This document shows, piece by piece, positions 1 to 64,000 of a DNA stretch of 64,000 nt. The position numbers and the translations under genes were made by a program. Position 1 is the stretch's first letter, and every line of letters starts with the position of its first letter. This DNA comes from Candidatus Omnitrophota bacterium. Lineage in GTDB: Bacteria > Omnitrophota > Gorgyraeia > Zapsychrales > Fredricksoniimonadaceae. Where the stretch lies: assembly GCA_015233675.1 (NCBI GenBank), contig JADFXH010000002.1, positions 78,794 to 142,793 of the forward strand, in the 5' to 3' direction. Below the pieces are notes generated by a model. That model had not been told where the DNA came from. It made no database searches and saw nothing but the letters and a program-made list of their open reading frames with translations.

Positions 1-1094
1 TGGAGTACTATTTATTAGTTTCCGGCGCCCATCTTCAGGAGAATTTTGGTTACACGGTTAAAGAAATCGAACAGGACGGATTCAAGGTGCATCGCGAAGT
101 AAAACTTGATATGCCCAGCGATGATTTGTTTGGTACCGCCCAGGCTATTGGTTCTGGAATTTTAAGTTTAAGCCAGATCCTTAAGGATTTAAAACCGGAT
201 ATTCTTGTAGTTTATGCCGATCGTTTTGAAGGCTTTGCCGCCGTTATCACTGGTACTCAAATGGGAATACCGACGGCACATATCGAGGGCGGAGATATTA
301 CCGAGGGAGGAGCCCTGGATGATATGGTCCGCCATGCGATGACTAAATTGGCTCACTTGCATTTTACAACAAATGCCGACGCATCCTTGCGTATTACGAA
401 AATGGGAGAAGAGCCTTGGAGAATTTATACCGTAGGGTTCCCTGCCATCGATGTGATCATGGAAGGCCGATACGCCAAGCCGGTAGAAATTCAAGAAAAA
501 TATCATATTGATTTAAACCGTCCGGTTGTCCTTTACACCCAGCATTCTATCGCAACCGAGTTTAAGCAAGCCGGGGAGCAGATCATTCCCGCTTTAAACG
601 CTTTGTCCAATTTGGCCGCGGAAGGCCTTCAGGTGGTCATGACCTTCCCTAATAATGATGCAGGAAGCTCGTTGATCGTGGATTGCTTGAAAGCGCTTGA
701 TGTTAATAAAAAGAAAAATATACAACTCCATGCCAGTTTGGGCAGGTATTTTTATCACGGTTTTTTGTCATTATGCGGCCGCGTTGGAAGGGGCGTATGC
801 GTTGGAAACTCTTCCAGCGGTATTAAAGAGACTGTTGCCTTTGGTTGTCCGACGGTTAATATCGGGGACCGGCAAAAGGGACGTTTGCGGGCATTGAATG
901 TCATTGATGTCGATTATGACGAAAATAAGATTTATGCGGCTATTAAAAGGTGTATAGAGGATAAAGACTTTAGGCATCTTTGTCAGACCTGTGAGAATCC
1001 ATATGGTACAGGTGATGCAGGGAAGAAAATTGCTGAGACCCTGGCGGGGGTGCCATTAGATTTGAAATTATTACAAAAGAAAATGACTTATTGA
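1..1094 (+). CDS. neuC: UDP-N-acetylglucosamine 2-epimerase, NeuC-like (hydrolysing type); the 5' end lies outside the window
   Basis: The frame of ORF 87..1094 stays open back to base 3 (EYYLLVSGAHLQENFGYTVKEIEQDGFK...), so the listed GTG is internal. Epimerase_2 hallmarks are present: PDILVVYADRFE, HIEGGD, RHAMTKLAHLHF, GNSSSG. Confidence 0.8.
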   Translation, partial: EYYLLVSGAHLQENFGYTVKEIEQDGFKVHREVKLDMPSDDLFGTAQAIGSGILSLSQILKDLKPDILVVYADRFEGFAAVITGTQMGIPTAHIEGGDITEGGALDDMVRHAMTKLAHLHFTTNADASLRITKMGEEPWRIYTVGFPAIDVIMEGRYAKPVEIQEKYHIDLNRPVVLYTQHSIATEFKQAGEQIIPALNALSNLAAEGLQVVMTFPNNDAGSSLIVDCLKALDVNKKKNIQLHASLGRYFYHGFLSLCGRVGRGVCVGNSSSGIKETVAFGCPTVNIGDRQKGRLRALNVIDVDYDENKIYAAIKRCIEDKDFRHLCQTCENPYGTGDAGKKIAETLAGVPLDLKLLQKKMTY

Positions 1095-1116
1095 AAATGA
1101 GCCGGAAAGGCGTGCT

Positions 1117-2916
1117 GTGTTCAAATTATTAGCTCAGGTTAAGAATCTTTTCGGGAAAGAAGATCATCCGAAATTTTTCGGTCTTTTTCTGGGCATTGCT
1201 CTTAATTCCCTGTTTGAGATTATAGGTATCGGCCTTATCCTTCCCCTGATTGCGCTCTTGGGCCGGCCGGGCCTTTTAACAACCAATCCGACATTGAGCA
1301 AAGTTTATAATTTTTTCCATTGCCCGCCCTTTTCCCAATTCATGATTGCGATTGCCTTTGGGGTTCTGGTTGTTTTTGTAGTTAAAAATATAATATTGTT
1401 TTTCCTTTCCTATTGGCAGACCAGATTTATTAATGAAAAACAGGTATTTCTTGTGTCTAGGCTTTTTCGGGCCTATTTAATGAGTCCGTATAGCTTTCAT
1501 CTCAAAGTCAATTTAGCTCAATTGCAGCGAAATTTGGCAGCGGTCAATGGAGTCATGCAATTTCTCGTGCTGCAGATATTTAACGCTTTAACCGAGATTG
1601 TGTTGGTGGCATGTTTGTTTATAGTGCTTTTGTTAACAAATGCTCTTCTTACTATTGTGGTCGTTGCTGTTTTGGGAGTCAGCATGTTTTTTTATTTGAG
1701 ATTTTTTAGAAATAGGTTATACAGGTGGGGAGAGAACTATAATAGAAATATGGCTTTATTAATGCAACAGATGAATCAGGGATTGGGAAGCATCAAAGAA
1801 GCAAAGCTTTTGGGGAAAGAATATTTTTTTGCCAATCAGTATCAATATTATTGGGAGCAGATTGCCCAGCAGACAACCAAGAGCGATGTGGTAACAAAGA
1901 GTCCTCGGTTGTTCATAGAGACAGTTGTTATCAGCCTTATGATGGCGGCGATGATCATTTATCTTTCTACAGGGCAGGCACCGGAAAGAATTTTTACAAC
2001 AATATCGTTGTTTGCGATCGTGGCCATTCGTTTGATGCCAAGTCTCAACCGGATCAGTGCGGCCTGGGGCACAATAAAAGGCTGTATGCCGGTTTTTGCT
2101 ACAATTTATGATGATTTGGTCAACTGCGAAAAAATGGGCACAATACAACAAAAGCGAACGCAAGAAGGCCAGCAGATAACATTCCAAGAAAAGATTACAA
2201 TGGACGTTATTGATTTTTCGTATGAAAGCACCAAAAAATTAGCTCTGGAACATGTTTCATTAACAATTTTAAAGAATAGTACTGTTGGATTTGTGGGGCC
2301 GTCAGGCGCGGGAAAAACCACTGCCGTTGATATCATTTTGGGACTTTTGGAAGCGAATTCAGGTGAGGTCAAGGTCGATGGCATCAATATCCAGCGTAAT
2401 CTCAGGGCTTGGCAGAAAAAAATCGGTTATATCCCCCAAGCTATTTATTTATGTGATGATTCGATCAAAACCAATATTGCTTTTGGGGTAAACCCTGCGG
2501 ATATCGATGAAGAAAAAGTACGGCAGGCACTGCGTTTGGCACAATTGGATGAATTCATTAATTGCCTGCCTGACGGCTTGGAAACTACGGTCGGTGAGCG
2601 AGGGATCCGGCTTTCAGGCGGTCAGCGCCAGCGTATTGGAATCGCGCGGGCTTTGTATAATAATCCTCAGGTGCTGGTCATGGACGAAGCGACGGCGGCG
2701 CTTGATAATGAAACAGAGCATGATTTTATGGATGCGCTCAATAATTTGTCCAAAGATAAAACAATTATTATTATAGCTCACCGGTTAACGACGGTTAGCC
2801 ACTGCGATAAGATCTTTTTTTTAAAGGATGGAAAACTTATTGCCGAGGGGAAGTACCAGCAATTGCTAAGCAACTGCCCTGAATTTCGTCAAATGGCCGG
2901 GGCAGGGCATTTTTGA
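1117..2916 (+). CDS. ABC exporter, fused permease/ATPase (MsbA/PglK-type half transporter)
   Basis: N-terminal multi-TM domain followed by an NBD with Walker A GPSGAGKTT, signature LSGGQRQR, Walker B LVMDEATAALD and H-loop IIIAHRL. Confidence 0.9.
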   Translation: MFKLLAQVKNLFGKEDHPKFFGLFLGIALNSLFEIIGIGLILPLIALLGRPGLLTTNPTLSKVYNFFHCPPFSQFMIAIAFGVLVVFVVKNIILFFLSYWQTRFINEKQVFLVSRLFRAYLMSPYSFHLKVNLAQLQRNLAAVNGVMQFLVLQIFNALTEIVLVACLFIVLLLTNALLTIVVVAVLGVSMFFYLRFFRNRLYRWGENYNRNMALLMQQMNQGLGSIKEAKLLGKEYFFANQYQYYWEQIAQQTTKSDVVTKSPRLFIETVVISLMMAAMIIYLSTGQAPERIFTTISLFAIVAIRLMPSLNRISAAWGTIKGCMPVFATIYDDLVNCEKMGTIQQKRTQEGQQITFQEKITMDVIDFSYESTKKLALEHVSLTILKNSTVGFVGPSGAGKTTAVDIILGLLEANSGEVKVDGINIQRNLRAWQKKIGYIPQAIYLCDDSIKTNIAFGVNPADIDEEKVRQALRLAQLDEFINCLPDGLETTVGERGIRLSGGQRQRIGIARALYNNPQVLVMDEATAALDNETEHDFMDALNNLSKDKTIIIIAHRLTTVSHCDKIFFLKDGKLIAEGKYQQLLSNCPEFRQMAGAGHF

Positions 2917-2951
2917 TGGTTTGGATTTGAAATTTCTGAGGGGATTAAAGG

Positions 2952-3800
2952 ATGCGTAATGTATATTGTGTTGTGCCTATAAGAGAGCAAATCCGCTACA
3001 GGATCAGGACTTACTGGCATTTGTTTCGGTATTACAAAAATTTTATGTGGCCTCACAGGGAATTGTTAAAAAAGACTGCAAATCTTCGCGGTATTCATAA
3101 GGGGCAAAACGCGTTCGTTTTTGGCTGTGGGCCATCGCTCAAGAGATTGGATATTCAGAAAATCAAACAATACCAGAAGAAAGAAAAATTTAATATATAT
3201 GCTGTTAATGCGTTTATCAATTCTGAATTTTGTCAGGAAGTTATTCCAGATTATTATATTTTATCTGACCCGCAAAGTTTTAAGCCGGAAAAAGAGTACA
3301 GTGCCACTGCAAGTCTTGTATGGAAGAAGTTAAACCAATATCATGTGCCGTTATTTGTCCCTGCTGACTTGTATCAACAGGCAGATTATCAACATAAGTT
3401 TATTTTTTGTGATCAAGCCAACCTTTATTCACGCAATGTCACAGACCCGCTTAGCCCTGCAGGTTTTTTGTCTTTAACGGTTCTAAAGGCCATACAAATC
3501 GCTTTGTTCATGGGGCATGAGAAAATATATATTTGCGGTGTAGATCATGACCATTTTAAATCTCTCTATGTGGATGAGCATAATGACCTTTATTTTGATG
3601 ATACACATTTTTACGGGGGTGATAAGAAAAACATTTACAGGTTGAAGGGTTGGGAAGCAACAATGATGAATCAGTTTTATCTGTCTTGTCTGGTGTGGGA
3701 GTCTTTTGCCAGGTTCAGGCATTGCCCGATTATCAATTTGAATCCGGAAAGTTTTGTCGACACCTTTACCAAGCAGCATGATTTGGATGTTTATAGATGA
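2952..3800 (+). CDS. DUF115/MptE-like protein with a GT42 (Cst-II)-like layout; putative nonulosonic-acid transferase
   Basis: Glycine loop FVFGCGPSL, then IYAVNAF and PDYYILSDP, and later MGHEKIYICGVDH. This order matches what I recall for DUF115/Maf and Cst-II-type sialyltransferases. It sits two genes downstream of neuC. Confidence 0.5.
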   Translation: MRNVYCVVPIREQIRYRIRTYWHLFRYYKNFMWPHRELLKKTANLRGIHKGQNAFVFGCGPSLKRLDIQKIKQYQKKEKFNIYAVNAFINSEFCQEVIPDYYILSDPQSFKPEKEYSATASLVWKKLNQYHVPLFVPADLYQQADYQHKFIFCDQANLYSRNVTDPLSPAGFLSLTVLKAIQIALFMGHEKIYICGVDHDHFKSLYVDEHNDLYFDDTHFYGGDKKNIYRLKGWEATMMNQFYLSCLVWESFARFRHCPIINLNPESFVDTFTKQHDLDVYR

Positions 3801-3829
3801 ATGGTTATCCTTTAAGAAAGGAATTTTAA

Positions 3830-5332
3830 GTGAAGAAAGTTTTGTTAATAAATCCTCCACGTAATCATTATTCAAATTCTAATCAGCTGGTAATCGGACT
3901 TCCACTGGGGCTTATGAATTTGGCAAAGTACCTACAGAGGCATTCAATATCGGTATCTATTTTAGATTGCCTGGTTGGTTCTTTTGAGGTTCAGCAAAAA
4001 GACAATCATGTAGTACAGGGCATGCCTTTTAATGAACTACAACGCAGAGTTTCTCTTGCAGATCCTGATATTATCGGGATTGCATTCCCTTTTTCGACCC
4101 AATATGATATTTGTGTAGAGACAGTCAAAATTATTAAACAAGTATTGCCCCATGTGCGCATTATCGCAGGTGGTGCCCATGTAACTGTCGCGGCTGAGGA
4201 TCTAATGAGGGCTTCTTCACAAATTGATATATGCGTTATAGGTGAAGGAGAACGAACGCTCTATGAATTAGTGGATAATTATAGCAGTAGGAATAAAAAT
4301 TTTACATCTTTAGACAAAATAAATGGCATTGTTTTCAGAGATGCGCACGGAAACTTGCAGCGCACAAAACCTCGTGAAAATATTATGGATCTCGATGAGC
4401 TGGGCTATCCAGCTTACGATTTGGTAGACATGGAGAAATATCTTCACAACGAATACTCATACGGAAGGCCGCCAGGGTTAGAAAGCGTAAACAGGATCAA
4501 TATGATCACAAGCCGGGGCTGTCCTTTCAATTGCGTATTTTGTTCGATTCATCTTTCCATGGGACGGAAATGGAGATCTCAATCGGCCGAACATGTAGTG
4601 AGCCATATTGAATTTTTGGTAAAGAACTTTGGTGTTAAATATTTTCATTTTGAAGACGATAATTTATCTTGTGATGTTAACAGATTTGACAGGATAATGG
4701 ATATGATTGTTGAATGGGGTATTAAGATAAATTGGGATAACCAAAATGGGATGCGAGCTGACAGATGGACCTATGAACGTCTTTTAAAAGCAAAAAAAAG
4801 CGGATGTTCGCTGTTAAATATTGCAATAGAAAGTGGAAATCAGGAAGTATTAGATCTTATTATTGGGAAAAAGTTAAAATTAAAAGATGTGCTCACAACT
4901 GTGAAGATGGCTAAAAAAGTGGGCATTCCGGTTTTTGCCTTCTTTGTTATTGGATTCCCGGGGGAAACTATTGCTCAGATGAAACAAACCCTTAACTTTT
5001 CGATTAAATTACGTATATTATATAACGCGTCTTCTGCGGTCATGGTTGCAACGCCATTTTTGGGCACGCGTCTTCATAAAATATGTGTAGAAAATGGTTA
5101 TATTACAAAACCAATTGATCCTCAGAATATTGCTAATGCAACGCTTGATAATACGGATTCAATAATTCGCACACCTTTATTTGGGCCTGAAGATATAAAG
5201 TTGCTTTCAATGTGGCATAGCAGGCAAATGTCTATGGCTCGCTATGCCAGGTTATTATTTAATCCAAAAGTGGCTTTTAGGAAGACTGTTAACAAATGTC
5301 AGCATTTTTTAAAAGGGCGGGATTTTGTTTAA
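3830..5332 (+). CDS. B12-binding-domain radical SAM protein
   Basis: N-terminal cobalamin-binding-like Rossmann region (IIGIAFPFST...RIIAGGAHVT...VIGEGE) followed by the radical-SAM cluster motif SRGCPFNCVFCS (CxxxCxxC). GTG start. Confidence 0.85.
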   Translation: MKKVLLINPPRNHYSNSNQLVIGLPLGLMNLAKYLQRHSISVSILDCLVGSFEVQQKDNHVVQGMPFNELQRRVSLADPDIIGIAFPFSTQYDICVETVKIIKQVLPHVRIIAGGAHVTVAAEDLMRASSQIDICVIGEGERTLYELVDNYSSRNKNFTSLDKINGIVFRDAHGNLQRTKPRENIMDLDELGYPAYDLVDMEKYLHNEYSYGRPPGLESVNRINMITSRGCPFNCVFCSIHLSMGRKWRSQSAEHVVSHIEFLVKNFGVKYFHFEDDNLSCDVNRFDRIMDMIVEWGIKINWDNQNGMRADRWTYERLLKAKKSGCSLLNIAIESGNQEVLDLIIGKKLKLKDVLTTVKMAKKVGIPVFAFFVIGFPGETIAQMKQTLNFSIKLRILYNASSAVMVATPFLGTRLHKICVENGYITKPIDPQNIANATLDNTDSIIRTPLFGPEDIKLLSMWHSRQMSMARYARLLFNPKVAFRKTVNKCQHFLKGRDFV

Positions 5333-5354
5333 GTGATAGTTGACAGAATTAAGA

Positions 5355-6356
5355 ATGAATAACATGAAGAATACTATCCTGGCATCAATTATAATTCCGA
5401 CTTTTAACAGGTGTTTTTTGCTTGAGAAAACCGTTGTTTCGTTGGTTAACCAAATCTTTGATTACGATAAGTTTGAGATCATTGTTATTGATAATGGATC
5501 AACTGATGAGACAAAAAGTGTTGTAGGGAAACTTACTATTGAACATCCTCAACATACGATTCGTTATATTTATGATGATGTCCCTGGCCTTCTTACTGGA
5601 AGACATAGAGGAGCAAAAGAGGCAAATTCAGATATTCTTTGTTTTGTTGACGATGACATTGAAGCGGCTCCTTGCTGGTTACAGGCTATTTGTGATGATT
5701 TTAAGGATCCTAATGTTCATCTTGTTGGGGGGAAATGTTTGCCGATTTATGATGTCCCACCACCGGAATGGGAAAAGTCTTTGTGGAGCAATAATAATGA
5801 TCTTAAGATGTGTTTGTATTATAGTTTGATAGATCAGGGTGATGTCAAAAAGGGCACGGATCCTAACTATATTTTTGGATTAAATTTTTGTATTAGAAGA
5901 CAGGTATTATTGAATTTAGGGGGGTTTCATCCGGATTGTATTCCAAAAAGGCTACAAAAATATCAAGGTGATGGGGAAACAGGGTTAACTATGATGTTTG
6001 CCAAAAAAGGATTAAGAGCGATGTATGACCCTAAGGCGTTAGTTTATCATCATGTTACTAAAGAAAGATTAACCATGGAATATCTGGAAAGTCGAATGTT
6101 TTATAATGGCGTAGGCTATTCATATTTTCTTGTTAGAAATCATTGCAAGCCAATACTTGTATTTAGATTGTTGCTCAGAGCAATAAAAATAAGAGTTAGA
6201 GGTTTATTAAGATGTTCAAAAGATGCATTCAGTGAAAGAATGAGAAATGCTTATCAAAGAGGGTTTGATTTTCATCAAAGTGAGATTAAAAATGATCCCA
6301 AATTGATTGGCTGGATAAAGAAAGAAAATTATTTCGATTATAGTTTGCCTGTTTGA
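5355..6356 (+). CDS. Glycosyltransferase family 2
   Basis: IIIPTFNR...VIDNGSTDET...CFVDDD (DxD). ATG 5355 is preferred over the TTG at 5340 given in the ORF track. Confidence 0.85.
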   Translation: MNNMKNTILASIIIPTFNRCFLLEKTVVSLVNQIFDYDKFEIIVIDNGSTDETKSVVGKLTIEHPQHTIRYIYDDVPGLLTGRHRGAKEANSDILCFVDDDIEAAPCWLQAICDDFKDPNVHLVGGKCLPIYDVPPPEWEKSLWSNNNDLKMCLYYSLIDQGDVKKGTDPNYIFGLNFCIRRQVLLNLGGFHPDCIPKRLQKYQGDGETGLTMMFAKKGLRAMYDPKALVYHHVTKERLTMEYLESRMFYNGVGYSYFLVRNHCKPILVFRLLLRAIKIRVRGLLRCSKDAFSERMRNAYQRGFDFHQSEIKNDPKLIGWIKKENYFDYSLPV

Positions 6357-6422
6357 GCCTCAATAGGGGTTTTATCAATAAGCGTTAGCTGCTAAAGCCG
6401 GCAAGGCGCGGGAAGGTAGAAT

Positions 6423-6863
6423 ATGGACGTTGAACAGATCGTTTATAAGGAACATATCTTGGCCTTTATCCTACGTAATGACTTCGACCACCAAGGGATT
6501 CATTTCTTCACCCCCGATGATTTTTCCCAGCAATTGGCTCATATGAGACGTCCCGGAGGCTATGTCATTGATCCGCATGTCCATAATGCTGTGCCCCGCA
6601 AAATTGAATGGACTCTGGAAGTTCTTTTTATTAAGAGAGGCAAGGTTCGCGTGGATTTCTATGACCAAAAGCGCATTTATTTAGAGAGTCGAGTGTTGAC
6701 TCAAGGGGATGTTATCCTGTTGGCGCAAGGCGGACATGGATTTACGATGCTGGAAGAAAGTGAGATCATTGAAGTAAAGCAGGGGCCGTATGCCGGTGAT
6801 CAGGATAAGACGCGTTTTTCGGGCATAAAGGACAATCAAGTGCAGTTTAAGGATCCATCCTGA
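6423..6863 (+). CDS. Small cupin-fold protein (WbuC/FdtA-like); possible sugar-nucleotide ketoisomerase
   Basis: 146 aa with an HVH...E...G beta-barrel pattern (IDPHVHNAVPRKIEWTLEVLFIKRGKVRVDFYD ... GGHGF). Its stop overlaps the start of the downstream aminotransferase (TGATG). The family assignment is tentative. Confidence 0.5.
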   Translation: MDVEQIVYKEHILAFILRNDFDHQGIHFFTPDDFSQQLAHMRRPGGYVIDPHVHNAVPRKIEWTLEVLFIKRGKVRVDFYDQKRIYLESRVLTQGDVILLAQGGHGFTMLEESEIIEVKQGPYAGDQDKTRFSGIKDNQVQFKDPS

Positions 6864-8005
6864 TGGACAAGAGAAATGCAAAACGTACTATACCTGTCTG
6901 TCAGCCGTTTTTAGATGGAGATGAGCTTTCCTATGTGACAGAAGCCCTTAATACCGGGTGGATTTCGTCATCGGGAGAATATGTCACAGCGTTTGAAGAA
7001 AAGTTTGCGGAATATTGCGCAGTTCGATACGGTGTAGCTGTTTGTAATGGGACAGTTGCTATTCATTTGGCACTGGTTGCCGTAGGAATAGGCCCTGGCG
7101 ATGAGGTCATTATCCCTGACTTCACCATGATTGCTACTGCGGTTGCGGTTATTTATACAGGAGCGAAACCTGTATTCGTTGATGCTGATGCCTCTACATG
7201 GAATATTGATATTTCAAAGATAGAGGCTGCCATCACATCCCGTACTAAAGCAATTATGCCTGTTTCACTGTTCGGCAATCCTTGTGATATGGATCATATC
7301 CACACCATCGCCCGTCAGCACGGTTTGAAAGTGATAGAGGATGCGGCAGAATCCCATGGGGCGGAGTATAAAGGGAAAAAAGTTGGCTCTTTGGCAGATG
7401 TCACTGCGTTTAGTTTCTTTGCAAACAAGATTTTGACCACAGGTGAAGGCGGGATGGTTGTGACTGATAATAAAGAACTTGCTGATCGCTGCCGTTATTT
7501 TAAGAATTTGTGTTTTCCCCTTTCCGGTCCCCGCAACTACATTCATGAAGATGTTGGGTTTAATTACCGGATATCAAATCTTCACGCTGCCATTGGTTTA
7601 GCCCAGGTTGAGAAGGCAGATGCCTATCGTGCGATGCGCATCCGAAATGCGGCGTTTTACCGTGAATGTCTTAAGGATATGCCGGAAATTAATTTTTCCA
7701 AAGATATGGCGGACAGCCTTAACGTGCATTGGATGAACGCCATTACCATTGACCCGGGGAAATCCGGCCGTGGACGGGATTTGCTAATGGAACATTTGAA
7801 GTCCCAAGGCGTAGAAACCCGGTTGCTTTTTGTGGGGATGCATCATCAGCCATGTTTACGTAAAGCCGGATGTGACTGTCAAGGTGATTATCCTGTCACG
7901 GATTATCTGACGGCAAACGGCCTGTATTTACCTTCAGGTAGCAATCTGAGCGAAGCCGATATCCAATATGTTTGTGAGAAGATCAGGGAGGTTGTCCGTG
8001 CCTGA
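6863..8005 (+). CDS. DegT/DnrJ/EryC1/StrS sugar aminotransferase, perosamine-synthase-like
   Basis: GWISSSGEYVTAFEEKFAEY, NGTVAIHLAL, PLP-lysine region FSFFANKILTTGEGGM, GFNYRISNLHAAIGLAQ. From memory it is collinear with Per/RfbE and NysDII-type enzymes. Confidence 0.9.
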   Translation: MDKRNAKRTIPVCQPFLDGDELSYVTEALNTGWISSSGEYVTAFEEKFAEYCAVRYGVAVCNGTVAIHLALVAVGIGPGDEVIIPDFTMIATAVAVIYTGAKPVFVDADASTWNIDISKIEAAITSRTKAIMPVSLFGNPCDMDHIHTIARQHGLKVIEDAAESHGAEYKGKKVGSLADVTAFSFFANKILTTGEGGMVVTDNKELADRCRYFKNLCFPLSGPRNYIHEDVGFNYRISNLHAAIGLAQVEKADAYRAMRIRNAAFYRECLKDMPEINFSKDMADSLNVHWMNAITIDPGKSGRGRDLLMEHLKSQGVETRLLFVGMHHQPCLRKAGCDCQGDYPVTDYLTANGLYLPSGSNLSEADIQYVCEKIREVVRA

Positions 8006-8759
8006 GGTTTTTAATGCTTACGCCAGTTATTATGATCTCCTTTATAAAGATAAGGATTACGCCGCGGAAGGCCGCTATATTGACGGGGTTATTCGGAAAT
8101 ACAAGCCTGGAGCAAAAACTGTTTTGAATATTGGGTGCGGTACGGGGAAGCATGACAGCTTCCTTGAAAAATTAAATTATCAGATATCGGGCGTTGACTG
8201 TAGCGATACCATGCTTATTGAGGCACGCAAGCGCGCTATTTTGGGGAAACTGGAATTTTTTAAGGGCGATGCCAGAGATTTCGATTTAGGCAAGAAATTT
8301 GATGTTGTTATCTCTTTGTTCCATGTGATGAGTTATCAAGTAACGGATAATGATATTCTGGCCGTTTTTCGTACAGCTGAAAAACATTTGGAGCAAGGAG
8401 GTGTTTTTATTTTTGATTTCTGGCATGGGGCAGGTGTTCTTAATGATCCGCCGGTTCTTCGTGTGAAACGCCTGGAGGACGAGATGGTCCGGGTGGTGCG
8501 TATTGCAGAACCTGTGATGCATAAAGACAGAAATGTGGTTGATGTGAATTATCAAATTTTTGTTCTTGCTAAACAATCAGGCGGTTATAGCGAACTGCAA
8601 GAGACTCACTCCATGAGGTATTTCTTTCTTCCTGAGATCAAAGATTTTCTTGCGAAAACGGGGTTTTTATTAACGGATGCCTATTCATGGATGTCAAATA
8701 AGCCTCTGGGGTTACAGTGGTACGGACTTGTTATTGCTAATAAAAAAGGCGGGATGTAA
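7998..8759 (+). CDS. Class I SAM-dependent methyltransferase, TylM1/DesVI-like (candidate amino-sugar N-methyltransferase)
   Basis: YDLLYKDKDYAAE, SAM motif LNIGCGTGKH, ARKR, GDARDFDLGKKFDVVISLF, HLEQGGVFIFDFW. These are collinear with TylM1 as I recall it. GTG 7998 sits behind gggagg and gives a GTGCCTGA overlap with the upstream stop. The ATG 7968 call in the track is probably too long. Confidence 0.7.
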   Translation: MPEVFNAYASYYDLLYKDKDYAAEGRYIDGVIRKYKPGAKTVLNIGCGTGKHDSFLEKLNYQISGVDCSDTMLIEARKRAILGKLEFFKGDARDFDLGKKFDVVISLFHVMSYQVTDNDILAVFRTAEKHLEQGGVFIFDFWHGAGVLNDPPVLRVKRLEDEMVRVVRIAEPVMHKDRNVVDVNYQIFVLAKQSGGYSELQETHSMRYFFLPEIKDFLAKTGFLLTDAYSWMSNKPLGLQWYGLVIANKKGGM

Positions 8760-9943
8760 TGCGTATCGCGGTCATATTAGAAAACAGGGTCCAGGCTGGC
8801 GGAGGTTTTCAGCAGGAATTCTCCACGGCTTGCCTGTTGAACAAGCATAAGGGCCAGCAAGATTTTGTTTTTTACACAACCCGAAAGGAAAACATTGCAG
8901 CATTAAAGAACGAAGGTATTTATGCGAAGCATCTCAACACTGCTTCCGTTGCCCACAAAGTTTATGCCCGTATTTTTCGCCACAGAACGATATATGAGTT
9001 ATTGGGAAAATTAAAAGTTCCGTTCGAGAGTTTTCTTATTAAGGACAAAGTTGATCTGGTTTATTTTTTATCTCCATCATGGTTAGCTTTATCATTGAAG
9101 AACCTTAACTATGTCATTACGGTTTGGGACCTGTGTCATCGTGATCACCCGGAATTCCTGGAACTCAATTTAGATGGTGAATTTGCAATTAGGGAAGACT
9201 TTGCCAGGAATGCTATTCCCAGGGCTGTGGCCGTATTGACAAGCGGGGAGAGTCTAAAGGTTGACCTTGTGAGACGGTATGGTTGTGATCCTGAAAAGAT
9301 CCATGTAGCGAAATTTTTGCCTTCTGTTTTGATCAAATCGGGGGCTTTGACAAATGTGAGGCAGAAATATTCTTTAAGCAATCCATATGTTTTTTATCCG
9401 GCCCAATTTTGGCCGCATAAAAATCATGTATATATTTTGGACGGGTTGAAAATTTTGCGGGATAAATTTAATTTGACCATTGATGCGGTCTTTTGCGGTT
9501 CTGATAAAGGCAATCTGCAATTTGTACTTAATTATGCAGGAAAGCTGGGCTTAAAAGAAAACGTTCGTTACGTTGGGTTTGTTCCTAATGAGGAAATGGC
9601 ATCTTTTTATCAACAATCTGTTGCTCTTGTTATGCCGACGTATTTTGGCCCGACTAATATTCCTCCTCTGGAGGCTTTTGCCTTGGGGTGTCCGGTTTGT
9701 TATTCCGACTTGCCGCAATTAAGAGACCAGGTAGGCAATGCGGTTTTTTTAATGGATTTGGACAATCCTGAATCTTTGGCGCAGCATATCATGACGATAT
9801 TAAATGATCCCCAAGCTGTTCGTGAGAAGACCAATTTAGGCAAGCAGGTGATATCGGGGTGGACCGATAATGATTACTATGATGTGCTTAAAGGGGTTTT
9901 TGACAAATATGCCCAAAAACTGCACTGCTGGAAAAATGATTGA
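8759..9943 (+). CDS. Glycosyltransferase, GT-B fold (family 1/4-like)
   Basis: C-terminal GT-B region YPAQFWPHKNH ... VMPTYFGPTNIPPLEAFALGCPV. TAATG overlap with the upstream gene. Confidence 0.8.
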   Translation: MRIAVILENRVQAGGGFQQEFSTACLLNKHKGQQDFVFYTTRKENIAALKNEGIYAKHLNTASVAHKVYARIFRHRTIYELLGKLKVPFESFLIKDKVDLVYFLSPSWLALSLKNLNYVITVWDLCHRDHPEFLELNLDGEFAIREDFARNAIPRAVAVLTSGESLKVDLVRRYGCDPEKIHVAKFLPSVLIKSGALTNVRQKYSLSNPYVFYPAQFWPHKNHVYILDGLKILRDKFNLTIDAVFCGSDKGNLQFVLNYAGKLGLKENVRYVGFVPNEEMASFYQQSVALVMPTYFGPTNIPPLEAFALGCPVCYSDLPQLRDQVGNAVFLMDLDNPESLAQHIMTILNDPQAVREKTNLGKQVISGWTDNDYYDVLKGVFDKYAQKLHCWKND

Positions 9944-9963
9944 TTAACAAGGATAACCGGTGT

Positions 9964-10758
9964 ATGAAGTTTTCAATTATAACCCCATCTTTTAATCAGG
10001 GGGTTTTTATTGAGCAATCCGTGGGAAGTGTTATTGCTCAGGGTTATGATGACTTTGAACATATCGTCATGGATAATTGCTCTACGGATGAAACGCCGCG
10101 TGTTTTAAAACAATACCGCTCGTTAAAGGTGACCACCCAGCCAGATAAGGGCCAGAGCGATGCGCTTAATAAAGGCTTTCGCCAGGCATCGGGAGATATT
10201 ATCGGCTGGCTTAACGCTGATGACCTGTATTTACCCGGTTGTTTTAAAACTGTGTCTGATTTCTTTACAGCCAATCCTTCCTGTGATATCGTTTATGGCC
10301 ATTATCGTTTAATAGATGAGCAGGGAAGGCTTTTGTCTTACCGAAAGGAATTGGGATTTGATCTTTTTATGCTTAAATATCTCCATATACTTTATATTCC
10401 CAGCACGACTGTGTTTTTTCGCCGTCGTATAATTGATGACGGCAATTTCTTGAATATCAATTATCATTACGCGATGGATTATGAATTCTTCTTACGTTTG
10501 GCGCTTAAAGGGTATAAGTTTTTTCACATCCCTGTATTTTTGGCGGATTTCAGAACCCACGCGGCCAGTAAAAGTCAAAAACAAACCTTGGCCCAAAAGC
10601 AGGAAATGGCACGGGCGTTATTTCAGCAGGACTTATGGCTAGGGCGCTTTCATGGCCCCTGGCGTACAGGGATGCGTTTGGGACTGATGACGGCAGCACG
10701 TTTGAAAAGGTATATATTAAAATTTGTCAGCGGGGCCTATTTTTGCGGCGGGAAATGA
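9964..10758 (+). CDS. Glycosyltransferase family 2
   Basis: FSIITPSFNQ ... MDNCSTDET ... WLNADD. ATG 9964 is preferred over the 9940 start. Confidence 0.85.
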   Translation: MKFSIITPSFNQGVFIEQSVGSVIAQGYDDFEHIVMDNCSTDETPRVLKQYRSLKVTTQPDKGQSDALNKGFRQASGDIIGWLNADDLYLPGCFKTVSDFFTANPSCDIVYGHYRLIDEQGRLLSYRKELGFDLFMLKYLHILYIPSTTVFFRRRIIDDGNFLNINYHYAMDYEFFLRLALKGYKFFHIPVFLADFRTHAASKSQKQTLAQKQEMARALFQQDLWLGRFHGPWRTGMRLGLMTAARLKRYILKFVSGAYFCGGK

Positions 10759-10788
10759 TAATATGTTAATAATGGGGCAGGGTTTTCA

Positions 10789-12336
10789 GTGGTGACTTTG
10801 ACAGAAAAAATACAGAAACAAGTTTGGAGCGCCGTAGTATTATTCCCCATAGGTGTCTTCTCTTTATTGTATATCCTTTTTAAAAGAAGTTTTGCCAAAA
10901 TTTATTTGGAGTTTTCATTCTTAAGTGTTCCTGTTTTTGTGGGTGAGATCCTTTTATTATTTTGTCTGCTTTTATTAGTCTGTTATTGCATTAAATACCG
11001 GTCTCAATTTAAACCAACCCATTTTTTTGTTTTAATTTATCCTTTATGGGTTGCCTTTAAAAGCCTGGTGGGATGCCATCACTGGGGTTCTTTAGCCTTC
11101 CGTCATGCCGCGCTTTTTTATTATCCTTTCTTTTTTATAATTGGTTTTATTTTTTTTAACCGGTATTTTTTTACAAAAAATGCTCTCTTATCGCTTATTG
11201 CCATGATTGTCGGTGTTTTTGCTTGCAGGCATTATGATTCTTATTGGACAGTTACTTTAGCATGCCTGGGATTTATCTTGATTTTAGCGCTTAAAGAAAA
11301 GAAATTAATTATTTTCACGTCTTTAATCTTGATTATTGTTATCCCGTATTATTTTTTATTTAAGACAGCGCGCATGATGTTTGTGTCCAATACGGCCTCA
11401 TTACTGATCATCATGGCAGGCCTATTGTTTTTATGGGAAACCAAATTTTATATCAAAGCGGCTGTTTTTATTTTTATATTATTAGCAGTTTCCTTTGGGT
11501 TTTATAAATTTTTTATTTTAGGGGAATCTGGCCGTATATTTTCATCGCCGGGACAAATAGTGGAAAATTTTAGGAAGATGGACAGGGATGTGCAAGAAAA
11601 GGGAAAGCTGTTTAAGATGGCCCCCTTGCAGGTCAAGCTTTTTCATCAGGACGGGAAGATTAAAAAAAAGGTACTTACAAAATGGTGCAGCCTTAATTAT
11701 GAAAGCTTTGAACAAATGCCTGCTAACAGTGTCACCTTGGATGAAACTAATATCGGAGATGATGCTTTGAGAAAATCTAGTGCCGGCCATGAAGTTTTGA
11801 GCGGATCCAATGCCAGCAATGAGGCCTCGAAGAAAATAAATGCCGAGAATGAAATTTCTAGACAAGCTAATATTTTACACATGCAGGAAGAAATTATCTC
11901 GGATGCTAATATAAATTTCCGTATATTTATCTGGCGGGATATGTTTGTAGATTGGAAGGCGCGCAAGCTGCTAATGGGAATGGATTTCGGCAAGCCATTT
12001 CGTTCGCCTTGTCTGGAAATGATGCATTGGGCTGAGACGGAATGGAGCAGAGACGGCTGGATTGAACCTCATAATTCTTATTTTAATATTCTTTATCGCG
12101 GCGGAGTCATTGGCCTCATTTTGGTCGGCTCTATATGGGGATCGCTTTTTTGGTTTATTAAACTGGCTTTTTGCCGACGCTCATGGATTTTAATTTTATT
12201 GGCCGCGATTTTGCTGAACTGGATGGTAGCGGCGAATTTTCTTTTGATACTTGAGTTGCCTTATACAGCCATTCCTTTTTGGTCTTTGGCGGGAATGGCT
12301 TTTGCTTATGCTTATGAGAATATTAGAGTTTTATGA
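10789..12336 (+). CDS. O-antigen polymerase/ligase-like membrane protein (Wzy_C-type)
   Basis: At least 10 hydrophobic helices, a large hydrophilic loop (about aa 240-390), then EPHNSYFNILYRGGVIGL, which is typical of the O-antigen ligase/polymerase domain. Confidence 0.6.
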   Translation: MVTLTEKIQKQVWSAVVLFPIGVFSLLYILFKRSFAKIYLEFSFLSVPVFVGEILLLFCLLLLVCYCIKYRSQFKPTHFFVLIYPLWVAFKSLVGCHHWGSLAFRHAALFYYPFFFIIGFIFFNRYFFTKNALLSLIAMIVGVFACRHYDSYWTVTLACLGFILILALKEKKLIIFTSLILIIVIPYYFLFKTARMMFVSNTASLLIIMAGLLFLWETKFYIKAAVFIFILLAVSFGFYKFFILGESGRIFSSPGQIVENFRKMDRDVQEKGKLFKMAPLQVKLFHQDGKIKKKVLTKWCSLNYESFEQMPANSVTLDETNIGDDALRKSSAGHEVLSGSNASNEASKKINAENEISRQANILHMQEEIISDANINFRIFIWRDMFVDWKARKLLMGMDFGKPFRSPCLEMMHWAETEWSRDGWIEPHNSYFNILYRGGVIGLILVGSIWGSLFWFIKLAFCRRSWILILLAAILLNWMVAANFLLILELPYTAIPFWSLAGMAFAYAYENIRVL

Positions 12337-12344
12337 AATGAGAT

Positions 12345-13505
12345 ATGCAGGAGCCTTCTAAAAAGATTAAAATTTTAATTTGCGGGATATTGCCGCCGCC
12401 TTATTTCGGCCATAGCATGCTTTACAAGATGCTGATGGCTTCGTCGTTTCCCAACGCGTTTGAAACTAAATTCTTAAATATGCAGTTTTGGACCTATGGC
12501 ACGCATAAAAAAGTGACCATTGAAAAACTTTTTAAGATGGCCAAATATTACATTATTTTTATCGGGATTTTGGTTTTTTGGCGGCCTAAATATTTTCTTT
12601 ATAACAGCAGCTTTTATCGGATGCCATATTTAAAAGATTTTTTATTCTGTTCAACGGGGATTTTTTTGGGATGTAAGCTTGTGATTCATGATCATGGGCA
12701 GTATGTCAGAGAACTTGATGAGTCCTTAACAGGTTTTAGTAAAGCATCCTTGCGCTGGATGCTTAAGAATATGGCGGGCAGTATCATCATGGGTGAAAAG
12801 GTGCGTCAGGATTACGAGGGGTTGGCAGACCAGGCAAAACTCATGGTAGTACCCGGAACGGTAGAAGACACAAAAGAAATCATGATCGATTCTCCTAAAA
12901 TTCCTGGGGTAATCAATGTTTTGTGTTTTTCACATATGAGCCGTTTAAAAGGAGTGTACACGGCATTCGAGGCGATACCAATTATTCTTACAGGGCGTGC
13001 GGACATTATTGTGACTTTTGGCGGGCCCTTTGAGGATCAAGAAGTCAAAAGTTGCCTGGAAGAGTTGCAGAAGAATTATCCCGGACGCATCCGTTATGGA
13101 GGGTATGTGGAGGATGTGGTTGAACGAACAAGGATTTTTAGGGAGGCTGATATTTTTATTTTTCCGACATTCAGGGACGTTTTTGGGCTTGTTCTTTTGC
13201 ACGCTATGGCTGAGGGATTAGCAATTGTAGCTTCTCGTGAAGGGACGATACCTGAAATTATTCAGGATGGTACGAATGCTTTGCTTGTTGAGAAAGGGGA
13301 CGCAAAGGCCTTGGCTGACAAGGTCCTTTTATTGGCAGGCGACCACCATTTACGCAAACTGATGGGCCAAGCTAACCGCCGCAGGTTCGAAGAGATGTAC
13401 ACTCTAGAAAAGTACGGCGATGCTATGATTAATGCTTTCAAACAGATAGATGCTCTTGATGGCGATGTTGATTCAATAAATTTATCCCACACCTTCCTTT
13501 TCTGA
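12345..13505 (+). CDS. Glycosyltransferase family 4 (GT-B)
   Basis: FPTFRDVFGLVLLHAMAEGLAIVASREGTIPEIIQDGTNALLV (EX7E-type motif). Confidence 0.85.
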   Translation: MQEPSKKIKILICGILPPPYFGHSMLYKMLMASSFPNAFETKFLNMQFWTYGTHKKVTIEKLFKMAKYYIIFIGILVFWRPKYFLYNSSFYRMPYLKDFLFCSTGIFLGCKLVIHDHGQYVRELDESLTGFSKASLRWMLKNMAGSIIMGEKVRQDYEGLADQAKLMVVPGTVEDTKEIMIDSPKIPGVINVLCFSHMSRLKGVYTAFEAIPIILTGRADIIVTFGGPFEDQEVKSCLEELQKNYPGRIRYGGYVEDVVERTRIFREADIFIFPTFRDVFGLVLLHAMAEGLAIVASREGTIPEIIQDGTNALLVEKGDAKALADKVLLLAGDHHLRKLMGQANRRRFEEMYTLEKYGDAMINAFKQIDALDGDVDSINLSHTFLF

Positions 13506-13528
13506 TATATAATATTTCTTTTTGAATT

Positions 13529-14281
13529 ATGCTGAAAACCATTTCCCTATTAGGTGTTAATGTCAGTCGGGTCGATCTTGCCTTAGCTGCTCGACAAATT
13601 TTCGAATGGGTTAAGCAGAAAGAGCGAACCTATGTTTGTGTGGCTCCGGTGGCAACCTTGGTGGATGCACAGCGTGATCCTGAATACTTGGGCGCAGTCA
13701 ATGACGCGGGCATGGTGACACCAGATGGTATGCCGATTGTCTGGCTGGCGAGGTCCCGTGGTTGCGCTGATATCGCGCGTACTTATGGCCCGGATTTAAT
13801 GCTGGAGGTTTGTAATCACGGGCAGGATTTAGGGTTAAGACACTTTTTTTATGGGGGCACTGAGGATACTTTGCGGAAGTTAAAGCAAAAACTCCTTGAG
13901 TCTTATCCGCGGATGATGGTCGCGGGCAGTTACGCGCCGCCGTTTAAACCAGGAGTGTGGCAGGAAGAAAGAGAAGTCATTGACCACATTAATGGCGCTG
14001 CCGCTGACATTGTCTGGGTTGGGTTGGGATCACCAAAGCAGGACTTTTGGATGCATTTGCACAGATCCTTGTTGAATGCCCCTGTTATCGTTGGGGCGGG
14101 TGCAGCTTTTGATTTTTGTTCGGGAGTAAAACCTCAAGCCCCTCGATGGATGCAGGCCTGTGCATTAGAGTGGTTTTTTCGTCTTTGTTGTGAACCTGGG
14201 CGTTTATGGAAACGTTACCTGATCGGTAACAGCTTGTTTTTAATTTATTTGATCAAAGATTTGTTTAAAAAATCGCATTAG
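13529..14281 (+). CDS. WecB/TagA/CpsF family glycosyltransferase (GT26)
   Basis: LLGVNVSRV, VTPDGMPIVW, FFYGG, VGLGSPKQDFWM, GAGAAFDF. Confidence 0.85.
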   Translation: MLKTISLLGVNVSRVDLALAARQIFEWVKQKERTYVCVAPVATLVDAQRDPEYLGAVNDAGMVTPDGMPIVWLARSRGCADIARTYGPDLMLEVCNHGQDLGLRHFFYGGTEDTLRKLKQKLLESYPRMMVAGSYAPPFKPGVWQEEREVIDHINGAAADIVWVGLGSPKQDFWMHLHRSLLNAPVIVGAGAAFDFCSGVKPQAPRWMQACALEWFFRLCCEPGRLWKRYLIGNSLFLIYLIKDLFKKSH

Positions 14282-14284
14282 TCT

Positions 14285-15700
14285 ATGAAATTACGGATTC
14301 AACCCATTTTTATTATCAGTATATATGCTGCCATTGACGTGGCTTGTATCGTTTCGGCATTTTATCTGGTATTGCTGTTAAGGCCCCAAACGGTGTCTTT
14401 TAAGGTTTCATTTCAATCTTTTTTTTCTGAAAATGACCCTTTTAAGCTGCTGTTCATGGTTTGGACTCTTTTGATCTTATTTTTTCACTATACTCACGGA
14501 CTTTACCAGACTCGTCGTGAACAGCTGGAGAGCCTGGAAATTTGGGAAGTTGTCAAATCGATCTGTGTTTCAACCTTTATCATCATTGTTATAGCTTTTT
14601 TATTGAGGACCCGGGATTTTCCCCGCAGCGTTATGCTTCTTAACGCTTTCGTGATTACGGCATTTTGTTCCATTTGGAGGGTGTTAAAGAAATTATTGGT
14701 CAATTATTTAGTTTCCAACGGCTATAATAATTTTAATACTTTGATCATCGGTGCCGGTAAAATCGGCATGTCGTTAGCCGGCGAAATTAACAGGCAGCCG
14801 GCCTTGGGGTTGAAGATTAAAGGATTCCTGGATGATCATAAAGCTGGAAATTGCGAGAAATGGCCTGTTTTGGGCAAACTGGCCTCTCTTCAAGAAATCA
14901 TCCATCGGGAATTTATCCAGAAGATTTTCATCACGATTTATCCTGACCACCAGTCTTTTATTAAATTGTTGGAAATAGCGAGGGAAGAGGGTTTGGCGGT
15001 GAGGGTCGTGCCGCAGGGTTATGAGTTTATGTCCCACGATTTTATTAAATTCAATATCGGGATCATCCCTATTCTGGAATATTCTGATATTGATATCAAT
15101 TATCGTCAAAAGCTCAAGCGTGTATTTGATTTTATTTTATCATTATTTTTGTTGATTCTATTACTGCCGGTTTTTGTTGTGTTGGGCTTGCTCATCAAAT
15201 TCGACAGTCCCGGGCCTGTCTTTTATCGGTCCCATCGTTATGGCCGTTATGGCCGGATGTTTAACATGTATAAGTTCCGTAGTATGGTCGTTGATGCTGA
15301 CGACCTGTTATTCCGGCTTAAGGACAAGAATGAAGTGGATGGCCCTATTTTTAAAATCAAAAAAGACCCTCGCATCACCGGGATGGGGACATTTTTGCGC
15401 CGTTATAGTCTTGATGAATTGCCGCAAATATTGAATGTGCTCAAAGGGGAAATGAGTTTGGTGGGCCCCAGGCCATTTCCTATCACCCAATTGGAGAAGG
15501 AAGACCTGCGCCAGTTAAAGCGTCTGGGCATTCGTCCGGGCATCACAGGTCTCTGGCAGATCAGAGGGCGCAGTGATGTGTCTTTTGAAAAGTTATTGCG
15601 TTGGGATATTTGGTATATCAAGAACTGGTCTTTTTGGCTTGATATGTATATTTTATACCAAACTTTTCCTGTCGTCGTCAGAGGTAAAGGAGCTTATTAA
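14285..15700 (+). CDS. Polyprenyl-phosphate glycosylphosphotransferase (WbaP/EpsB-type priming sugar transferase)
   Basis: N-terminal TM helices plus a Rossmann-like linker. C-terminal bacterial sugar transferase domain: [59 protein letters not shown]. Confidence 0.9.
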
Positions 15701-15701
15701 T

Positions 15702-17823
<2,122 letters not shown>

Positions 17824-17850
17824 CATGAATACGCGAATGGAAAGCGCAAA

Positions 17851-17878
17851 TTGACAAAACAGCACTCTTCGCTATAAT
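17851..17878 (+). promoter_or_regulatory. Sigma-70-like promoter for pgk-tpiA-secG
   Basis: TTGACA (17851-17856), a 16-nt spacer, then TATAAT (17873-17878). It lies 77 nt upstream of the pgk ATG. Both hexamers match consensus. Confidence 0.5.
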
Positions 17879-17954
17879 ACAGCGGACTTCTTTGAGTATA
17901 TGGGATGAGGATTGACTTATACATAAATATACAAGAATGAATAGGAGTTAGTAT

Positions 17955-19139
17955 ATGCAGAAAATGACCGTGCAGGATATTGATATTAAGGGTAAAAAGG
18001 TAATTATCCGCTTGGATTTTAACGTCCCTTTGGACGAATCCTTCCATATTACGGATGAGCGCCGCATTACGTCAGCCTTACCTACGATCCGATATGCTTT
18101 AAGTAATGGCGCTTCAAAGGTCATTCTCATGAGCCATTTAGGCCGCCCCAAGGGAACCGGATTTGAGAAGGACTTTTCGCTCTTGCCCGTGGCCAACCGC
18201 TTGCAGGAATTGTTAAAAGAAAAAGTTTTGTTTTTAAATGACTGCGTAGGACCGGCCGTTAGAGAGGCAATTGCAAAATCAAGCGAGCGTGTGGTCCTGC
18301 TGGAGAATTTACGTTTTCATAAAGAGGAAGAAAAGAATGACCCTGCTTTTGCGAAAGAATTAGCATCCCTGGCAGATGTTTATATTAATGATGCTTTTGG
18401 CACCGCGCATCGCGCCCACGCCTCAACCGCGGGGATAACGGCATATTTGCCGTCGGTGGCAGGATTTTTAATAGAAAAAGAACTGTTATATTTAGGCAAT
18501 GCCATCAATAATCCCAAACGTCCTTTGGTGATCATTTTAGGCGGGGCCAAGGTTTCAGATAAGATTGAATTGATCAAAAACTTGATCCCCAAAGCCAACA
18601 GTATCATCATTGGCGGAGGGATGGCCTATACTTTTTTAAAAGCACAGGGGATCAATGTCGGCAATTCTAAATTAGAAAAAGATAAAGTTGATATGGCCCG
18701 TGACTTGATGGAACAAGCCAAAAAAGCAGGGGTTGAGTTTGCCTTGACGTCAGATTTCGTCATTACTCAAGACTTTACCAGTGATGATTGCAAAATTTCG
18801 GATGTGATCCCTGACGGCTGGCAAAGTCTGGATATCGGACCCCGGACTATCAAGCGTTATGAAGAGATCCTTTCCAAGGCCAAAACCGTTGTGTGGAACG
18901 GACCCTTAGGAGTTTTTGAGCGCGATGCTTATGCCAAGGGGACCCGTGCTATTGCTGATTACCTGGCCTCTTTAAAAGATGTGACGGTAATTATCGGCGG
19001 AGGGGACTCTGCGGCAGCGGTAGCTAAATTCGGCCTGGAAGATAAAATGACGCATATCTCTACCGGCGGCGGGGCATCATTGGAATTCTTAGAAGGCAAA
19101 GAATTGCCGGGCATTGCGGCATTAAACGATAAAAAATAG
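17955..19139 (+). CDS. pgk: Phosphoglycerate kinase
   Basis: [31 protein letters not shown]. Full-length at 394 aa. Confidence 0.95.
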
Positions 19140-19148
19140 GGGAGTTAA

Positions 19149-19913
19149 ATGCGAAAACCGATCATAGCAGGTAATTGGAAGTTAAATAAAACTCCGCATG
19201 AGGCCATTTTGCTGGTCGATGAATTAAAGCGTGAGCTTGTTGATGTTATAGGGGTGGATGTGGTGCTCTGCCCGCCTTTTGTGGACTTAACGGATGTGTC
19301 AGATGCCCTGGTCGATCATGATATTGCATTGGGCGCGCAGAATGTGTTTTGGGAAGATTCCGGCGCTTTTACCGGAGAAATATCTGCGCCAATGCTCAAA
19401 GATCTAGGTGTGGCCTATGTGATTATTGGTCACTCTGAGCGCCGTCAGTATTTTCATGAGACGAACGAGACTGTTAACAAGCGCCTTCGTGCGGCTTTAA
19501 AACATGGGATCACCCCCATCGTTTGTGTGGGTGAGAATTTGGCCCAGCGAGAATCTAATAAAACATTCGATATTATCAAGGATCATTGCGAGGGTTCTTT
19601 AATTGGTTTGTCGGTTGAAGAAATGAAAAAAGTGGTTTTGGCTTATGAGCCTGTTTGGGCAATAGGAACGGGAAAGACTGCAACTCCTGCTCAGGCCCAG
19701 GAAGTACATATATTTATCCGTCAGTTATTAGGGAAGATGTTTAACGGAGAAACAGCCGGCAGTGTGCGTATTCAATACGGCGGCAGCGTTACGCCGGACA
19801 ATATCGTTTCTTTAATGGCTCAGGCAGATATCGATGGGGCATTGGTGGGTGGGGCGAGTTTAAAAGCGCCTTCCTTCGCAGCCATCGTTAAAGGCGCTAA
19901 AAAAGGAGTTTAA
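19149..19913 (+). CDS. tpiA: Triosephosphate isomerase
   Basis: AGNWKLN, IIGHSERR, AYEPVWAIGTG, YGGSV. Confidence 0.95.
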   Translation: MRKPIIAGNWKLNKTPHEAILLVDELKRELVDVIGVDVVLCPPFVDLTDVSDALVDHDIALGAQNVFWEDSGAFTGEISAPMLKDLGVAYVIIGHSERRQYFHETNETVNKRLRAALKHGITPIVCVGENLAQRESNKTFDIIKDHCEGSLIGLSVEEMKKVVLAYEPVWAIGTGKTATPAQAQEVHIFIRQLLGKMFNGETAGSVRIQYGGSVTPDNIVSLMAQADIDGALVGGASLKAPSFAAIVKGAKKGV

Positions 19914-19917
19914 TTTC

Positions 19918-20322
19918 ATGGGGTTTATTCTTGTTATTCACGTTATAGTTTGTATTCTCTTGGTGATTGCTATTTTAATGCAGGCAGGCCGCGGCGGCGG
20001 CTTGACCGAGACATTTCAATCCGCGGAGTCCATGTTCGGGACGCAGACCAATGTGTTTATGGTCCGTTTCACGACGATATTGGCAGTGATTTTTCTGTCA
20101 ACTTCATTGATTTTAGCGTTTAATTCTTCTAAAGTTGATAAGTCTTTGATGGCCAATAAAAAACTTTTATCTACGGTTCCAAAACAGGCAGCCGTTCCCA
20201 AAGCAACTGATGAGGGCGACGTTCAAATTAAGGTTGAGTCCCCCAAGCCAATGACGCCGGCAGAAACAGCCATCCCAAGCAAAAATGTTCCGGTTAGCCC
20301 CGTGACGAATGCCAAGAAATAA
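19918..20322 (+). CDS. secG: Preprotein translocase subunit SecG (with a Pro/Lys-rich C-terminal extension)
   Basis: Two-TM SecG core: VIHVIVCILLVIAILMQAGRGGGL ... FMVRFTTILAVIFLSTSLILAF. It sits in the conserved pgk-tpiA-secG position. Confidence 0.85.
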   Translation: MGFILVIHVIVCILLVIAILMQAGRGGGLTETFQSAESMFGTQTNVFMVRFTTILAVIFLSTSLILAFNSSKVDKSLMANKKLLSTVPKQAAVPKATDEGDVQIKVESPKPMTPAETAIPSKNVPVSPVTNAKK

Positions 20323-22024
20323 AGTCCAGTTACTTTTTGTTCTGTGTTCTTTGTGTATTTGCTCTGCTGTTCAAGGAGCATATGCCGCAACCAGCCGCTT
20401 CGGCGGCAGCCTTGTCCTTGCCACTTCTTCTGATCCTAAGACGTTTAACGATATCGTCTCAACCGATGTCAACAGCGCAACGGTTACATCCTTGATTTTT
20501 GAAGGATTGACTACGGCGGATCCTTTTACTTTAAAAGTTATTCCTAATTTAGCTAAATCCTGGGATGTCAGTCCCGATGGACTTCAATGGACTTTCCATT
20601 TAAGGGAAGACGTCAGATGGTCTGACGGGGTGAGTTTTGGCGCGGATGATGTGGTGTTTACTTTTAATGGCCTGATTTATAATCCGGATATCCCTTCCTC
20701 GTCTAAGGATGTTTTGACCGTTGACGGTAAACCGTTGAAAGTTGAAAAAATAGATGAACATACGGTATGTTTTACCTTGCCGGTAAAATTTGCGCCGTTT
20801 TTAAGGGCCATGGGGCAGACGATCTTGCCCCAACATTGTTTGTTTCAAGCTGTAAAACAAAAGAAATTCTCTTTTACCTGGGGCATTGATACTCCGCCGG
20901 AGCAGATTGTAGGCACCGGCCCCTTTATGCTAAGCGAGTATCATCCGGGTGAGCGTTTGATATTCAAGCGCAATCCCCGCTACTGGAAAAGATCCCCGCA
21001 AGGTGAAGCTCTTCCTTATTTGGACCAAGTGATTTATTTAATCATTCCGGACGCTCAAGCCCAGCTGTTAAAATTTATAGATGGTGAACTTGATGCCGCG
21101 TCAGTGAGCGGCAGCGAGTATCCTTTACTTAAGCCTTTGGAGGAGCAAAAGAATTTTCATATTCACGAGGCCGGAGCTAATTATGACAGTAATTTTGTGA
21201 CTTTTAACCAAAACGTCTCTATTAATCCTAAAACCCGCCGGCCTTTTGTAGATCCTGTCAAGTTGTCCTGGTTTGCCAATTTAAAATTCCGTCGGGCTAT
21301 TGCGCATGCGATTGACAAAAGGAAAATTATAGAGATCCTCAATAATGGTTTCGGCCAACCCCAGAACGGGCCTATGAGCCCTAGCAGCGGGTTTTTTTAT
21401 GATCCTGATGTGACGGTTTATGATTATAATCTGGAAAAAGCGAGGATGATCCTGCAACAGGCCGGTTTTAAATATCGCCGGGGGCATGAGACGCTCGAGG
21501 ATCCTTCGGGACATCCGGTAGAATTTAATTTATATACCGCGAATGCCAATACCGCTGGGCGTGAGCAAATGGCGGCTATCATACGATCGGATTTGGGGGC
21601 AATCGGCATGAAGGTCAATTTAGTGCCGGTAGAATTCAATACTTTGGTTAATAAATTGATGTCTTCTTTTGATTGGGATATGGTCATGATAGGATTAAGC
21701 GGCGGCGTGGAGCCGCATTTTGGTCAAAACGTCTGGAAGTCTTCCGGCGGTCTGCATTTATGGGCCCCTCGTCAGGATAAGCCCGCAACTGCCTGGGAGG
21801 CGCGCATGGACGAAATTTATGATCTGGGGGCTCAGGAGCTGGATGAAAATAAGCGCAAAGTCTTATATGACGAATTTCAGCGTATCGTGGCAGACCAACT
21901 GCCGGTGATTTATACGGTTTTAAACATCGACATGTACGCCGTGCGTAATAAATTTGGAAACCTAAAACCCACCGTCAACGGAGGGGCGTTTCATAATATC
22001 GAGGAGATTTATATAAAGAGATAG
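20309..22024 (+). CDS. ABC transporter substrate-binding protein, family 5 (peptide/nickel type)
   Basis: N-terminal signal peptide (LLFVLCSLCICSAVQGAYA). The protein has SBP_bac_5-like length and sits directly upstream of the two permease and two ATPase genes. Confidence 0.85.
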   Translation: MPRNKVQLLFVLCSLCICSAVQGAYAATSRFGGSLVLATSSDPKTFNDIVSTDVNSATVTSLIFEGLTTADPFTLKVIPNLAKSWDVSPDGLQWTFHLREDVRWSDGVSFGADDVVFTFNGLIYNPDIPSSSKDVLTVDGKPLKVEKIDEHTVCFTLPVKFAPFLRAMGQTILPQHCLFQAVKQKKFSFTWGIDTPPEQIVGTGPFMLSEYHPGERLIFKRNPRYWKRSPQGEALPYLDQVIYLIIPDAQAQLLKFIDGELDAASVSGSEYPLLKPLEEQKNFHIHEAGANYDSNFVTFNQNVSINPKTRRPFVDPVKLSWFANLKFRRAIAHAIDKRKIIEILNNGFGQPQNGPMSPSSGFFYDPDVTVYDYNLEKARMILQQAGFKYRRGHETLEDPSGHPVEFNLYTANANTAGREQMAAIIRSDLGAIGMKVNLVPVEFNTLVNKLMSSFDWDMVMIGLSGGVEPHFGQNVWKSSGGLHLWAPRQDKPATAWEARMDEIYDLGAQELDENKRKVLYDEFQRIVADQLPVIYTVLNIDMYAVRNKFGNLKPTVNGGAFHNIEEIYIKR

Positions 22025-22032
22025 AAGAATAA

Positions 22033-22052
22033 GGGCCGAATAGATTCGGTCC
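22033..22052 (+). terminator. Weak hairpin after the SBP gene (possible attenuator or partial terminator)
   Basis: gggccgaa-taga-ttcggtcc forms an 8-bp stem with one G-U pair, followed by gttaaagtttt. It begins 9 nt after the stop codon. Confidence 0.3.
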
Positions 22053-22086
22053 GTTAAAGTTTTGAGCAAGTAAAAGATTTTATTTC

Positions 22087-22125
22087 CCCCTCTTTTTTAT
22101 AAAGAGGGGTTAGGGGAGTTTAAGG
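22087..22125. repeat. Left terminal inverted repeat of the DUF559 cassette
   Basis: cccctcttttttataaagaggggttaggggagtttaagg. The outer end is itself a 9-bp-stem hairpin (cccctcttt / aaagagggg). Confidence 0.9.
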
Positions 22126-22133
22126 TTGAAGCA

Positions 22134-22511
22134 ATGAAGACTTTTAACCGTGAAGCAACAAAAGAAAAACGGAAAGAACTAAGGAAGAATCAAACAGACG
22201 CGGAAAGAGTGCTTTGGAATATATTAAGGAACAAACAAATGGGCGGGTATAAATTTTTTAGGCAATACGGCATAGGATCTTATATTGCTGACTTTTATTG
22301 TCCGTTATTAAAAGTGGTTATAGAAGTGGATGGCGGGCAGCATTATAGTGAAGAAGCAGTGGCGCACGATCGTAAAAGGGAAGAATTCTTGAAGGGGGCA
22401 GGTATAAGAGTGATCCGGTTTAATAATTTGGATATTTTAAAGAATATAGAGGGAGTTTTCGAATGCATTCAAAAAGAACTCTCCCTAAACTCCCCTAACC
22501 CCTCTTTATAA
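22134..22511 (+). CDS. DUF559 domain protein (Vsr/restriction-endonuclease-like fold)
   Basis: TDAERVLWNILRNK, YKFFRQYGIGSYIADFYCP, KVVIEVDGGQH, DRKREEFLKGAGIRVIRFNN. The last ~9 codons (SLNSPNPSL) and the stop codon are encoded by the right TIR. Confidence 0.9.
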   Translation: MKTFNREATKEKRKELRKNQTDAERVLWNILRNKQMGGYKFFRQYGIGSYIADFYCPLLKVVIEVDGGQHYSEEAVAHDRKREEFLKGAGIRVIRFNNLDILKNIEGVFECIQKELSLNSPNPSL

Positions 22512-22521
22512 GAAAGAGGGG
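22483..22521. repeat. Right terminal inverted repeat of the DUF559 cassette
   Basis: ccctaaactcccctaacccctctttataagaaagagggg. Its reverse complement differs from the left TIR at 2 of 39 positions. The TAA stop of the ORF lies in the hairpin loop. Confidence 0.9.
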
Positions 22522-22557
22522 AAAGAATTTGATACACAAAGAGGTGGAATTCACTTG

Positions 22558-23535
22558 ATGATGCTAAAGCACGTTTTTTATCGTCTATGTTCCACTATGC
22601 TGCTGTTGCTGGCGGTCAGCTTTTTTACTTTCTGGCTGATGCACGCAACTCCGGGGAATTTTTTTGACAGCTTGCGTTTAAATCCTCAAATTTCTCAGGA
22701 GACGGTCGCCCGTTATGAAAAACTTTATCACCTTAATGATCCGCTGCTTGTTCAGTACGGACATTGGATTATTAATATCTTACACGGAGAGTGGGGGTAT
22801 TCTTTTTATTATAATGTACCCGTTACCCATGTCTTAGGCGGCCGTTTGTTTAACACCTTTATTTTGTCTTTTACCAGTTTGCTTTTGACTTGGGGCGCGG
22901 CCATTCCGCTTGGTATATGGGCGGCACTCAGGCGCAATCAATGGGTTGACCGGACCCTTTCTGTTTTTTCCTTTGCCGCTTTTTCCACACCGAGTTTCTT
23001 TTTGGCTGTGCTGGTTTTATATGCGGCCAGCCGCTGGGGAGTTCTCCCTTTAGGCGGCATGCATAGCCCCCATTATGATTCCATGACCATCATCGAGAAA
23101 ATTAGGGACACCGCGCTTCATCTGATAATTCCGGCTGGAGTCCTTTCCTTATCCAGCATGGCTTCTTTGCAGAGGATCATGCGCGGTAATATGTTGGGTG
23201 TTTTACGCCAGCAGTATATTTTGGCGGCCCGCGCTAAAGGGTTGCCGGAAGGTGTGGTTATTTATCGTCATGCCCTGCGCAATGCGTTTAATCCCCTGGT
23301 CACTCTTTTAGGGTATGAATTTGCTTCTCTTTTAAGCGGGGCCGCTTTGATAGAAATTGTTTGCTCCTGGCCTGGACTGGGCTCTTTGCTTCTAACTGCG
23401 GTACGGTCCAAGGATGTTTATTTGGTGATGAGCAGCACCTTATTAGCGGGAGTTCTTTTGATCGTTGGCAATATTTTGGCTGATATTTTGTTGACCTTGG
23501 TTGATCCGCGTATCCGTTACGGGGCAAGAAAGTAG
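22558..23535 (+). CDS. ABC transporter permease (DppB/OppB-like)
   Basis: Six-TM BPD_transp_1 protein with the EAA-type loop AARAKGLPEGVVIYRHALRNA. SD gaggtgg lies 11 nt upstream of ATG 22558. Confidence 0.9.
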   Translation: MMLKHVFYRLCSTMLLLLAVSFFTFWLMHATPGNFFDSLRLNPQISQETVARYEKLYHLNDPLLVQYGHWIINILHGEWGYSFYYNVPVTHVLGGRLFNTFILSFTSLLLTWGAAIPLGIWAALRRNQWVDRTLSVFSFAAFSTPSFFLAVLVLYAASRWGVLPLGGMHSPHYDSMTIIEKIRDTALHLIIPAGVLSLSSMASLQRIMRGNMLGVLRQQYILAARAKGLPEGVVIYRHALRNAFNPLVTLLGYEFASLLSGAALIEIVCSWPGLGSLLLTAVRSKDVYLVMSSTLLAGVLLIVGNILADILLTLVDPRIRYGARK

Positions 23536-23549
23536 TCAGCAAGGAGAGT

Positions 23550-24596
23550 ATGAAAAAAATATTTAATCATAATAGCCGTATAGAGCAGGCGTTTGCGTCT
23601 TTTCACTGCAACCGATTAAGCATGCTTTGTCTATGGGTTTTGGTGATTTTGTACGGGTTGGCTATTTTTGCTGATTTTATATGCCCCTATTCCTATAAAG
23701 ATGAAGATCGGGATTTTTCTTATTGTCCTCCGACGGCTGTTGAGTTTTGGGACCATGGCCGATGGGAGCGTCCTTTTGTCCATGGCAGGGCCTTGACTTT
23801 TAATTCTGTCCATCGACGGGTATATGTGATTGACTTATCCCGCAAGTATCCGTTACATTTTTTAAAAGGGGGACGCCTTTTCACTGTGGATGCGCCGGGC
23901 CGTTTTTATTTATGGGGCGCGGATGCGCGCGGGCGTGATTTGTTCTCACGCGTTTGGTATGGAGCAAGGATCTCTTTGTCTATCGGGCTATTGGGCGTTG
24001 CTATCTCTTTTATACTGGGCCTTTTGATTGGCGGTATTGCAGGATATTATGGCGGTTGGGTGGATCGTGTTTTGATGCGTCTATGTGAAATGTTTATGAT
24101 GATTCCCGGGTTTTATTTGATGCTGGCCTTGAGGGCGGCGGTTCCGGAAAATTTTAATTCCGTACAAGTGTATGTGAGTGTCGTTGTCATTTTGTCCCTG
24201 ATCGGATGGGCATCTTTAGCGCGTATTATCCGTGGCATGGCGCTTTCTTTGCGCGAGCGGGATTTTGTATTGGTTGCGAAATCTCTTGGAGTTCCAGACA
24301 TTGTCATTATTCTTAAACATATTCTGCCCCAGACGGTCTCCTATTCAATGGCCACCTTGATGTTGACGGTTTCATCGTATATTTTGGCGGAAGCGGGATT
24401 AAGTGTGGTAGGTTTGGGGATCCAGGACCCTGTCCCAAGTTGGGGCAACTTGCTTTCAGATGCCATGGGGATAGTGCCGGTCATTTTTGCTCCCTGGATA
24501 TTGCTGCCGGGACTTTTTATTTTTATCGCGGTGATGTGTTTTAATGTCATCGGGGATACGCTGCGTGATGCTTTGGACCCGATGTTTCGTGATTGA
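23550..24596 (+). CDS. ABC transporter permease (DppC/OppC-like)
   Basis: OppC-type N-terminal extension plus BPD_transp_1 core. EAA-type loop VAKSLGVPDIVIILKHILPQ. Confidence 0.9.
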   Translation: MKKIFNHNSRIEQAFASFHCNRLSMLCLWVLVILYGLAIFADFICPYSYKDEDRDFSYCPPTAVEFWDHGRWERPFVHGRALTFNSVHRRVYVIDLSRKYPLHFLKGGRLFTVDAPGRFYLWGADARGRDLFSRVWYGARISLSIGLLGVAISFILGLLIGGIAGYYGGWVDRVLMRLCEMFMMIPGFYLMLALRAAVPENFNSVQVYVSVVVILSLIGWASLARIIRGMALSLRERDFVLVAKSLGVPDIVIILKHILPQTVSYSMATLMLTVSSYILAEAGLSVVGLGIQDPVPSWGNLLSDAMGIVPVIFAPWILLPGLFIFIAVMCFNVIGDTLRDALDPMFRD

Positions 24597-24597
24597 T

Positions 24598-25362
24598 ATG
24601 AAAGAACTTTTATCAATAGAAAATTTAACCGTTGCCGCAGGTTCTAAACTGCTTGTGGATCAGGTGTCCTTTGATGTGCCTAAGGGCAAAATCGTGGCTA
24701 TTGCAGGAGGGTCCGGCAGCGGCAAGACCACGATCGGGTTATCTATTTTACGTTTGTTGGCATCTCCTTTGAGCATCAGGCAGGGTAGCATTTTTTTTGA
24801 GGGCCGAAATCTGCTGGAACTTTCCGATGAAGAGATCCGCCGGTGCCGGGGAGCCCGTATAGGCGTGGTTTTTCAGGAGCCTTTAAGCGCTTTTGATCCT
24901 TTGTTTACCATTGGCCGGCAATTAGATGAAACTTTAGTTGCTCATACGAAAATGTCCAAACAAGAACGATATAAAAAGATTCTAGGAATCCTATCTGAGG
25001 TGGAATTGTCCAACCCTCAACGTGCTTATGAAAGTTATCCGCACCAGTTAAGCGGCGGTATGCGCCAGCGTGCCATGGTCGCTCAGGCCATGGTTTGCGG
25101 GCCTTCTTTAATTATTGCTGATGAGCCCACCAGCAGTTTGGATGTAACTTTGCAAGTCAAGATTGCCGGAATTTTGGACAGTTTAAAAAAGAAGGATGTG
25201 TCCGTTTTGCTTATCTCCCATGATTTAGGGATGATTTCGCATGTGGCGGATGAAGTTATCATTCTTTGTCAGGGCAAAATGGTGGAACAGGGGCCTGCAC
25301 GCCAGGTGATAGATTCTCCTCGGCACGAGTACACAAGACAACTAGTATTGGCAACGATGTAA
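24598..25362 (+). CDS. ABC transporter ATP-binding protein (DppD/OppD-like)
   Basis: Walker A GGSGSGKTT, signature LSGGMRQR, Walker B IIADEPTSSLD. ATG 24598 follows directly after the upstream stop. The 24544 call is an upstream extension. Confidence 0.9.
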   Translation: MKELLSIENLTVAAGSKLLVDQVSFDVPKGKIVAIAGGSGSGKTTIGLSILRLLASPLSIRQGSIFFEGRNLLELSDEEIRRCRGARIGVVFQEPLSAFDPLFTIGRQLDETLVAHTKMSKQERYKKILGILSEVELSNPQRAYESYPHQLSGGMRQRAMVAQAMVCGPSLIIADEPTSSLDVTLQVKIAGILDSLKKKDVSVLLISHDLGMISHVADEVIILCQGKMVEQGPARQVIDSPRHEYTRQLVLATM

Positions 25363-25381
25363 CAGGGGGAATGGTTTTTAA

Positions 25382-26098
25382 ATGAGCGTCTTGCAAGTTC
25401 AAAATGTAGTGAAGTTTTTCGGGAACCTTCGCGCTGTCGATGATGTCAGCTTTGCTTTGGAACATGGTGATAATTTAGCCATTATAGGCGAATCCGGGTG
25501 CGGCAAGACAACGCTTGCGAAAATGATCATGGGCCTGACAATCCCTGATACAGGTTTCGTAAAGTCAGAAGCAAATAACCTGCAGATGGTTTTTCAGGAC
25601 CCCAATGGATCTCTGGATCCTTTATGGAATGTTCGGGAAATTTTAAAAGAAGCGTTATGGCGGGACCATTTTTTAACAGCTAGACAAGTCCAAGAAAGAT
25701 TGGAAGGAATGCTTTTAGCCGTAGGCCTTTCGCCCTGCGTGTTACAACGTTTTCCTCATGAGTTTAGCGGTGGGGAGCGCCAGCGCATCGCCATTGCCCG
25801 GGCACTTTTAGCGTCTTGTAAGGTGCTTGTTTTGGATGAAGCTGTTTCAGCATTGGATACCTTGGTGCAAAAGCAGATCATAGACCTTTTAAAGAAATTG
25901 AAACAAGACTTTAATCTCACCTATATATTTATTTCTCATAATTTACGTCTGGTACGGAATTTTAGTGATAAAATAATCGTCATGTATCAGGGCAAGATAG
26001 TTGAGCAGGGCAGAACACAGGCAGTCCTGCAATCTCCTTCACATCCCTATACGCAACAATTGTTGGAAGCGGCGTTTTATCCGAAAGAAAAATTATGA
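25382..26098 (+). CDS. ABC transporter ATP-binding protein (DppF/OppF-like)
   Basis: Walker A GESGCGKTT, signature FSGGERQR, Walker B LVLDEAVSALD. Confidence 0.9.
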   Translation: MSVLQVQNVVKFFGNLRAVDDVSFALEHGDNLAIIGESGCGKTTLAKMIMGLTIPDTGFVKSEANNLQMVFQDPNGSLDPLWNVREILKEALWRDHFLTARQVQERLEGMLLAVGLSPCVLQRFPHEFSGGERQRIAIARALLASCKVLVLDEAVSALDTLVQKQIIDLLKKLKQDFNLTYIFISHNLRLVRNFSDKIIVMYQGKIVEQGRTQAVLQSPSHPYTQQLLEAAFYPKEKL

Positions 26099-28263
26099 GC
26101 GAACGGTTTTGGAAAAATCTTAGTACGGCTCTTGGTTGGCTGTCCATTGGCATGCTTTTTGGCCTGGTCACTTTTACTTCCAGCCTTGAAATTAAGGATT
26201 TGGATCTATGGCTGCATTTGAGAATGGGCTATTGGATTTGTCACAACGGGTTTGTGCCAAATTATGATGTTCTTTCCTGCACCATTTCCGGAAAACCATG
26301 GGTCAATCATGAGTGGTTATTTCAAGTCTTGGTTTATCTGGTACAAAAAACTCATGGTTTCAATGGGCTTATTTCCATGCAGTCTTTTGTGGTGGCACTG
26401 ACATTCTTGGTGTTGTTGTTCTTGGGCTATAGCCGGGACCGCCAGTTACTGACGGTGATTTCCCTTTTAATGGTCCTGATGGTCTATCAAAGCCGCTTTA
26501 CCATCCGTCCGGATATTTTCAGCCTTTTATTTTTTGTGATCGATATTTATTTGCTTTCATTGCACTTAAATAAACGCTGGGCGCTTTATGCCCTGGTGAT
26601 TATACAGATACTGTGGTCGAATATGCACGGCTTTTTCTTTTTCGGACCGGTATTAGCGGGCGTTGGTATCCTTTCAGAGTTTATCAAACGCCGGCTGCCC
26701 TTACCCTATGAATGGAATACGGCAGGTCGTTTAAACGATGAGGAATATAATTCGCTGAAGAGAATTTTTCCGCTTTTGATCCTGGCTTCCTGTGTTAATC
26801 CTCTGACATTTAAGGGGGCGTGGTATCCGTTAAGTGTTTTTTTCCATTTAGGGGGGGATACTAAAATATTTTTTAACAATATTGTCGAGTTACAAAGACC
26901 GTTCACTTCAGGTACGGTTTTTACCGAAAGATACCTTTATTATAAAATCCTGATTATTGTTTCCGCCGTTAGTTTTGTCTTTAACCGCCGTAAAGTTGAC
27001 ATCAGCAGTCTTTTGATATGGGCTCTTTTTTTAGGGTTTTCTTTAGTGGCCATCCGTAATCTGATTTATTTTGCGGCAGCAGCATATATGGTTTTGATGG
27101 TTAATGTGATTTCTATCTCCTGGGAAAACCTGGTTCCTTTGCGTTTTACTTCCTTTAAATTCAAGAATATTACAGGGATCGCCTGTAAGTTATTGCTTAT
27201 GCTTTGGATGTTAAACTTTAGCATGGGAATGATGAGCAACGGGTATTTCGATTTTGATACATATTACCGTAAAAGCGAATTTTTTGGCGTTTCTAAGCGG
27301 GTTTATCCTTACAAGGCCGTGGATTTTCTCCTGCTAGAGAAAATTAAAGGTAACTTTTTTAATGATTTTAACTCTGGAGCCTATTTAATCGGCAGGGTGA
27401 GCCCGAATATTAAAGTCTTTATCGACGGCCGCACAGAAGTTTACGGGGCCAATTTTTTTGAGACTTACCAGAAAATATGGCAGGCAGGTAATGCTAAAAT
27501 TTTTACCGAATTCGAACGAAAACATAACATCACTGGGGCTTTTTTGAATAATTCACATCAGCAGATCCCCAGGGGAGCCCTTAAAATGTTTCATTCTTTT
27601 AAAAATTGGTCCATTGTTTATTTGGATGATGACGCGGTCATTTTTTTAAAACAGACACCTTACAATAAACCCTTCATTGACCGGTTGTCCGTAGATTTGT
27701 CCAAGTGGAAGCCCAAGCCTATGGATCTTTTAAGATTGGGGACAAAACGTGTTGATCCGTTTCCTTTTACAAGCAGGGCCTATATCTTGGAAATACTTGG
27801 GGCTGACGAGGCGGCTATCAATGAGTCTAAAGAAGCCCTTCGGGTGGCGCCTGATTGCCCGTCAGCCTACAATATGATGGGTAAAATTTATAACAAACGT
27901 AAGGACTATAAAAAAGCATTTGAATGTTATCGGTTGGGAACCATGTATTCAGGTGAAACGCAGGCGCGCTTAGGTTTAGCCCAAGCTTATGAGAATTTAA
28001 ATGAGTACAATGAAGCGATCGGCCAGTATCAAAGGGTGATTGATGTTTCTCCCAAAGATGTTCAGGGGTATTTTGGTTTGGCACGGACCTATGCCGAAGC
28101 AGGTCAGGATAAAAAAGCTTTAGACTTAGTTGCCCAAGCTCCTAAATTGGGATTAGAGGATAAGGTTGATGTTCAGAAAATTCATGATATTATAAATAAA
28201 AGAAAAAACAAACAGGGCGCCCTGAAGCATCCTTTATTAAGGAAGGGCGTTGGCTCGACCTAA
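26095..28263 (+). CDS. Polytopic membrane protein with a C-terminal TPR domain (function unknown; glycosyltransferase-C-like topology)
   Basis: About 12 or more hydrophobic helices in the first ~400 aa. The C-terminal ~170 aa carries TPR-like repeats (AYNMMGKIYNKRKDYKKAFECY, LGLAQAYENLNEYNEAIGQYQRVI, YFGLARTYAEAGQDKKALDL). ATGA overlap with the upstream ATPase gene. Confidence 0.6.
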   Translation: MSERFWKNLSTALGWLSIGMLFGLVTFTSSLEIKDLDLWLHLRMGYWICHNGFVPNYDVLSCTISGKPWVNHEWLFQVLVYLVQKTHGFNGLISMQSFVVALTFLVLLFLGYSRDRQLLTVISLLMVLMVYQSRFTIRPDIFSLLFFVIDIYLLSLHLNKRWALYALVIIQILWSNMHGFFFFGPVLAGVGILSEFIKRRLPLPYEWNTAGRLNDEEYNSLKRIFPLLILASCVNPLTFKGAWYPLSVFFHLGGDTKIFFNNIVELQRPFTSGTVFTERYLYYKILIIVSAVSFVFNRRKVDISSLLIWALFLGFSLVAIRNLIYFAAAAYMVLMVNVISISWENLVPLRFTSFKFKNITGIACKLLLMLWMLNFSMGMMSNGYFDFDTYYRKSEFFGVSKRVYPYKAVDFLLLEKIKGNFFNDFNSGAYLIGRVSPNIKVFIDGRTEVYGANFFETYQKIWQAGNAKIFTEFERKHNITGAFLNNSHQQIPRGALKMFHSFKNWSIVYLDDDAVIFLKQTPYNKPFIDRLSVDLSKWKPKPMDLLRLGTKRVDPFPFTSRAYILEILGADEAAINESKEALRVAPDCPSAYNMMGKIYNKRKDYKKAFECYRLGTMYSGETQARLGLAQAYENLNEYNEAIGQYQRVIDVSPKDVQGYFGLARTYAEAGQDKKALDLVAQAPKLGLEDKVDVQKIHDIINKRKNKQGALKHPLLRKGVGST

Positions 28264-28312
28264 TCAATGGGAAGGCTTAGTGGAATTATAAGGAAGAAAG
28301 CGATTTAATACA

Positions 28313-29518
28313 ATGCGAGATGCGTTGACGTTTATTTTAGCCGGGGGTAAAGGCGAACGTTTAGACCCATTGACCCGTGACAGGGCCAAGCCCGCGGTGC
28401 CTTTCGGGGGGATTTATCGCATTGTTGATTTTTCACTTTCTAATTGTGTCAATTCCGGACTTCGCCGTATTTTTCTTTTGACCCAGTACAAATCATTTTC
28501 CCTGCAGCGGCATATCCTGGAGGGTTGGAATATCTATTCTAATCAATTAGGGGAATTTATCGATGTTGTTCCGGCTCAGCAGCGCATTTCCAGCGACTGG
28601 TACCGCGGCACTGCGGATGCCATTTATCAGAATTTGAACATGGTGGGTGATTATGATCCTAAAAGGGTGTTAATTTTAGCGGGAGATCATGTTTATAAAA
28701 TGGATTATCGCCGGTTGATGGAATTCCATTTGAGTAAGGGCGCAGACATGTCGGTGGCATGCATCACGATGCCTAAAAATGATTCTATCCATTTTGGGGT
28801 CGTGGAAGTCAATAAACAGAACATGGTTATTGGATTTCAGGAAAAGCCTGAAAAGCCAAAGACCATTCCTTCCAGTCCGGGAGAGATTTTTGGTTCCATG
28901 GGGATTTATTTATTTAATACGGATATACTTAAAAAAGAACTAGTTGCAGACGCATCAAAGATTGATTCTGATCATGATTTTGGAAAGAATATTATTCCTC
29001 AGATGGTGGCTAAAAAATTAAAAGTGTACGCCTATGATTTCGCTAGGGAAAACGAAGCATCATCATACTGGAGGGACATCGGTACTCGTGATTCGTATTA
29101 TCAGGCGAACATGGACCTTTGCGGGGCGAAGCCTAAATTTAATTTGTATGACAAGGCATGGCCTTTGCGCACCTATCATCATCATTACCCTCCGCTGAGG
29201 GTTTATACGACCGGCAAGACATCGGGCACCATTGTTGATTCACTTGTTGCAGGAGGATGTGTTTTGGAAAGCTGTCATATTGATCACTCGGTTGTTTCTA
29301 ACAATGTGATGATCAGAGACGGGGTTATGATAAAGAATTCTGTGATTATGGATAGTGTTACAATCGGCAAGGGAGCCCATATCCAGGGAGCTATAATTGA
29401 TAAAGATGTGGATATTCCCGCAGGAACAAAAATTGGTTTTGATCCGGCCTTGGACCGCCAGCGTTTTGTGCTGACCACATCCGGTATAGCTATTGTTGCA
29501 AAAAAAACGTCTATATGA
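28313..29518 (+). CDS. glgC: Glucose-1-phosphate adenylyltransferase
   Basis: LAGGKGERLDPLTRDRAKPAVPFGG, WYRGTADA, and a C-terminal left-handed beta-helix region. Confidence 0.9.
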   Translation: MRDALTFILAGGKGERLDPLTRDRAKPAVPFGGIYRIVDFSLSNCVNSGLRRIFLLTQYKSFSLQRHILEGWNIYSNQLGEFIDVVPAQQRISSDWYRGTADAIYQNLNMVGDYDPKRVLILAGDHVYKMDYRRLMEFHLSKGADMSVACITMPKNDSIHFGVVEVNKQNMVIGFQEKPEKPKTIPSSPGEIFGSMGIYLFNTDILKKELVADASKIDSDHDFGKNIIPQMVAKKLKVYAYDFARENEASSYWRDIGTRDSYYQANMDLCGAKPKFNLYDKAWPLRTYHHHYPPLRVYTTGKTSGTIVDSLVAGGCVLESCHIDHSVVSNNVMIRDGVMIKNSVIMDSVTIGKGAHIQGAIIDKDVDIPAGTKIGFDPALDRQRFVLTTSGIAIVAKKTSI

Positions 29519-29531
29519 TATTCTTTCGCCT

Positions 29532-30722
29532 GTGATTATTCAGCCTAAAATTCGAGGATTTATCTGCGTCACTGCCCATCCGGCGGGCTGTGCTGCTCAC
29601 GTGGCAGAGCAAATCCAATATGTGCAATCGCAAAGTCCTATTATTGATGGTCCCAAAAAAGTGTTGGTGATCGGGGCGTCAACGGGTTACGGCTTAAGCT
29701 CGCGCATTACTGCTGCTTTTGCCTGCGGGGCTGCTACGATGGGAGTCTTTTTTGAAAAGCCGTCTGACGGGCCCCGAACGGCAACACCCGGCTGGTATAA
29801 CTCTGCGGCCTTTGAAGCTCAAGCGAAAAAAGCGGGCGTATATTCCCGCCATTTTAATGGTGATGCCTTCTCTGATCAAATGCGGCGGGATGTTTGCAAG
29901 GCGATCAAAGAGGATTGGGGACAGGCTGACTGTGTTATTTATTCATTAGCTTCTGCCCGAAGGGTTGACCCTAAAACCGGGTACATTTATAAATCGGCCA
30001 TTAAGCCTAAGGGCTCCTCTTACAGTAATAAGACGATTGATTTTGAAAATACTCAGGTGGTCCCGATCCTTTTGGAAGCGGCCTCACAGCAAGATGTCGA
30101 AGAAACAGTTAAAGTCATGGGAGGAGAAGACTGGCAACTGTGGATTGAGGCTTTGACTGCCGAGAACTTGCTGGCACCCAAATCAGTAACGATGGCGTAT
30201 TCTTACATCGGTCCGGATGTGACAAAGCCGGTTTACCGTAACGGAACCCTGGGGGCTGCAAAAGACCATCTTGAGGCTACGGCTCAACGGCTCGACCAAT
30301 TAATGCGCAAACATGGAGGTCGTGCTTTGGTGTCCGTTAACAAAGCGCTTGTGACTCAGAGTTCTTCGGCTATCCCTTTTATTCCTTTGTATTTTGTCAT
30401 TTTGATGAAGGTTATGAAACAAAAGGGGTTGAATGAATATTGTATTCATCAAATGTACCGTCTTTTTAGCGAGCGACTTTACGACGGGCGGCCTCTGTCT
30501 AAAATTTCTGTTGACGATCATGGGCGTGTGCGCATAGATGATTGGGAGATGCGAAGTGACGTCCAAGAAGAAGTCAGGCATCTCTGGGGACAGGTTGATA
30601 GCGGGAACCTTCCTAAAATCGCTGACATTCAGGGTTACAATGAGGATTTTTTAAAACTTTTCGGTTTTGGCTTTCAAGGAGTAGACTATAATGCCGATGT
30701 CAATCCCGAAGTTCCTTTATAA
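29532..30722 (+). CDS. fabV: Trans-2-enoyl-CoA/ACP reductase, FabV/Ter family
   Basis: (M)IIQPKIRGFICVTAHPAGC matches the canonical FabV/Ter N-terminus, followed by VIGASTGYGLSSRI. GTG 29532 is preferred over the TTG at 29493 in the track. Confidence 0.85.
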   Translation: MIIQPKIRGFICVTAHPAGCAAHVAEQIQYVQSQSPIIDGPKKVLVIGASTGYGLSSRITAAFACGAATMGVFFEKPSDGPRTATPGWYNSAAFEAQAKKAGVYSRHFNGDAFSDQMRRDVCKAIKEDWGQADCVIYSLASARRVDPKTGYIYKSAIKPKGSSYSNKTIDFENTQVVPILLEAASQQDVEETVKVMGGEDWQLWIEALTAENLLAPKSVTMAYSYIGPDVTKPVYRNGTLGAAKDHLEATAQRLDQLMRKHGGRALVSVNKALVTQSSSAIPFIPLYFVILMKVMKQKGLNEYCIHQMYRLFSERLYDGRPLSKISVDDHGRVRIDDWEMRSDVQEEVRHLWGQVDSGNLPKIADIQGYNEDFLKLFGFGFQGVDYNADVNPEVPL

Positions 30723-30849
30723 AAAGTGGCATGAATATACTTTATTTTTTCATCTTTTATGCTATCATTGATGAAATTTCTATAAATTTGACCATTTTAA
30801 CAGGGCTAATGCGCACTTTTTAATAATCCTTAAATTTAACGGAGGCGGA

Positions 30850-32004
30850 ATGATAGATTATCTTCTTAACGACCAACAAATAATGATCCGCGATTTGTGT
30901 CGTCAGATAACGGATGAAAAAATACGTCCGGCAGCGGCTGAATACGACAAGAATGAGAAGTTCCCTTGGGATATCGTAAAAGTTATCGCTCAAGCAGACC
31001 TCTTTGGTGTTTATATTGAAGAGAAGTACGGCGGAATGGGTGGTGGTGTTTTTGAGTTATGTCTTGCAACGGAGGAGTTCTCGAAGGGGTGCGCGGGCAT
31101 TGCGCTTTGTTATTCAGCGACAGCGTTGGGAGCCTACCCGCTTATTTTATATGGCAGTGACGAACAAAAACAAAAATATCTTCCTGCCATAGCCCGTGGC
31201 GAAAGATTGGCCGCATTTGGTTTAACTGAGCCTGCCGCCGGATCTGACGCCAGTGCCCTGCAAACAACTGCCGAAAAACAGGGAGACCATTATATCCTTA
31301 ATGGGGTCAAGCATTTTATTACCAACGGCGGTGATGCGGAAATTTATACGATTATTGCCATGACGGATAAAGAGAAAGGTGCCCGTGGAGCCAGTCTTTT
31401 TTTAGTTGAAAAAGGGACTCCTGGTTTTAGCTTTGGGAAAAAGGAAGAAAAGATGGGTATCCGCGCCTCTTCAACAAGAGAGCTTATTTTTAACGATTGT
31501 AAAATTCCTAAAGAGAATCTATTGGGCCGTGAAGGAATGGGATTTATTGCTGCCATGAAGACATTTGACAAGTCAAGGCCGGGAATCGGTGCTCAAGCCC
31601 TGGGCATAGCTCAAGGGGCTCTTGATGAAGCTCTCAAGTATGCCAAGCAAAGAAAACAATTTGAAAAGTCAATTACCAGTTTTCAGGGTATCCAGTGGAT
31701 GTTGGCAGACATGGCGACAGAAGTGGAAGCGGCCCGGGCGTTGGTCTATGCTTCTGCCCGCGAAGTGGATGCCGGCAAGAAAGACATCGGCTCCCATTCA
31801 GCCATGGCGAAAATGTATGCTTCAGATGTTGCCATGAAGGTCGCGGTGGATGCTGTTCAGATTTTTGGCGGTTATGGTTATATGCGAGAATACCCCGCTG
31901 AGAAATACATGCGGGATGCTAAAATTACACAAATTTATGAAGGGACAAATCAAATCCAGCGCAACATCATTGCAGCGGGTTTGATTAGGGATAGCGTTCG
32001 ATGA
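30850..32004 (+). CDS. bcd: Acyl-CoA dehydrogenase (short-chain/butyryl-CoA type)
   Basis: GLTEPAAGSDA, a C-terminal YEGTNQIQR with the catalytic Glu region, 384 aa. It is directly followed by etfB and etfA. Confidence 0.9.
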   Translation: MIDYLLNDQQIMIRDLCRQITDEKIRPAAAEYDKNEKFPWDIVKVIAQADLFGVYIEEKYGGMGGGVFELCLATEEFSKGCAGIALCYSATALGAYPLILYGSDEQKQKYLPAIARGERLAAFGLTEPAAGSDASALQTTAEKQGDHYILNGVKHFITNGGDAEIYTIIAMTDKEKGARGASLFLVEKGTPGFSFGKKEEKMGIRASSTRELIFNDCKIPKENLLGREGMGFIAAMKTFDKSRPGIGAQALGIAQGALDEALKYAKQRKQFEKSITSFQGIQWMLADMATEVEAARALVYASAREVDAGKKDIGSHSAMAKMYASDVAMKVAVDAVQIFGGYGYMREYPAEKYMRDAKITQIYEGTNQIQRNIIAAGLIRDSVR

Positions 32005-32777
32005 ACATCATTGTCTGTATAAAACAAGTTCCTGATACCGCTGACATCAAGATTGATCCAGTGGCCAAGAGACTCCTTCGAGAAGGCATCAAGTCTATGA
32101 TCAATCCTTTTGACATGTATGCCATTGAAGAGGGTTTGCGTCTTAAAGAAAAGCTCGGCGGAAAAGTGACAGCTCTTACCATGGGGCCGCCCCAGGCAGA
32201 ATCAGCTTTAAGAGAAGCTGTTTCTTTGGGTTGTGACGAAGCAATTCTTATAAGTGATGGCGCATTTACAGGTTCAGATACACTTGCTACCAGTTATGCA
32301 TTGTCTTGTGCGATTAAGAAGATTAAAGATTACGATATGATTTTTTGCGGGAAACAGTCTCTTGATGGTGATACTGCCCACGTGGGCCCCGGGATCGCCG
32401 GACATCTTAACATTCCCCAGATTGTCAATGTGCGAAAAATTCAGGACATCAAAGAAGGCCGTGTTACTGCGCATCGAATGACCGAATACGGATATGATGT
32501 CCTGGAAGCAGAACTTCCTTGTCTCTTGACGGTGGTTAAGGACATCAATGTGCCGCGCTTGCCGTCTTTAAAAGGGAAAATGAAAGCCAAGAGTACCGCC
32601 ATCACCGTTTGGAAAGCTGCTGATATTCAAGCAGAAGAGAACCGTATCGGGGCCAAAGGTTCTGCCACAGAAGTTTGGAAGGTCACGACGTCGCCGGCCA
32701 GGCCTCAAGGAAAAATTTTTGAAGGTGAAGGGGCTGTTGATCAACTTGTCTTGACTCTCAAAGGATTAATGAAATGA
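32001..32777 (+). CDS. etfB: Electron transfer flavoprotein, beta subunit
   Basis: MNIIVCIKQVPDTADIKIDP..., GPPQAESALREAVSLGCDEA, GKQSLDGDTAHVGPGIAGHL. It resembles clostridial/Acidaminococcus-type EtfB as I recall them. Confidence 0.9.
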   Translation: MNIIVCIKQVPDTADIKIDPVAKRLLREGIKSMINPFDMYAIEEGLRLKEKLGGKVTALTMGPPQAESALREAVSLGCDEAILISDGAFTGSDTLATSYALSCAIKKIKDYDMIFCGKQSLDGDTAHVGPGIAGHLNIPQIVNVRKIQDIKEGRVTAHRMTEYGYDVLEAELPCLLTVVKDINVPRLPSLKGKMKAKSTAITVWKAADIQAEENRIGAKGSATEVWKVTTSPARPQGKIFEGEGAVDQLVLTLKGLMK

Positions 32778-33778
32778 GCGAGATATCTGAATATAAAGGA
32801 GTTTGGGTCCTTTGCGAGCATCGACGCGGGATCATTCAACCTGTCACCTATGAACTGTTAGGAAAAGCCAGGGAATTGGCCGATAAGCTAGGATGTGAAG
32901 TGTCCTGTCTTTTGCTTGGGGTCAAAGTTAAAGATAAAGCCCAGGAGTTGATTCATCGTCAAGCGGATAAGGTTTATGTTGTTGACGATCCCAGGATCGA
33001 ACATGTATTGGAAGAACCATATACGCGCATTGTTTCTGATTTGATCAGAAAGCATCGACCCGAGATCTTGCTTTTGCCTGCAACATCGCTGGGGAGGTCT
33101 TTGTCCTCAAGATTGGCGGTTGAGTTAAAAGCAGGGCTGACAGCCGATTGCATCGGGCTTGATATTAATCTTGAAGACCGCTGCCTTTTGCAGACGAAAC
33201 CGGTTTTTGGCGGAACGATAATGACGACGATTGTTTCAAGGACCCATCGGCCACAGATGGCAACGGTCAGGCCAAAAGCCATGAAAGAGGGCGTTTGTGA
33301 TCCACAGCGAAAAGGAGTTGTCGAAGTTTTAGAATTGCAGGAATCATTTTTTTCCTCCAGAGTTAAGGTTTTAGATGTTGTCGATGAAGTGGCTTCAACC
33401 ATTTATATTATGGATGCTAATGTGATTGTTTCTGGTGGACGGGGAATGGTAAAAGCGGAAAATTTTAAGATGCTTGAAGATTTGGCGAAAGTGTTGAATG
33501 GCGCCGTGGGAGCCTCACGTGCCGCGGTTGATGAGCAATGGATCCCGTATTCCCATCAAGTCGGCCAGACAGGAAAAACAGTTTGTCCCAAGATTTATAT
33601 TGCCTGCGGTATTTCCGGTCAGATCCAGCATCTGGTTGGCATGCAGTCTTCGGATACGATCATTGCGATCAACAAGGATCCATCCGCCCCGATTTTTAAA
33701 GTTGCCAACTATGGAATTGTCGGTGACGTCTTTGATATTGTTCCCCGTTTGACAAAACGTTTTCAAGAAGATTTATGA
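32774..33778 (+). CDS. etfA: Electron transfer flavoprotein, alpha subunit
   Basis: C-terminal FAD-binding block VGQTGKTVCPKIYIACGISGQIQHLVGM. Confidence 0.9.
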   Translation: MSEISEYKGVWVLCEHRRGIIQPVTYELLGKARELADKLGCEVSCLLLGVKVKDKAQELIHRQADKVYVVDDPRIEHVLEEPYTRIVSDLIRKHRPEILLLPATSLGRSLSSRLAVELKAGLTADCIGLDINLEDRCLLQTKPVFGGTIMTTIVSRTHRPQMATVRPKAMKEGVCDPQRKGVVEVLELQESFFSSRVKVLDVVDEVASTIYIMDANVIVSGGRGMVKAENFKMLEDLAKVLNGAVGASRAAVDEQWIPYSHQVGQTGKTVCPKIYIACGISGQIQHLVGMQSSDTIIAINKDPSAPIFKVANYGIVGDVFDIVPRLTKRFQEDL

Positions 33779-33853
33779 AATACATGGACGGCTGACACCG
33801 ATATGTTCCTCCTGCGCGTGATTGGCTAACGGCAAATCTAGGATAACAACTTT

Positions 33854-35497
33854 ATGAGTAATGATAATTTAATTGAAACAGATGTCTTAGTTATAGGCGC
33901 AGGGCCTGCGGGGCTTGCCTTTTCCATCCACTATGCGAATCTGATCGGTAAACACAATATCCCTTTGAAAGTCATGATCCTGGAAAAGGCCGCAACGGCT
34001 GGCAATCATACCCTTTCCGGGGCTGTGATGAATCTAAAAACTCTTGGGGAACTTTTGCCGGAAGTTGATCTTAAGGGAATTCCTTCTATTACAGAGGTCA
34101 AACAAGAAGACATTTTGTTTTTAACAAAGAGTAATGCTTTTGGTTTGCCATATCATCCAAAGGTCATGTCGAATAAAGGCAATCATATCCTGTCTTTGGG
34201 GGCCATGGTCGGATGGCTTGGGGGGCTTGCCGAACAAAAAGGAGTTGAGATATTTGCCGGAGTCGCTGGGTATGAACTGATTTTTGAGAATGGTAAGCTT
34301 GTTGGAGTGTTTACCGGGGCATCCGGGCTTGATCATGAGGGCAAGCCCATGTCTAATTACCAGCCTCCTACTGAAGTCAGGGCGAAAATTGTTGTTTTGG
34401 CTGAAGGCGCAAGAGGCCATTTAACAAAACAACTGATTGATAAATTTAATTTAACCCAAGATAAGAATCCGCAGGTTTATTCGCTGGGCGTTAAAGAGGT
34501 TTGGGAGGTTCCCGAAGGCTCTTTTGCCCAAGGACGCATCATGCATACTTTGGGGTTTCCTCTTGGCGCTGACCAATTCGGAGGAGGATTTGTTTACGGT
34601 TTAAACAAAACGCAAGTGGTTATCGGGTTTTGTTCGGGACTGGATTATTCAAATCCGGCTTTTGATCCTCATCGCGCGTTACAACAGTACAAGCAACATC
34701 CGCAAATTGCTGAGATCATTAAAAATGGTAAGCTCATAAAGTATGGGGCCAAGAATATACCGGAAGGCGGATTGTTTTCTTGGCCGCAACTTTATCATGA
34801 TAATTTTATGATCATTGGAGATTCCGCCGGCTTTGTCGCAATGCCCAGTTTAAAGGGGATCCATCTAAGCATTAAGGCGGCCATGACTGCGGCACAGGCG
34901 GCCTTTGAGGCCATAAAAGCCCAAGATACCTCAAAAGAACGCCTTAGCCTCTATGAAAAATTATTTAAGGATACGCCTGAGTATAGTGAGATGTACGCAG
35001 CCAGGAATTTCCGTCAATGTTTTACATCAAATTTATATCTTGGTTTCTTAAAATATGGTATCAATTTAATAACCGGGGGAAGAGGCCTTTCATTAAACGG
35101 GAAATCTCGCCTTGAGGCCGATTATAAGCATTGCCGGCCGGCATTAAAGGGCAGGCAGCTATCACCAATGGTTTTTGACAACAAGACAACTTTTGATAAA
35201 GAAGCGGATGTTTTTTATTCCGGGACTAAACATGATGAGGCACAGCCTTGTCATATTCTCATATCGAGCGCTCAGGTTTGCCGTGATTGCATAGAAAAAT
35301 TTGAAGCTCCCTGTCAGCATTTTTGTCCTGCCCGGGTGTTCGAATTAAGCCCTGAGGCTCAAGGCAATCCAGCGAAAATTATTCTGCACCCGTCGAATTG
35401 TATCCATTGTAAAACATGTGACATCAAAGATCCTTTCCAAAATGTTACATGGATGCCGCCCTATGGCGCTGATGGCCCTAAGTATGAGAATATGTAA
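33854..35497 (+). CDS. Electron-transferring-flavoprotein dehydrogenase (ETF-QO; FixC+FixX-like fusion)
   Basis: FAD motif VLVIGAGPAGLA and the C-terminal 4Fe-4S region PSNCIHCKTCDIKDP, which is typical of ETF:quinone oxidoreductase. Confidence 0.85.
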   Translation: MSNDNLIETDVLVIGAGPAGLAFSIHYANLIGKHNIPLKVMILEKAATAGNHTLSGAVMNLKTLGELLPEVDLKGIPSITEVKQEDILFLTKSNAFGLPYHPKVMSNKGNHILSLGAMVGWLGGLAEQKGVEIFAGVAGYELIFENGKLVGVFTGASGLDHEGKPMSNYQPPTEVRAKIVVLAEGARGHLTKQLIDKFNLTQDKNPQVYSLGVKEVWEVPEGSFAQGRIMHTLGFPLGADQFGGGFVYGLNKTQVVIGFCSGLDYSNPAFDPHRALQQYKQHPQIAEIIKNGKLIKYGAKNIPEGGLFSWPQLYHDNFMIIGDSAGFVAMPSLKGIHLSIKAAMTAAQAAFEAIKAQDTSKERLSLYEKLFKDTPEYSEMYAARNFRQCFTSNLYLGFLKYGINLITGGRGLSLNGKSRLEADYKHCRPALKGRQLSPMVFDNKTTFDKEADVFYSGTKHDEAQPCHILISSAQVCRDCIEKFEAPCQHFCPARVFELSPEAQGNPAKIILHPSNCIHCKTCDIKDPFQNVTWMPPYGADGPKYENM

Positions 35498-35586
35498 GGC
35501 CAATTGAGTTCTTGTGACCTTAAATGATTTTCAATGGCCCTCGGCTTCTTCCATAGATGTCCATATCCACTATTTTAATTTATACA

Positions 35587-35595
35587 TGGTATACT
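35587..35595 (+). promoter_or_regulatory. Extended -10 element TGGTATACT upstream of the 1100-aa gene
   Basis: TGnTATACT ends 9 nt before ATG 35605. There is no recognisable -35 or SD. The same 12-mer atggtatactta recurs at 63094-63105. Confidence 0.3.
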
Positions 35596-35604
35596 TAAAT
35601 TAGG

Positions 35605-38600
35605 ATGAAAAGATCTCCATTAATTCATATTGTAATTTTTGCGGCTTTTTTGGTAAATGGTTTTGGGCCTTTGCCAGCCGTCCGGGCAGATAACTCAACG
35701 GTGTTTACCCTTGGTGAATTGCATTTGTCTGCTGTGGGGGCAATGGTCCATTTAAGCCCTCAATTTAATCCTCCGATTTTAAAAGGGATTAAGGTACATA
35801 CGGATGATCCATTTCGTTTTGATTTTATTTTAGATCAAGGAAATGCCCCCTCTTTTGTTAAAGAGGGGGATGGGGGGAGTTTGAAACAAGAAGCCGCCAA
35901 ACTGATCAAATACTTCCTTGCCAGCCTGACAATTCCCGAAAAAGATTTGTGGGTAAACCTGTCTCCGTATGAGAAAAACAGGATCGTCCCTCAAAGTTTT
36001 GGCTTAACCGAAATGGGCCGTGATTTATTAGCTGAGGATTATATGCTCAAGCAGATCACGGCTAGTTTGATTTATCCGGAAGATAAAATCGGTAAAAAGT
36101 TTTGGGGGAGGATATATGAAGAGGCAGCAAAGAAATTTGGGACAACCAATATTCCGGTGAACACATTTAACAAAGTTTGGATAGTGCCAGAGAAAGCGGT
36201 AGTGTATGAGAATGCGAAGGCGGGTACGGCGTATGTAGTGGAAAGCAGATTAAAGGTAATGCTTGAGCAGGATTATTTGGCATTAGAAAAACATGCTAAA
36301 GATGATTCCCTCCCCCTTGCGGGAAGGGCAAGGGAGGGGGGCCTAAAAGCACCCCAGGGAAACCGCCTTACACCAAACAGAGACCTCAACGCTCTAGGCT
36401 CTCAAATCGTCCGTGAGATTGTTATTCCCGAACTAGCAAAAGAAGTCAACGAGGGCAAGAATTTTGCCCAGTTGCGCCAAGTCTATAATTCTTTAATTCT
36501 TGCCATATGGTATAAAAAGAAAATCAAAGACAGCATCCTGACGCAAGTTTATGCAAATCAAAATAAGGTTAAAGGTGTGGAATATGCTCAGAGCATTTTA
36601 CCTCAGGGGAGCAACCAATCACCTGAAACCAGTGACGTTGAACTTATCTATCAACGTTACCTGCAAGCTTTCAAGAAAGGCGTTTATAATTACATCAAAG
36701 AAGAGCAGGATTTGGTCACCCAAAGTATTATATCGAGAAAATATTTCTCAGGCGGTTTCGGATTTGTTGATGTGGCTATGCGTGTTGAAACTACTTCAGC
36801 GATGCCGGTGGCTGTTCCTTCTAATATGGTTGTTGTTGATATGGCTATGTCGGTAATATCTCCCAATGACGGGGCGCCTTTAAAATCAGATACAGCAAAT
36901 CCACTATGGAGTCCGGCGATTTCCTATCAAGATATTATTAAGGATAAAAATGAAATATTTAAATCTATAATTGCGAATGAGCCTGTTAAGCCTTATGACA
37001 CGACCGTCTCTTTAATTAAAAGATTGGCAACGGATGGTTATAAAATGGGGGTGGGTTCTTCTAGCAGCAGGGCATTACAATATTTAGATTCTTTCGGCAT
37101 CAAGGATGATTTTAGATCAATTATTGACGGCGAGATGGTTCTCAGAGGAGAGGTCCCGGGAAAACCATCGGGTGAATTTTTTAAAGCCGTTGCCGGCAAG
37201 GCAGGGATTGACCCGGTAGATACCATTGTTTTTGGAGATGCCGTTGCCGATGTGAAGTCAGCTAAAGCAGGGGGTTTTGGATTGATCGTTGCTTTGGCTC
37301 GTAACGAAAATGCCCAACTGCTTAAAGATGCGGGAGCAGATCGGGTCCTTCCTGATATCGGTAATTTAAATATTGAAACAATGAAAGCTTGGCTCAAAGA
37401 AAAACAGCCAAATGCGGTGTTTAAGGGCGCTATTTTTGATGTGGATGGGGTCATAGCAAACTCAGGGAAGCAGCATTTTGATTCCTGGCAGCAAGTGCTC
37501 AACAAGTATCTTCAATACAGGCAAGGTGAAAGTTACAAAGAATTTACTATGAAAGATTATGAAACATATTTTGCCGGCCGGACGGGCGATGTCGTCGTGA
37601 AAGAATTTTTGGATTCCCGCGGCATACAGTTACCAGCACGCAGTACAGCAGAGAAAAATATGTTGCAAGTGGCCGTCCCTAAGTTTGCTGGGGTCGGCGG
37701 TAAATATGTTTATAATAGTTTTATATTCCAGGCCAAGATCCATCCGGAAGATAAAAAGGAAACGACTGTCATTGCCGGAAGGGTAGAAGCCAGGGTAGGT
37801 GGAGTGAGCCAGGTGGTGTTTTTTCAAAAGGGGCCTGGTGGTAAATGGTATCCGATCAAAGGTGCCCCTGTTTTTGAAAGTTCTGAGGACCCTTCTTTGC
37901 AAAAGATTGGTGATAAATGGGTCTTGTCGGTGGTCAAGGTCGAAGACACTGGGGAAAAGTTGGAGAGTGGGATCCCTAAACTCGTTTGGCAAGAGAAATT
38001 TTTTCAATTTGACACTCTTAATGATCTTAATCCTAAGGAACCGATTGCTCAGGGGCCATTATGGATGAAGGATATTCATTTGGTAGAATTAGAGGATTCC
38101 CGAATTATGATCATGACTCGTCCGCAGGGCGGGGAGTATAATGGGGGGAGAATCGGGTATGTTATCGTTGAGAATTTTAAAAAGTTTGTTGAATTGGGAC
38201 AAGGCGGTAAAAAAGAAAGTGATCTGGCGAAAATGATGGAGAATGGGAAAGTCCTTGAAGGGTTGTTCACTAAGGATCAATGGGGCGGGGCGAACGCTCT
38301 TTATCTTTTGGAGAACGGGAAGATCGGCGTCTTGGGCCACATTGCGCAACGTAATAAGGAAGGAAATAGAGAATATTCTCCTATGACTTTTGAATTTGAT
38401 CCCGATACAGGGGAGGTTAGTAATTTTAAAATAATAGGTACCTGGAAAAGTTTTGAGGAATTGTTGAAGGCTCAGCATATCTCCATTCCTGTCAAGGTTC
38501 TGGATGAGAATAAACCGGAGGACCTTCGTGAGGTGCTGTTTCCCACTGCTTTGTTAGTGGGCAAGGATGGGAAATGTTTTTTGTGTCTTGGGGCATGTGA

Positions 38601-38907
38601 TTCTACGACAGCAATGGCTCAAATTCCGTATCCATTTTCGAGTCCCATCAAGAACTCCCTTCCTTCATTAGTATTGTCAACAGTGGAAAAATCATTTGCG
38701 ATAAACGCAAATAACAAATATGGCGGTATAGACTTGACTTCCAATAACATGAATTTACAGACACAAAATGCGGGTAAGGGGATCAAATTTCATCTTGACC
38801 CTTCACAGTTAACGCAACTTAAAAACGCCTCTGGTTTTGTGCCGGTGATTATCAATATTCAACCAATGACAAATTTGCGGGGATTCTTGGAACTCGGGAA
38901 TGAATGA
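35605..38907 (+). CDS. Secreted 1100-aa mosaic protein: unknown N-terminal domain, rearranged HAD (beta-PGM-like) unit, DUF1861 beta-propeller, GGIDL C-terminal module
   Basis: Signal peptide IVIFAAFLVNGFGPLPAVRA. HAD motifs are GVGSSSS, GKPSGE and FGDAVADV, followed by FDVDGVIANS. DUF1861 hallmarks are IAGRVEAR, MKDIHLVELEDSRIMIMTRPQG, WGGAN, GVLGHIA, FEFDPDTGE. C-terminal YGGIDLTSNNMNLQ...FVPVIINIQPM. Confidence 0.7.
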   Translation: MKRSPLIHIVIFAAFLVNGFGPLPAVRADNSTVFTLGELHLSAVGAMVHLSPQFNPPILKGIKVHTDDPFRFDFILDQGNAPSFVKEGDGGSLKQEAAKLIKYFLASLTIPEKDLWVNLSPYEKNRIVPQSFGLTEMGRDLLAEDYMLKQITASLIYPEDKIGKKFWGRIYEEAAKKFGTTNIPVNTFNKVWIVPEKAVVYENAKAGTAYVVESRLKVMLEQDYLALEKHAKDDSLPLAGRAREGGLKAPQGNRLTPNRDLNALGSQIVREIVIPELAKEVNEGKNFAQLRQVYNSLILAIWYKKKIKDSILTQVYANQNKVKGVEYAQSILPQGSNQSPETSDVELIYQRYLQAFKKGVYNYIKEEQDLVTQSIISRKYFSGGFGFVDVAMRVETTSAMPVAVPSNMVVVDMAMSVISPNDGAPLKSDTANPLWSPAISYQDIIKDKNEIFKSIIANEPVKPYDTTVSLIKRLATDGYKMGVGSSSSRALQYLDSFGIKDDFRSIIDGEMVLRGEVPGKPSGEFFKAVAGKAGIDPVDTIVFGDAVADVKSAKAGGFGLIVALARNENAQLLKDAGADRVLPDIGNLNIETMKAWLKEKQPNAVFKGAIFDVDGVIANSGKQHFDSWQQVLNKYLQYRQGESYKEFTMKDYETYFAGRTGDVVVKEFLDSRGIQLPARSTAEKNMLQVAVPKFAGVGGKYVYNSFIFQAKIHPEDKKETTVIAGRVEARVGGVSQVVFFQKGPGGKWYPIKGAPVFESSEDPSLQKIGDKWVLSVVKVEDTGEKLESGIPKLVWQEKFFQFDTLNDLNPKEPIAQGPLWMKDIHLVELEDSRIMIMTRPQGGEYNGGRIGYVIVENFKKFVELGQGGKKESDLAKMMENGKVLEGLFTKDQWGGANALYLLENGKIGVLGHIAQRNKEGNREYSPMTFEFDPDTGEVSNFKIIGTWKSFEELLKAQHISIPVKVLDENKPEDLREVLFPTALLVGKDGKCFLCLGACDSTTAMAQIPYPFSSPIKNSLPSLVLSTVEKSFAINANNKYGGIDLTSNNMNLQTQNAGKGIKFHLDPSQLTQLKNASGFVPVIINIQPMTNLRGFLELGNE
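35846..35886. repeat. Solo copy of the DUF559-cassette TIR module, in frame inside the CDS
   Basis: ccccctcttt-tgtt-aaagaggggg is a perfect 10-bp stem at 35846-35869, followed by atggggggagttt. It shares the blocks ccccctctttt / aaagagggg / ggggagttt, in the same order, with TIR 22086-22121. It encodes APSFVKEGDGGS. Confidence 0.75.
36308..36340. repeat. Second GC-rich palindrome, in frame inside the CDS
   Basis: ccctcccccttgc-gggaagg-gcaagggaggggg forms a 13-bp stem with 1 mismatch and 1 G-U pair. It encodes SLPLAGRAREGG. Confidence 0.7.
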
Positions 38908-38936
38908 GATACGGATTCCCTGATAGCGGGGGTTGA

Positions 38937-39662
38937 ATGATCCATTTTAATATCAGTTTGTTTATCGTGTCAGTTTTAGCCGGGGGGATTGCCTGTATTT
39001 CCGGGTTTGGGATAGGAAGCCTTGTAACGCCGCTACTTGCTTTTAAAGTCGGTACAAGTGTCGCCGTTGCGGGTGTATCCATAGCGCATTTTTTGGGAAC
39101 AGCCTTGCGGTTTTGGTTATGGAAAAAATATATCAACAGGAAAGTCCTCTTAAGTTTTGGTTTGACCAGCGCTCTCGGAGGGCTTATCGGAGCGTTGTTC
39201 CACAATATTTTTCAAAATATCATTCTGACCGATATTTTCGGTTGTTTGTTAGTTTTTGCCGGATTCATGGGATTGACCGGGCTATCGGAAAATTGGCGGT
39301 TTCGTGGGGCTGTCGCATGGGGAGCAGGTGCGTTATCCGGGATATTCGGCGGGCTTGTGGGAAATCAGGGTGGCATCCGTTCCGCGGCCATGTTTGGATT
39401 TGACCTTAAAGGAAAAGAGTTTGTGGCAACCGCTACAGGTATTGCCCTTGCAGTGGATACTGCGCGGATGCCTGTTTATTGTTTCATGCAATGGAAGGAT
39501 ATTCAGAGCATTTGGCCCTTGATCGCTGTTGCCTCGGCAGGAGTTTTGATCGGAACTGAGATAGGCGTACGGGTTATGGGTAAAATCCCTGAAAATTTAT
39601 TTAAAAGATTTGTTTCGGGTGTTATTTTGCTTATTGGCGTGTTCATTTTGCTCCATAGATAA
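38937..39662 (+). CDS. TauE/SafE (DUF81) family anion exporter-like membrane protein
   Basis: 241 aa with about 7-8 glycine-rich TM helices and an internal two-fold repeat, typical of the TauE/SafE family. Confidence 0.8.
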   Translation: MIHFNISLFIVSVLAGGIACISGFGIGSLVTPLLAFKVGTSVAVAGVSIAHFLGTALRFWLWKKYINRKVLLSFGLTSALGGLIGALFHNIFQNIILTDIFGCLLVFAGFMGLTGLSENWRFRGAVAWGAGALSGIFGGLVGNQGGIRSAAMFGFDLKGKEFVATATGIALAVDTARMPVYCFMQWKDIQSIWPLIAVASAGVLIGTEIGVRVMGKIPENLFKRFVSGVILLIGVFILLHR

Positions 39663-39727
39663 TCTTGCCATGTTATAGATTTTTGGTAAGTACGTTTCCT
39701 TGCCCCTGCATTCTCTTTCGATTTCTC

Positions 39728-39757
39728 TTGATAAGAAAATCTTATGGGAGGTATAAT
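39728..39757 (+). promoter_or_regulatory. Sigma-70-like promoter upstream of the acetyl-CoA synthetase (ADP-forming) gene
   Basis: TTGATA (39728-39733), an 18-nt spacer, then TATAAT (39752-39757), 47 nt upstream of the ATG. Confidence 0.35.
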
Positions 39758-39803
39758 ATAAACCTTGTTGCCAACACTCTAAATAGAAAGTAAGATATTA
39801 ACC

Positions 39804-41936
39804 ATGAAAAATCTTAACTGTATTTTTAAGCCCAAACGGGTTGCCGTTATCGGCGCTTCACCGGATTCCAAAAAAATCGGCCATCAAATCCTGAAGAATA
39901 TTATTGAAGGGGGATATCAAGGGGAAATTATCCCTATTCATCCCAGCGCTGATACTGTCCTTGGGTATAAGGCGTATCGGTCCCTTAGTGATGTGCCAGA
40001 GGGAGTGGACCTGGTTGTTATTGCTATCCCGGCGGTATTAGTAGTAAAGGCCATGCAAGAATGCGCCCAGCGTAAAGCGGGAGCGGTTGCGGTTATCACC
40101 TCAGGTTTTGGCGAGGTGGGGAATATGGCGGAAGAGAAAAAATTAAAACAAATAGCGGATGAGAATAACATAGCCTTATTAGGCCCCAATATTTTCGGTT
40201 TAGCTTACCCCCCTAATAAACTGAATGCTAGTTTTGGCCCTAAGGATATTTATCCGGGGAGAATTGTGTTTATTACTCAGAGCGGGGCCTTGGGGATTGG
40301 TCTCATGGGCTGGACGTTCATGAAAAAAATTGGTCTGGCGGCGCTGGTCTGCCTCGGTAATAAAGCGGATATTGATGAAGAAGACTTAATCACCTATTTT
40401 AATAAAGATGAGAATGCCGATGTGCTTTTGTTATATATGGAAGGGCTTAAGGATGGGCGTAAATTCTTAAAGACCAGGATTGAAAAACCGACAGTTGTTC
40501 TTAAAGTCGGCCGTTCATCCAGAGGAGCCAAGGCGGCAGCTTCACATACAGGATCATTATCGGGATCAGATAAAATTTATGATGGGGTCTTCAAGCAGTT
40601 GGGGATCCTGCGCGCCGACACTTTCATCGAAGCTTTCAGCTGGGCCCGTGCGTTAGCACTTCCTTTACCTAAAGGAGAAGACACTATTATTATAACTAAC
40701 GGAGGCGGTATAGGAGTGGCTACTACTGATGAATGTGAGGCCAGAGGCATTAAGATATTAGATGATCCCGAATGGCTGGAAAAGAAATTCCGTTCTACCA
40801 TGCCAGATTATGGGAGCACTAAAAATCCTATTGATGTTACGGGAGGAGCAGGGGTTGCGGGTTATGAGCAAGCCTTGAAGATTGCTTTTGCAGAAGAGAG
40901 GATCAAAGCTGTCATTGTTCTTTACTGTGAAACGGCGGTCACTGATCCAATGGATATTTCCAGGGCTGTTAAGGATGCTTTTGAAAAGGCGGGACGGAAT
41001 AAACCGGTAGTTGTTGCCATGGTTGGCGGGGACAGGACACGCGATGCCCTTGTTTATTTAAATGAGAATTATATCCCTGCATCCAGTCTCGTTGATGTAT
41101 CTATTTCTGCCCTTAAGGCTGTTTATAGATGGGCAGAGATCAAGTCCCGCACATCATCCAAGCCTGTTATAGAACCTTTGCCTTCACAGGCGGCTAAAAT
41201 CCTTGATGCGGTCAGAGCACAAGGAAGAGATATTTTAATGGAACATGAGGCCCGCGAGGTCATGGAGATTTGCGGCGTTCCGACGCCTCCCTGGGGATTT
41301 GCCAAATCTGTCCAGGAAGCTGTACAAATCGCAGAATCCAAAAAATTATATCCCCTGGCCATGAAGATAGCGTCTGTTGATATCGTTCATAAATCCGACG
41401 TAGGCGGTGTTGTTCTTAATATCCGTGACAGTCAGGAATTAAGTGAAAAGTATGAAGCTATGATGGCCAGGATCAAAAAGGCCATGCCTGACGCCAGATT
41501 ATTAGGCGTTAATTTGATAAAAATGAGCAGCGGCATAGAATGTATTGTCGGCATCACTCGGGACCCGCAATTTGGCCCGGCGGTGATGTTTGGTTTAGGA
41601 GGAGTTTTTGTGGAAGCTCTTAAGGATGTGTCTTTCCGGGTCGTTCCCTTTGACGGCGCAGAAGCCGATCGGATGATAGGAGAGATCAAAGCTAAAAAGA
41701 TCCTGGAAGGCTTTCGCGGAATGAAGGCCGATAAGCCATCCATTATTAAGACCCTTCTGGCAGTTCAAAAACTGGCTCCTTATGTAAAGGAAATCGATAT
41801 TAATCCATTATTGACTAATCAAGAAGGTTCGTATGCTGTGGATGCCAGAATTGTGTTAAATATGGATAGCTCAGCGGCAGATCCGCACTTAGTCAAAGAT
41901 GATGAAGACATAGAGATACCATCGGCTTCTCTTTAA
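39804..41936 (+). CDS. Acetyl-CoA synthetase (ADP-forming), fused alpha/beta (acetate--CoA ligase family)
   Basis: CoA-binding domain VAVIGASPDSKKIGH, phospho-His loop AASHTGSLSGS, and a C-terminal ATP-grasp domain (YPLAMKIASVDIVHKSDVGGV). Confidence 0.85.
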   Translation: MKNLNCIFKPKRVAVIGASPDSKKIGHQILKNIIEGGYQGEIIPIHPSADTVLGYKAYRSLSDVPEGVDLVVIAIPAVLVVKAMQECAQRKAGAVAVITSGFGEVGNMAEEKKLKQIADENNIALLGPNIFGLAYPPNKLNASFGPKDIYPGRIVFITQSGALGIGLMGWTFMKKIGLAALVCLGNKADIDEEDLITYFNKDENADVLLLYMEGLKDGRKFLKTRIEKPTVVLKVGRSSRGAKAAASHTGSLSGSDKIYDGVFKQLGILRADTFIEAFSWARALALPLPKGEDTIIITNGGGIGVATTDECEARGIKILDDPEWLEKKFRSTMPDYGSTKNPIDVTGGAGVAGYEQALKIAFAEERIKAVIVLYCETAVTDPMDISRAVKDAFEKAGRNKPVVVAMVGGDRTRDALVYLNENYIPASSLVDVSISALKAVYRWAEIKSRTSSKPVIEPLPSQAAKILDAVRAQGRDILMEHEAREVMEICGVPTPPWGFAKSVQEAVQIAESKKLYPLAMKIASVDIVHKSDVGGVVLNIRDSQELSEKYEAMMARIKKAMPDARLLGVNLIKMSSGIECIVGITRDPQFGPAVMFGLGGVFVEALKDVSFRVVPFDGAEADRMIGEIKAKKILEGFRGMKADKPSIIKTLLAVQKLAPYVKEIDINPLLTNQEGSYAVDARIVLNMDSSAADPHLVKDDEDIEIPSASL

Positions 41937-42029
41937 AGTAGCCCTTTAATATCAAGACCAAGACAGGCCCCGTGGCTAGGGGATAAAAGTAACATTTTTA
42001 TAGAATTTTAAAATTAGATAGGGGTAGTT

Positions 42030-45000
42030 ATGAATAATCGTCGTCAGGTAACCATTGATGGGAATGAAGCCGCAGCTTATTCGGCTTTTGCAGTTAATGA
42101 AGTGATCGCTATTTATCCGATAACTCCTTCTTCGCCGATGGGTGAATGGGCAGATGAGTGGTATAGTGCCGGACACAAGAATATCTGGGGCACAACGCCT
42201 TTAGTTCAGGAGATGCAAAGTGAGGCGGGTGTTGCTGGTGCTGTCCATGGAGCGATTCAAACAGGTGCTTTGACCACAACGTTTACCTGCTCACAGGGTT
42301 TGCTTTTAATGCTTCCTAATATGTATAAGATCGCCGGAGAACTTTCTTCAACGGTTTTCCATGTTGCCGCTCGGTCTCTTGCCACCCAGGCGCTTTCGAT
42401 TTTTGGAGACCATCAAGATGTGATGGCCGCGCGAATGACCGGTTTTGCCATGATTTGTTCGTGTTCTGTCCAGGAAGTAATGGATTTTGCCCTCATCGCC
42501 CAGGTTGCGACCCTGGAGTCCCGTATTCCGTTTTTACATTTTTTTGACGGATTTCGTACCTCCCATGAAGTTGCCAAGATTGAACAGCTCTCCATGGATG
42601 ATATACGTGCCATGATTGATGAGAATCATGTTTTAGCCCATCGTCAAAGAAGACTGACCCCTGATAACCCTGTTATCCGCGGAACAGCGCAAAATCCGGA
42701 TGTCCATTTTCAAGCCAGGGAGACTGTTAACCCGTTTTATCAAGCTTGTCCTGCAATGGTGCAAAAAGCCATGGATAAGTTTGCAAAGGTCACAGGCCGT
42801 CAGTACACATTATTTCAATATTATGGCGATCCTGATGCCCAGCGTGTCGTCGTTATTATGGGTTCCGGCGCCGAGACGTGCCAGGATACGGTTGATTATC
42901 TCAATAGCCAAAAACAGAAAGTGGGTATTCTCAAAGTCCGTTTATACCGGCCGTTTGCCAAGGAATTATTTATTGAGGCCCTGCCAAAGACAGTCAAATC
43001 TATTGCAGTTTTAGACAGGACAAAGGAACCGGGAAGCAGTGAGCCTTTATATTTGGATGTTGTCAATGCCTTAGTGGAATGCGGACAAAGTCGTTTTGAA
43101 CACAACCCTAAGGTGATCGGCGGACGATATGGAATTTCATCCAAAGAATTTACACCGGCAATGATTAAAGCCGTCTTTGATGAATTAGCCAAGCCCCAAG
43201 CAAAGAACCATTTTACTGTCGGCATTAATGATGATGTTTCTAAAACCAGTTTAGACTATGATGAGAATTTTATTATAGAACATAATGAGGGAGTTAGGGG
43301 CATTTTCTATGGCTTAGGAGCAGACGGGACAGTGAGTGCCAATAAAAATTCCATTAAGATTATCGGCGAGAATACTCCGCTTTTTGCCCAGGGTTATTTT
43401 GTCTATGATTCCAAGAAGTCGGGGTCAATGACGGTGTCTCATTTACGTTTTGGGCCCAAACCCATTCATTCTTCCTACTTGGTTAATAAAGCTAATTTTG
43501 TGGCGTGCCATCAGTCACAATTTTTGGAATCCACAGATGTTCTCAAAGGGATTCAAGAGGGAGGCATCTTCCTTTTAAATACTCCTTGTGCGCCTGAGCA
43601 AATTTGGGAGAGGATTCCGCGGTCAATGGCCCAGACGATAAAGGACAAGAAACTGCGCTTCTTTGTCATTGATGCTTATAGTGTTGCGCGTAAGTCCGGC
43701 ATGGGCATGAGGATTAACACGATCATGCAGACCTGCTTTTTTGCTATTTCAGGCGTTCTTCCTAAAGAAGACGCAATAAAAGCCATTAAAGATTCTATCA
43801 AAAAAGCTTATGGCAAAAAAGGTGAGGACGTCTTAAAGATGAATTATGACGCCGTAGACAATACGCTTGCGAATTTATATGAAGTCAAGATACCCGATCA
43901 GGTCACCAGCCGTATTGAAATTGATCATAGGGTCCCTGCGTCAGCGCCGGAATTTGTCCGTCGCGTGACCTTTGAGATGATCAAAGGCAACGGCGAGATG
44001 TTGCCTGTCAGCGCCATGCCGTGTGATGGCACCTTTCCGGTTGGGACAACGAAATGGGAAAAGCGCAATATAGCCCAGGAAATCCCTGTTTGGGATAATG
44101 AGATTTGTATCCAATGCGGTAAATGTGCCATGGTTTGTCCGCATTCAGTAATTCGCATCAAGGCTTACGATAATAAGTATTTGCAAGGGGCCCCGTCAAC
44201 CTTTAAAACAATGGAAGCCAAGGATCGTGAGTGGGCCGGGATGAAATACACTATCCAAATCGCCCCGGAAGATTGTACCGGCTGCGCTGTTTGTGTGGAT
44301 GTTTGCCCTGTCAAGAATAAGTCGGAGACTAAATTTAAGGCTATTAATATGAAACCTCAGCCGCCGTTGCGTGAGGAAGAAAAGAAAAACTGGGAATTTT
44401 TCTTAAATATCCCTGAAGTCGACCGTAATTTAGTAAAAAAGAACGCGGTCCGTTCCTCTCAAGCACTGCAACCCTTGTTCGAATTCTCCGGCGCATGTGC
44501 CGGCTGCGGAGAGACCCCGTATGTTAAACTAGCGACCCAATTGTTTGGGGACCGGATGGTCGTTGCCAATGCCACGGGTTGTTCATCAATCTACGGGGGA
44601 AATTTACCGACGACCCCTTATACCAAAAACAATGAAGGCAGGGGGCCAACGTGGTCGAACTCGTTGTTTGAAGATAACGCTGAATTTGGATTGGGATTCA
44701 GGCTTTCCATAGATAAACAGAAAGAATTAGCTTGTGAGTATGTGAAAAAATTAGAAAGCGTGATCGGAACCCAATTAGTTGAAGAGATCATCAGTGCTCA
44801 GCAAAAAGATGAGCCTGAAATTTTCCAACAACGACAGAGGGTAGAGATCCTTAAAGAAAAATTAAAAGGCCAATCATCTGCGGATGCCAAGGTATTGCTG
44901 TCAATTGCAGATATGCTTGTCAAAAAAAGCGTCTGGATCCTCGGAGGAGACGGATGGGCGTATGATATAGGATATGGCGGGTTAGATCATGTCATTTCCT

Positions 45001-45599
45001 CGGGCCGGAACGTCAATATCCTGGTCCTTGATACTGAAGTTTACTCTAATACAGGCGGGCAGGCTTCTAAATCTACTTCACGTTCGGCTGTGGCAAAATT
45101 TGCCGCTGGAGGCAAGTTAACTCCGAAAAAAGATTTGGCAAGAATGGCGATGACCTATGGGTATGTGTATGTGGCCACTGTTTCTATGGGAGCTAAAGAT
45201 GAACATACGCTTAAAACATTCCTTGAGGCAGAAGCTTTTGATGGCCCGTCTTTGATCATTGCTTACAGTCATTGCATCGCTCATGGTATTAATATGACAA
45301 CGGCTTTGCAAAATCAAAAGTTAGCTGTCAGTACCGGTTATTGGCCGTTGTTCCGATTTAATCCTGACCTGATAAAAGAAGGGAAAAACCCGTTAATACT
45401 GGATTCTTCTGCGCCTAAGGGCTTTTTGCAGGAGTTCTTGAATATTGAGAATCGATTTAAAATGTTAAGTAAAACTGATCCAGAAGCAGCTAAGAGATTA
45501 GCAGCTTTGGCCCAGAACGATGTGAATGAACGCTGGAAAATATACAGCGCCATGGCGTCTTCACCTGAAGCAGCGCAAAATACCAAGACGTCAGCATAA
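42030..45599 (+). CDS. nifJ: Pyruvate:ferredoxin (flavodoxin) oxidoreductase, single-polypeptide type
   Basis: 1189 aa with two ferredoxin motifs (CIQCGKCAMVCP, CTGCAVCVDVCP) and the TPP site GGDGWAYDIGYGGLDH. Confidence 0.95.
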   Translation: MNNRRQVTIDGNEAAAYSAFAVNEVIAIYPITPSSPMGEWADEWYSAGHKNIWGTTPLVQEMQSEAGVAGAVHGAIQTGALTTTFTCSQGLLLMLPNMYKIAGELSSTVFHVAARSLATQALSIFGDHQDVMAARMTGFAMICSCSVQEVMDFALIAQVATLESRIPFLHFFDGFRTSHEVAKIEQLSMDDIRAMIDENHVLAHRQRRLTPDNPVIRGTAQNPDVHFQARETVNPFYQACPAMVQKAMDKFAKVTGRQYTLFQYYGDPDAQRVVVIMGSGAETCQDTVDYLNSQKQKVGILKVRLYRPFAKELFIEALPKTVKSIAVLDRTKEPGSSEPLYLDVVNALVECGQSRFEHNPKVIGGRYGISSKEFTPAMIKAVFDELAKPQAKNHFTVGINDDVSKTSLDYDENFIIEHNEGVRGIFYGLGADGTVSANKNSIKIIGENTPLFAQGYFVYDSKKSGSMTVSHLRFGPKPIHSSYLVNKANFVACHQSQFLESTDVLKGIQEGGIFLLNTPCAPEQIWERIPRSMAQTIKDKKLRFFVIDAYSVARKSGMGMRINTIMQTCFFAISGVLPKEDAIKAIKDSIKKAYGKKGEDVLKMNYDAVDNTLANLYEVKIPDQVTSRIEIDHRVPASAPEFVRRVTFEMIKGNGEMLPVSAMPCDGTFPVGTTKWEKRNIAQEIPVWDNEICIQCGKCAMVCPHSVIRIKAYDNKYLQGAPSTFKTMEAKDREWAGMKYTIQIAPEDCTGCAVCVDVCPVKNKSETKFKAINMKPQPPLREEEKKNWEFFLNIPEVDRNLVKKNAVRSSQALQPLFEFSGACAGCGETPYVKLATQLFGDRMVVANATGCSSIYGGNLPTTPYTKNNEGRGPTWSNSLFEDNAEFGLGFRLSIDKQKELACEYVKKLESVIGTQLVEEIISAQQKDEPEIFQQRQRVEILKEKLKGQSSADAKVLLSIADMLVKKSVWILGGDGWAYDIGYGGLDHVISSGRNVNILVLDTEVYSNTGGQASKSTSRSAVAKFAAGGKLTPKKDLARMAMTYGYVYVATVSMGAKDEHTLKTFLEAEAFDGPSLIIAYSHCIAHGINMTTALQNQKLAVSTGYWPLFRFNPDLIKEGKNPLILDSSAPKGFLQEFLNIENRFKMLSKTDPEAAKRLAALAQNDVNERWKIYSAMASSPEAAQNTKTSA

Positions 45600-45618
45600 A
45601 TTAGAAGGGAGCAAAAAG

Positions 45619-46617
45619 GTGGATTTAAAAACTTCGTATATGGGGATGGAATTAAAAAATCCTTTGGTGGCGTCCGCATCTCCCCTGTCTAAAAGTATTG
45701 ATAATTTACGCAAACTTGAGGATGCCGGGATCGCGGCGGTTGTCATGTATTCTTTGTTTGAAGAACAGTTAACTTATGAGAAATATGAATTAGACCACTA
45801 TTTGACAGAAGGGACAGAAAGCTTTGCCGAGTCTCTTAGTTATTTCCCCCACCCTAGTGAGTTTACTGTTGGACCCGAAGAATATTTGGAACATATCTAC
45901 CGTGCTAAGAAAGCCGTTGGTGTTCCTATTATCGGAAGCCTCAACGCCCATTCCGACGGCGGCTGGGTGACCTATGCGAAACAGATTCAAGACGCCGGGG
46001 CAGATGCCTTGGAATTAAATATTTATTTCCTGGCGACTGACCCTAGTATAAGCAGCCTTCAGGTTGAAAATGTTTATATTGATACGCTTAAAGCCATCAA
46101 ACAAAATGTGTCGATACCTGTTGCAATTAAAATAGGTCCTTATTTTAGTTCAATGGCAAATATGGCCAAGAGGCTCGATGAGGCAGGTGCGAATGCGCTG
46201 GTTTTGTTTAACCGTTTTTATCAGCCTGATATTGATTTAGAAAATTTGGCCGTTGATCCTAAAGTTCTTTATAGTACGCCTCAGGCCATGAGATTGCCTT
46301 TGCGTTGGGTGGCCATTCTTTATGGAAAGATCAAGGCCAGCCTTGCCGCTACCAGCGGGATCCATTCAAGTGACGATGTCATTAAGATGGTTATGTCGGG
46401 GGCTAACGTCACCATGCTTTGTTCGGTGCTGCTTAGAAACGGAATCGGAACCACATCCGATATCTTAGCGGGAATCGAGAGGTGGATGAGTGAACATGAA
46501 TACGTGTCAATTAAACAAATGCAGGGAAGCATGAGCCAGAAATCTTGTGTTAATCCGGAAGGTTTTGAACGCGCCAATTACATGAAAGCGTTAAATAACT
46601 TCAAAAAAATAGTGTAG
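45619..46617 (+). CDS. Dihydroorotate dehydrogenase-like TIM-barrel flavoprotein (PFOR-associated)
   Basis: LKNPLVASASPLS, GADALELNIY, TSGIHSSDDVIKMVMSGA. GTG 45619 sits behind gaaggga. The 45526 call overlaps nifJ by 74 nt. Confidence 0.8.
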   Translation: MDLKTSYMGMELKNPLVASASPLSKSIDNLRKLEDAGIAAVVMYSLFEEQLTYEKYELDHYLTEGTESFAESLSYFPHPSEFTVGPEEYLEHIYRAKKAVGVPIIGSLNAHSDGGWVTYAKQIQDAGADALELNIYFLATDPSISSLQVENVYIDTLKAIKQNVSIPVAIKIGPYFSSMANMAKRLDEAGANALVLFNRFYQPDIDLENLAVDPKVLYSTPQAMRLPLRWVAILYGKIKASLAATSGIHSSDDVIKMVMSGANVTMLCSVLLRNGIGTTSDILAGIERWMSEHEYVSIKQMQGSMSQKSCVNPEGFERANYMKALNNFKKIV

Positions 46618-46765
46618 AAATATCTGGTAATAGTTTATTTAGTCAAACGCTTAATTACGCCTCATAAAGCCACCCGGCCCTTATGCCGGACATTTATTGA
46701 TATCCGTTGGAAGTTTCCCGAGGGTTGAACTGATACAATATTTGTGTTTTGGGTGAATTGGCGGA

Positions 46766-47656
46766 TTATTTTGAAATGGAATCAATAAAGATCCTGGCGG
46801 CTTTTGTAAATATTTTCGTATCGCTATAGACAAGAGCTAAAGGCCTTTTTAGATCAAATTTTTGTACGGGAATAATTTCCAGGGATTTGTTTTCTAATTC
46901 TTGGAGTATGGTTGTTTTGGGAAGGATGGAACATCCCATTCCGACTTCGACAGCATTCTTGATTGTTTCGATATTTGTGTATTCTTTGACAACATTGGTT
47001 TTAATTTTATGATTTTTGAAGAATTGGCTGATCGCAGCTCCCGTGGGGGTAGATAAGTCAAAACCGATAAAATTGATGTTATTAAGTTTTTCCAGGGTAG
47101 ATTTTTTGCTTTTAATAATCCTGTATTTAGGCGATTGCACCAGTACAAGCTGATCAAAAGCGAACACTTTACTCGTAAAACCTTTGATCTCTTTGGGAAA
47201 AGCTACTAAGGCAAAATCAACCGCCTTATCCTGGATCATTTGGTAAATATTGTTTGGGGAACAATATTCCAGATGGATATTGATTTTGGGGTATTGTTTC
47301 AAAACATGCTGAATGACGGATTTTAATTGATAAAGGCCGATACTATAAATAGAAGCGATTCGGATCGATCCAATGGAGAGATTATTGACTTTTTCAATCT
47401 CATTTTTAGCTTCCTGGAAGGAATCAAGCATCCGTTGAGCGTAAGCTAAAAAGATTTTTCCGGCGGGGGTCAATACCGTCTTTTTTGAGGAACGTTCGAA
47501 CAAGGAACAATTAAGATTTTTCTCTAAAATCCGGATATGCTGGGATACCGCCGGTTGTGTGATGTTATTACGTTGTGCGGCTAACCTGAAGGAGCCGGTT
47601 TGGGCAACGCAAATAAAGCTTTTTACGAAGAATAGATCGACCATAGTTTTAAACAT
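46766..47656 (-). CDS. LysR family transcriptional regulator
   Basis: N-terminal wHTH FRLAAQRNNITQPAVSQHIRILE plus a LysR substrate-binding domain. It is divergent from hoxE. Confidence 0.9.
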   Translation of the reverse strand: MFKTMVDLFFVKSFICVAQTGSFRLAAQRNNITQPAVSQHIRILEKNLNCSLFERSSKKTVLTPAGKIFLAYAQRMLDSFQEAKNEIEKVNNLSIGSIRIASIYSIGLYQLKSVIQHVLKQYPKINIHLEYCSPNNIYQMIQDKAVDFALVAFPKEIKGFTSKVFAFDQLVLVQSPKYRIIKSKKSTLEKLNNINFIGFDLSTPTGAAISQFFKNHKIKTNVVKEYTNIETIKNAVEVGMGCSILPKTTILQELENKSLEIIPVQKFDLKRPLALVYSDTKIFTKAARIFIDSISK

Positions 47657-47794
47657 CTGTAATAAATATTATGTAGAAAGTATAACATAAAGAAAGTTGT
47701 TATTCTTCTTAAAATTAACGGGACACATGTCCTTAAGGCGTTTGGAATTTGTTTAAACTGGTGATCCTCAAATGCTGACAAAGCCGGAGCTCAT

Positions 47795-48307
47795 ATGAAA
47801 AAGAAAAAATTGATCCTTGAAGCAGAACTTTCTAAGACCGATCCGCGTGTCAAAATGTTGATGGTAAAGATCAAAAAAGAGAATTACCGGCCGGATGCTT
47901 TAATTGAAATTTTACATACGGCCCAAAATTCGTTCGGGTATCTTCCTATGAATGTGTTGAGGTTTATCAGTAAAGAGATGAAGGTCCCTCCCAGCCGAAT
48001 TTATTCGACGGTCACTTTTTATCATTTTTTTTCTTTAAAATCCAAAGGCGAACACACCTGTCTGGTTTGCACGGGTACTGCTTGTTATGTCAAGGGCGCT
48101 CAAAATATTCTTGATGAAATTGAAAAGGAATTCTCTCTTAAGCCCGGCCAGGTGACGGCAGATAATAAGTTCGGAGTGCAGACGGCCCGCTGTATCGGCG
48201 CTTGCGGGCTTGCTCCGGCAGTGGTCATGGATGACGAAGTGTTGGCCAAGGCCAAAGCAGAAGATATCAAAAAAATCATAAATTCAAGAATCGGAGCGGG
48301 CGTATGA
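47795..48307 (+). CDS. hoxE: Bidirectional [NiFe] hydrogenase diaphorase subunit HoxE (NuoE-like 2Fe-2S)
   Basis: Thioredoxin-like 2Fe-2S pattern CLVCTGTAC ... CIGACGLAP. Confidence 0.85.
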   Translation: MKKKKLILEAELSKTDPRVKMLMVKIKKENYRPDALIEILHTAQNSFGYLPMNVLRFISKEMKVPPSRIYSTVTFYHFFSLKSKGEHTCLVCTGTACYVKGAQNILDEIEKEFSLKPGQVTADNKFGVQTARCIGACGLAPAVVMDDEVLAKAKAEDIKKIINSRIGAGV

Positions 48308-49968
48308 ATCGTCAGGAGCTAAGAACGATCGCGGATCAGGCTAAAACTAAACAGGCCCAATATAAACATAAAGTTTGTGTTTGTTGCGGTGCCGGCTGTA
48401 TTTCTTCCGGTTCTCAGGCAGTCCTTGAGAAACTTCAGGAAGAGATCAAGACCAGAGGAATGGAAAATGAAATTGAGGTTGTCCCTTCCGGTTGCATGGG
48501 GCCTTGTAATCAGGGGCCATTGGTAAAAATTCAGCCTGATCAAACAATTTATCAGAGGGTCACTTGCGAAAATATCGCTCAGGTCGTGCAGAGTCAGCTT
48601 ATTGAAAAGAGACCCATAGAAGAGCTTCTTTTGTTTGCTGACTCACGTCCTAAGCCTTTTGTCAATGCCATGGAAGATCCGTTTTATAAAAAGCAGTTAA
48701 AGATTGTATTGGAAAACTGCGGCGACATAAATCCCGAGGTTATTGAAGATTACATCGTTTGTGACGGGTATAAGGCCTTGGATAAAGCATTGTTTCAAAT
48801 GTCGCCCGAGGAGGTTATTGCAGAAATTAAACAAAGCCGTTTGCGCGGCCGTGGCGGCGCGGGATTCCCGACGGGGATAAAATGGGAAACAGTGCATAAA
48901 TATGTGGCGGATCAAAAATATGTCATTTGTAATGGGGACGAAGGAGATCCGGGGGCGTTTATGGATCGAAGCGTTCTGGAGGGTAACCCTCATCGGGTTT
49001 TGGAAGGGATGGCCATTGCCGGATATGCGGTGGGGGCCAGCAAGGGATATGCTTATATCCGGGGAGAATATCCTCTGGCGATCAAACGTTTCGAGTTGGC
49101 TATTAAACAAGCCAGGAAATTAGGGATATTAGGAGTTAATATTTTAGGCAGTCCATTTTCTTTTGATGTTGAAGTCCGCATCGGAGCCGGTGCTTTTGTC
49201 TGCGGGGAAGAAACAGCGCTGGTTGCATCCATCGAAGGCAAGCGCGGCACTCCTCGCCCCAGACCTCCTTTTCCGGCGGAATCCGGTCTTTGGAATAAAC
49301 CGACGCTTATCAATAATGTTGAGACTTTGGCTAGCATCGCCCCCATCATTAACCGTGGAGGGCAGTGGTATGGCGAAATCGGAACACCCAAGAGTGCCGG
49401 AACAAAGGTTTTAGCTCTGGCCGGAAAAATTAAATACTCCGGTCTTATTGAAGTGCCCATGGGCATGACATTACGGGAAATTGTTTTTGATATCGGCGGC
49501 GGTGTCCCTGACGGCAAAGAATTTAAGGCCGCACAAACGGGAGGTCCGTCAGGAGGATGTATTCCTAAAGAGCACCTGGATGTGAAAGTCGACTACGAAT
49601 CTTTAGTCAGCCTGGGTTCTATTATGGGTTCAGGCGGCCTGATCATTATGGATGAAACCTCAAACATGGTCGATGTGGCCCGCTTCTTTATGGAATTCTG
49701 CATGGATGAATCCTGCGGGAAATGCGTACCTTGCCGGGTCGGCACCAAGATGCTATATGACCTTTTATGCAAGGTTTGTAACGGTCAAGGGACCAGGAAA
49801 GATCTTGATATGCTTGAAGAATTAGCTATTTATGTTAAAGAAGCAAGTTTATGTGGTTTGGGGATGTCTGCGCCGAATCCCTTGGTGAGCACACTAAGGT
49901 ATTTCAAGAGTGAATATGAGCAACAAATAACAAAGAATGCAGCAGTACAAGGGGGTACTCATGGCTAA
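48304..49968 (+). CDS. hoxF: Hydrogenase diaphorase subunit HoxF (NuoF-like, NAD/FMN-binding)
   Basis: GRGGAGFPTGIKW, ICNGDEGDPGAF, 4Fe-4S ESCGKCVPCR, and an extra N-terminal 2Fe-2S-like domain. Confidence 0.9.
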   Translation: MNRQELRTIADQAKTKQAQYKHKVCVCCGAGCISSGSQAVLEKLQEEIKTRGMENEIEVVPSGCMGPCNQGPLVKIQPDQTIYQRVTCENIAQVVQSQLIEKRPIEELLLFADSRPKPFVNAMEDPFYKKQLKIVLENCGDINPEVIEDYIVCDGYKALDKALFQMSPEEVIAEIKQSRLRGRGGAGFPTGIKWETVHKYVADQKYVICNGDEGDPGAFMDRSVLEGNPHRVLEGMAIAGYAVGASKGYAYIRGEYPLAIKRFELAIKQARKLGILGVNILGSPFSFDVEVRIGAGAFVCGEETALVASIEGKRGTPRPRPPFPAESGLWNKPTLINNVETLASIAPIINRGGQWYGEIGTPKSAGTKVLALAGKIKYSGLIEVPMGMTLREIVFDIGGGVPDGKEFKAAQTGGPSGGCIPKEHLDVKVDYESLVSLGSIMGSGGLIIMDETSNMVDVARFFMEFCMDESCGKCVPCRVGTKMLYDLLCKVCNGQGTRKDLDMLEELAIYVKEASLCGLGMSAPNPLVSTLRYFKSEYEQQITKNAAVQGGTHG

Positions 49969-50668
49969 GATCCCTGTTAACATAGATGGGAAATCATTGG
50001 AAGTAGAATCAGGCAAAACCATTCTTGAGGTATGCAAAGCTAATGATATTGAAATTTTGACCATGTGTCATTTAGAGGGGCTTGGCGATATAGGCGCCTG
50101 CCGTTTGTGTTTGGTTGAGATTGAAGGCATTAATAAACTTTTGCCTGCTTGTACAACCAAGGTAGCCCCTAACCAGGTTATTAAGACTAAGACTGAAAAA
50201 CTTAAGAAATACCAAAAGATTACGACAGAATTGTTTTTTGCGGAGCGTAACCACGTATGTGCTGTTTGTGTGGTTAACGGAAATTGTGAGCTTCAGGATT
50301 TAGGATACAAAGTCGGGATGACACGTGTCCGTTTCCCCTATCTTTTCCCTAAATGCGAGGTAGACACATCACACCCATGGTATGTTATGGACCATAACCG
50401 TTGTATTTTGTGTACCCGTTGCGTGCGGGTTTGCGGTGAAGTTGAGGGATCCTATAATTGGGGCGTAATGAAACGTGGAGTGGCGGCAAGAATTATTTCT
50501 GATTTTAATACCCCCTGGGGAGAATCAATCACCTGTACCTCTTGTTCTAAATGTGTCAACGCATGTCCGACAGGGGCCATTTGGCCAAAGGCTGTGGTGC
50601 AGGGTCAATTCAAAAAGAATCCTAAAATGATCACGGAACTTGTGGAAAAAAGGAAGATGCATTTATGA
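49961..50668 (+). CDS. hoxU: Hydrogenase diaphorase subunit HoxU (NuoG N-terminal-like Fe-S protein)
   Basis: 2Fe-2S CRLCLVEI; 4Fe-4S CILCTRCVRVC and CTSCSKCVNACP. ATG 49961 overlaps the hoxF stop. Confidence 0.85.
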   Translation: MAKIPVNIDGKSLEVESGKTILEVCKANDIEILTMCHLEGLGDIGACRLCLVEIEGINKLLPACTTKVAPNQVIKTKTEKLKKYQKITTELFFAERNHVCAVCVVNGNCELQDLGYKVGMTRVRFPYLFPKCEVDTSHPWYVMDHNRCILCTRCVRVCGEVEGSYNWGVMKRGVAARIISDFNTPWGESITCTSCSKCVNACPTGAIWPKAVVQGQFKKNPKMITELVEKRKMHL

Positions 50669-51207
50669 CAAAAAAGAGAATAGCAACAGTTTGGCTGGGG
50701 GGATGCTCAGGATGTCATATGTCTTTGCTTGATATCGATGAGCGTATTCTTGAGGTCGCGAAACTGGCGGATATCGTCAAATGCCCTATTGTAGACGCTA
50801 AGGAATTCCCCGAAGTTGATGTGGCTTTAGTGGAAGGGTCCGTTACCAGCGATGAGCATTGGCGTGAACTTGAGCATATTCGTAAAAACAGCAAGGTGTT
50901 GGTTTCTTTGGGCGATTGTGCCTTGACGACTAATATCACAGGGATGCGTAATCAATTGGCCAAGGAAGATGTGCTCAATTGCGCCTATAAAGACGCCATA
51001 AGCAATGACAAGGAAGGCAAGATGCCAAAGCATTGGGTGCTTTTGAATTTGCTCGATAAGGTAGTGCCCTTGCATGAAGTGGTTTCGGTAGATTATGTGA
51101 TCCCGGGATGTCCTCCGTCGGCAGATACTATTTTTTATGTTCTCTTTGAACTGCTTAATGACCGCGTTCCGGATTTAGCTGCTGAAAGGAAGTTGAAATA
51201 TGGATAA
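50665..51207 (+). CDS. hoxY: [NiFe] hydrogenase small subunit HoxY
   Basis: GGCSGCHMSLLD, GDCA, PGCPP. It has the short group-3 small-subunit length of 180 aa. Confidence 0.9.
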   Translation: MTKKRIATVWLGGCSGCHMSLLDIDERILEVAKLADIVKCPIVDAKEFPEVDVALVEGSVTSDEHWRELEHIRKNSKVLVSLGDCALTTNITGMRNQLAKEDVLNCAYKDAISNDKEGKMPKHWVLLNLLDKVVPLHEVVSVDYVIPGCPPSADTIFYVLFELLNDRVPDLAAERKLKYG

Positions 51208-52645
51208 TCAAAATAAAGATACAAATACAATATTAATATCTCCTGTTACCCGTATTGAGGGGCATGCAAAGATTACGATCATGCTGGATTTAGAGGGAGC
51301 CGTTAAAGATGCCCGTTTTCATGTTAATGAATTCCGCGGATTTGAGAAATTTTGTGAGGGACGTCTGTTCACGGAAATGCCGACTATCGCTCCTCGTATC
51401 TGCGGCATATGCCCTGTCAGCCATTCCGTGGCCTCAGCTAAGGCTTGCGAAATGATTATGGGGATCAAGCCGACTTATACAGGTAATTTGTTAAGACGGC
51501 TCATTCATATCGGCCAAAATGTTTCATCGCATGCGTTGTCTTTTTTTCATTTATCTTCTCCTGATTTTCTTTTAGGATGGGACAGTGACCCCGCAGCACG
51601 TAATATCTTAACCGTTGCTGATAAATATCCGGATTTAGCCCTTCGCGGGATCCGTCTTCGTAAATTCGGCCAGGAAATAAGCGAACGCATTACAGGTAAA
51701 AAGATCCACAGTATGGGGATCGTTCCCGGGGGCATGGGTTATCCTTTGACGGAAGTTAATCGTCGCGCGTTGCTAGCATGGATTCCTGAAGCCACTGAAA
51801 CTGTAAAAATGGGGATTGAATTAATCAAGAAATACCAAGATGATCATAAAGAGATGGTCAGTTCTTTTGCTAATTTCCCAAGTCTTTATCTGGCAACTGT
51901 CGGGCCGGATGGCGAGAACGAACTTTATGACGGGAAATTAAGATTTATCGACGAGAATGGCAAGATCCTTGAAGATCAGCTGGATTGTGCCAAGTACTTG
52001 GACTATATCGCGGAACGCTCAGTGGATTGGTCTTACTTGAAGTATCCTTATTACAAGCCATACGGATATGAAAAAGGTTTTTATCGGGTCGGTCCTTTGG
52101 CCCGCTTAAATGTTGCTTCCAGGATGAAAACCCCTAAGGCCCAGAAGGAATTTTTGAATTTTAAATCTTTAGGTAATGGCAAACCGGTTCATGGTACTTT
52201 TTATTTTCATTACACCAGGCTTATTGAAACACTAGGAAGTATCGAGGAAGCAGAAGGGATCCTTAAAGACCCCAAGGTTACTGATGAAGATATTCAAACC
52301 ATCGGTAGGGCTAATTTTTATGAGGGAGTCGGTTCTTCTGAGGCTCCTCGCGGAACTTTGTTCCATCATTATGTCGTTGATGAGGGAGGCAGGCTGACAA
52401 AAGTCAATCTTTTGATCGCAACCGGCCAGAATAACCCGGCGATGAACCGCTCTGTTTTTGAAGTTGCCAAACAGTATGTGCACGGCAAGGATGTCAAAGA
52501 AGGCGCTTTGAACCGTGTGGAAGCCGCTATCCGTTGTTACGACCCCTGTCTGTCCTGTTCGACGCATGCCATTGGCATCATGCCTATGGTCATAGAAATC
52601 AAAGACCACTTGGGCGAAACCATCAATGTCATCAAAAGGGACTAA
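51200..52645 (+). CDS. hoxH: [NiFe] hydrogenase large subunit HoxH
   Basis: RIEGH, N-terminal Ni ligands [10 protein letters not shown], and C-terminal DPCLSCSTH followed by a ~25-aa extension to be removed by the maturation protease. Confidence 0.9.
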
Positions 52646-53084
52646 TAAAGACTCCATCTTGGTTGTTGGTGTCGGTAATCCCTTACGCAGTGATGATGGG
52701 GCCGGTTCCTATGTGGCGGAATCCATAGAAGCCAGGGGATTCAATAAAGTTAAGGTCTGGGTGACGCAGCAACTCCACGTCGAAGACCTGGAATCCATGC
52801 TTTCTTTCTCAAAAGTTATTTTGATAGATGCTTCCACTTCAGGGCCTGTCGTTGATCTGCGGCAGGTCAATGGCACTGATCACAGCGGCCTTGCATCGTC
52901 ACATCATTTATCCGCCCAAACGCTTGTGAACATGGCTAGCAATGTTTATCACAAAGAATTAAATATGCAGCTTTGTTCGATCCGTGGAAGTAATTTTGAA
53001 GCGGGAGATAAAATTTCACCGGAAGTTCTTTATTGTGCTCAAAAGGCTATTGAGTTAATATGCTCTTCGATCATGGAGAGTTAG
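52626..53084 (+). CDS. hoxW: Hydrogenase maturation endopeptidase (HoxW/HybD family)
   Basis: ILVVGVGNPLRSDDGAG motif. It lies immediately downstream of hoxH. Confidence 0.85.
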   Translation: MSSKGTNKDSILVVGVGNPLRSDDGAGSYVAESIEARGFNKVKVWVTQQLHVEDLESMLSFSKVILIDASTSGPVVDLRQVNGTDHSGLASSHHLSAQTLVNMASNVYHKELNMQLCSIRGSNFEAGDKISPEVLYCAQKAIELICSSIMES

Positions 53085-53087
53085 TGC

Positions 53088-53438
53088 ATGCATGAAGGGC
53101 ATTTTACAGAACAAATTGTTGAAAGCATATTGCAGGAATTGGCTAAATACCCTAAAGCTAAAGTCAGGTCTGTAACAGTTAGGGTCGGGGAGGTGTTTCA
53201 TTTAGTCCCGGAGTCAGTTTTGATGCATTATGATGTCATGACCAAAGATTCCCCTTTACAGGGGGTAAAACTCGATTTGATCCAGGAGACTCTGCAGGTT
53301 GTGTGCGGCCAGTGCAATAAACAAGGGCCCGTCGAAGATCATCACCTTTTGCTTTGCTCGTTCTGTCATTCCCGGCAGGTCAAGCCTGTTCTCGGGGATA
53401 AAATTACTATTGAAAAGGTAGAACTGGAAAAATTATGA
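53088..53438 (+). CDS. hypA: Hydrogenase nickel incorporation protein HypA
   Basis: N-terminal MHE nickel site and zinc site CGQC ... CSFC. 116 aa. Confidence 0.9.
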   Translation: MHEGHFTEQIVESILQELAKYPKAKVRSVTVRVGEVFHLVPESVLMHYDVMTKDSPLQGVKLDLIQETLQVVCGQCNKQGPVEDHHLLLCSFCHSRQVKPVLGDKITIEKVELEKL

Positions 53439-55765
53439 AATCCTTGCGCATGGACATGCGCGGGACCGTTCAGGGAGTAGGTTTTCGGCCTTGGGTGTAC
53501 CGCCTTGCCCGCCAATTAGAACTTAAAGGTTTTGTACAAAACACTTCTCAAGGCGCTCGGGTTGAAGTCGAAGGCCAAGAGAAAGGGATAGAAGATTTTA
53601 TAAAAACTATCCGAACACAGCCTCCTGTCCATTGTGTCATTACCCAATTGTCTTTTACTGATATCAAGCATCAGGGTTTTGGTCAATTTCAGATCTTATC
53701 AAGTCTGGACGATCACCGGCATGAGGCTTTCGTTTTGCCTGACATTGCAACCTGCCCGGAGTGTCTTAAGGAAATTTTTGATCCTTCGAACCCCAGATAT
53801 TTATATCCGTTTACCAATTGCACACATTGCGGTCCCCGGTATTCTATCATTGAGGCGCTGCCTTACGATCGAAGCAACACTTCCATGAAGGGTTTCTTAA
53901 TGTGCCCAAGTTGTCAGGCAGAGTATGACGATCCGTTAAACCGCCGGTTTCATGCCCAGCCCAATGCTTGTCCGGTATGCGGTCCGCAAATTTTTCTTTG
54001 GGATGATCAGGGACAGAAGATAGCTTGTTTCAAAGAGGCGTTGAATCAAGCAGCCGATTTGATCAAAGAAGGCCGCATTGTTGCGGTCAAGGGGATCGGC
54101 GGGTTTCATCTGATGGCAGACGCCCTTAATAGCCAGGCTATATTGCTTCTTCGTAAACGGAAAAAACGCCCGCATAAGCCTTTTGCTGTTATGATGCCTT
54201 CGCTAAATATGGCCAGCCAATATTGTCAGATATCTTTTCTTGAGGCTCAAAACCTTCAGGCTCCCGCCGCTCCTATTGTTTTGTTGAATAAGAATGAAGA
54301 ATGGTTAAAGGTTTCTGAGGAAGTCGCACCCGATAATCCGTATCTTGGGGTTTTACTTCCTTGTTTGCCATTGCACCATATTCTCATGCGTATTCTTGAT
54401 AGGCCCATCGTTGCGACCAGCGGGAATTTCAGTGAAGAGCCCATTTGTATTGATAATGATGAAGCTTTGGGCCGTTTAAAGGGGATCGCGGATTTCTTTT
54501 TACTTCATGACCGTCCCATTGTCCGGCAGGTAGATGATTCCGTAATCCAAATTGTTTGTGGTAGCCCTTCATTTCTTCGACGATCCCGGGGATATGCGCC
54601 TTTACCCGTAGACATCGGATTTGATATAAGCGGCACATTGGCCGTTGGGGCCCATCAGAAAAATACTATTGCTATTGGTTTAGAGCAGGGGGTCATTGTC
54701 AGCCAGCATATAGGTGATTTGGATAATGAAATATCCTGTAAAGCTTTTGAAAGCACCATAGATTCTTTAGAATCCATTTATGATACGCCCATTGAAAGGG
54801 TTGTTTGTGACCAGCATCCTGATTATGCTTCAAGCCGTTTTGCCCGTTCATTAAATGTTAAGACGATCGATGTCCAGCACCACCATGCACACGCGGCCTC
54901 ATGTATGGCCGAGCATGGCATTAAAGAGGAAGTTTTAGGGGTTTGCTGGGATGGGACAGGGGCTGGACCTGATGGGACTGTTTGGGGAGGAGAGTTTCTG
55001 ACAACCAATGGGGCTGATTATGAAAGGTTAGCCCATTTAAAGTTATTTTCCTTGCCTGGTGCAAAACAGGCAATTAGAGAACCTAGTCGCAGTGCGTTGG
55101 GACTTCTTTTTGAATTATGTCAAGGAAGGTGGGAAGAATTTAAAGACCTTCCCTGTGTGAAAGCGTTTAATCCTTCACAATTAGCTTTAATCAGGAAGAT
55201 GATCGAACAGAAAATCAATACACCGCATACTTCAAGCATGGGACGTTTGTTTGACGGGATTTCCTCTATTATTGGTCTATGCCATAAGGCCTCATTTGAG
55301 GGACAGGCAGCGATGAGTTTGGAGTTTAGGGCAAGCAATACACTTGCTTTACCTTTTTATTGTTATAAGATAACATCGGCTCAGCAGGATGCCTCCTTTT
55401 TTGGAGGGGAACCCAAGCAGGGAGAAATGATCTTGGTTGATTGGTCCCCCATGGTCACGGGGATCATTGAAGATTTTCGTCAAGGAATACAAGCAGCCTC
55501 GATCGCCTCTCGTTTGCATCGAACGCTGGCTGAAATAATCATTGATATTGCCCGTCTGGCAAATAAAAATAAAGTGGTTTTGACAGGCGGATGTTTTCAA
55601 AATAAGTTTTTGACGCAAATGGCCGTTGATCGTTTACGACAGGAAGGGTTTAGCCCTTATTGGCAGCAACAGGTCCCCGCTAATGACGGAGGTATTTCTT
55701 TAGGGCAAATGTACATAGCTGCAAGGAGGCTTAAAAATGTGTCTGGCAATCCCGGGAAAAATTGA
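53435..55765 (+). CDS. hypF: Carbamoyltransferase HypF
   Basis: Acylphosphatase domain GTVQGVGFRPWV, two zinc-finger CxxC pairs (CPEC...CTHCGPRY; CPSC...CPVCGP), and YrdC-like and Kae1-like domains. Confidence 0.95.
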   Translation: MKSLRMDMRGTVQGVGFRPWVYRLARQLELKGFVQNTSQGARVEVEGQEKGIEDFIKTIRTQPPVHCVITQLSFTDIKHQGFGQFQILSSLDDHRHEAFVLPDIATCPECLKEIFDPSNPRYLYPFTNCTHCGPRYSIIEALPYDRSNTSMKGFLMCPSCQAEYDDPLNRRFHAQPNACPVCGPQIFLWDDQGQKIACFKEALNQAADLIKEGRIVAVKGIGGFHLMADALNSQAILLLRKRKKRPHKPFAVMMPSLNMASQYCQISFLEAQNLQAPAAPIVLLNKNEEWLKVSEEVAPDNPYLGVLLPCLPLHHILMRILDRPIVATSGNFSEEPICIDNDEALGRLKGIADFFLLHDRPIVRQVDDSVIQIVCGSPSFLRRSRGYAPLPVDIGFDISGTLAVGAHQKNTIAIGLEQGVIVSQHIGDLDNEISCKAFESTIDSLESIYDTPIERVVCDQHPDYASSRFARSLNVKTIDVQHHHAHAASCMAEHGIKEEVLGVCWDGTGAGPDGTVWGGEFLTTNGADYERLAHLKLFSLPGAKQAIREPSRSALGLLFELCQGRWEEFKDLPCVKAFNPSQLALIRKMIEQKINTPHTSSMGRLFDGISSIIGLCHKASFEGQAAMSLEFRASNTLALPFYCYKITSAQQDASFFGGEPKQGEMILVDWSPMVTGIIEDFRQGIQAASIASRLHRTLAEIIIDIARLANKNKVVLTGGCFQNKFLTQMAVDRLRQEGFSPYWQQQVPANDGGISLGQMYIAARRLKNVSGNPGKN

Positions 55766-55985
55766 AAGCATCATAGGTTCTGATGCTGATGTGTTAAATA
55801 AAAAAGGCCGTGTGAATTTTGGTGGGATTTTCAAAGAAGTGTCCCTTAGCTTTGTGCCTCAAGCCAAGGTGGGCGATTATGTCATTGTCCATGTCGGTTT
55901 TGCCCTTAGCGTTGTGGACCAAGCAGAGGCTTTAAAAGTATTTGATTATTTAAAGCAGATGGAAGAGCTCGAGGAACTTAAATGA
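55737..55985 (+). CDS. hypC: Hydrogenase assembly chaperone HypC
   Basis: N-terminal MCLAIPGKI. 82 aa. Confidence 0.9.
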
Positions 55986-57070
55986 AGTATCTGGATGAAT
56001 ATCGGGACCCGAAATTGGCCATGCAGCTTTCCCAAGAAATCCATCACATAACAACCAGGCCATGGGTTATTATGGAAATCTGCGGTGGGCAGACGCATGC
56101 CATTGTTAAATATGGGATCGATACGCTGCTTCCAAAAAAAATTGAATTGGTCCATGGGCCAGGCTGTCCTGTATGCGTGACTCCGCTTGAAATGATTGAC
56201 CGTGCTTTGTCAATTGCCGGCCGTCGTGATGTTATTTTTTGTTCTTTCGGGGACATGCTCCGTGTCCCGGGTTCTACAACAGATCTTCTTTCTGTTAAAG
56301 CCCAAGGAGGCGATGTGCGGATGGTTTATTCTCCTTTAGATGCTCTTAAGATAGCCCAGGAAAATCCCGGCCGGGAGATTATCTTTTTTGCCGTTGGGTT
56401 TGAAACAACCGCGCCGGCCAATGCCATGGCTGTCCACCAGGCTAAAGTCTTAGGGTTAAAGAATTTTTCCCTGCTTGTCTCTCATGTTTTAGTGCCTCCG
56501 GCAATGGAGGCCATTTTGTCGTCGAAGAGTAACCGGGTACAGGGCTTTTTAGCGGCGGGGCATGTTTGTGCGGTTATGGGGTATGACGAATATATGCCGA
56601 TAGCGGCTAAATATAAAGTCCCCATTGTCGTTACCGGATTTGAGCCTTTAGATATTTTGCAGGGTATTTCCATGTGCGTTAAACAGCTTGAAGAAGGCCG
56701 TTATGAGGTAGAAAATCAATATGTGCGTTCTGTGACCCTGCAAGGCAATCGCCATGCCCAGGATCTGGTCAGCAAGGTGTTTTGCGTTATCCCTCGTAAA
56801 TGGCGGGGGGTGGGGGAAATTTCTCAAAGCGGTTTGGGCCTGAGGGATGAATATAAGGATTATGACGCTGAGCTTAAATTTGATTTAACAGGAATTAAAA
56901 CCATGGAAAGCCCGGATTGTATCAGCGGGCTTATTTTGCAGGGTGTTAAAAAACCTCATGAATGCCCGTCTTTCGGCAAGAAGTGTTCTCCTGAGCATCC
57001 TTTGGGGGCCACGATGGTTTCTTCTGAAGGGGCATGTTCGGCGTATTACAGATATAAAAGGAATTCCTGA
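55982..57070 (+). CDS. hypD: Hydrogenase formation protein HypD
   Basis: [31 protein letters not shown]. Confidence 0.95.
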
Positions 57071-58110
57071 TGGAATCATTTGCCTGTCCCTTTCCTATTC
57101 AACAGTATCCGCAGGTGCTTTTAGCGCACGGAGGCGGCGGAAAGCTAATGCAGCAGCTCATAGAAAAAATGTTTACTGTTGCTTTTGGCCCAAAGCCTCA
57201 GGATGGTTTGCATGATTCCGTTGTATTGGATTTACCAAAATCCAGGATCGCTTTTACGACGGACTCTTTTGTGGTGCATCCGTTATTTTTTCCTGGAGGG
57301 GATATCGGAAGTTTGGCGGTTTATGGCAGCGTCAATGATCTGGCAATGTCAGGAGCTAAGCCTTTATATTTGAGCCTGGGATTTATACTTGAAGAAGGTC
57401 TTAGCATGCAGACCCTTTGGGGCGTGGTGCAATCCATCAAGAAAGCTGCGGACAGTGCGGGTGTTCAAATAGTTACAGGAGACACCAAGGTTGTTGATAG
57501 GGGCAAAGGTGACGGGATTTATATTAACACCTCAGGGATAGGGATCATTGAACATGGCTTTAATATATCTCCCGGACGTATTAAATCGGGGGATGCGGTT
57601 ATCATTAATGGCGATGTGGGCCGTCACGGCATTGCCATTATGGCTTCCCGGGCAGGACTTGAATTTGAGACGATTATTGAAAGTGACTGTGCTCCTTTGA
57701 ATTTTTCTGTTAAGGCGTTGCTTGATGCCGGTATTGAAATTCATTGCATGCGTGATTTGACTCGTGGAGGGTTAGCCAGCGCGCTTAATGAGATCGCCCA
57801 GGCAGCCGGCTATTCTATTGCCGTTGAAGAGTCTGCTGTCCCCGTACGCGAAGACGTGGCTTCAGGCTGTGCTATGCTGGGATTTGACCCTTTATATGTA
57901 GCCAATGAAGGCCGCTTTGCTCTGTTTGTTCCCGAGAAGCATTTAGGGCCATCGTTAGAAGTTCTGAAAAAATTCTCTTTAGGATTGCCGGCGGCTCACA
58001 TAGGAAGGGTTTTAGAAGAAAGAAAATCTTTCGTTATCCTTAAAAGTTTTATCGGTGCTAATCGGATTTTAGATATGATCAGCGGCGAACAACTCCCGCG
58101 GATTTGTTAG
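57070..58110 (+). CDS. hypE: Hydrogenase expression/formation protein HypE
   Basis: PurM-like fold. The C-terminus ends in PRIC, the cysteine that carries the thiocyanate. Confidence 0.95.
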
Positions 58111-58126
58111 AGGGGCCAGTGGAAAT

Positions 58127-59383
58127 ATGATAGTGTATAATTATTATTTGCCGGCAGTCATGGTTATCATTATCGGCGGATATATCGTAAGCTGTGTCAT
58201 CGAGAAGCTGGATGTCATGAATGCGTCGCCAGTATTGCCCCGTGAATTTGAAGGATATTACGACGCCGAAAAATATCAGAAGTCACAAAGCTATCTTAAA
58301 AAGACGGTCCAGCTGGGAATTATCGAAGACACATTCTTTACTTTCGGTGTAATTGTTTTTATCATTACCGGTTGGTTTAATCTGATAGACAGCTTCGCAC
58401 GTTCTTTTCAACAGGCGCCTATTGTTACAGGTCTTATCTTTATTGGGATAATATATCTGGCCTATTATATTTTTTCTATACCCTTTTTGGCTTACCAGAC
58501 ATTTGTTATAGAAGAAAAGTACGGTTTTAACAGGACAACGTTTAAGACTTTCATTGCTGACATTTTAAAATCTATTCTATTAACGTTATTCTTTGGGACG
58601 GTAATATTATCGGTTATTTTGTGGTTTTTCAGTGTTTGCGGAAGTTGGGCTTGGGCTTATTCATGGATTGCTCTTACTGTCTTCGAGCTGTTTGTTGCAT
58701 TCATCGCGCCTGTTGCTATCATGCCGCTCTTTAATAAATTCACCCCTCTCGAAGAAGGTGAGTTGAAAGCTGCCATTACCGCTTACGCGTATTCGCAGGA
58801 TTTTAAAATAAAGGGTATATATAAAATGGACGCTTCCCGTCGCAGCGCCAAATCCAACGCTTTTTTTACTGGCCTTGGGCATTACAAGCGGATTGTGCTC
58901 TTTGATACTCTGGTAACTAATATGAAGATAGATGAACTTGTGGCGATCCTCGCGCATGAGATCGGGCATTACAAGCATAAAGATATCTTTAAGGGTCTCG
59001 CGGTTTCTACCGCAAGCGCTGGGCTCATGTTTTTCACTCTGTCATTCTTTGTTTCTAATAAAGAATTTTTCGCGGCATTTAAAATGGAAAATATTTCTAT
59101 TTATGCGGGGCTTTTCCTGTTTACATTCCTGTACCGTCCGGTAAATGACCTGTTCTGTATCGGGACAAATTATATATCTAGACGTTTTGAAATTCTGGCT
59201 GACAGCTTTTCAGTCGAAACATATAAACATCCGCAAGCAATGATAAGCGCGCTTAAACGTCTTAGTGTCGACAATCTGACAAATCTTACTCCGCACCCTT
59301 TAAAGGTGTTCTTGTCTTATAGTCATCCACCAGTTCTTACGAGAATAGAAGCGATAAGGATTAAAAGTGTCAGTTCTCCCTAA
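58127..59383 (+). CDS. M48 family zinc metallopeptidase (Ste24/CAAX-protease-like)
   Basis: Multi-TM N-terminal half, with the HEIGHYKH (HExxH) motif in the C-terminal half. Confidence 0.85.
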   Translation: MIVYNYYLPAVMVIIIGGYIVSCVIEKLDVMNASPVLPREFEGYYDAEKYQKSQSYLKKTVQLGIIEDTFFTFGVIVFIITGWFNLIDSFARSFQQAPIVTGLIFIGIIYLAYYIFSIPFLAYQTFVIEEKYGFNRTTFKTFIADILKSILLTLFFGTVILSVILWFFSVCGSWAWAYSWIALTVFELFVAFIAPVAIMPLFNKFTPLEEGELKAAITAYAYSQDFKIKGIYKMDASRRSAKSNAFFTGLGHYKRIVLFDTLVTNMKIDELVAILAHEIGHYKHKDIFKGLAVSTASAGLMFFTLSFFVSNKEFFAAFKMENISIYAGLFLFTFLYRPVNDLFCIGTNYISRRFEILADSFSVETYKHPQAMISALKRLSVDNLTNLTPHPLKVFLSYSHPPVLTRIEAIRIKSVSSP

Positions 59384-59468
59384 CCTTGTAAATAGCAATG
59401 GGTTAAGAGCATATTAAGTTAATTAATGCGCAACTGCTTGCAATGTATGTAGTTCGCGAGAACTGACA

Positions 59469-60281
59469 CTAATTAGAATGTTTTTCTGTTGGTAAATGGG
59501 GGTGGGCATGGGTGAATCCGGTATGACTGTGCCCATGTATATGGATAAGATTGTTTTCTTGTAACAAAATCTTGTCTTCCAGTATTTTTTCCGCAGGGCC
59601 CTGTTTAATAATTCTTTTGTCTTTGCCAAAAAGGTAAACAGTGTCTGCTATCTCACCGACAATATGCAGATCATGAGTTGCCGTGATAATCGTTTTGCCT
59701 TTTTGTTTTGCTTTAACAATAAAATCAACAATATGCCTGACCGTCAAGGGATCAAGCCCCGCGGTTGGTTCATCAAAGATAATAATTTCGGGATCAATGG
59801 CTAAAACAGAGGCGATAGCTACTTTACGTTTTTCGCCTATGCTTAATTGATGAGGGATCCTTTCTAATAAATGGCCGATCTCCAGAATTTCCAGGACTTG
59901 GGCAAGTCTATCTGCGATTATCTTATCATTAAACCCTAACTGCAAAGGCCCAAAAACAATGTCCTCTTTTACCGATGGACAAAACAGTTGGATATCCGCG
60001 TTTTGAAAAACAAGGCCTACCTTACTCCTGAAAAGATGGGCGTTTTTTTCATCACTTAAATAATCTTCGTTTAATGTTTGGCCCAAAGCGATCACTTCTC
60101 CGCGGTCCGGGAATATCAACCCATCCAAAATATGCAAGAGGGTCGATTTTCCTGTGCCGTTAGATCCAATCAGAGCGACCTGTTCGCCTTTGCGGATGGT
60201 CATATTAATATCTCTAAGGGCAGGGTATTTACCAAGATAAGAATACTGCACATCTGTTAATTTAAAAATTCTATCGTTCAT
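59469..60281 (-). CDS. cbiO: ECF transporter ATPase (CbiO/NikO-like) with a His-rich C-terminal tail
   Basis: Walker A GSNGTGKST, signature LSIGEKRKV, Walker B IIFDEPTAGLD. The tail HIHGHSHTGFTHAHPHLPTEKHSN is encoded at 59472-59543. Confidence 0.85.
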   Translation of the reverse strand: MNDRIFKLTDVQYSYLGKYPALRDINMTIRKGEQVALIGSNGTGKSTLLHILDGLIFPDRGEVIALGQTLNEDYLSDEKNAHLFRSKVGLVFQNADIQLFCPSVKEDIVFGPLQLGFNDKIIADRLAQVLEILEIGHLLERIPHQLSIGEKRKVAIASVLAIDPEIIIFDEPTAGLDPLTVRHIVDFIVKAKQKGKTIITATHDLHIVGEIADTVYLFGKDKRIIKQGPAEKILEDKILLQENNLIHIHGHSHTGFTHAHPHLPTEKHSN

Positions 60282-61132
60282 TTTCTAAGCTCCATATAAA
60301 AAAGGCAGGCACTGACAATGACCGAGCCTATCAGGCAGAACCAGTCTTTTAATTGGGGATGAAATTTTTCTAAAAGCCGCGGCTCACCGCTATAGCCTCT
60401 CGAAAGCATGGCTTTGTAAACATCTTCACTCAACTGGGTTGATTTGTTGTATGTATTGGCAATATTCCAGGCAACAATATGCTGGCCTTTGCCGTGATGG
60501 GAGACAATACCTACCCGGCTTTTGATGGCAATGAAAATATTCTCAATGATAACAGCAAAAAGGTAAAGGTATCGGTAGCACATGGACACCGTTAAAACAA
60601 ATACCTGCGGGACTTTAAAATTACGTAAGACCTTCAATAATTCACCGTGCCTGGTCGTTAAGGACAACAAAACAACCAGGGACACGGATGTCGCAATGCG
60701 TGCGACAAATAAAACAGCTCCGTCTAATCCCTGACGGGTAATGATAAACTTGATCCCTAAAGCATGAAAAGACGCGATTGCCTGGCCCCCGGAAACAAAA
60801 CTAAATAAGGACGGGATAACAATGCACAAAGAAAATATGGGAATAAATACCCATGTCCTGACCAGGAAAAAAATGATCGGCACTCCGGAACAAAAAGCCA
60901 ATGTCAAACATAAAAGATACAGTAAGGCGATAAAAATTGCGCTCTTTAAACAAACGGCCGTAATAAGAAAAAATAAAAACACAATTGTTTTTATCCTTGG
61001 CTCTAAAGATTGCAGAAAGCCTTTATTTACGGCAAACTCTTCATAAAGAGTCGCGTTTTTTACAAATGACAGAGCGCTTAAGGCTGAGCGTTCTAAGAAA
61101 TTGCCATTTTTTATAGATGTGGTTCTAATCAT
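60278..61132 (-). CDS. cbiQ: ECF transporter transmembrane (T) component, CbiQ/NikQ-like
   Basis: Polytopic 284-aa protein between the M/N and O genes, with 4-nt and 8-nt overlaps to its neighbours. CbiQ-family position and size. Confidence 0.8.
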   Translation of the reverse strand: MIRTTSIKNGNFLERSALSALSFVKNATLYEEFAVNKGFLQSLEPRIKTIVFLFFLITAVCLKSAIFIALLYLLCLTLAFCSGVPIIFFLVRTWVFIPIFSLCIVIPSLFSFVSGGQAIASFHALGIKFIITRQGLDGAVLFVARIATSVSLVVLLSLTTRHGELLKVLRNFKVPQVFVLTVSMCYRYLYLFAVIIENIFIAIKSRVGIVSHHGKGQHIVAWNIANTYNKSTQLSEDVYKAMLSRGYSGEPRLLEKFHPQLKDWFCLIGSVIVSACLFYMELRK

Positions 61133-61460
61133 TGTCTTTCACAAATATTTTTCCTAATAACAGGATAATGCCGATAATTAATGCTATCCCGGTGATAGCG
61201 GCTATGATATAAGCAAGACTTAAATGTGCAAGCCCTTTTGCTTCCCAGCCTTTAAAGGCATAGTCCGGCATAGGCGCTTTCCATAATTCTGACATTTGAG
61301 CCAGCCCTTGAGGCAGATAACCTGCCATTTTTTGAAGTTCGCCCGTACCCCATTCTCCCCACGCTGGGCAGGCCTTAAAACAGGCGGGAAAGATTAATCC
61401 TAAAGGGGAAAGAAAAACTAAAGCAGCAAGTCCGAAACAGAGTTTTTTGATGAGGGTCAT
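61125..61460 (-). CDS. Small membrane component, NikN/PDGLE-domain-like
   Basis: N- and C-terminal TM helices flank AWGEWG...GYLPQGL...LWKAPMPDY. I associate this pattern with PDGLE/NikN partners of NikM rather than with CbiN. Confidence 0.55.
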   Translation of the reverse strand: MTLIKKLCFGLAALVFLSPLGLIFPACFKACPAWGEWGTGELQKMAGYLPQGLAQMSELWKAPMPDYAFKGWEAKGLAHLSLAYIIAAITGIALIIGIILLLGKIFVKDND

Positions 61461-62137
61461 GATTTATCACTTTTGTAAAAAACAAAATTTTGTTTCTGCA
61501 AATATTTTACGACGAGGGTAGTAACGATGAGCTCGACCCATCCGAATAGTAACAAGTACTCTGCGGCCATTGCAGGGACCGCGACGTTTATCCTGTAAGG
61601 ACAGTAAAGTGCTTGTCCGTTAGAAGCATGAAATAAGAGAGGCTGAATACCTAACTCAACACCTGCCATAAATGCAGCAAAACAAATTCCTATATATGCG
61701 CCTATTCCTGCTGCGACGATACATCTTTTGGACCCTATCGGATGGCCGGCGCAAATTAATTTGTAAGTATAATAACCTGTGAAGGGCATAAGAAAAGCCA
61801 TATTAAAACAATTAGCACCGATAGCAGTAATTCCTCCATCGCCAAATAGTAGAGCCTGAATAACTAAAGCAACGGTAATGGCGATACATGCTGCCCATGG
61901 ACCTAAAAGAATGGCGATGAGAACGCCTCCCACCGCATGACCTGTCGAGCCGCCGGGGATGGGAACGTTAAACATCATAATAACAAAACTAAATGCCGCG
62001 CCAATGGCTAAAAACGGCACTTGCCGCGCTTTAAGAGTTTTTTTAACAATCTTTGATGCCGCTGTCCAGATCGGGACCATCACGACCGCAAAAACCCCGC
62101 AAGTTTGTGGGCTTAAATATCCATCCGGTATATGCAT
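61457..62137 (-). CDS. cbiM: Ni/Co ECF transporter substrate-capture component CbiM/NikM
   Basis: Starts MHIPDGYLSP, the metal-binding N-terminus that must be residue 1, so ATG 62137 is used rather than 62263. GGSTGHAVGG motif. Confidence 0.85.
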   Translation of the reverse strand: MHIPDGYLSPQTCGVFAVVMVPIWTAASKIVKKTLKARQVPFLAIGAAFSFVIMMFNVPIPGGSTGHAVGGVLIAILLGPWAACIAITVALVIQALLFGDGGITAIGANCFNMAFLMPFTGYYTYKLICAGHPIGSKRCIVAAGIGAYIGICFAAFMAGVELGIQPLLFHASNGQALYCPYRINVAVPAMAAEYLLLFGWVELIVTTLVVKYLQKQNFVFYKSDKS

Positions 62138-62369
62138 AGACCGCCTCGTAATTAACGTGTGCTTTGAATTCAGGAAAGTATTATATCCGAATTTTAGGAA
62201 TTTAGTGATCCAAAAGTTTAAGAGACCGGAAATTGGTCCAAACCGCACTTTAATAAGTTGCATTATTTTTAGGGTTTATGTAAAATAAAAGAAATAAAAA
62301 ATTTTAATGGCGTTGGCCCAACCTAATTAATAGAAAAACTGATGGAATTTTAAGGAAGGAGATCGAGAT

Positions 62370-62894
62370 ATGTCTTTATCAATGTATGAAGCTTCAATAC
62401 CGGTTTTTATCAGCAAGTTAAATAATTTATTAGCGATTCTTAAGAAAGCAGAAGCGCACGCGCTGGCCAAGAAAATTGAGCCGGAAGTTTTCATTAATGC
62501 CCGATTGGCTCCGGACATGTTCCCGTTGTCCCGCCAGATACAAATTGCTTCCGATGGCGTTAAAGGTTGTGCCGCACGCCTTGCCGGTGTGGAGGTGCCT
62601 AGTTATCCAGATACCGAGAAAACTTTTCCCGAATTGCAGGCCCGAATCGCTAAGACCATTGAATTTTTAAAAACTTTCAGCGCTAAAAATATTGATGGCA
62701 GTGAAGAACGCAGGATTACTCTGAAGCTCAGAGGCCAGGAAACCTCCTTTTTTGGGCAACCGTATTTATTAAATTTTGTCCTGCCCAATTTTTATTTTCA
62801 TATCTGCATGGCTTATGCAATCCTGAGGCATAATGGTTTGGATATCGGCAAGATGGACTATCTCTCCGATTTAATGACGTATTCGGTAAAGTGA
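62370..62894 (+). CDS. DUF1993 domain protein (DinB-like four-helix bundle)
   Basis: MSLSMYEASIPVFISKLNNLLAILKKAE... and a C-terminal FHICMAYAILRHNG, typical of the DUF1993 family. SD aaggaaggag. Confidence 0.75.
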   Translation: MSLSMYEASIPVFISKLNNLLAILKKAEAHALAKKIEPEVFINARLAPDMFPLSRQIQIASDGVKGCAARLAGVEVPSYPDTEKTFPELQARIAKTIEFLKTFSAKNIDGSEERRITLKLRGQETSFFGQPYLLNFVLPNFYFHICMAYAILRHNGLDIGKMDYLSDLMTYSVK

Positions 62895-63075
62895 GGACGG
62901 ATTAAGACTGGCGCCAGTGCTTTCAATGCGACAAGGCCCTCTCTACACGATAAAAAATAAATCGTTCAAATAATAGCCTATTAGGATTTATTTTAATAAA
63001 AAATTTATATTTTTTTATCACATCCATAAATGTTTGACATTTATATAGTTATAACATTTTTTTACATGACAAATT

Positions 63076-63103
63076 TTGCTAAACCTTGAAATTATGGTAT
63101 ACT
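63076..63103 (+). promoter_or_regulatory. Sigma-70-like promoter with extended -10 upstream of the glycoside hydrolase gene
   Basis: TTGCTA (63076-63081), a 16-nt spacer ending in TGg, then TATACT (63098-63103). Confidence 0.35.
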
Positions 63104-63201
63104 TATTAGACTAACCCTTCGTTATTATATATCTATTCTGCAGGTAAGGACAAGAAGCTCAGATGTAAGTGTCTTAAATTTCTCCGGTAGCCAAGGATCA
63201 C

Positions 63202-64000
63202 ATGATAAAAAAAACACTCCTCATTAAATTTCTTTATTTTTCTTTTTTATTTTTAATTAATTCCTCTATATTTGCTCAAGCTGCAACAAATGATAATTTG
63301 TGCACTCAAATACAATGTGTCAAAATACAAAATGGCTATTTGTGGGTTTTATCTTCCGATAATGTGACGTATGTGCCCTATTTTGTGAAAGCCGTTGGCT
63401 ATCAGCCTTTGCCGATAGGCCGTCATCCCAGTGATTGGGGGTATGCCAGCACTGATTCGCGTTATAATATTAATAATATATATGACGATCCTGCTATTTT
63501 AAATCGTGATTTTTCCAATTTGCAACAAATACATGCTAATACTATCCGTATTTGGAATGGGAACAATTTAACTGACCCCAGTGGACGTTACCCGAATAAA
63601 TTAACTATAAATACCTTGGATATGGCGCAGCAATATAATCTTAGAATTATCCCCGGGTTCTATGTTAATCCTTTGGTTTTCGACTTTGTTAATAACATTA
63701 GTAGTACGGATAATAACGGTAATCTTCTCAATAGGCAGCAGATCATTAACAATTTCGTTTCGTATGTTAATGCTTTTAAAGGTAACCCCGTCGTTTTATT
63801 TTGGGCTATCGGGAATGAAAATAATTATCAGCTGATTAATGGACAAAAATTGACCCCGCAGCAATTAATATCGTGGTATTCCCTGGTGAATGATATGGCC
63901 CAAGCCGCACATAATGCCGAGGGGGCTAATTTTCATCCGGTTGCTGTGGTCAATGGTGAAATCGCGGAAATAGGAAATTTTGCTGATGGAGCCGCGGATT
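63202..64000 (+). CDS. Secreted glycoside hydrolase, TIM-barrel clan GH-A-like (3' end outside the window)
   Basis: Not in the ORF track because it lacks a stop. My own translation from ATG 63202 (SD aagga) is open to base 64000. Signal peptide FLFLINSSIFAQA. HANTIRIWN and LFWAIGNENN (acid/base NE motif). Confidence 0.55.
   Translation, partial: MIKKTLLIKFLYFSFLFLINSSIFAQAATNDNLCTQIQCVKIQNGYLWVLSSDNVTYVPYFVKAVGYQPLPIGRHPSDWGYASTDSRYNINNIYDDPAILNRDFSNLQQIHANTIRIWNGNNLTDPSGRYPNKLTINTLDMAQQYNLRIIPGFYVNPLVFDFVNNISSTDNNGNLLNRQQIINNFVSYVNAFKGNPVVLFWAIGNENNYQLINGQKLTPQQLISWYSLVNDMAQAAHNAEGANFHPVAVVNGEIAEIGNFADGAAD

Follow-up and report, generated by a model that had tools for sequence, protein, structure and literature searches.

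Catalogues of intrastrand triplex repeats (BoxC/PIT) go back to the 1990s. Their function, partner protein and mode of spread are, to our knowledge, all unknown, and we know of no demonstration that the triplex matters in cells. Nor are we aware of any role assigned to DUF559/YcjD, a very common bacterial protein family, or of any transposase or homing activity of DUF559.

BoxC/TMECO elements have the layout 9 / 3-6 / 9 / 3 / 9 and form a triplex in vitro (PMC4666352). BoxC is reported to occur between genes only, without association with mobile elements; Holder et al. 2015 did not succeed in demonstrating the BoxC triplex in vivo and saw no connection to mobile elements in E. coli (PMC4666352). 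Rickettsia palindromic elements (RPEs) are about 150 bp long, are grouped in ten families and occur in Rickettsia only (PMC10969869). In the literature that we searched, no paper pairs DUF559 or YcjD with triplex or BoxC, and no function or DNA target is described for the DUF559/YcjD family.

Here we analyse a window, i.e., the whole stretch of DNA of 64,000 nucleotides, in which both subjects meet. We assign a probability of about 0.75 to the explanation that it contains a repeated triplex-type element, present once as a solo insert in a gene, and that the DUF559 protein is the cognate nuclease of this element.

Results

A palindromic module lies in frame in an 1100-aa gene

The host gene at 35605–38907 (+), defined by the ORF list, its translation and Pfam, encodes an 1100-aa protein with a signal-peptide-like N-terminus, an uncharacterised N-terminal domain of ~400 aa, a HAD hydrolase domain (residues 443–586) and a DUF1861 domain (681–1012). 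Within it lies a solo triplex-type palindromic module of 37 nt (35846–35882, +; sequence read; full oligonucleotide CCCCCTCTTTTGTTAAAGAGGGGGATGGGGGGAGTTT), composed of the Y arm CCCCCTCTTT (35846–35855), the loop TGTT (35856–35859), the R arm AAAGAGGGGG (35860–35869), the linker ATG (35870–35872) and the mirrored tail GGGGGAGTTT (35873–35882). The two arms form a perfect 10-bp stem, and the module codes for residues 81–92, APSFVKEGDGGS, followed by Leu93. Sequence and translation confirm the sequence-only reading that a 10-bp palindrome at 35846–35869 is in frame in this gene, and since the ORF continues into the HAD and DUF1861 domains, the frame is intact past the module. We infer that the present effect of the copy at 35846–35882 on its host is the addition of 12 residues and nothing more.

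Folded as DNA, the hairpin has an energy of -10.8 kcal/mol (z = -2.57), and 5 of 200 shuffles fold equally well. An energy that is only moderately unusual is weak evidence alone, and the significance of the module derives from the repetition of its sequence, not from its stem. At gathering thresholds, Rfam has no family match anywhere in the window.

The same module flanks a DUF559 gene

A DUF559 gene at 22134–22511 (+) encodes a 125-aa protein of the Vsr-like PD-(D/E)XK nuclease family (Pfam PF04480). The match to PF04480 is full length (profile positions 4–108 of 109; E = 6.6e-35, 119.7 bits against a cut-off of 20.6), and the closest solved structure is 3HRL, an 'endonuclease-like protein' (E = 5.6e-18). 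The gene is surrounded by an inverted repeat of 42 nt with 93% identity (22084–22125 and 22483–22524), which contains a left module at 22086–22121 (+; CCCCCTCTTT-tttat-AAAGAGGGG-TTA-GGGGAGTTT) and an inverted copy as right module at 22487–22522 (-), both with the tail towards the gene. The last codons and the stop codon of the DUF559 gene are located inside the right module, the stop codon in the hairpin loop, where it also lies at the loci L122–L124 and in E. coli.

The pattern CCCCTCTTT-N3-8-AAAGAGGGG occurs three times in the window (22087, 22499 and 35847) against 0.00 expected from 100 shuffles, and the pattern AAAGAGGGG-N0-6-GGGGAGTTT also occurs three times (22101, +; 22487, -; 35860, +) against 0 expected. 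The solo module and the two cassette modules are one module type, as had been proposed from the resemblance of the solo copy to the terminal inverted repeat of the cassette. The solo copy differs from the cassette modules by one extra C, G and G in blocks 1, 2 and 3, respectively, so that with a matching extra base in each block the register is kept. An explanation of the tail as a mere Shine-Dalgarno sequence for DUF559 fails for the downstream and solo copies and for the co-variation of the tail with the arm.

The cassette is conserved in an orthologous operon with 78% nucleotide identity, which implies that the window's cassette is old at its site. A pair of alleles with and without the cassette was not found; the orthologous locus (L123) also carries it. 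L122 and L124 have only the cassette in common with the window.

The module has the architecture of an intrastrand triplex motif

Since the tail GGGGAGTTT mirrors the purine arm, the module is a succession of pyrimidine arm, purine arm and mirrored purine arm, i.e., a purine-motif intrastrand triplex motif. In the ITxF class II purine motif, block 2 is the Watson-Crick complement of block 1 and block 3 mirrors block 2, with stems of 6–15 nt, loops of 1–6 nt, at most one mismatch, and G.GC, A.AT or T.AT as allowed triplets (PMC4666352). All three window modules meet this definition. A triplex-motif finder made for this analysis (stem 8, at most one mismatch) returned 22087–22120 (+), 22488–22521 (-) and 35846–35880 (+), each with 0 mismatches, and nothing in 30 shuffles; inspection by eye of the solo module shows that all 10 positions fit, giving 10 perfect triplets.

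The purine core is asymmetric in 78 unique instances, and in 54 of these the tail mirrors it exactly, while permuted tails give 13.8 ± 3.2 mirror matches with a maximum of 24 (2000 permutations). The mirror relation is present in 15 of 20 distinct cores. Tails that match only as a mirror number 36 among these instances against 2 that match only directly, which rules out that the tail repeats the purine arm directly. These counts demonstrate that the three blocks of the module co-vary. Triplex folding in vivo is an inference, for which the co-variation of the mirror tail provides indirect support only. The three blocks contain no stop codon in any frame on either strand.

Copies are widespread in public genomes

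The search for further copies that the sequence-only reading had called for yielded, besides the two others in the window, at least 119 stretches of public genomes with the module pattern, within which 138 copies were counted. By record title the carriers belong to Omnitrophota, Patescibacteria, Nitrospirota, Bacillota, Elusimicrobia, Delta- and Gammaproteobacteria and others, and they include the isolate Methylobacter psychrophilus. The taxon labels given by submitters of metagenome-assembled genomes are unreliable: one record titled Planctomycetales (L041) is 72–82% identical to positions 26355–30466 of the window, with synteny that stops before its module, which left an empty-site comparison with this record uninformative. 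Among the viral contigs, only three have the pattern and there is no close DUF559 relative (best 40% identical); phages were rejected as vectors.

Among the matches listed, sequence conservation ends at the module edges, and stop-free frames of at least 200 codons span 42 of the 138 copies (about 30%). Copies were found inside the genes of DNA Pol I, PolX, PurH, ComEC and SerRS; in the SerRS with the module, 33 inserted residues stand in place of the 3 found in the T. thermophilus enzyme. With some copies in verified housekeeping genes, the suggestion that the module inserts in frame in the manner of RPEs is supported. Solo copies favour outward-facing dimers and full palindromes, unlike the arrangement in the cassette. 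No target-site duplication of at least 3 nt rose above the null around the 138 listed copies; over all offsets, the best 3-mer match count was 8/138 against a null maximum averaging 7.2. A DUF559 gene adjoins only 5 of the 138.

This recurrence bears on the reading that selection at this locus keeps the hairpin as a signal (for instance to pause transcription or translation, to stabilise the mRNA or as a functional peptide motif) and that its likeness to the cassette ends is coincidental. A 10-bp stem in a coding region could slow ribosomes, and the shuffles that fold equally well are compatible with such a role, but a pattern with 25 specified nucleotides that is present three times in the window, and elsewhere at over 100 unrelated loci, is not expected from it. 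Homologues of the host gene without the peptide, the lack of an Rfam match in the window and the absence of promoter or terminator activity of PIT elements in earlier work (cited in PMC4666352) also speak against a local signal. We consider this reading effectively refuted by pattern recurrence, the alignment of homologues and the copies in public genomes.

The insertion site is a hypervariable loop

The host N-terminal domain has 1488 homologues; it is common in Omnitrophota, with several paralogues per genome, and the best homologue of the host gene is 68% identical. The AlphaFold model of the domain has a pLDDT of 76, and a comparison with the PDB gave no match at E <= 0.001, so the function of the host protein remains unknown. 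In the model, the solo-module segment is a low-confidence coil between the strand 72–77 and the helix 91–109, where residues 81–90 have a mean pLDDT of 57 between flanking blocks of 95 and 88.

Alignment of 120 N-terminal-domain homologues places the 12-residue segment at a hypervariable indel site directly after the conserved FDFILDxGD. A short unrelated segment, e.g., S-QLSNDQ, takes its place in most homologues, and only two others carry a similar peptide (PSFFKEGVGGS and PSLVQRGGQGE). The DNA of these two (L001 and L002) contains the same module at the same codon position. The alignment proposed in the sequence-only reading thus yields a lineage-specific indel in which the only carriers of a similar peptide have module DNA. 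A close orthologue of the host gene with an empty site was looked for and not found. The alignment and the model show the solo copy to be specific to its lineage, inserted in frame, and situated in a loop that is variable and poorly ordered.

In other family members, this position is taken by at least five unrelated peptides that are coded by repeats. The site is a hot spot common to several other palindromic repeat families, and its occupation by so many unrelated peptides requires either repeated independent entry or a selection filter.

A different origin of the segment, by gene conversion or recombination among paralogues of the N-terminal domain, or by ancestral inheritance, would dispense with a fresh insertion. 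The three carriers indeed have identical module boundaries and phase, with 12 codons between GD/GN and LKQEA, and the family has several paralogues per genome. However, the carriers are not closely related to one another: they rank only 34th to 101st of 120 as mutual relatives and thus form no clade by identity. Their module copies moreover differ in loop, linker and degree of decay, and the unrelated repeat-coded peptides at the same site also speak against such an origin. We regard conversion or inheritance as improbable, although it keeps some support from a second module in the same gene, described below.

This second, decayed triplex-type module is located at 36308–36341 (+; CCCTCCCCC-TTGC-GGGAAGGG-CAA-GGGAGGGGGG) and codes for about SLPLAGRAREGG. 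Its intact counterpart, TCCCTCCCCC-TTGC-GGGGAGGG-CTA-GGGAGGGGG, is found at site 1 of a homologue (P0001/L204), from which a single G>A in the purine arm sets it apart. The type to which it belongs (LPLAGRAREG) occurs at site 1 in other paralogues, a point in favour of conversion or inheritance. The second site is also hypervariable in the host family, and residues 236–256 have a pLDDT < 50 in the AlphaFold model. Neither the decayed module at 36308–36341 nor the mirror tail nor the hot-spot nature of the site had been part of the sequence-only reading.

DUF559 relatives are flanked by modules

With only 5 of the 138 copies beside a DUF559 gene, most copies lie far from any nuclease gene, and the association was for this reason tested from the gene side. 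DUF559 relatives with 45–86% identity were collected, 75 of them with both flanks readable. At least one motif (module or variant) is present within about 130 nt in 71 of the 75, and on both sides in 41, compared with 9 of 622 control segments (1.4%); the palindrome is thus tied to the nuclease gene well beyond the window in which this tie had been proposed. The upstream motif is on the gene strand at 53 of 79 loci and the downstream motif on the opposite strand at 59 of 76, so that the usual orientation is that seen in the window. In total, 80 DUF559 loci represent 68 unrelated genomic contexts. Similarity among the DUF559 proteins goes with module class (the observed value is attained in 0/1000 and 6/1000 permutations), for which simple co-descent could be the cause. 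The E. coli gene ycjD (DUF559) has a degenerate motif at its end, and an intact BoxC lies after the gene. The flanking triplex-type modules are candidate targets of DUF559.

It may still be that the module family is real and the gene copy an insert, but that DUF559 is not the mover. The nuclease gene would then be a selfish gene homing into or beside modules, or a host nuclease that processes triplex or hairpin and is retained nearby, and the modules would spread otherwise, e.g., by another enzyme or by replication template switching at hairpins. The scarcity of DUF559 genes beside the listed copies, the lack of target-site duplications around them and the dimer or palindrome arrangement of solo copies, which differs from the cassette, fit such a separation. 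Vsr-like enzymes are repair nickases, not transposases (PMC1189080), and BoxC sites are described as rearrangement hot spots (PMC4666352), which could draw the insertion of any gene. On the other side, flanking is near universal and oriented, gene and module class co-vary, and the stop codon in the downstream hairpin loop, in the window as in L122–L124 and E. coli, indicates that the module is built into the 3' end of the DUF559 gene. We judge a DUF559 without part in the movement to be unlikely, yet far from negligible, and retain as preferred explanation the repeated element with DUF559 as its cognate nuclease. No act of module movement has been observed.

Discussion

The mechanism that we propose for this element rests on inference in most of its steps. 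Blocks 1 and 2 would pair as a hairpin on a single DNA strand, and block 3 would turn back to lie antiparallel on the purine arm, with G.GC, A.AT and T.AT triplets, to form a purine-motif intrastrand triplex. The element would spread as DNA, and insertions in genes would survive only where the frame is kept and the loop is tolerant. DUF559 is inferred to be the structure-specific nuclease cognate to the element, as the RAYT gene is to REP sequences, and may act on the folded module while the DNA is transiently single-stranded, an action that has not been shown.

A more far-reaching possibility is that the natural substrate of DUF559 (YcjD-like) proteins is a triple helix into which a single DNA strand folds, and that these proteins and the modules together constitute a widespread, unrecognised class of mobile or self-propagating elements, which would be the source of BoxC/PIT in E. 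coli and cyanobacteria and of in-frame peptide insertions across many phyla. The evidence does not exclude this proposal, which we put forward tentatively and at somewhat less than even odds. If it is true, the three-way co-variation is evidence from evolution that DNA triplexes form in living cells and are of consequence there.

This locus and its relatives connect BoxC/PIT repeats with DUF559/YcjD, and flanking, co-variation and the adjacency of ycjD and BoxC make both open questions, that of the repeats and that of the protein family, testable in E. coli with standard tools. Rickettsia has been noted for the unusual frequency with which palindromic repeats colonise protein genes in frame; the present data show the same process far beyond that genus, essential enzymes included. 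In a large family of Omnitrophota surface proteins, it has repeatedly given rise to variation in loops. The spread of such repeats may be explained by the link to the nuclease.

Compared with known systems, the module resembles MITEs in being small and non-coding, with terminal symmetry, many copies and sometimes an intragenic position, but it is far shorter, has no related IS transposase and does not meet the criterion of a target-site duplication. With RPEs it shares the in-frame presence of palindromic repeats in unrelated, even essential genes, where a tolerated peptide is added, and the criterion of tolerated in-frame insertion into unrelated protein genes is met. Unlike RPEs, the module measures 37 nt, has a triplex-type third block, comes from genomes whose titles name many phyla and is tied to a specific gene; with this length and an Omnitrophota-like host, the RPE criterion of size and host is not met (the RPE consensus was not compared). 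The likeness to REP/REPIN and RAYT consists of many short palindromic repeats and a single small gene between inverted copies, a criterion that is met, and of target-site duplications that are not seen and a likely action on single-stranded DNA. However, the flanked gene is a DUF559 PD-(D/E)XK nuclease and not the HUH Y1 (IS200/IS605-like) transposase that the REP/RAYT criterion demands, and the module has a mirrored third block and intragenic copies, whereas REPs are extragenic. The ORF at 22134–22511 is itself a Vsr-like PD-(D/E)XK member of the DUF559/YcjD family.

BoxC/TMECO arms are CCCTCNCCC / GGGNGAGGG, compared with CCCCTCTTT / AAAGAGGGG in the module, and the consensus CCCTCNCCC-N3-6-GGGNGAGGG-N3-GGGNGAGGG is not met by the arms at 35846 (CCCCCTCTTT / AAAGAGGGGG); in the decayed module at 36308, the Y arm CCCTCCCCC fits this consensus and the R arm GGGAAGGG does not. 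The BoxC criterion of an intergenic position without a mobile-element link is not met either, given the in-frame copy and the copies that flank DUF559. BoxC is found in E. coli, whereas the module is hosted by Omnitrophota and, to judge from record titles, by many further phyla. Nevertheless, PIT/BoxC/TMECO of E. coli (PIT/BoxC also of cyanobacteria; Hoyne/Maher 2000; PMC4666352) has the same three-block layout as the module, TMECO type A has TTA as its second loop, as in the left cassette module, and both are about 35–37 nt long, highly conserved, multi-copy and often arranged in inverted pairs.

A triplex-type module in frame in the host gene

The solo module at 35846–35882 on the + strand lies inside ORF 35605–38907, the gene of the 1100-residue host protein. 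It consists of a perfect hairpin at 35846–35869 (ccccctcttt-tgtt-aaagaggggg; 10-bp stem, 4-nt loop), directly followed by the linker atg and the tail gggggagttt, which ends at 35882. The sequence-only reading had described a 10-bp stem in frame at this position, and the sequence is exactly so, being translated as A81-PSFVKEGDGGS-92. Since Pfam matches to HAD (residues 443–586) and DUF1861 (681–1012) follow downstream in the same frame, the module does not break the reading frame, and stop codons are absent from all three of its blocks in any frame on either strand. Relative to the two copies that flank the DUF559 nuclease gene at 22.1 kb (together the cassette), the solo copy is longer by one C, one G and one G in the three blocks, respectively, with the register kept.

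Judged by its hairpin energy alone, the segment stands out only moderately (z = -2.57); its significance comes from repetition. The pattern CCCCTCTTT-N3-8-AAAGAGGGG has three matches in the window (22087, 22499 and 35847), where none is expected, the right arm followed by GGGGAGTTT also has three (22101 and 35860 on the + strand, 22487 on the - strand), and a triplex-motif finder written for this analysis returned exactly three copies, each perfect, and none in shuffled sequences. A locally selected hairpin or a chance resemblance is excluded by this repetition.

Variable loops in the protein family

The N-terminal ~400 residues of the host protein have no Pfam match, and a PDB fold search with the model of the domain gave no match. 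They have 1488 homologues, the best 68% identical, which are named Omnitrophica or Omnitrophota where they are named. The domain (35605–36810, + strand) represents a large uncharacterised family, mostly from Omnitrophota, with several members per genome and fused to varied C-terminal enzymes. In the host protein, the C-terminal ~60 residues (38725–38904; NKYGGIDLTSNNMNLQTQ...FVPVIINIQPMTNLRGFLEL), likewise without a Pfam match, may act as a signal for sorting or anchoring.

In an alignment of 120 of the homologues, a hypervariable stretch of 0 to >40 residues separates conserved FDFILDxGD from conserved LKxExxKLIKYF, its commonest state being the short S-QLSNDQ. The window-like peptide is present in only two of the aligned proteins, P0049 (SPSFFKEGVGGSL) and P0086 (SPSLVQRGGQGEL), and at this codon position the DNA of both contains the same module (locus L001, TCTCCCTCTTTTTTTAAAGAGGGGGTTGGGGGGAGTTT; locus L002, more decayed, TCCCCCTCTTTAGTACAACGAGGGGGTCAGGGGGAATT). 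Conservation of the peptide in homologues lacking the palindrome, which would have spoken against an insertion, is thus not seen. The nearest relatives of the window protein have other sequences at the site. The module boundaries are identical in the three family members, and conversion between paralogues could have brought the module to the 35846 site; however, the copies differ and the carriers are not close relatives, ranking 34th to 101st of 120 as mutual relatives over 278 well-aligned columns.

In an AlphaFold model of the N-terminal region (65 sequences, mean pLDDT 76), residues 81–92 form a coil between strand 72–77 and helix 91–109, and the 81–90 block has a mean pLDDT of 57, flanked by blocks averaging 95 and 88. 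The inferred effect at 35846 is that the host protein, which is probably secreted, gains 12 residues in a loop.

In other homologues, this site is occupied by recurrent peptides (VIARSEATKQS, VIPAKAGI, SSPNxLIGD, ETQNFASL, DAINRVST and LPLAGRAREGDL), and the DNA behind them falls into three groups, i.e., a plain hairpin, ATTCCCGC-GAAA-GCGGGAAT (P0014), decayed palindromes (P0040, P0033), and the sequence of P0001, TCCCTCCCCC-TTGC-GGGGAGGG-CTA-GGGAGGGGG. This first variable site is a hot spot. The host gene contains a second, slightly decayed triplex-type module at 36308–36341 on the + strand (CCCTCCCCC-TTGC-GGGAAGGG-CAA-GGGAGGGGGG), which encodes SLPLAGRAREGG, carries a single G>A substitution in its purine arm and is of the same type as the P0001 sequence, where an intact copy sits at the first loop (locus L204). 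It falls at the second hypervariable site, a low-confidence loop (residues 236–256, pLDDT <50). Across family members, peptides encoded by no fewer than five distinct palindromic repeat families occupy the two variable loops.

Copies in other genomes

A scan of one genome per species with the pattern CCCTCTTT-N3-8-AAAGAGGGG-N0-6-GGGGAGTT located the module in at least 119 genomic stretches; a lack of further copies, which would also have refuted the sequence-only reading, can be discounted. Genome titles among the matches listed include Omnitrophota, Patescibacteria, Nitrospirota, Bacillota, Elusimicrobiota, Delta- and Gammaproteobacteria, Kapaibacterium, Cloacimonadales, Armatimonadota and others, as well as the isolate Methylobacter psychrophilus, and several genomes account for at least five of the matched loci each. 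Positions 1–4103 of L041, a MAG contig titled 'uncultured Planctomycetales', share 72–82% nucleotide identity with window 26355–30466, and because of this likeness to an Omnitrophota-like window the submitter taxon labels of the pattern matches are unreliable; the phylum breadth of the module family may be somewhat overstated. No empty-site allele emerged from the comparison with L041, whose synteny with the window stops short of the L041 module. The module and the DUF559 gene are hardly present on viral contigs, and an Rfam search returned no match.

Conservation stops at the module edges, with TCC before, a weak AA after and nothing beyond. Among the matches listed, a stop-free frame of at least 200 codons spans 42 of the 138 copies, and Pfam identifies some of these long frames as real genes with the module deep inside. 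They encode DNA polymerase I (L015; codon 360, between exonuclease domains), PolX (L009; inside the thumb-domain match), PurH (L094; in a linker), ComEC (L099; codon 176, near the DUF4131 region) and seryl-tRNA synthetase (L100; codon 232), where the 33 positions 224–256 are unmatched in the T. thermophilus enzyme, with 3 residues at this point. Because modules lie deep inside Pfam-confirmed genes, the in-frame behaviour that had been likened to that of Rickettsia palindromic elements is real and general. The module is a repeated hairpin-plus-mirror element of 35–40 nt, whose numerous solo copies often lie in frame in genes.

Co-variation of the three blocks

The block 3' of the hairpin mirrors the purine arm (in the window, AAAGAGGGG / TTA / GGGGAGTTT), and this relation is kept in variants flanking DUF559 relatives, which read, as arm, linker and tail, AAAGGAGGG / TTA / GGGAGGATT, AAAGGGAGG / TTA / GGAGGGATTT, AAGGGGGAGA / TTA / AGAGGGGGTT and AAGGGGAGGG / TTA / GGGTGGGGTT. 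An A in the arm is opposite A or T in the tail, and G is opposite G, a pairing that, judged from sequence, follows the rules of antiparallel purine-motif triplexes (G.GC, A.AT, T.AT). The mean mirror score is 0.856, versus 0.749 ± 0.015 with tails swapped between arm types, and among unique instances whose purine core is asymmetric, the tail is an exact mirror in 54 of 78, versus 13.8 ± 3.2 when permuted (maximum 24 of 2000). Mirror-only cases exceed direct-only cases by 36 to 2, and the mirror relation is found in 15 of 20 distinct cores. To our knowledge, a mirror repeat neither originates by copying nor is read by a symmetric DNA-binding dimer, and the co-variation therefore points to a structural constraint. 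Triplex formation in vivo is unproven.

Association with DUF559 genes

The window DUF559 gene (ORF 22134–22511) is full-length (Pfam E = 6.6e-35; closest solved structure 3HRL), and the two 22.1-kb module copies form the arms of an inverted repeat around it (42 nt, 93%). Its 80 closest metagenomic relatives (45–86% identity), representing 68 contexts without mutual alignment, were analysed with a strict motif definition. At least one triplex motif lies within ~130 nt of the gene at 71 of 75 loci, and motifs are present on both sides at 41 of 75, whereas one is present in 9 of 622 control segments lying 400 nt or more from the gene. The upstream motif is on the gene strand at 53/79 loci and the downstream motif on the opposite strand at 59/76, the usual orientation being that of the window, with both tails toward the gene. 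Sharing a module class goes with higher DUF559 similarity, the observed difference being reached in 0/1000 and 6/1000 permutations. DUF559 genes are typically bracketed by two inverted module copies, and all three blocks co-vary.

Within window 20309–23535, the cassette separates the solute-binding-protein gene of an ABC transporter operon from the operon's first permease gene, a position reminiscent of that of REP elements between malE and malF in E. coli. The cassette is also present in an orthologous operon, L123 (78% nucleotide identity over 1.2 kb), and is therefore old at this site; what L122 and L124 have in common with the window is just the gene and the downstream module (about 22124–22550). 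At all four loci, the DUF559 stop codon is in the loop of the downstream hairpin. Tandem arrays with the DUF559 gene and three modules as repeat unit occur at L068 (200–1700, 555-nt period) and L031 (1380–2880) and suggest local amplification of the cassette. From 1 to 59 kb, the window has a positive GC skew and almost all genes on the + strand; at 59469–62263 (59.5–62.3 kb), four - strand genes follow one another and the skew turns slightly negative.

In the E. coli K-12 region L202 7196–7420 (NC_000913.3 about 1351195–1351420, minus strand), the DUF559 gene ycjD ends ...CACCCTCTCCC-TGA-AAGAGCGAGGGGG, with its stop inside a degenerate triplex motif. A duplicated fragment of the ycjD 3' end comes after the gene, and an intact BoxC, CCCTCGCCCC-TCT-GGGGAGAGGG-TTA-GGGTGAGGGG, is found ~165 nt downstream. 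The BoxC literature examined does not mention this adjacency, and nothing tying DUF559 or YcjD to triplexes or BoxC was found in the searchable literature.

Possible role of DUF559

We infer that the module would fold as a hairpin, with its tail in the major groove, when DNA is single-stranded, for example during replication or repair, and that DUF559, with its Vsr-like nickase fold, would recognise or cut the folded module. This action would lead to copying of the module, and of DUF559 itself, to new places, and insertions into genes would survive only if the frame is kept and the loop is tolerant. That DUF559 is the mobilising enzyme is given slightly less than even odds (about 0.45). Alternatively, DUF559 may home into modules or be one of the host's own enzymes that handles them: it adjoins just 5 of the 138 genomic copies among the matches listed, no target-site duplication is present around copies, and solo copies, unlike the cassette, favour outward-facing dimers or full palindromes.

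Comparison with known triplex repeats

Intrastrand triplex motifs have been catalogued in 5246 prokaryotic genomes and plasmids by Holder et al. 2015 (PMC4666352), who studied TMECO, the element first named BoxC and later PIT, with the pattern CCCTCNCCC-N3-6-GGGNGAGGG-N3-GGGNGAGGG. Its purine-motif triplex was demonstrated in vitro by CD and NMR, not in vivo; TMECO pairs are in inverted orientation, and in E. coli K-12 the element is always intergenic (PMC4666352). Purine-motif triplexes are unable to form in RNA (PMC4666352), so that any triplex would form at the DNA level. Neither endonucleases nor DUF559 are mentioned in that study (PMC4666352). As far as the literature was searched, it is new that triplex motifs flank almost every member of a DUF559 clade, that evolutionary co-variation backs a three-strand fold, and that the module lies in frame in protein genes, essential ones included. 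With ycjD and BoxC as neighbours in E. coli, the idea can be tested in a model organism.

In sequence, the module is a new variant among the PIT/BoxC-type intrastrand triplex repeats, and the second loop of TMECO type A, TTA, is the same as that of the window cassette copies (PMC4666352). The relation proposed here between DUF559 and the module would be analogous to that between RAYT genes and the REP repeats with which they are paired.
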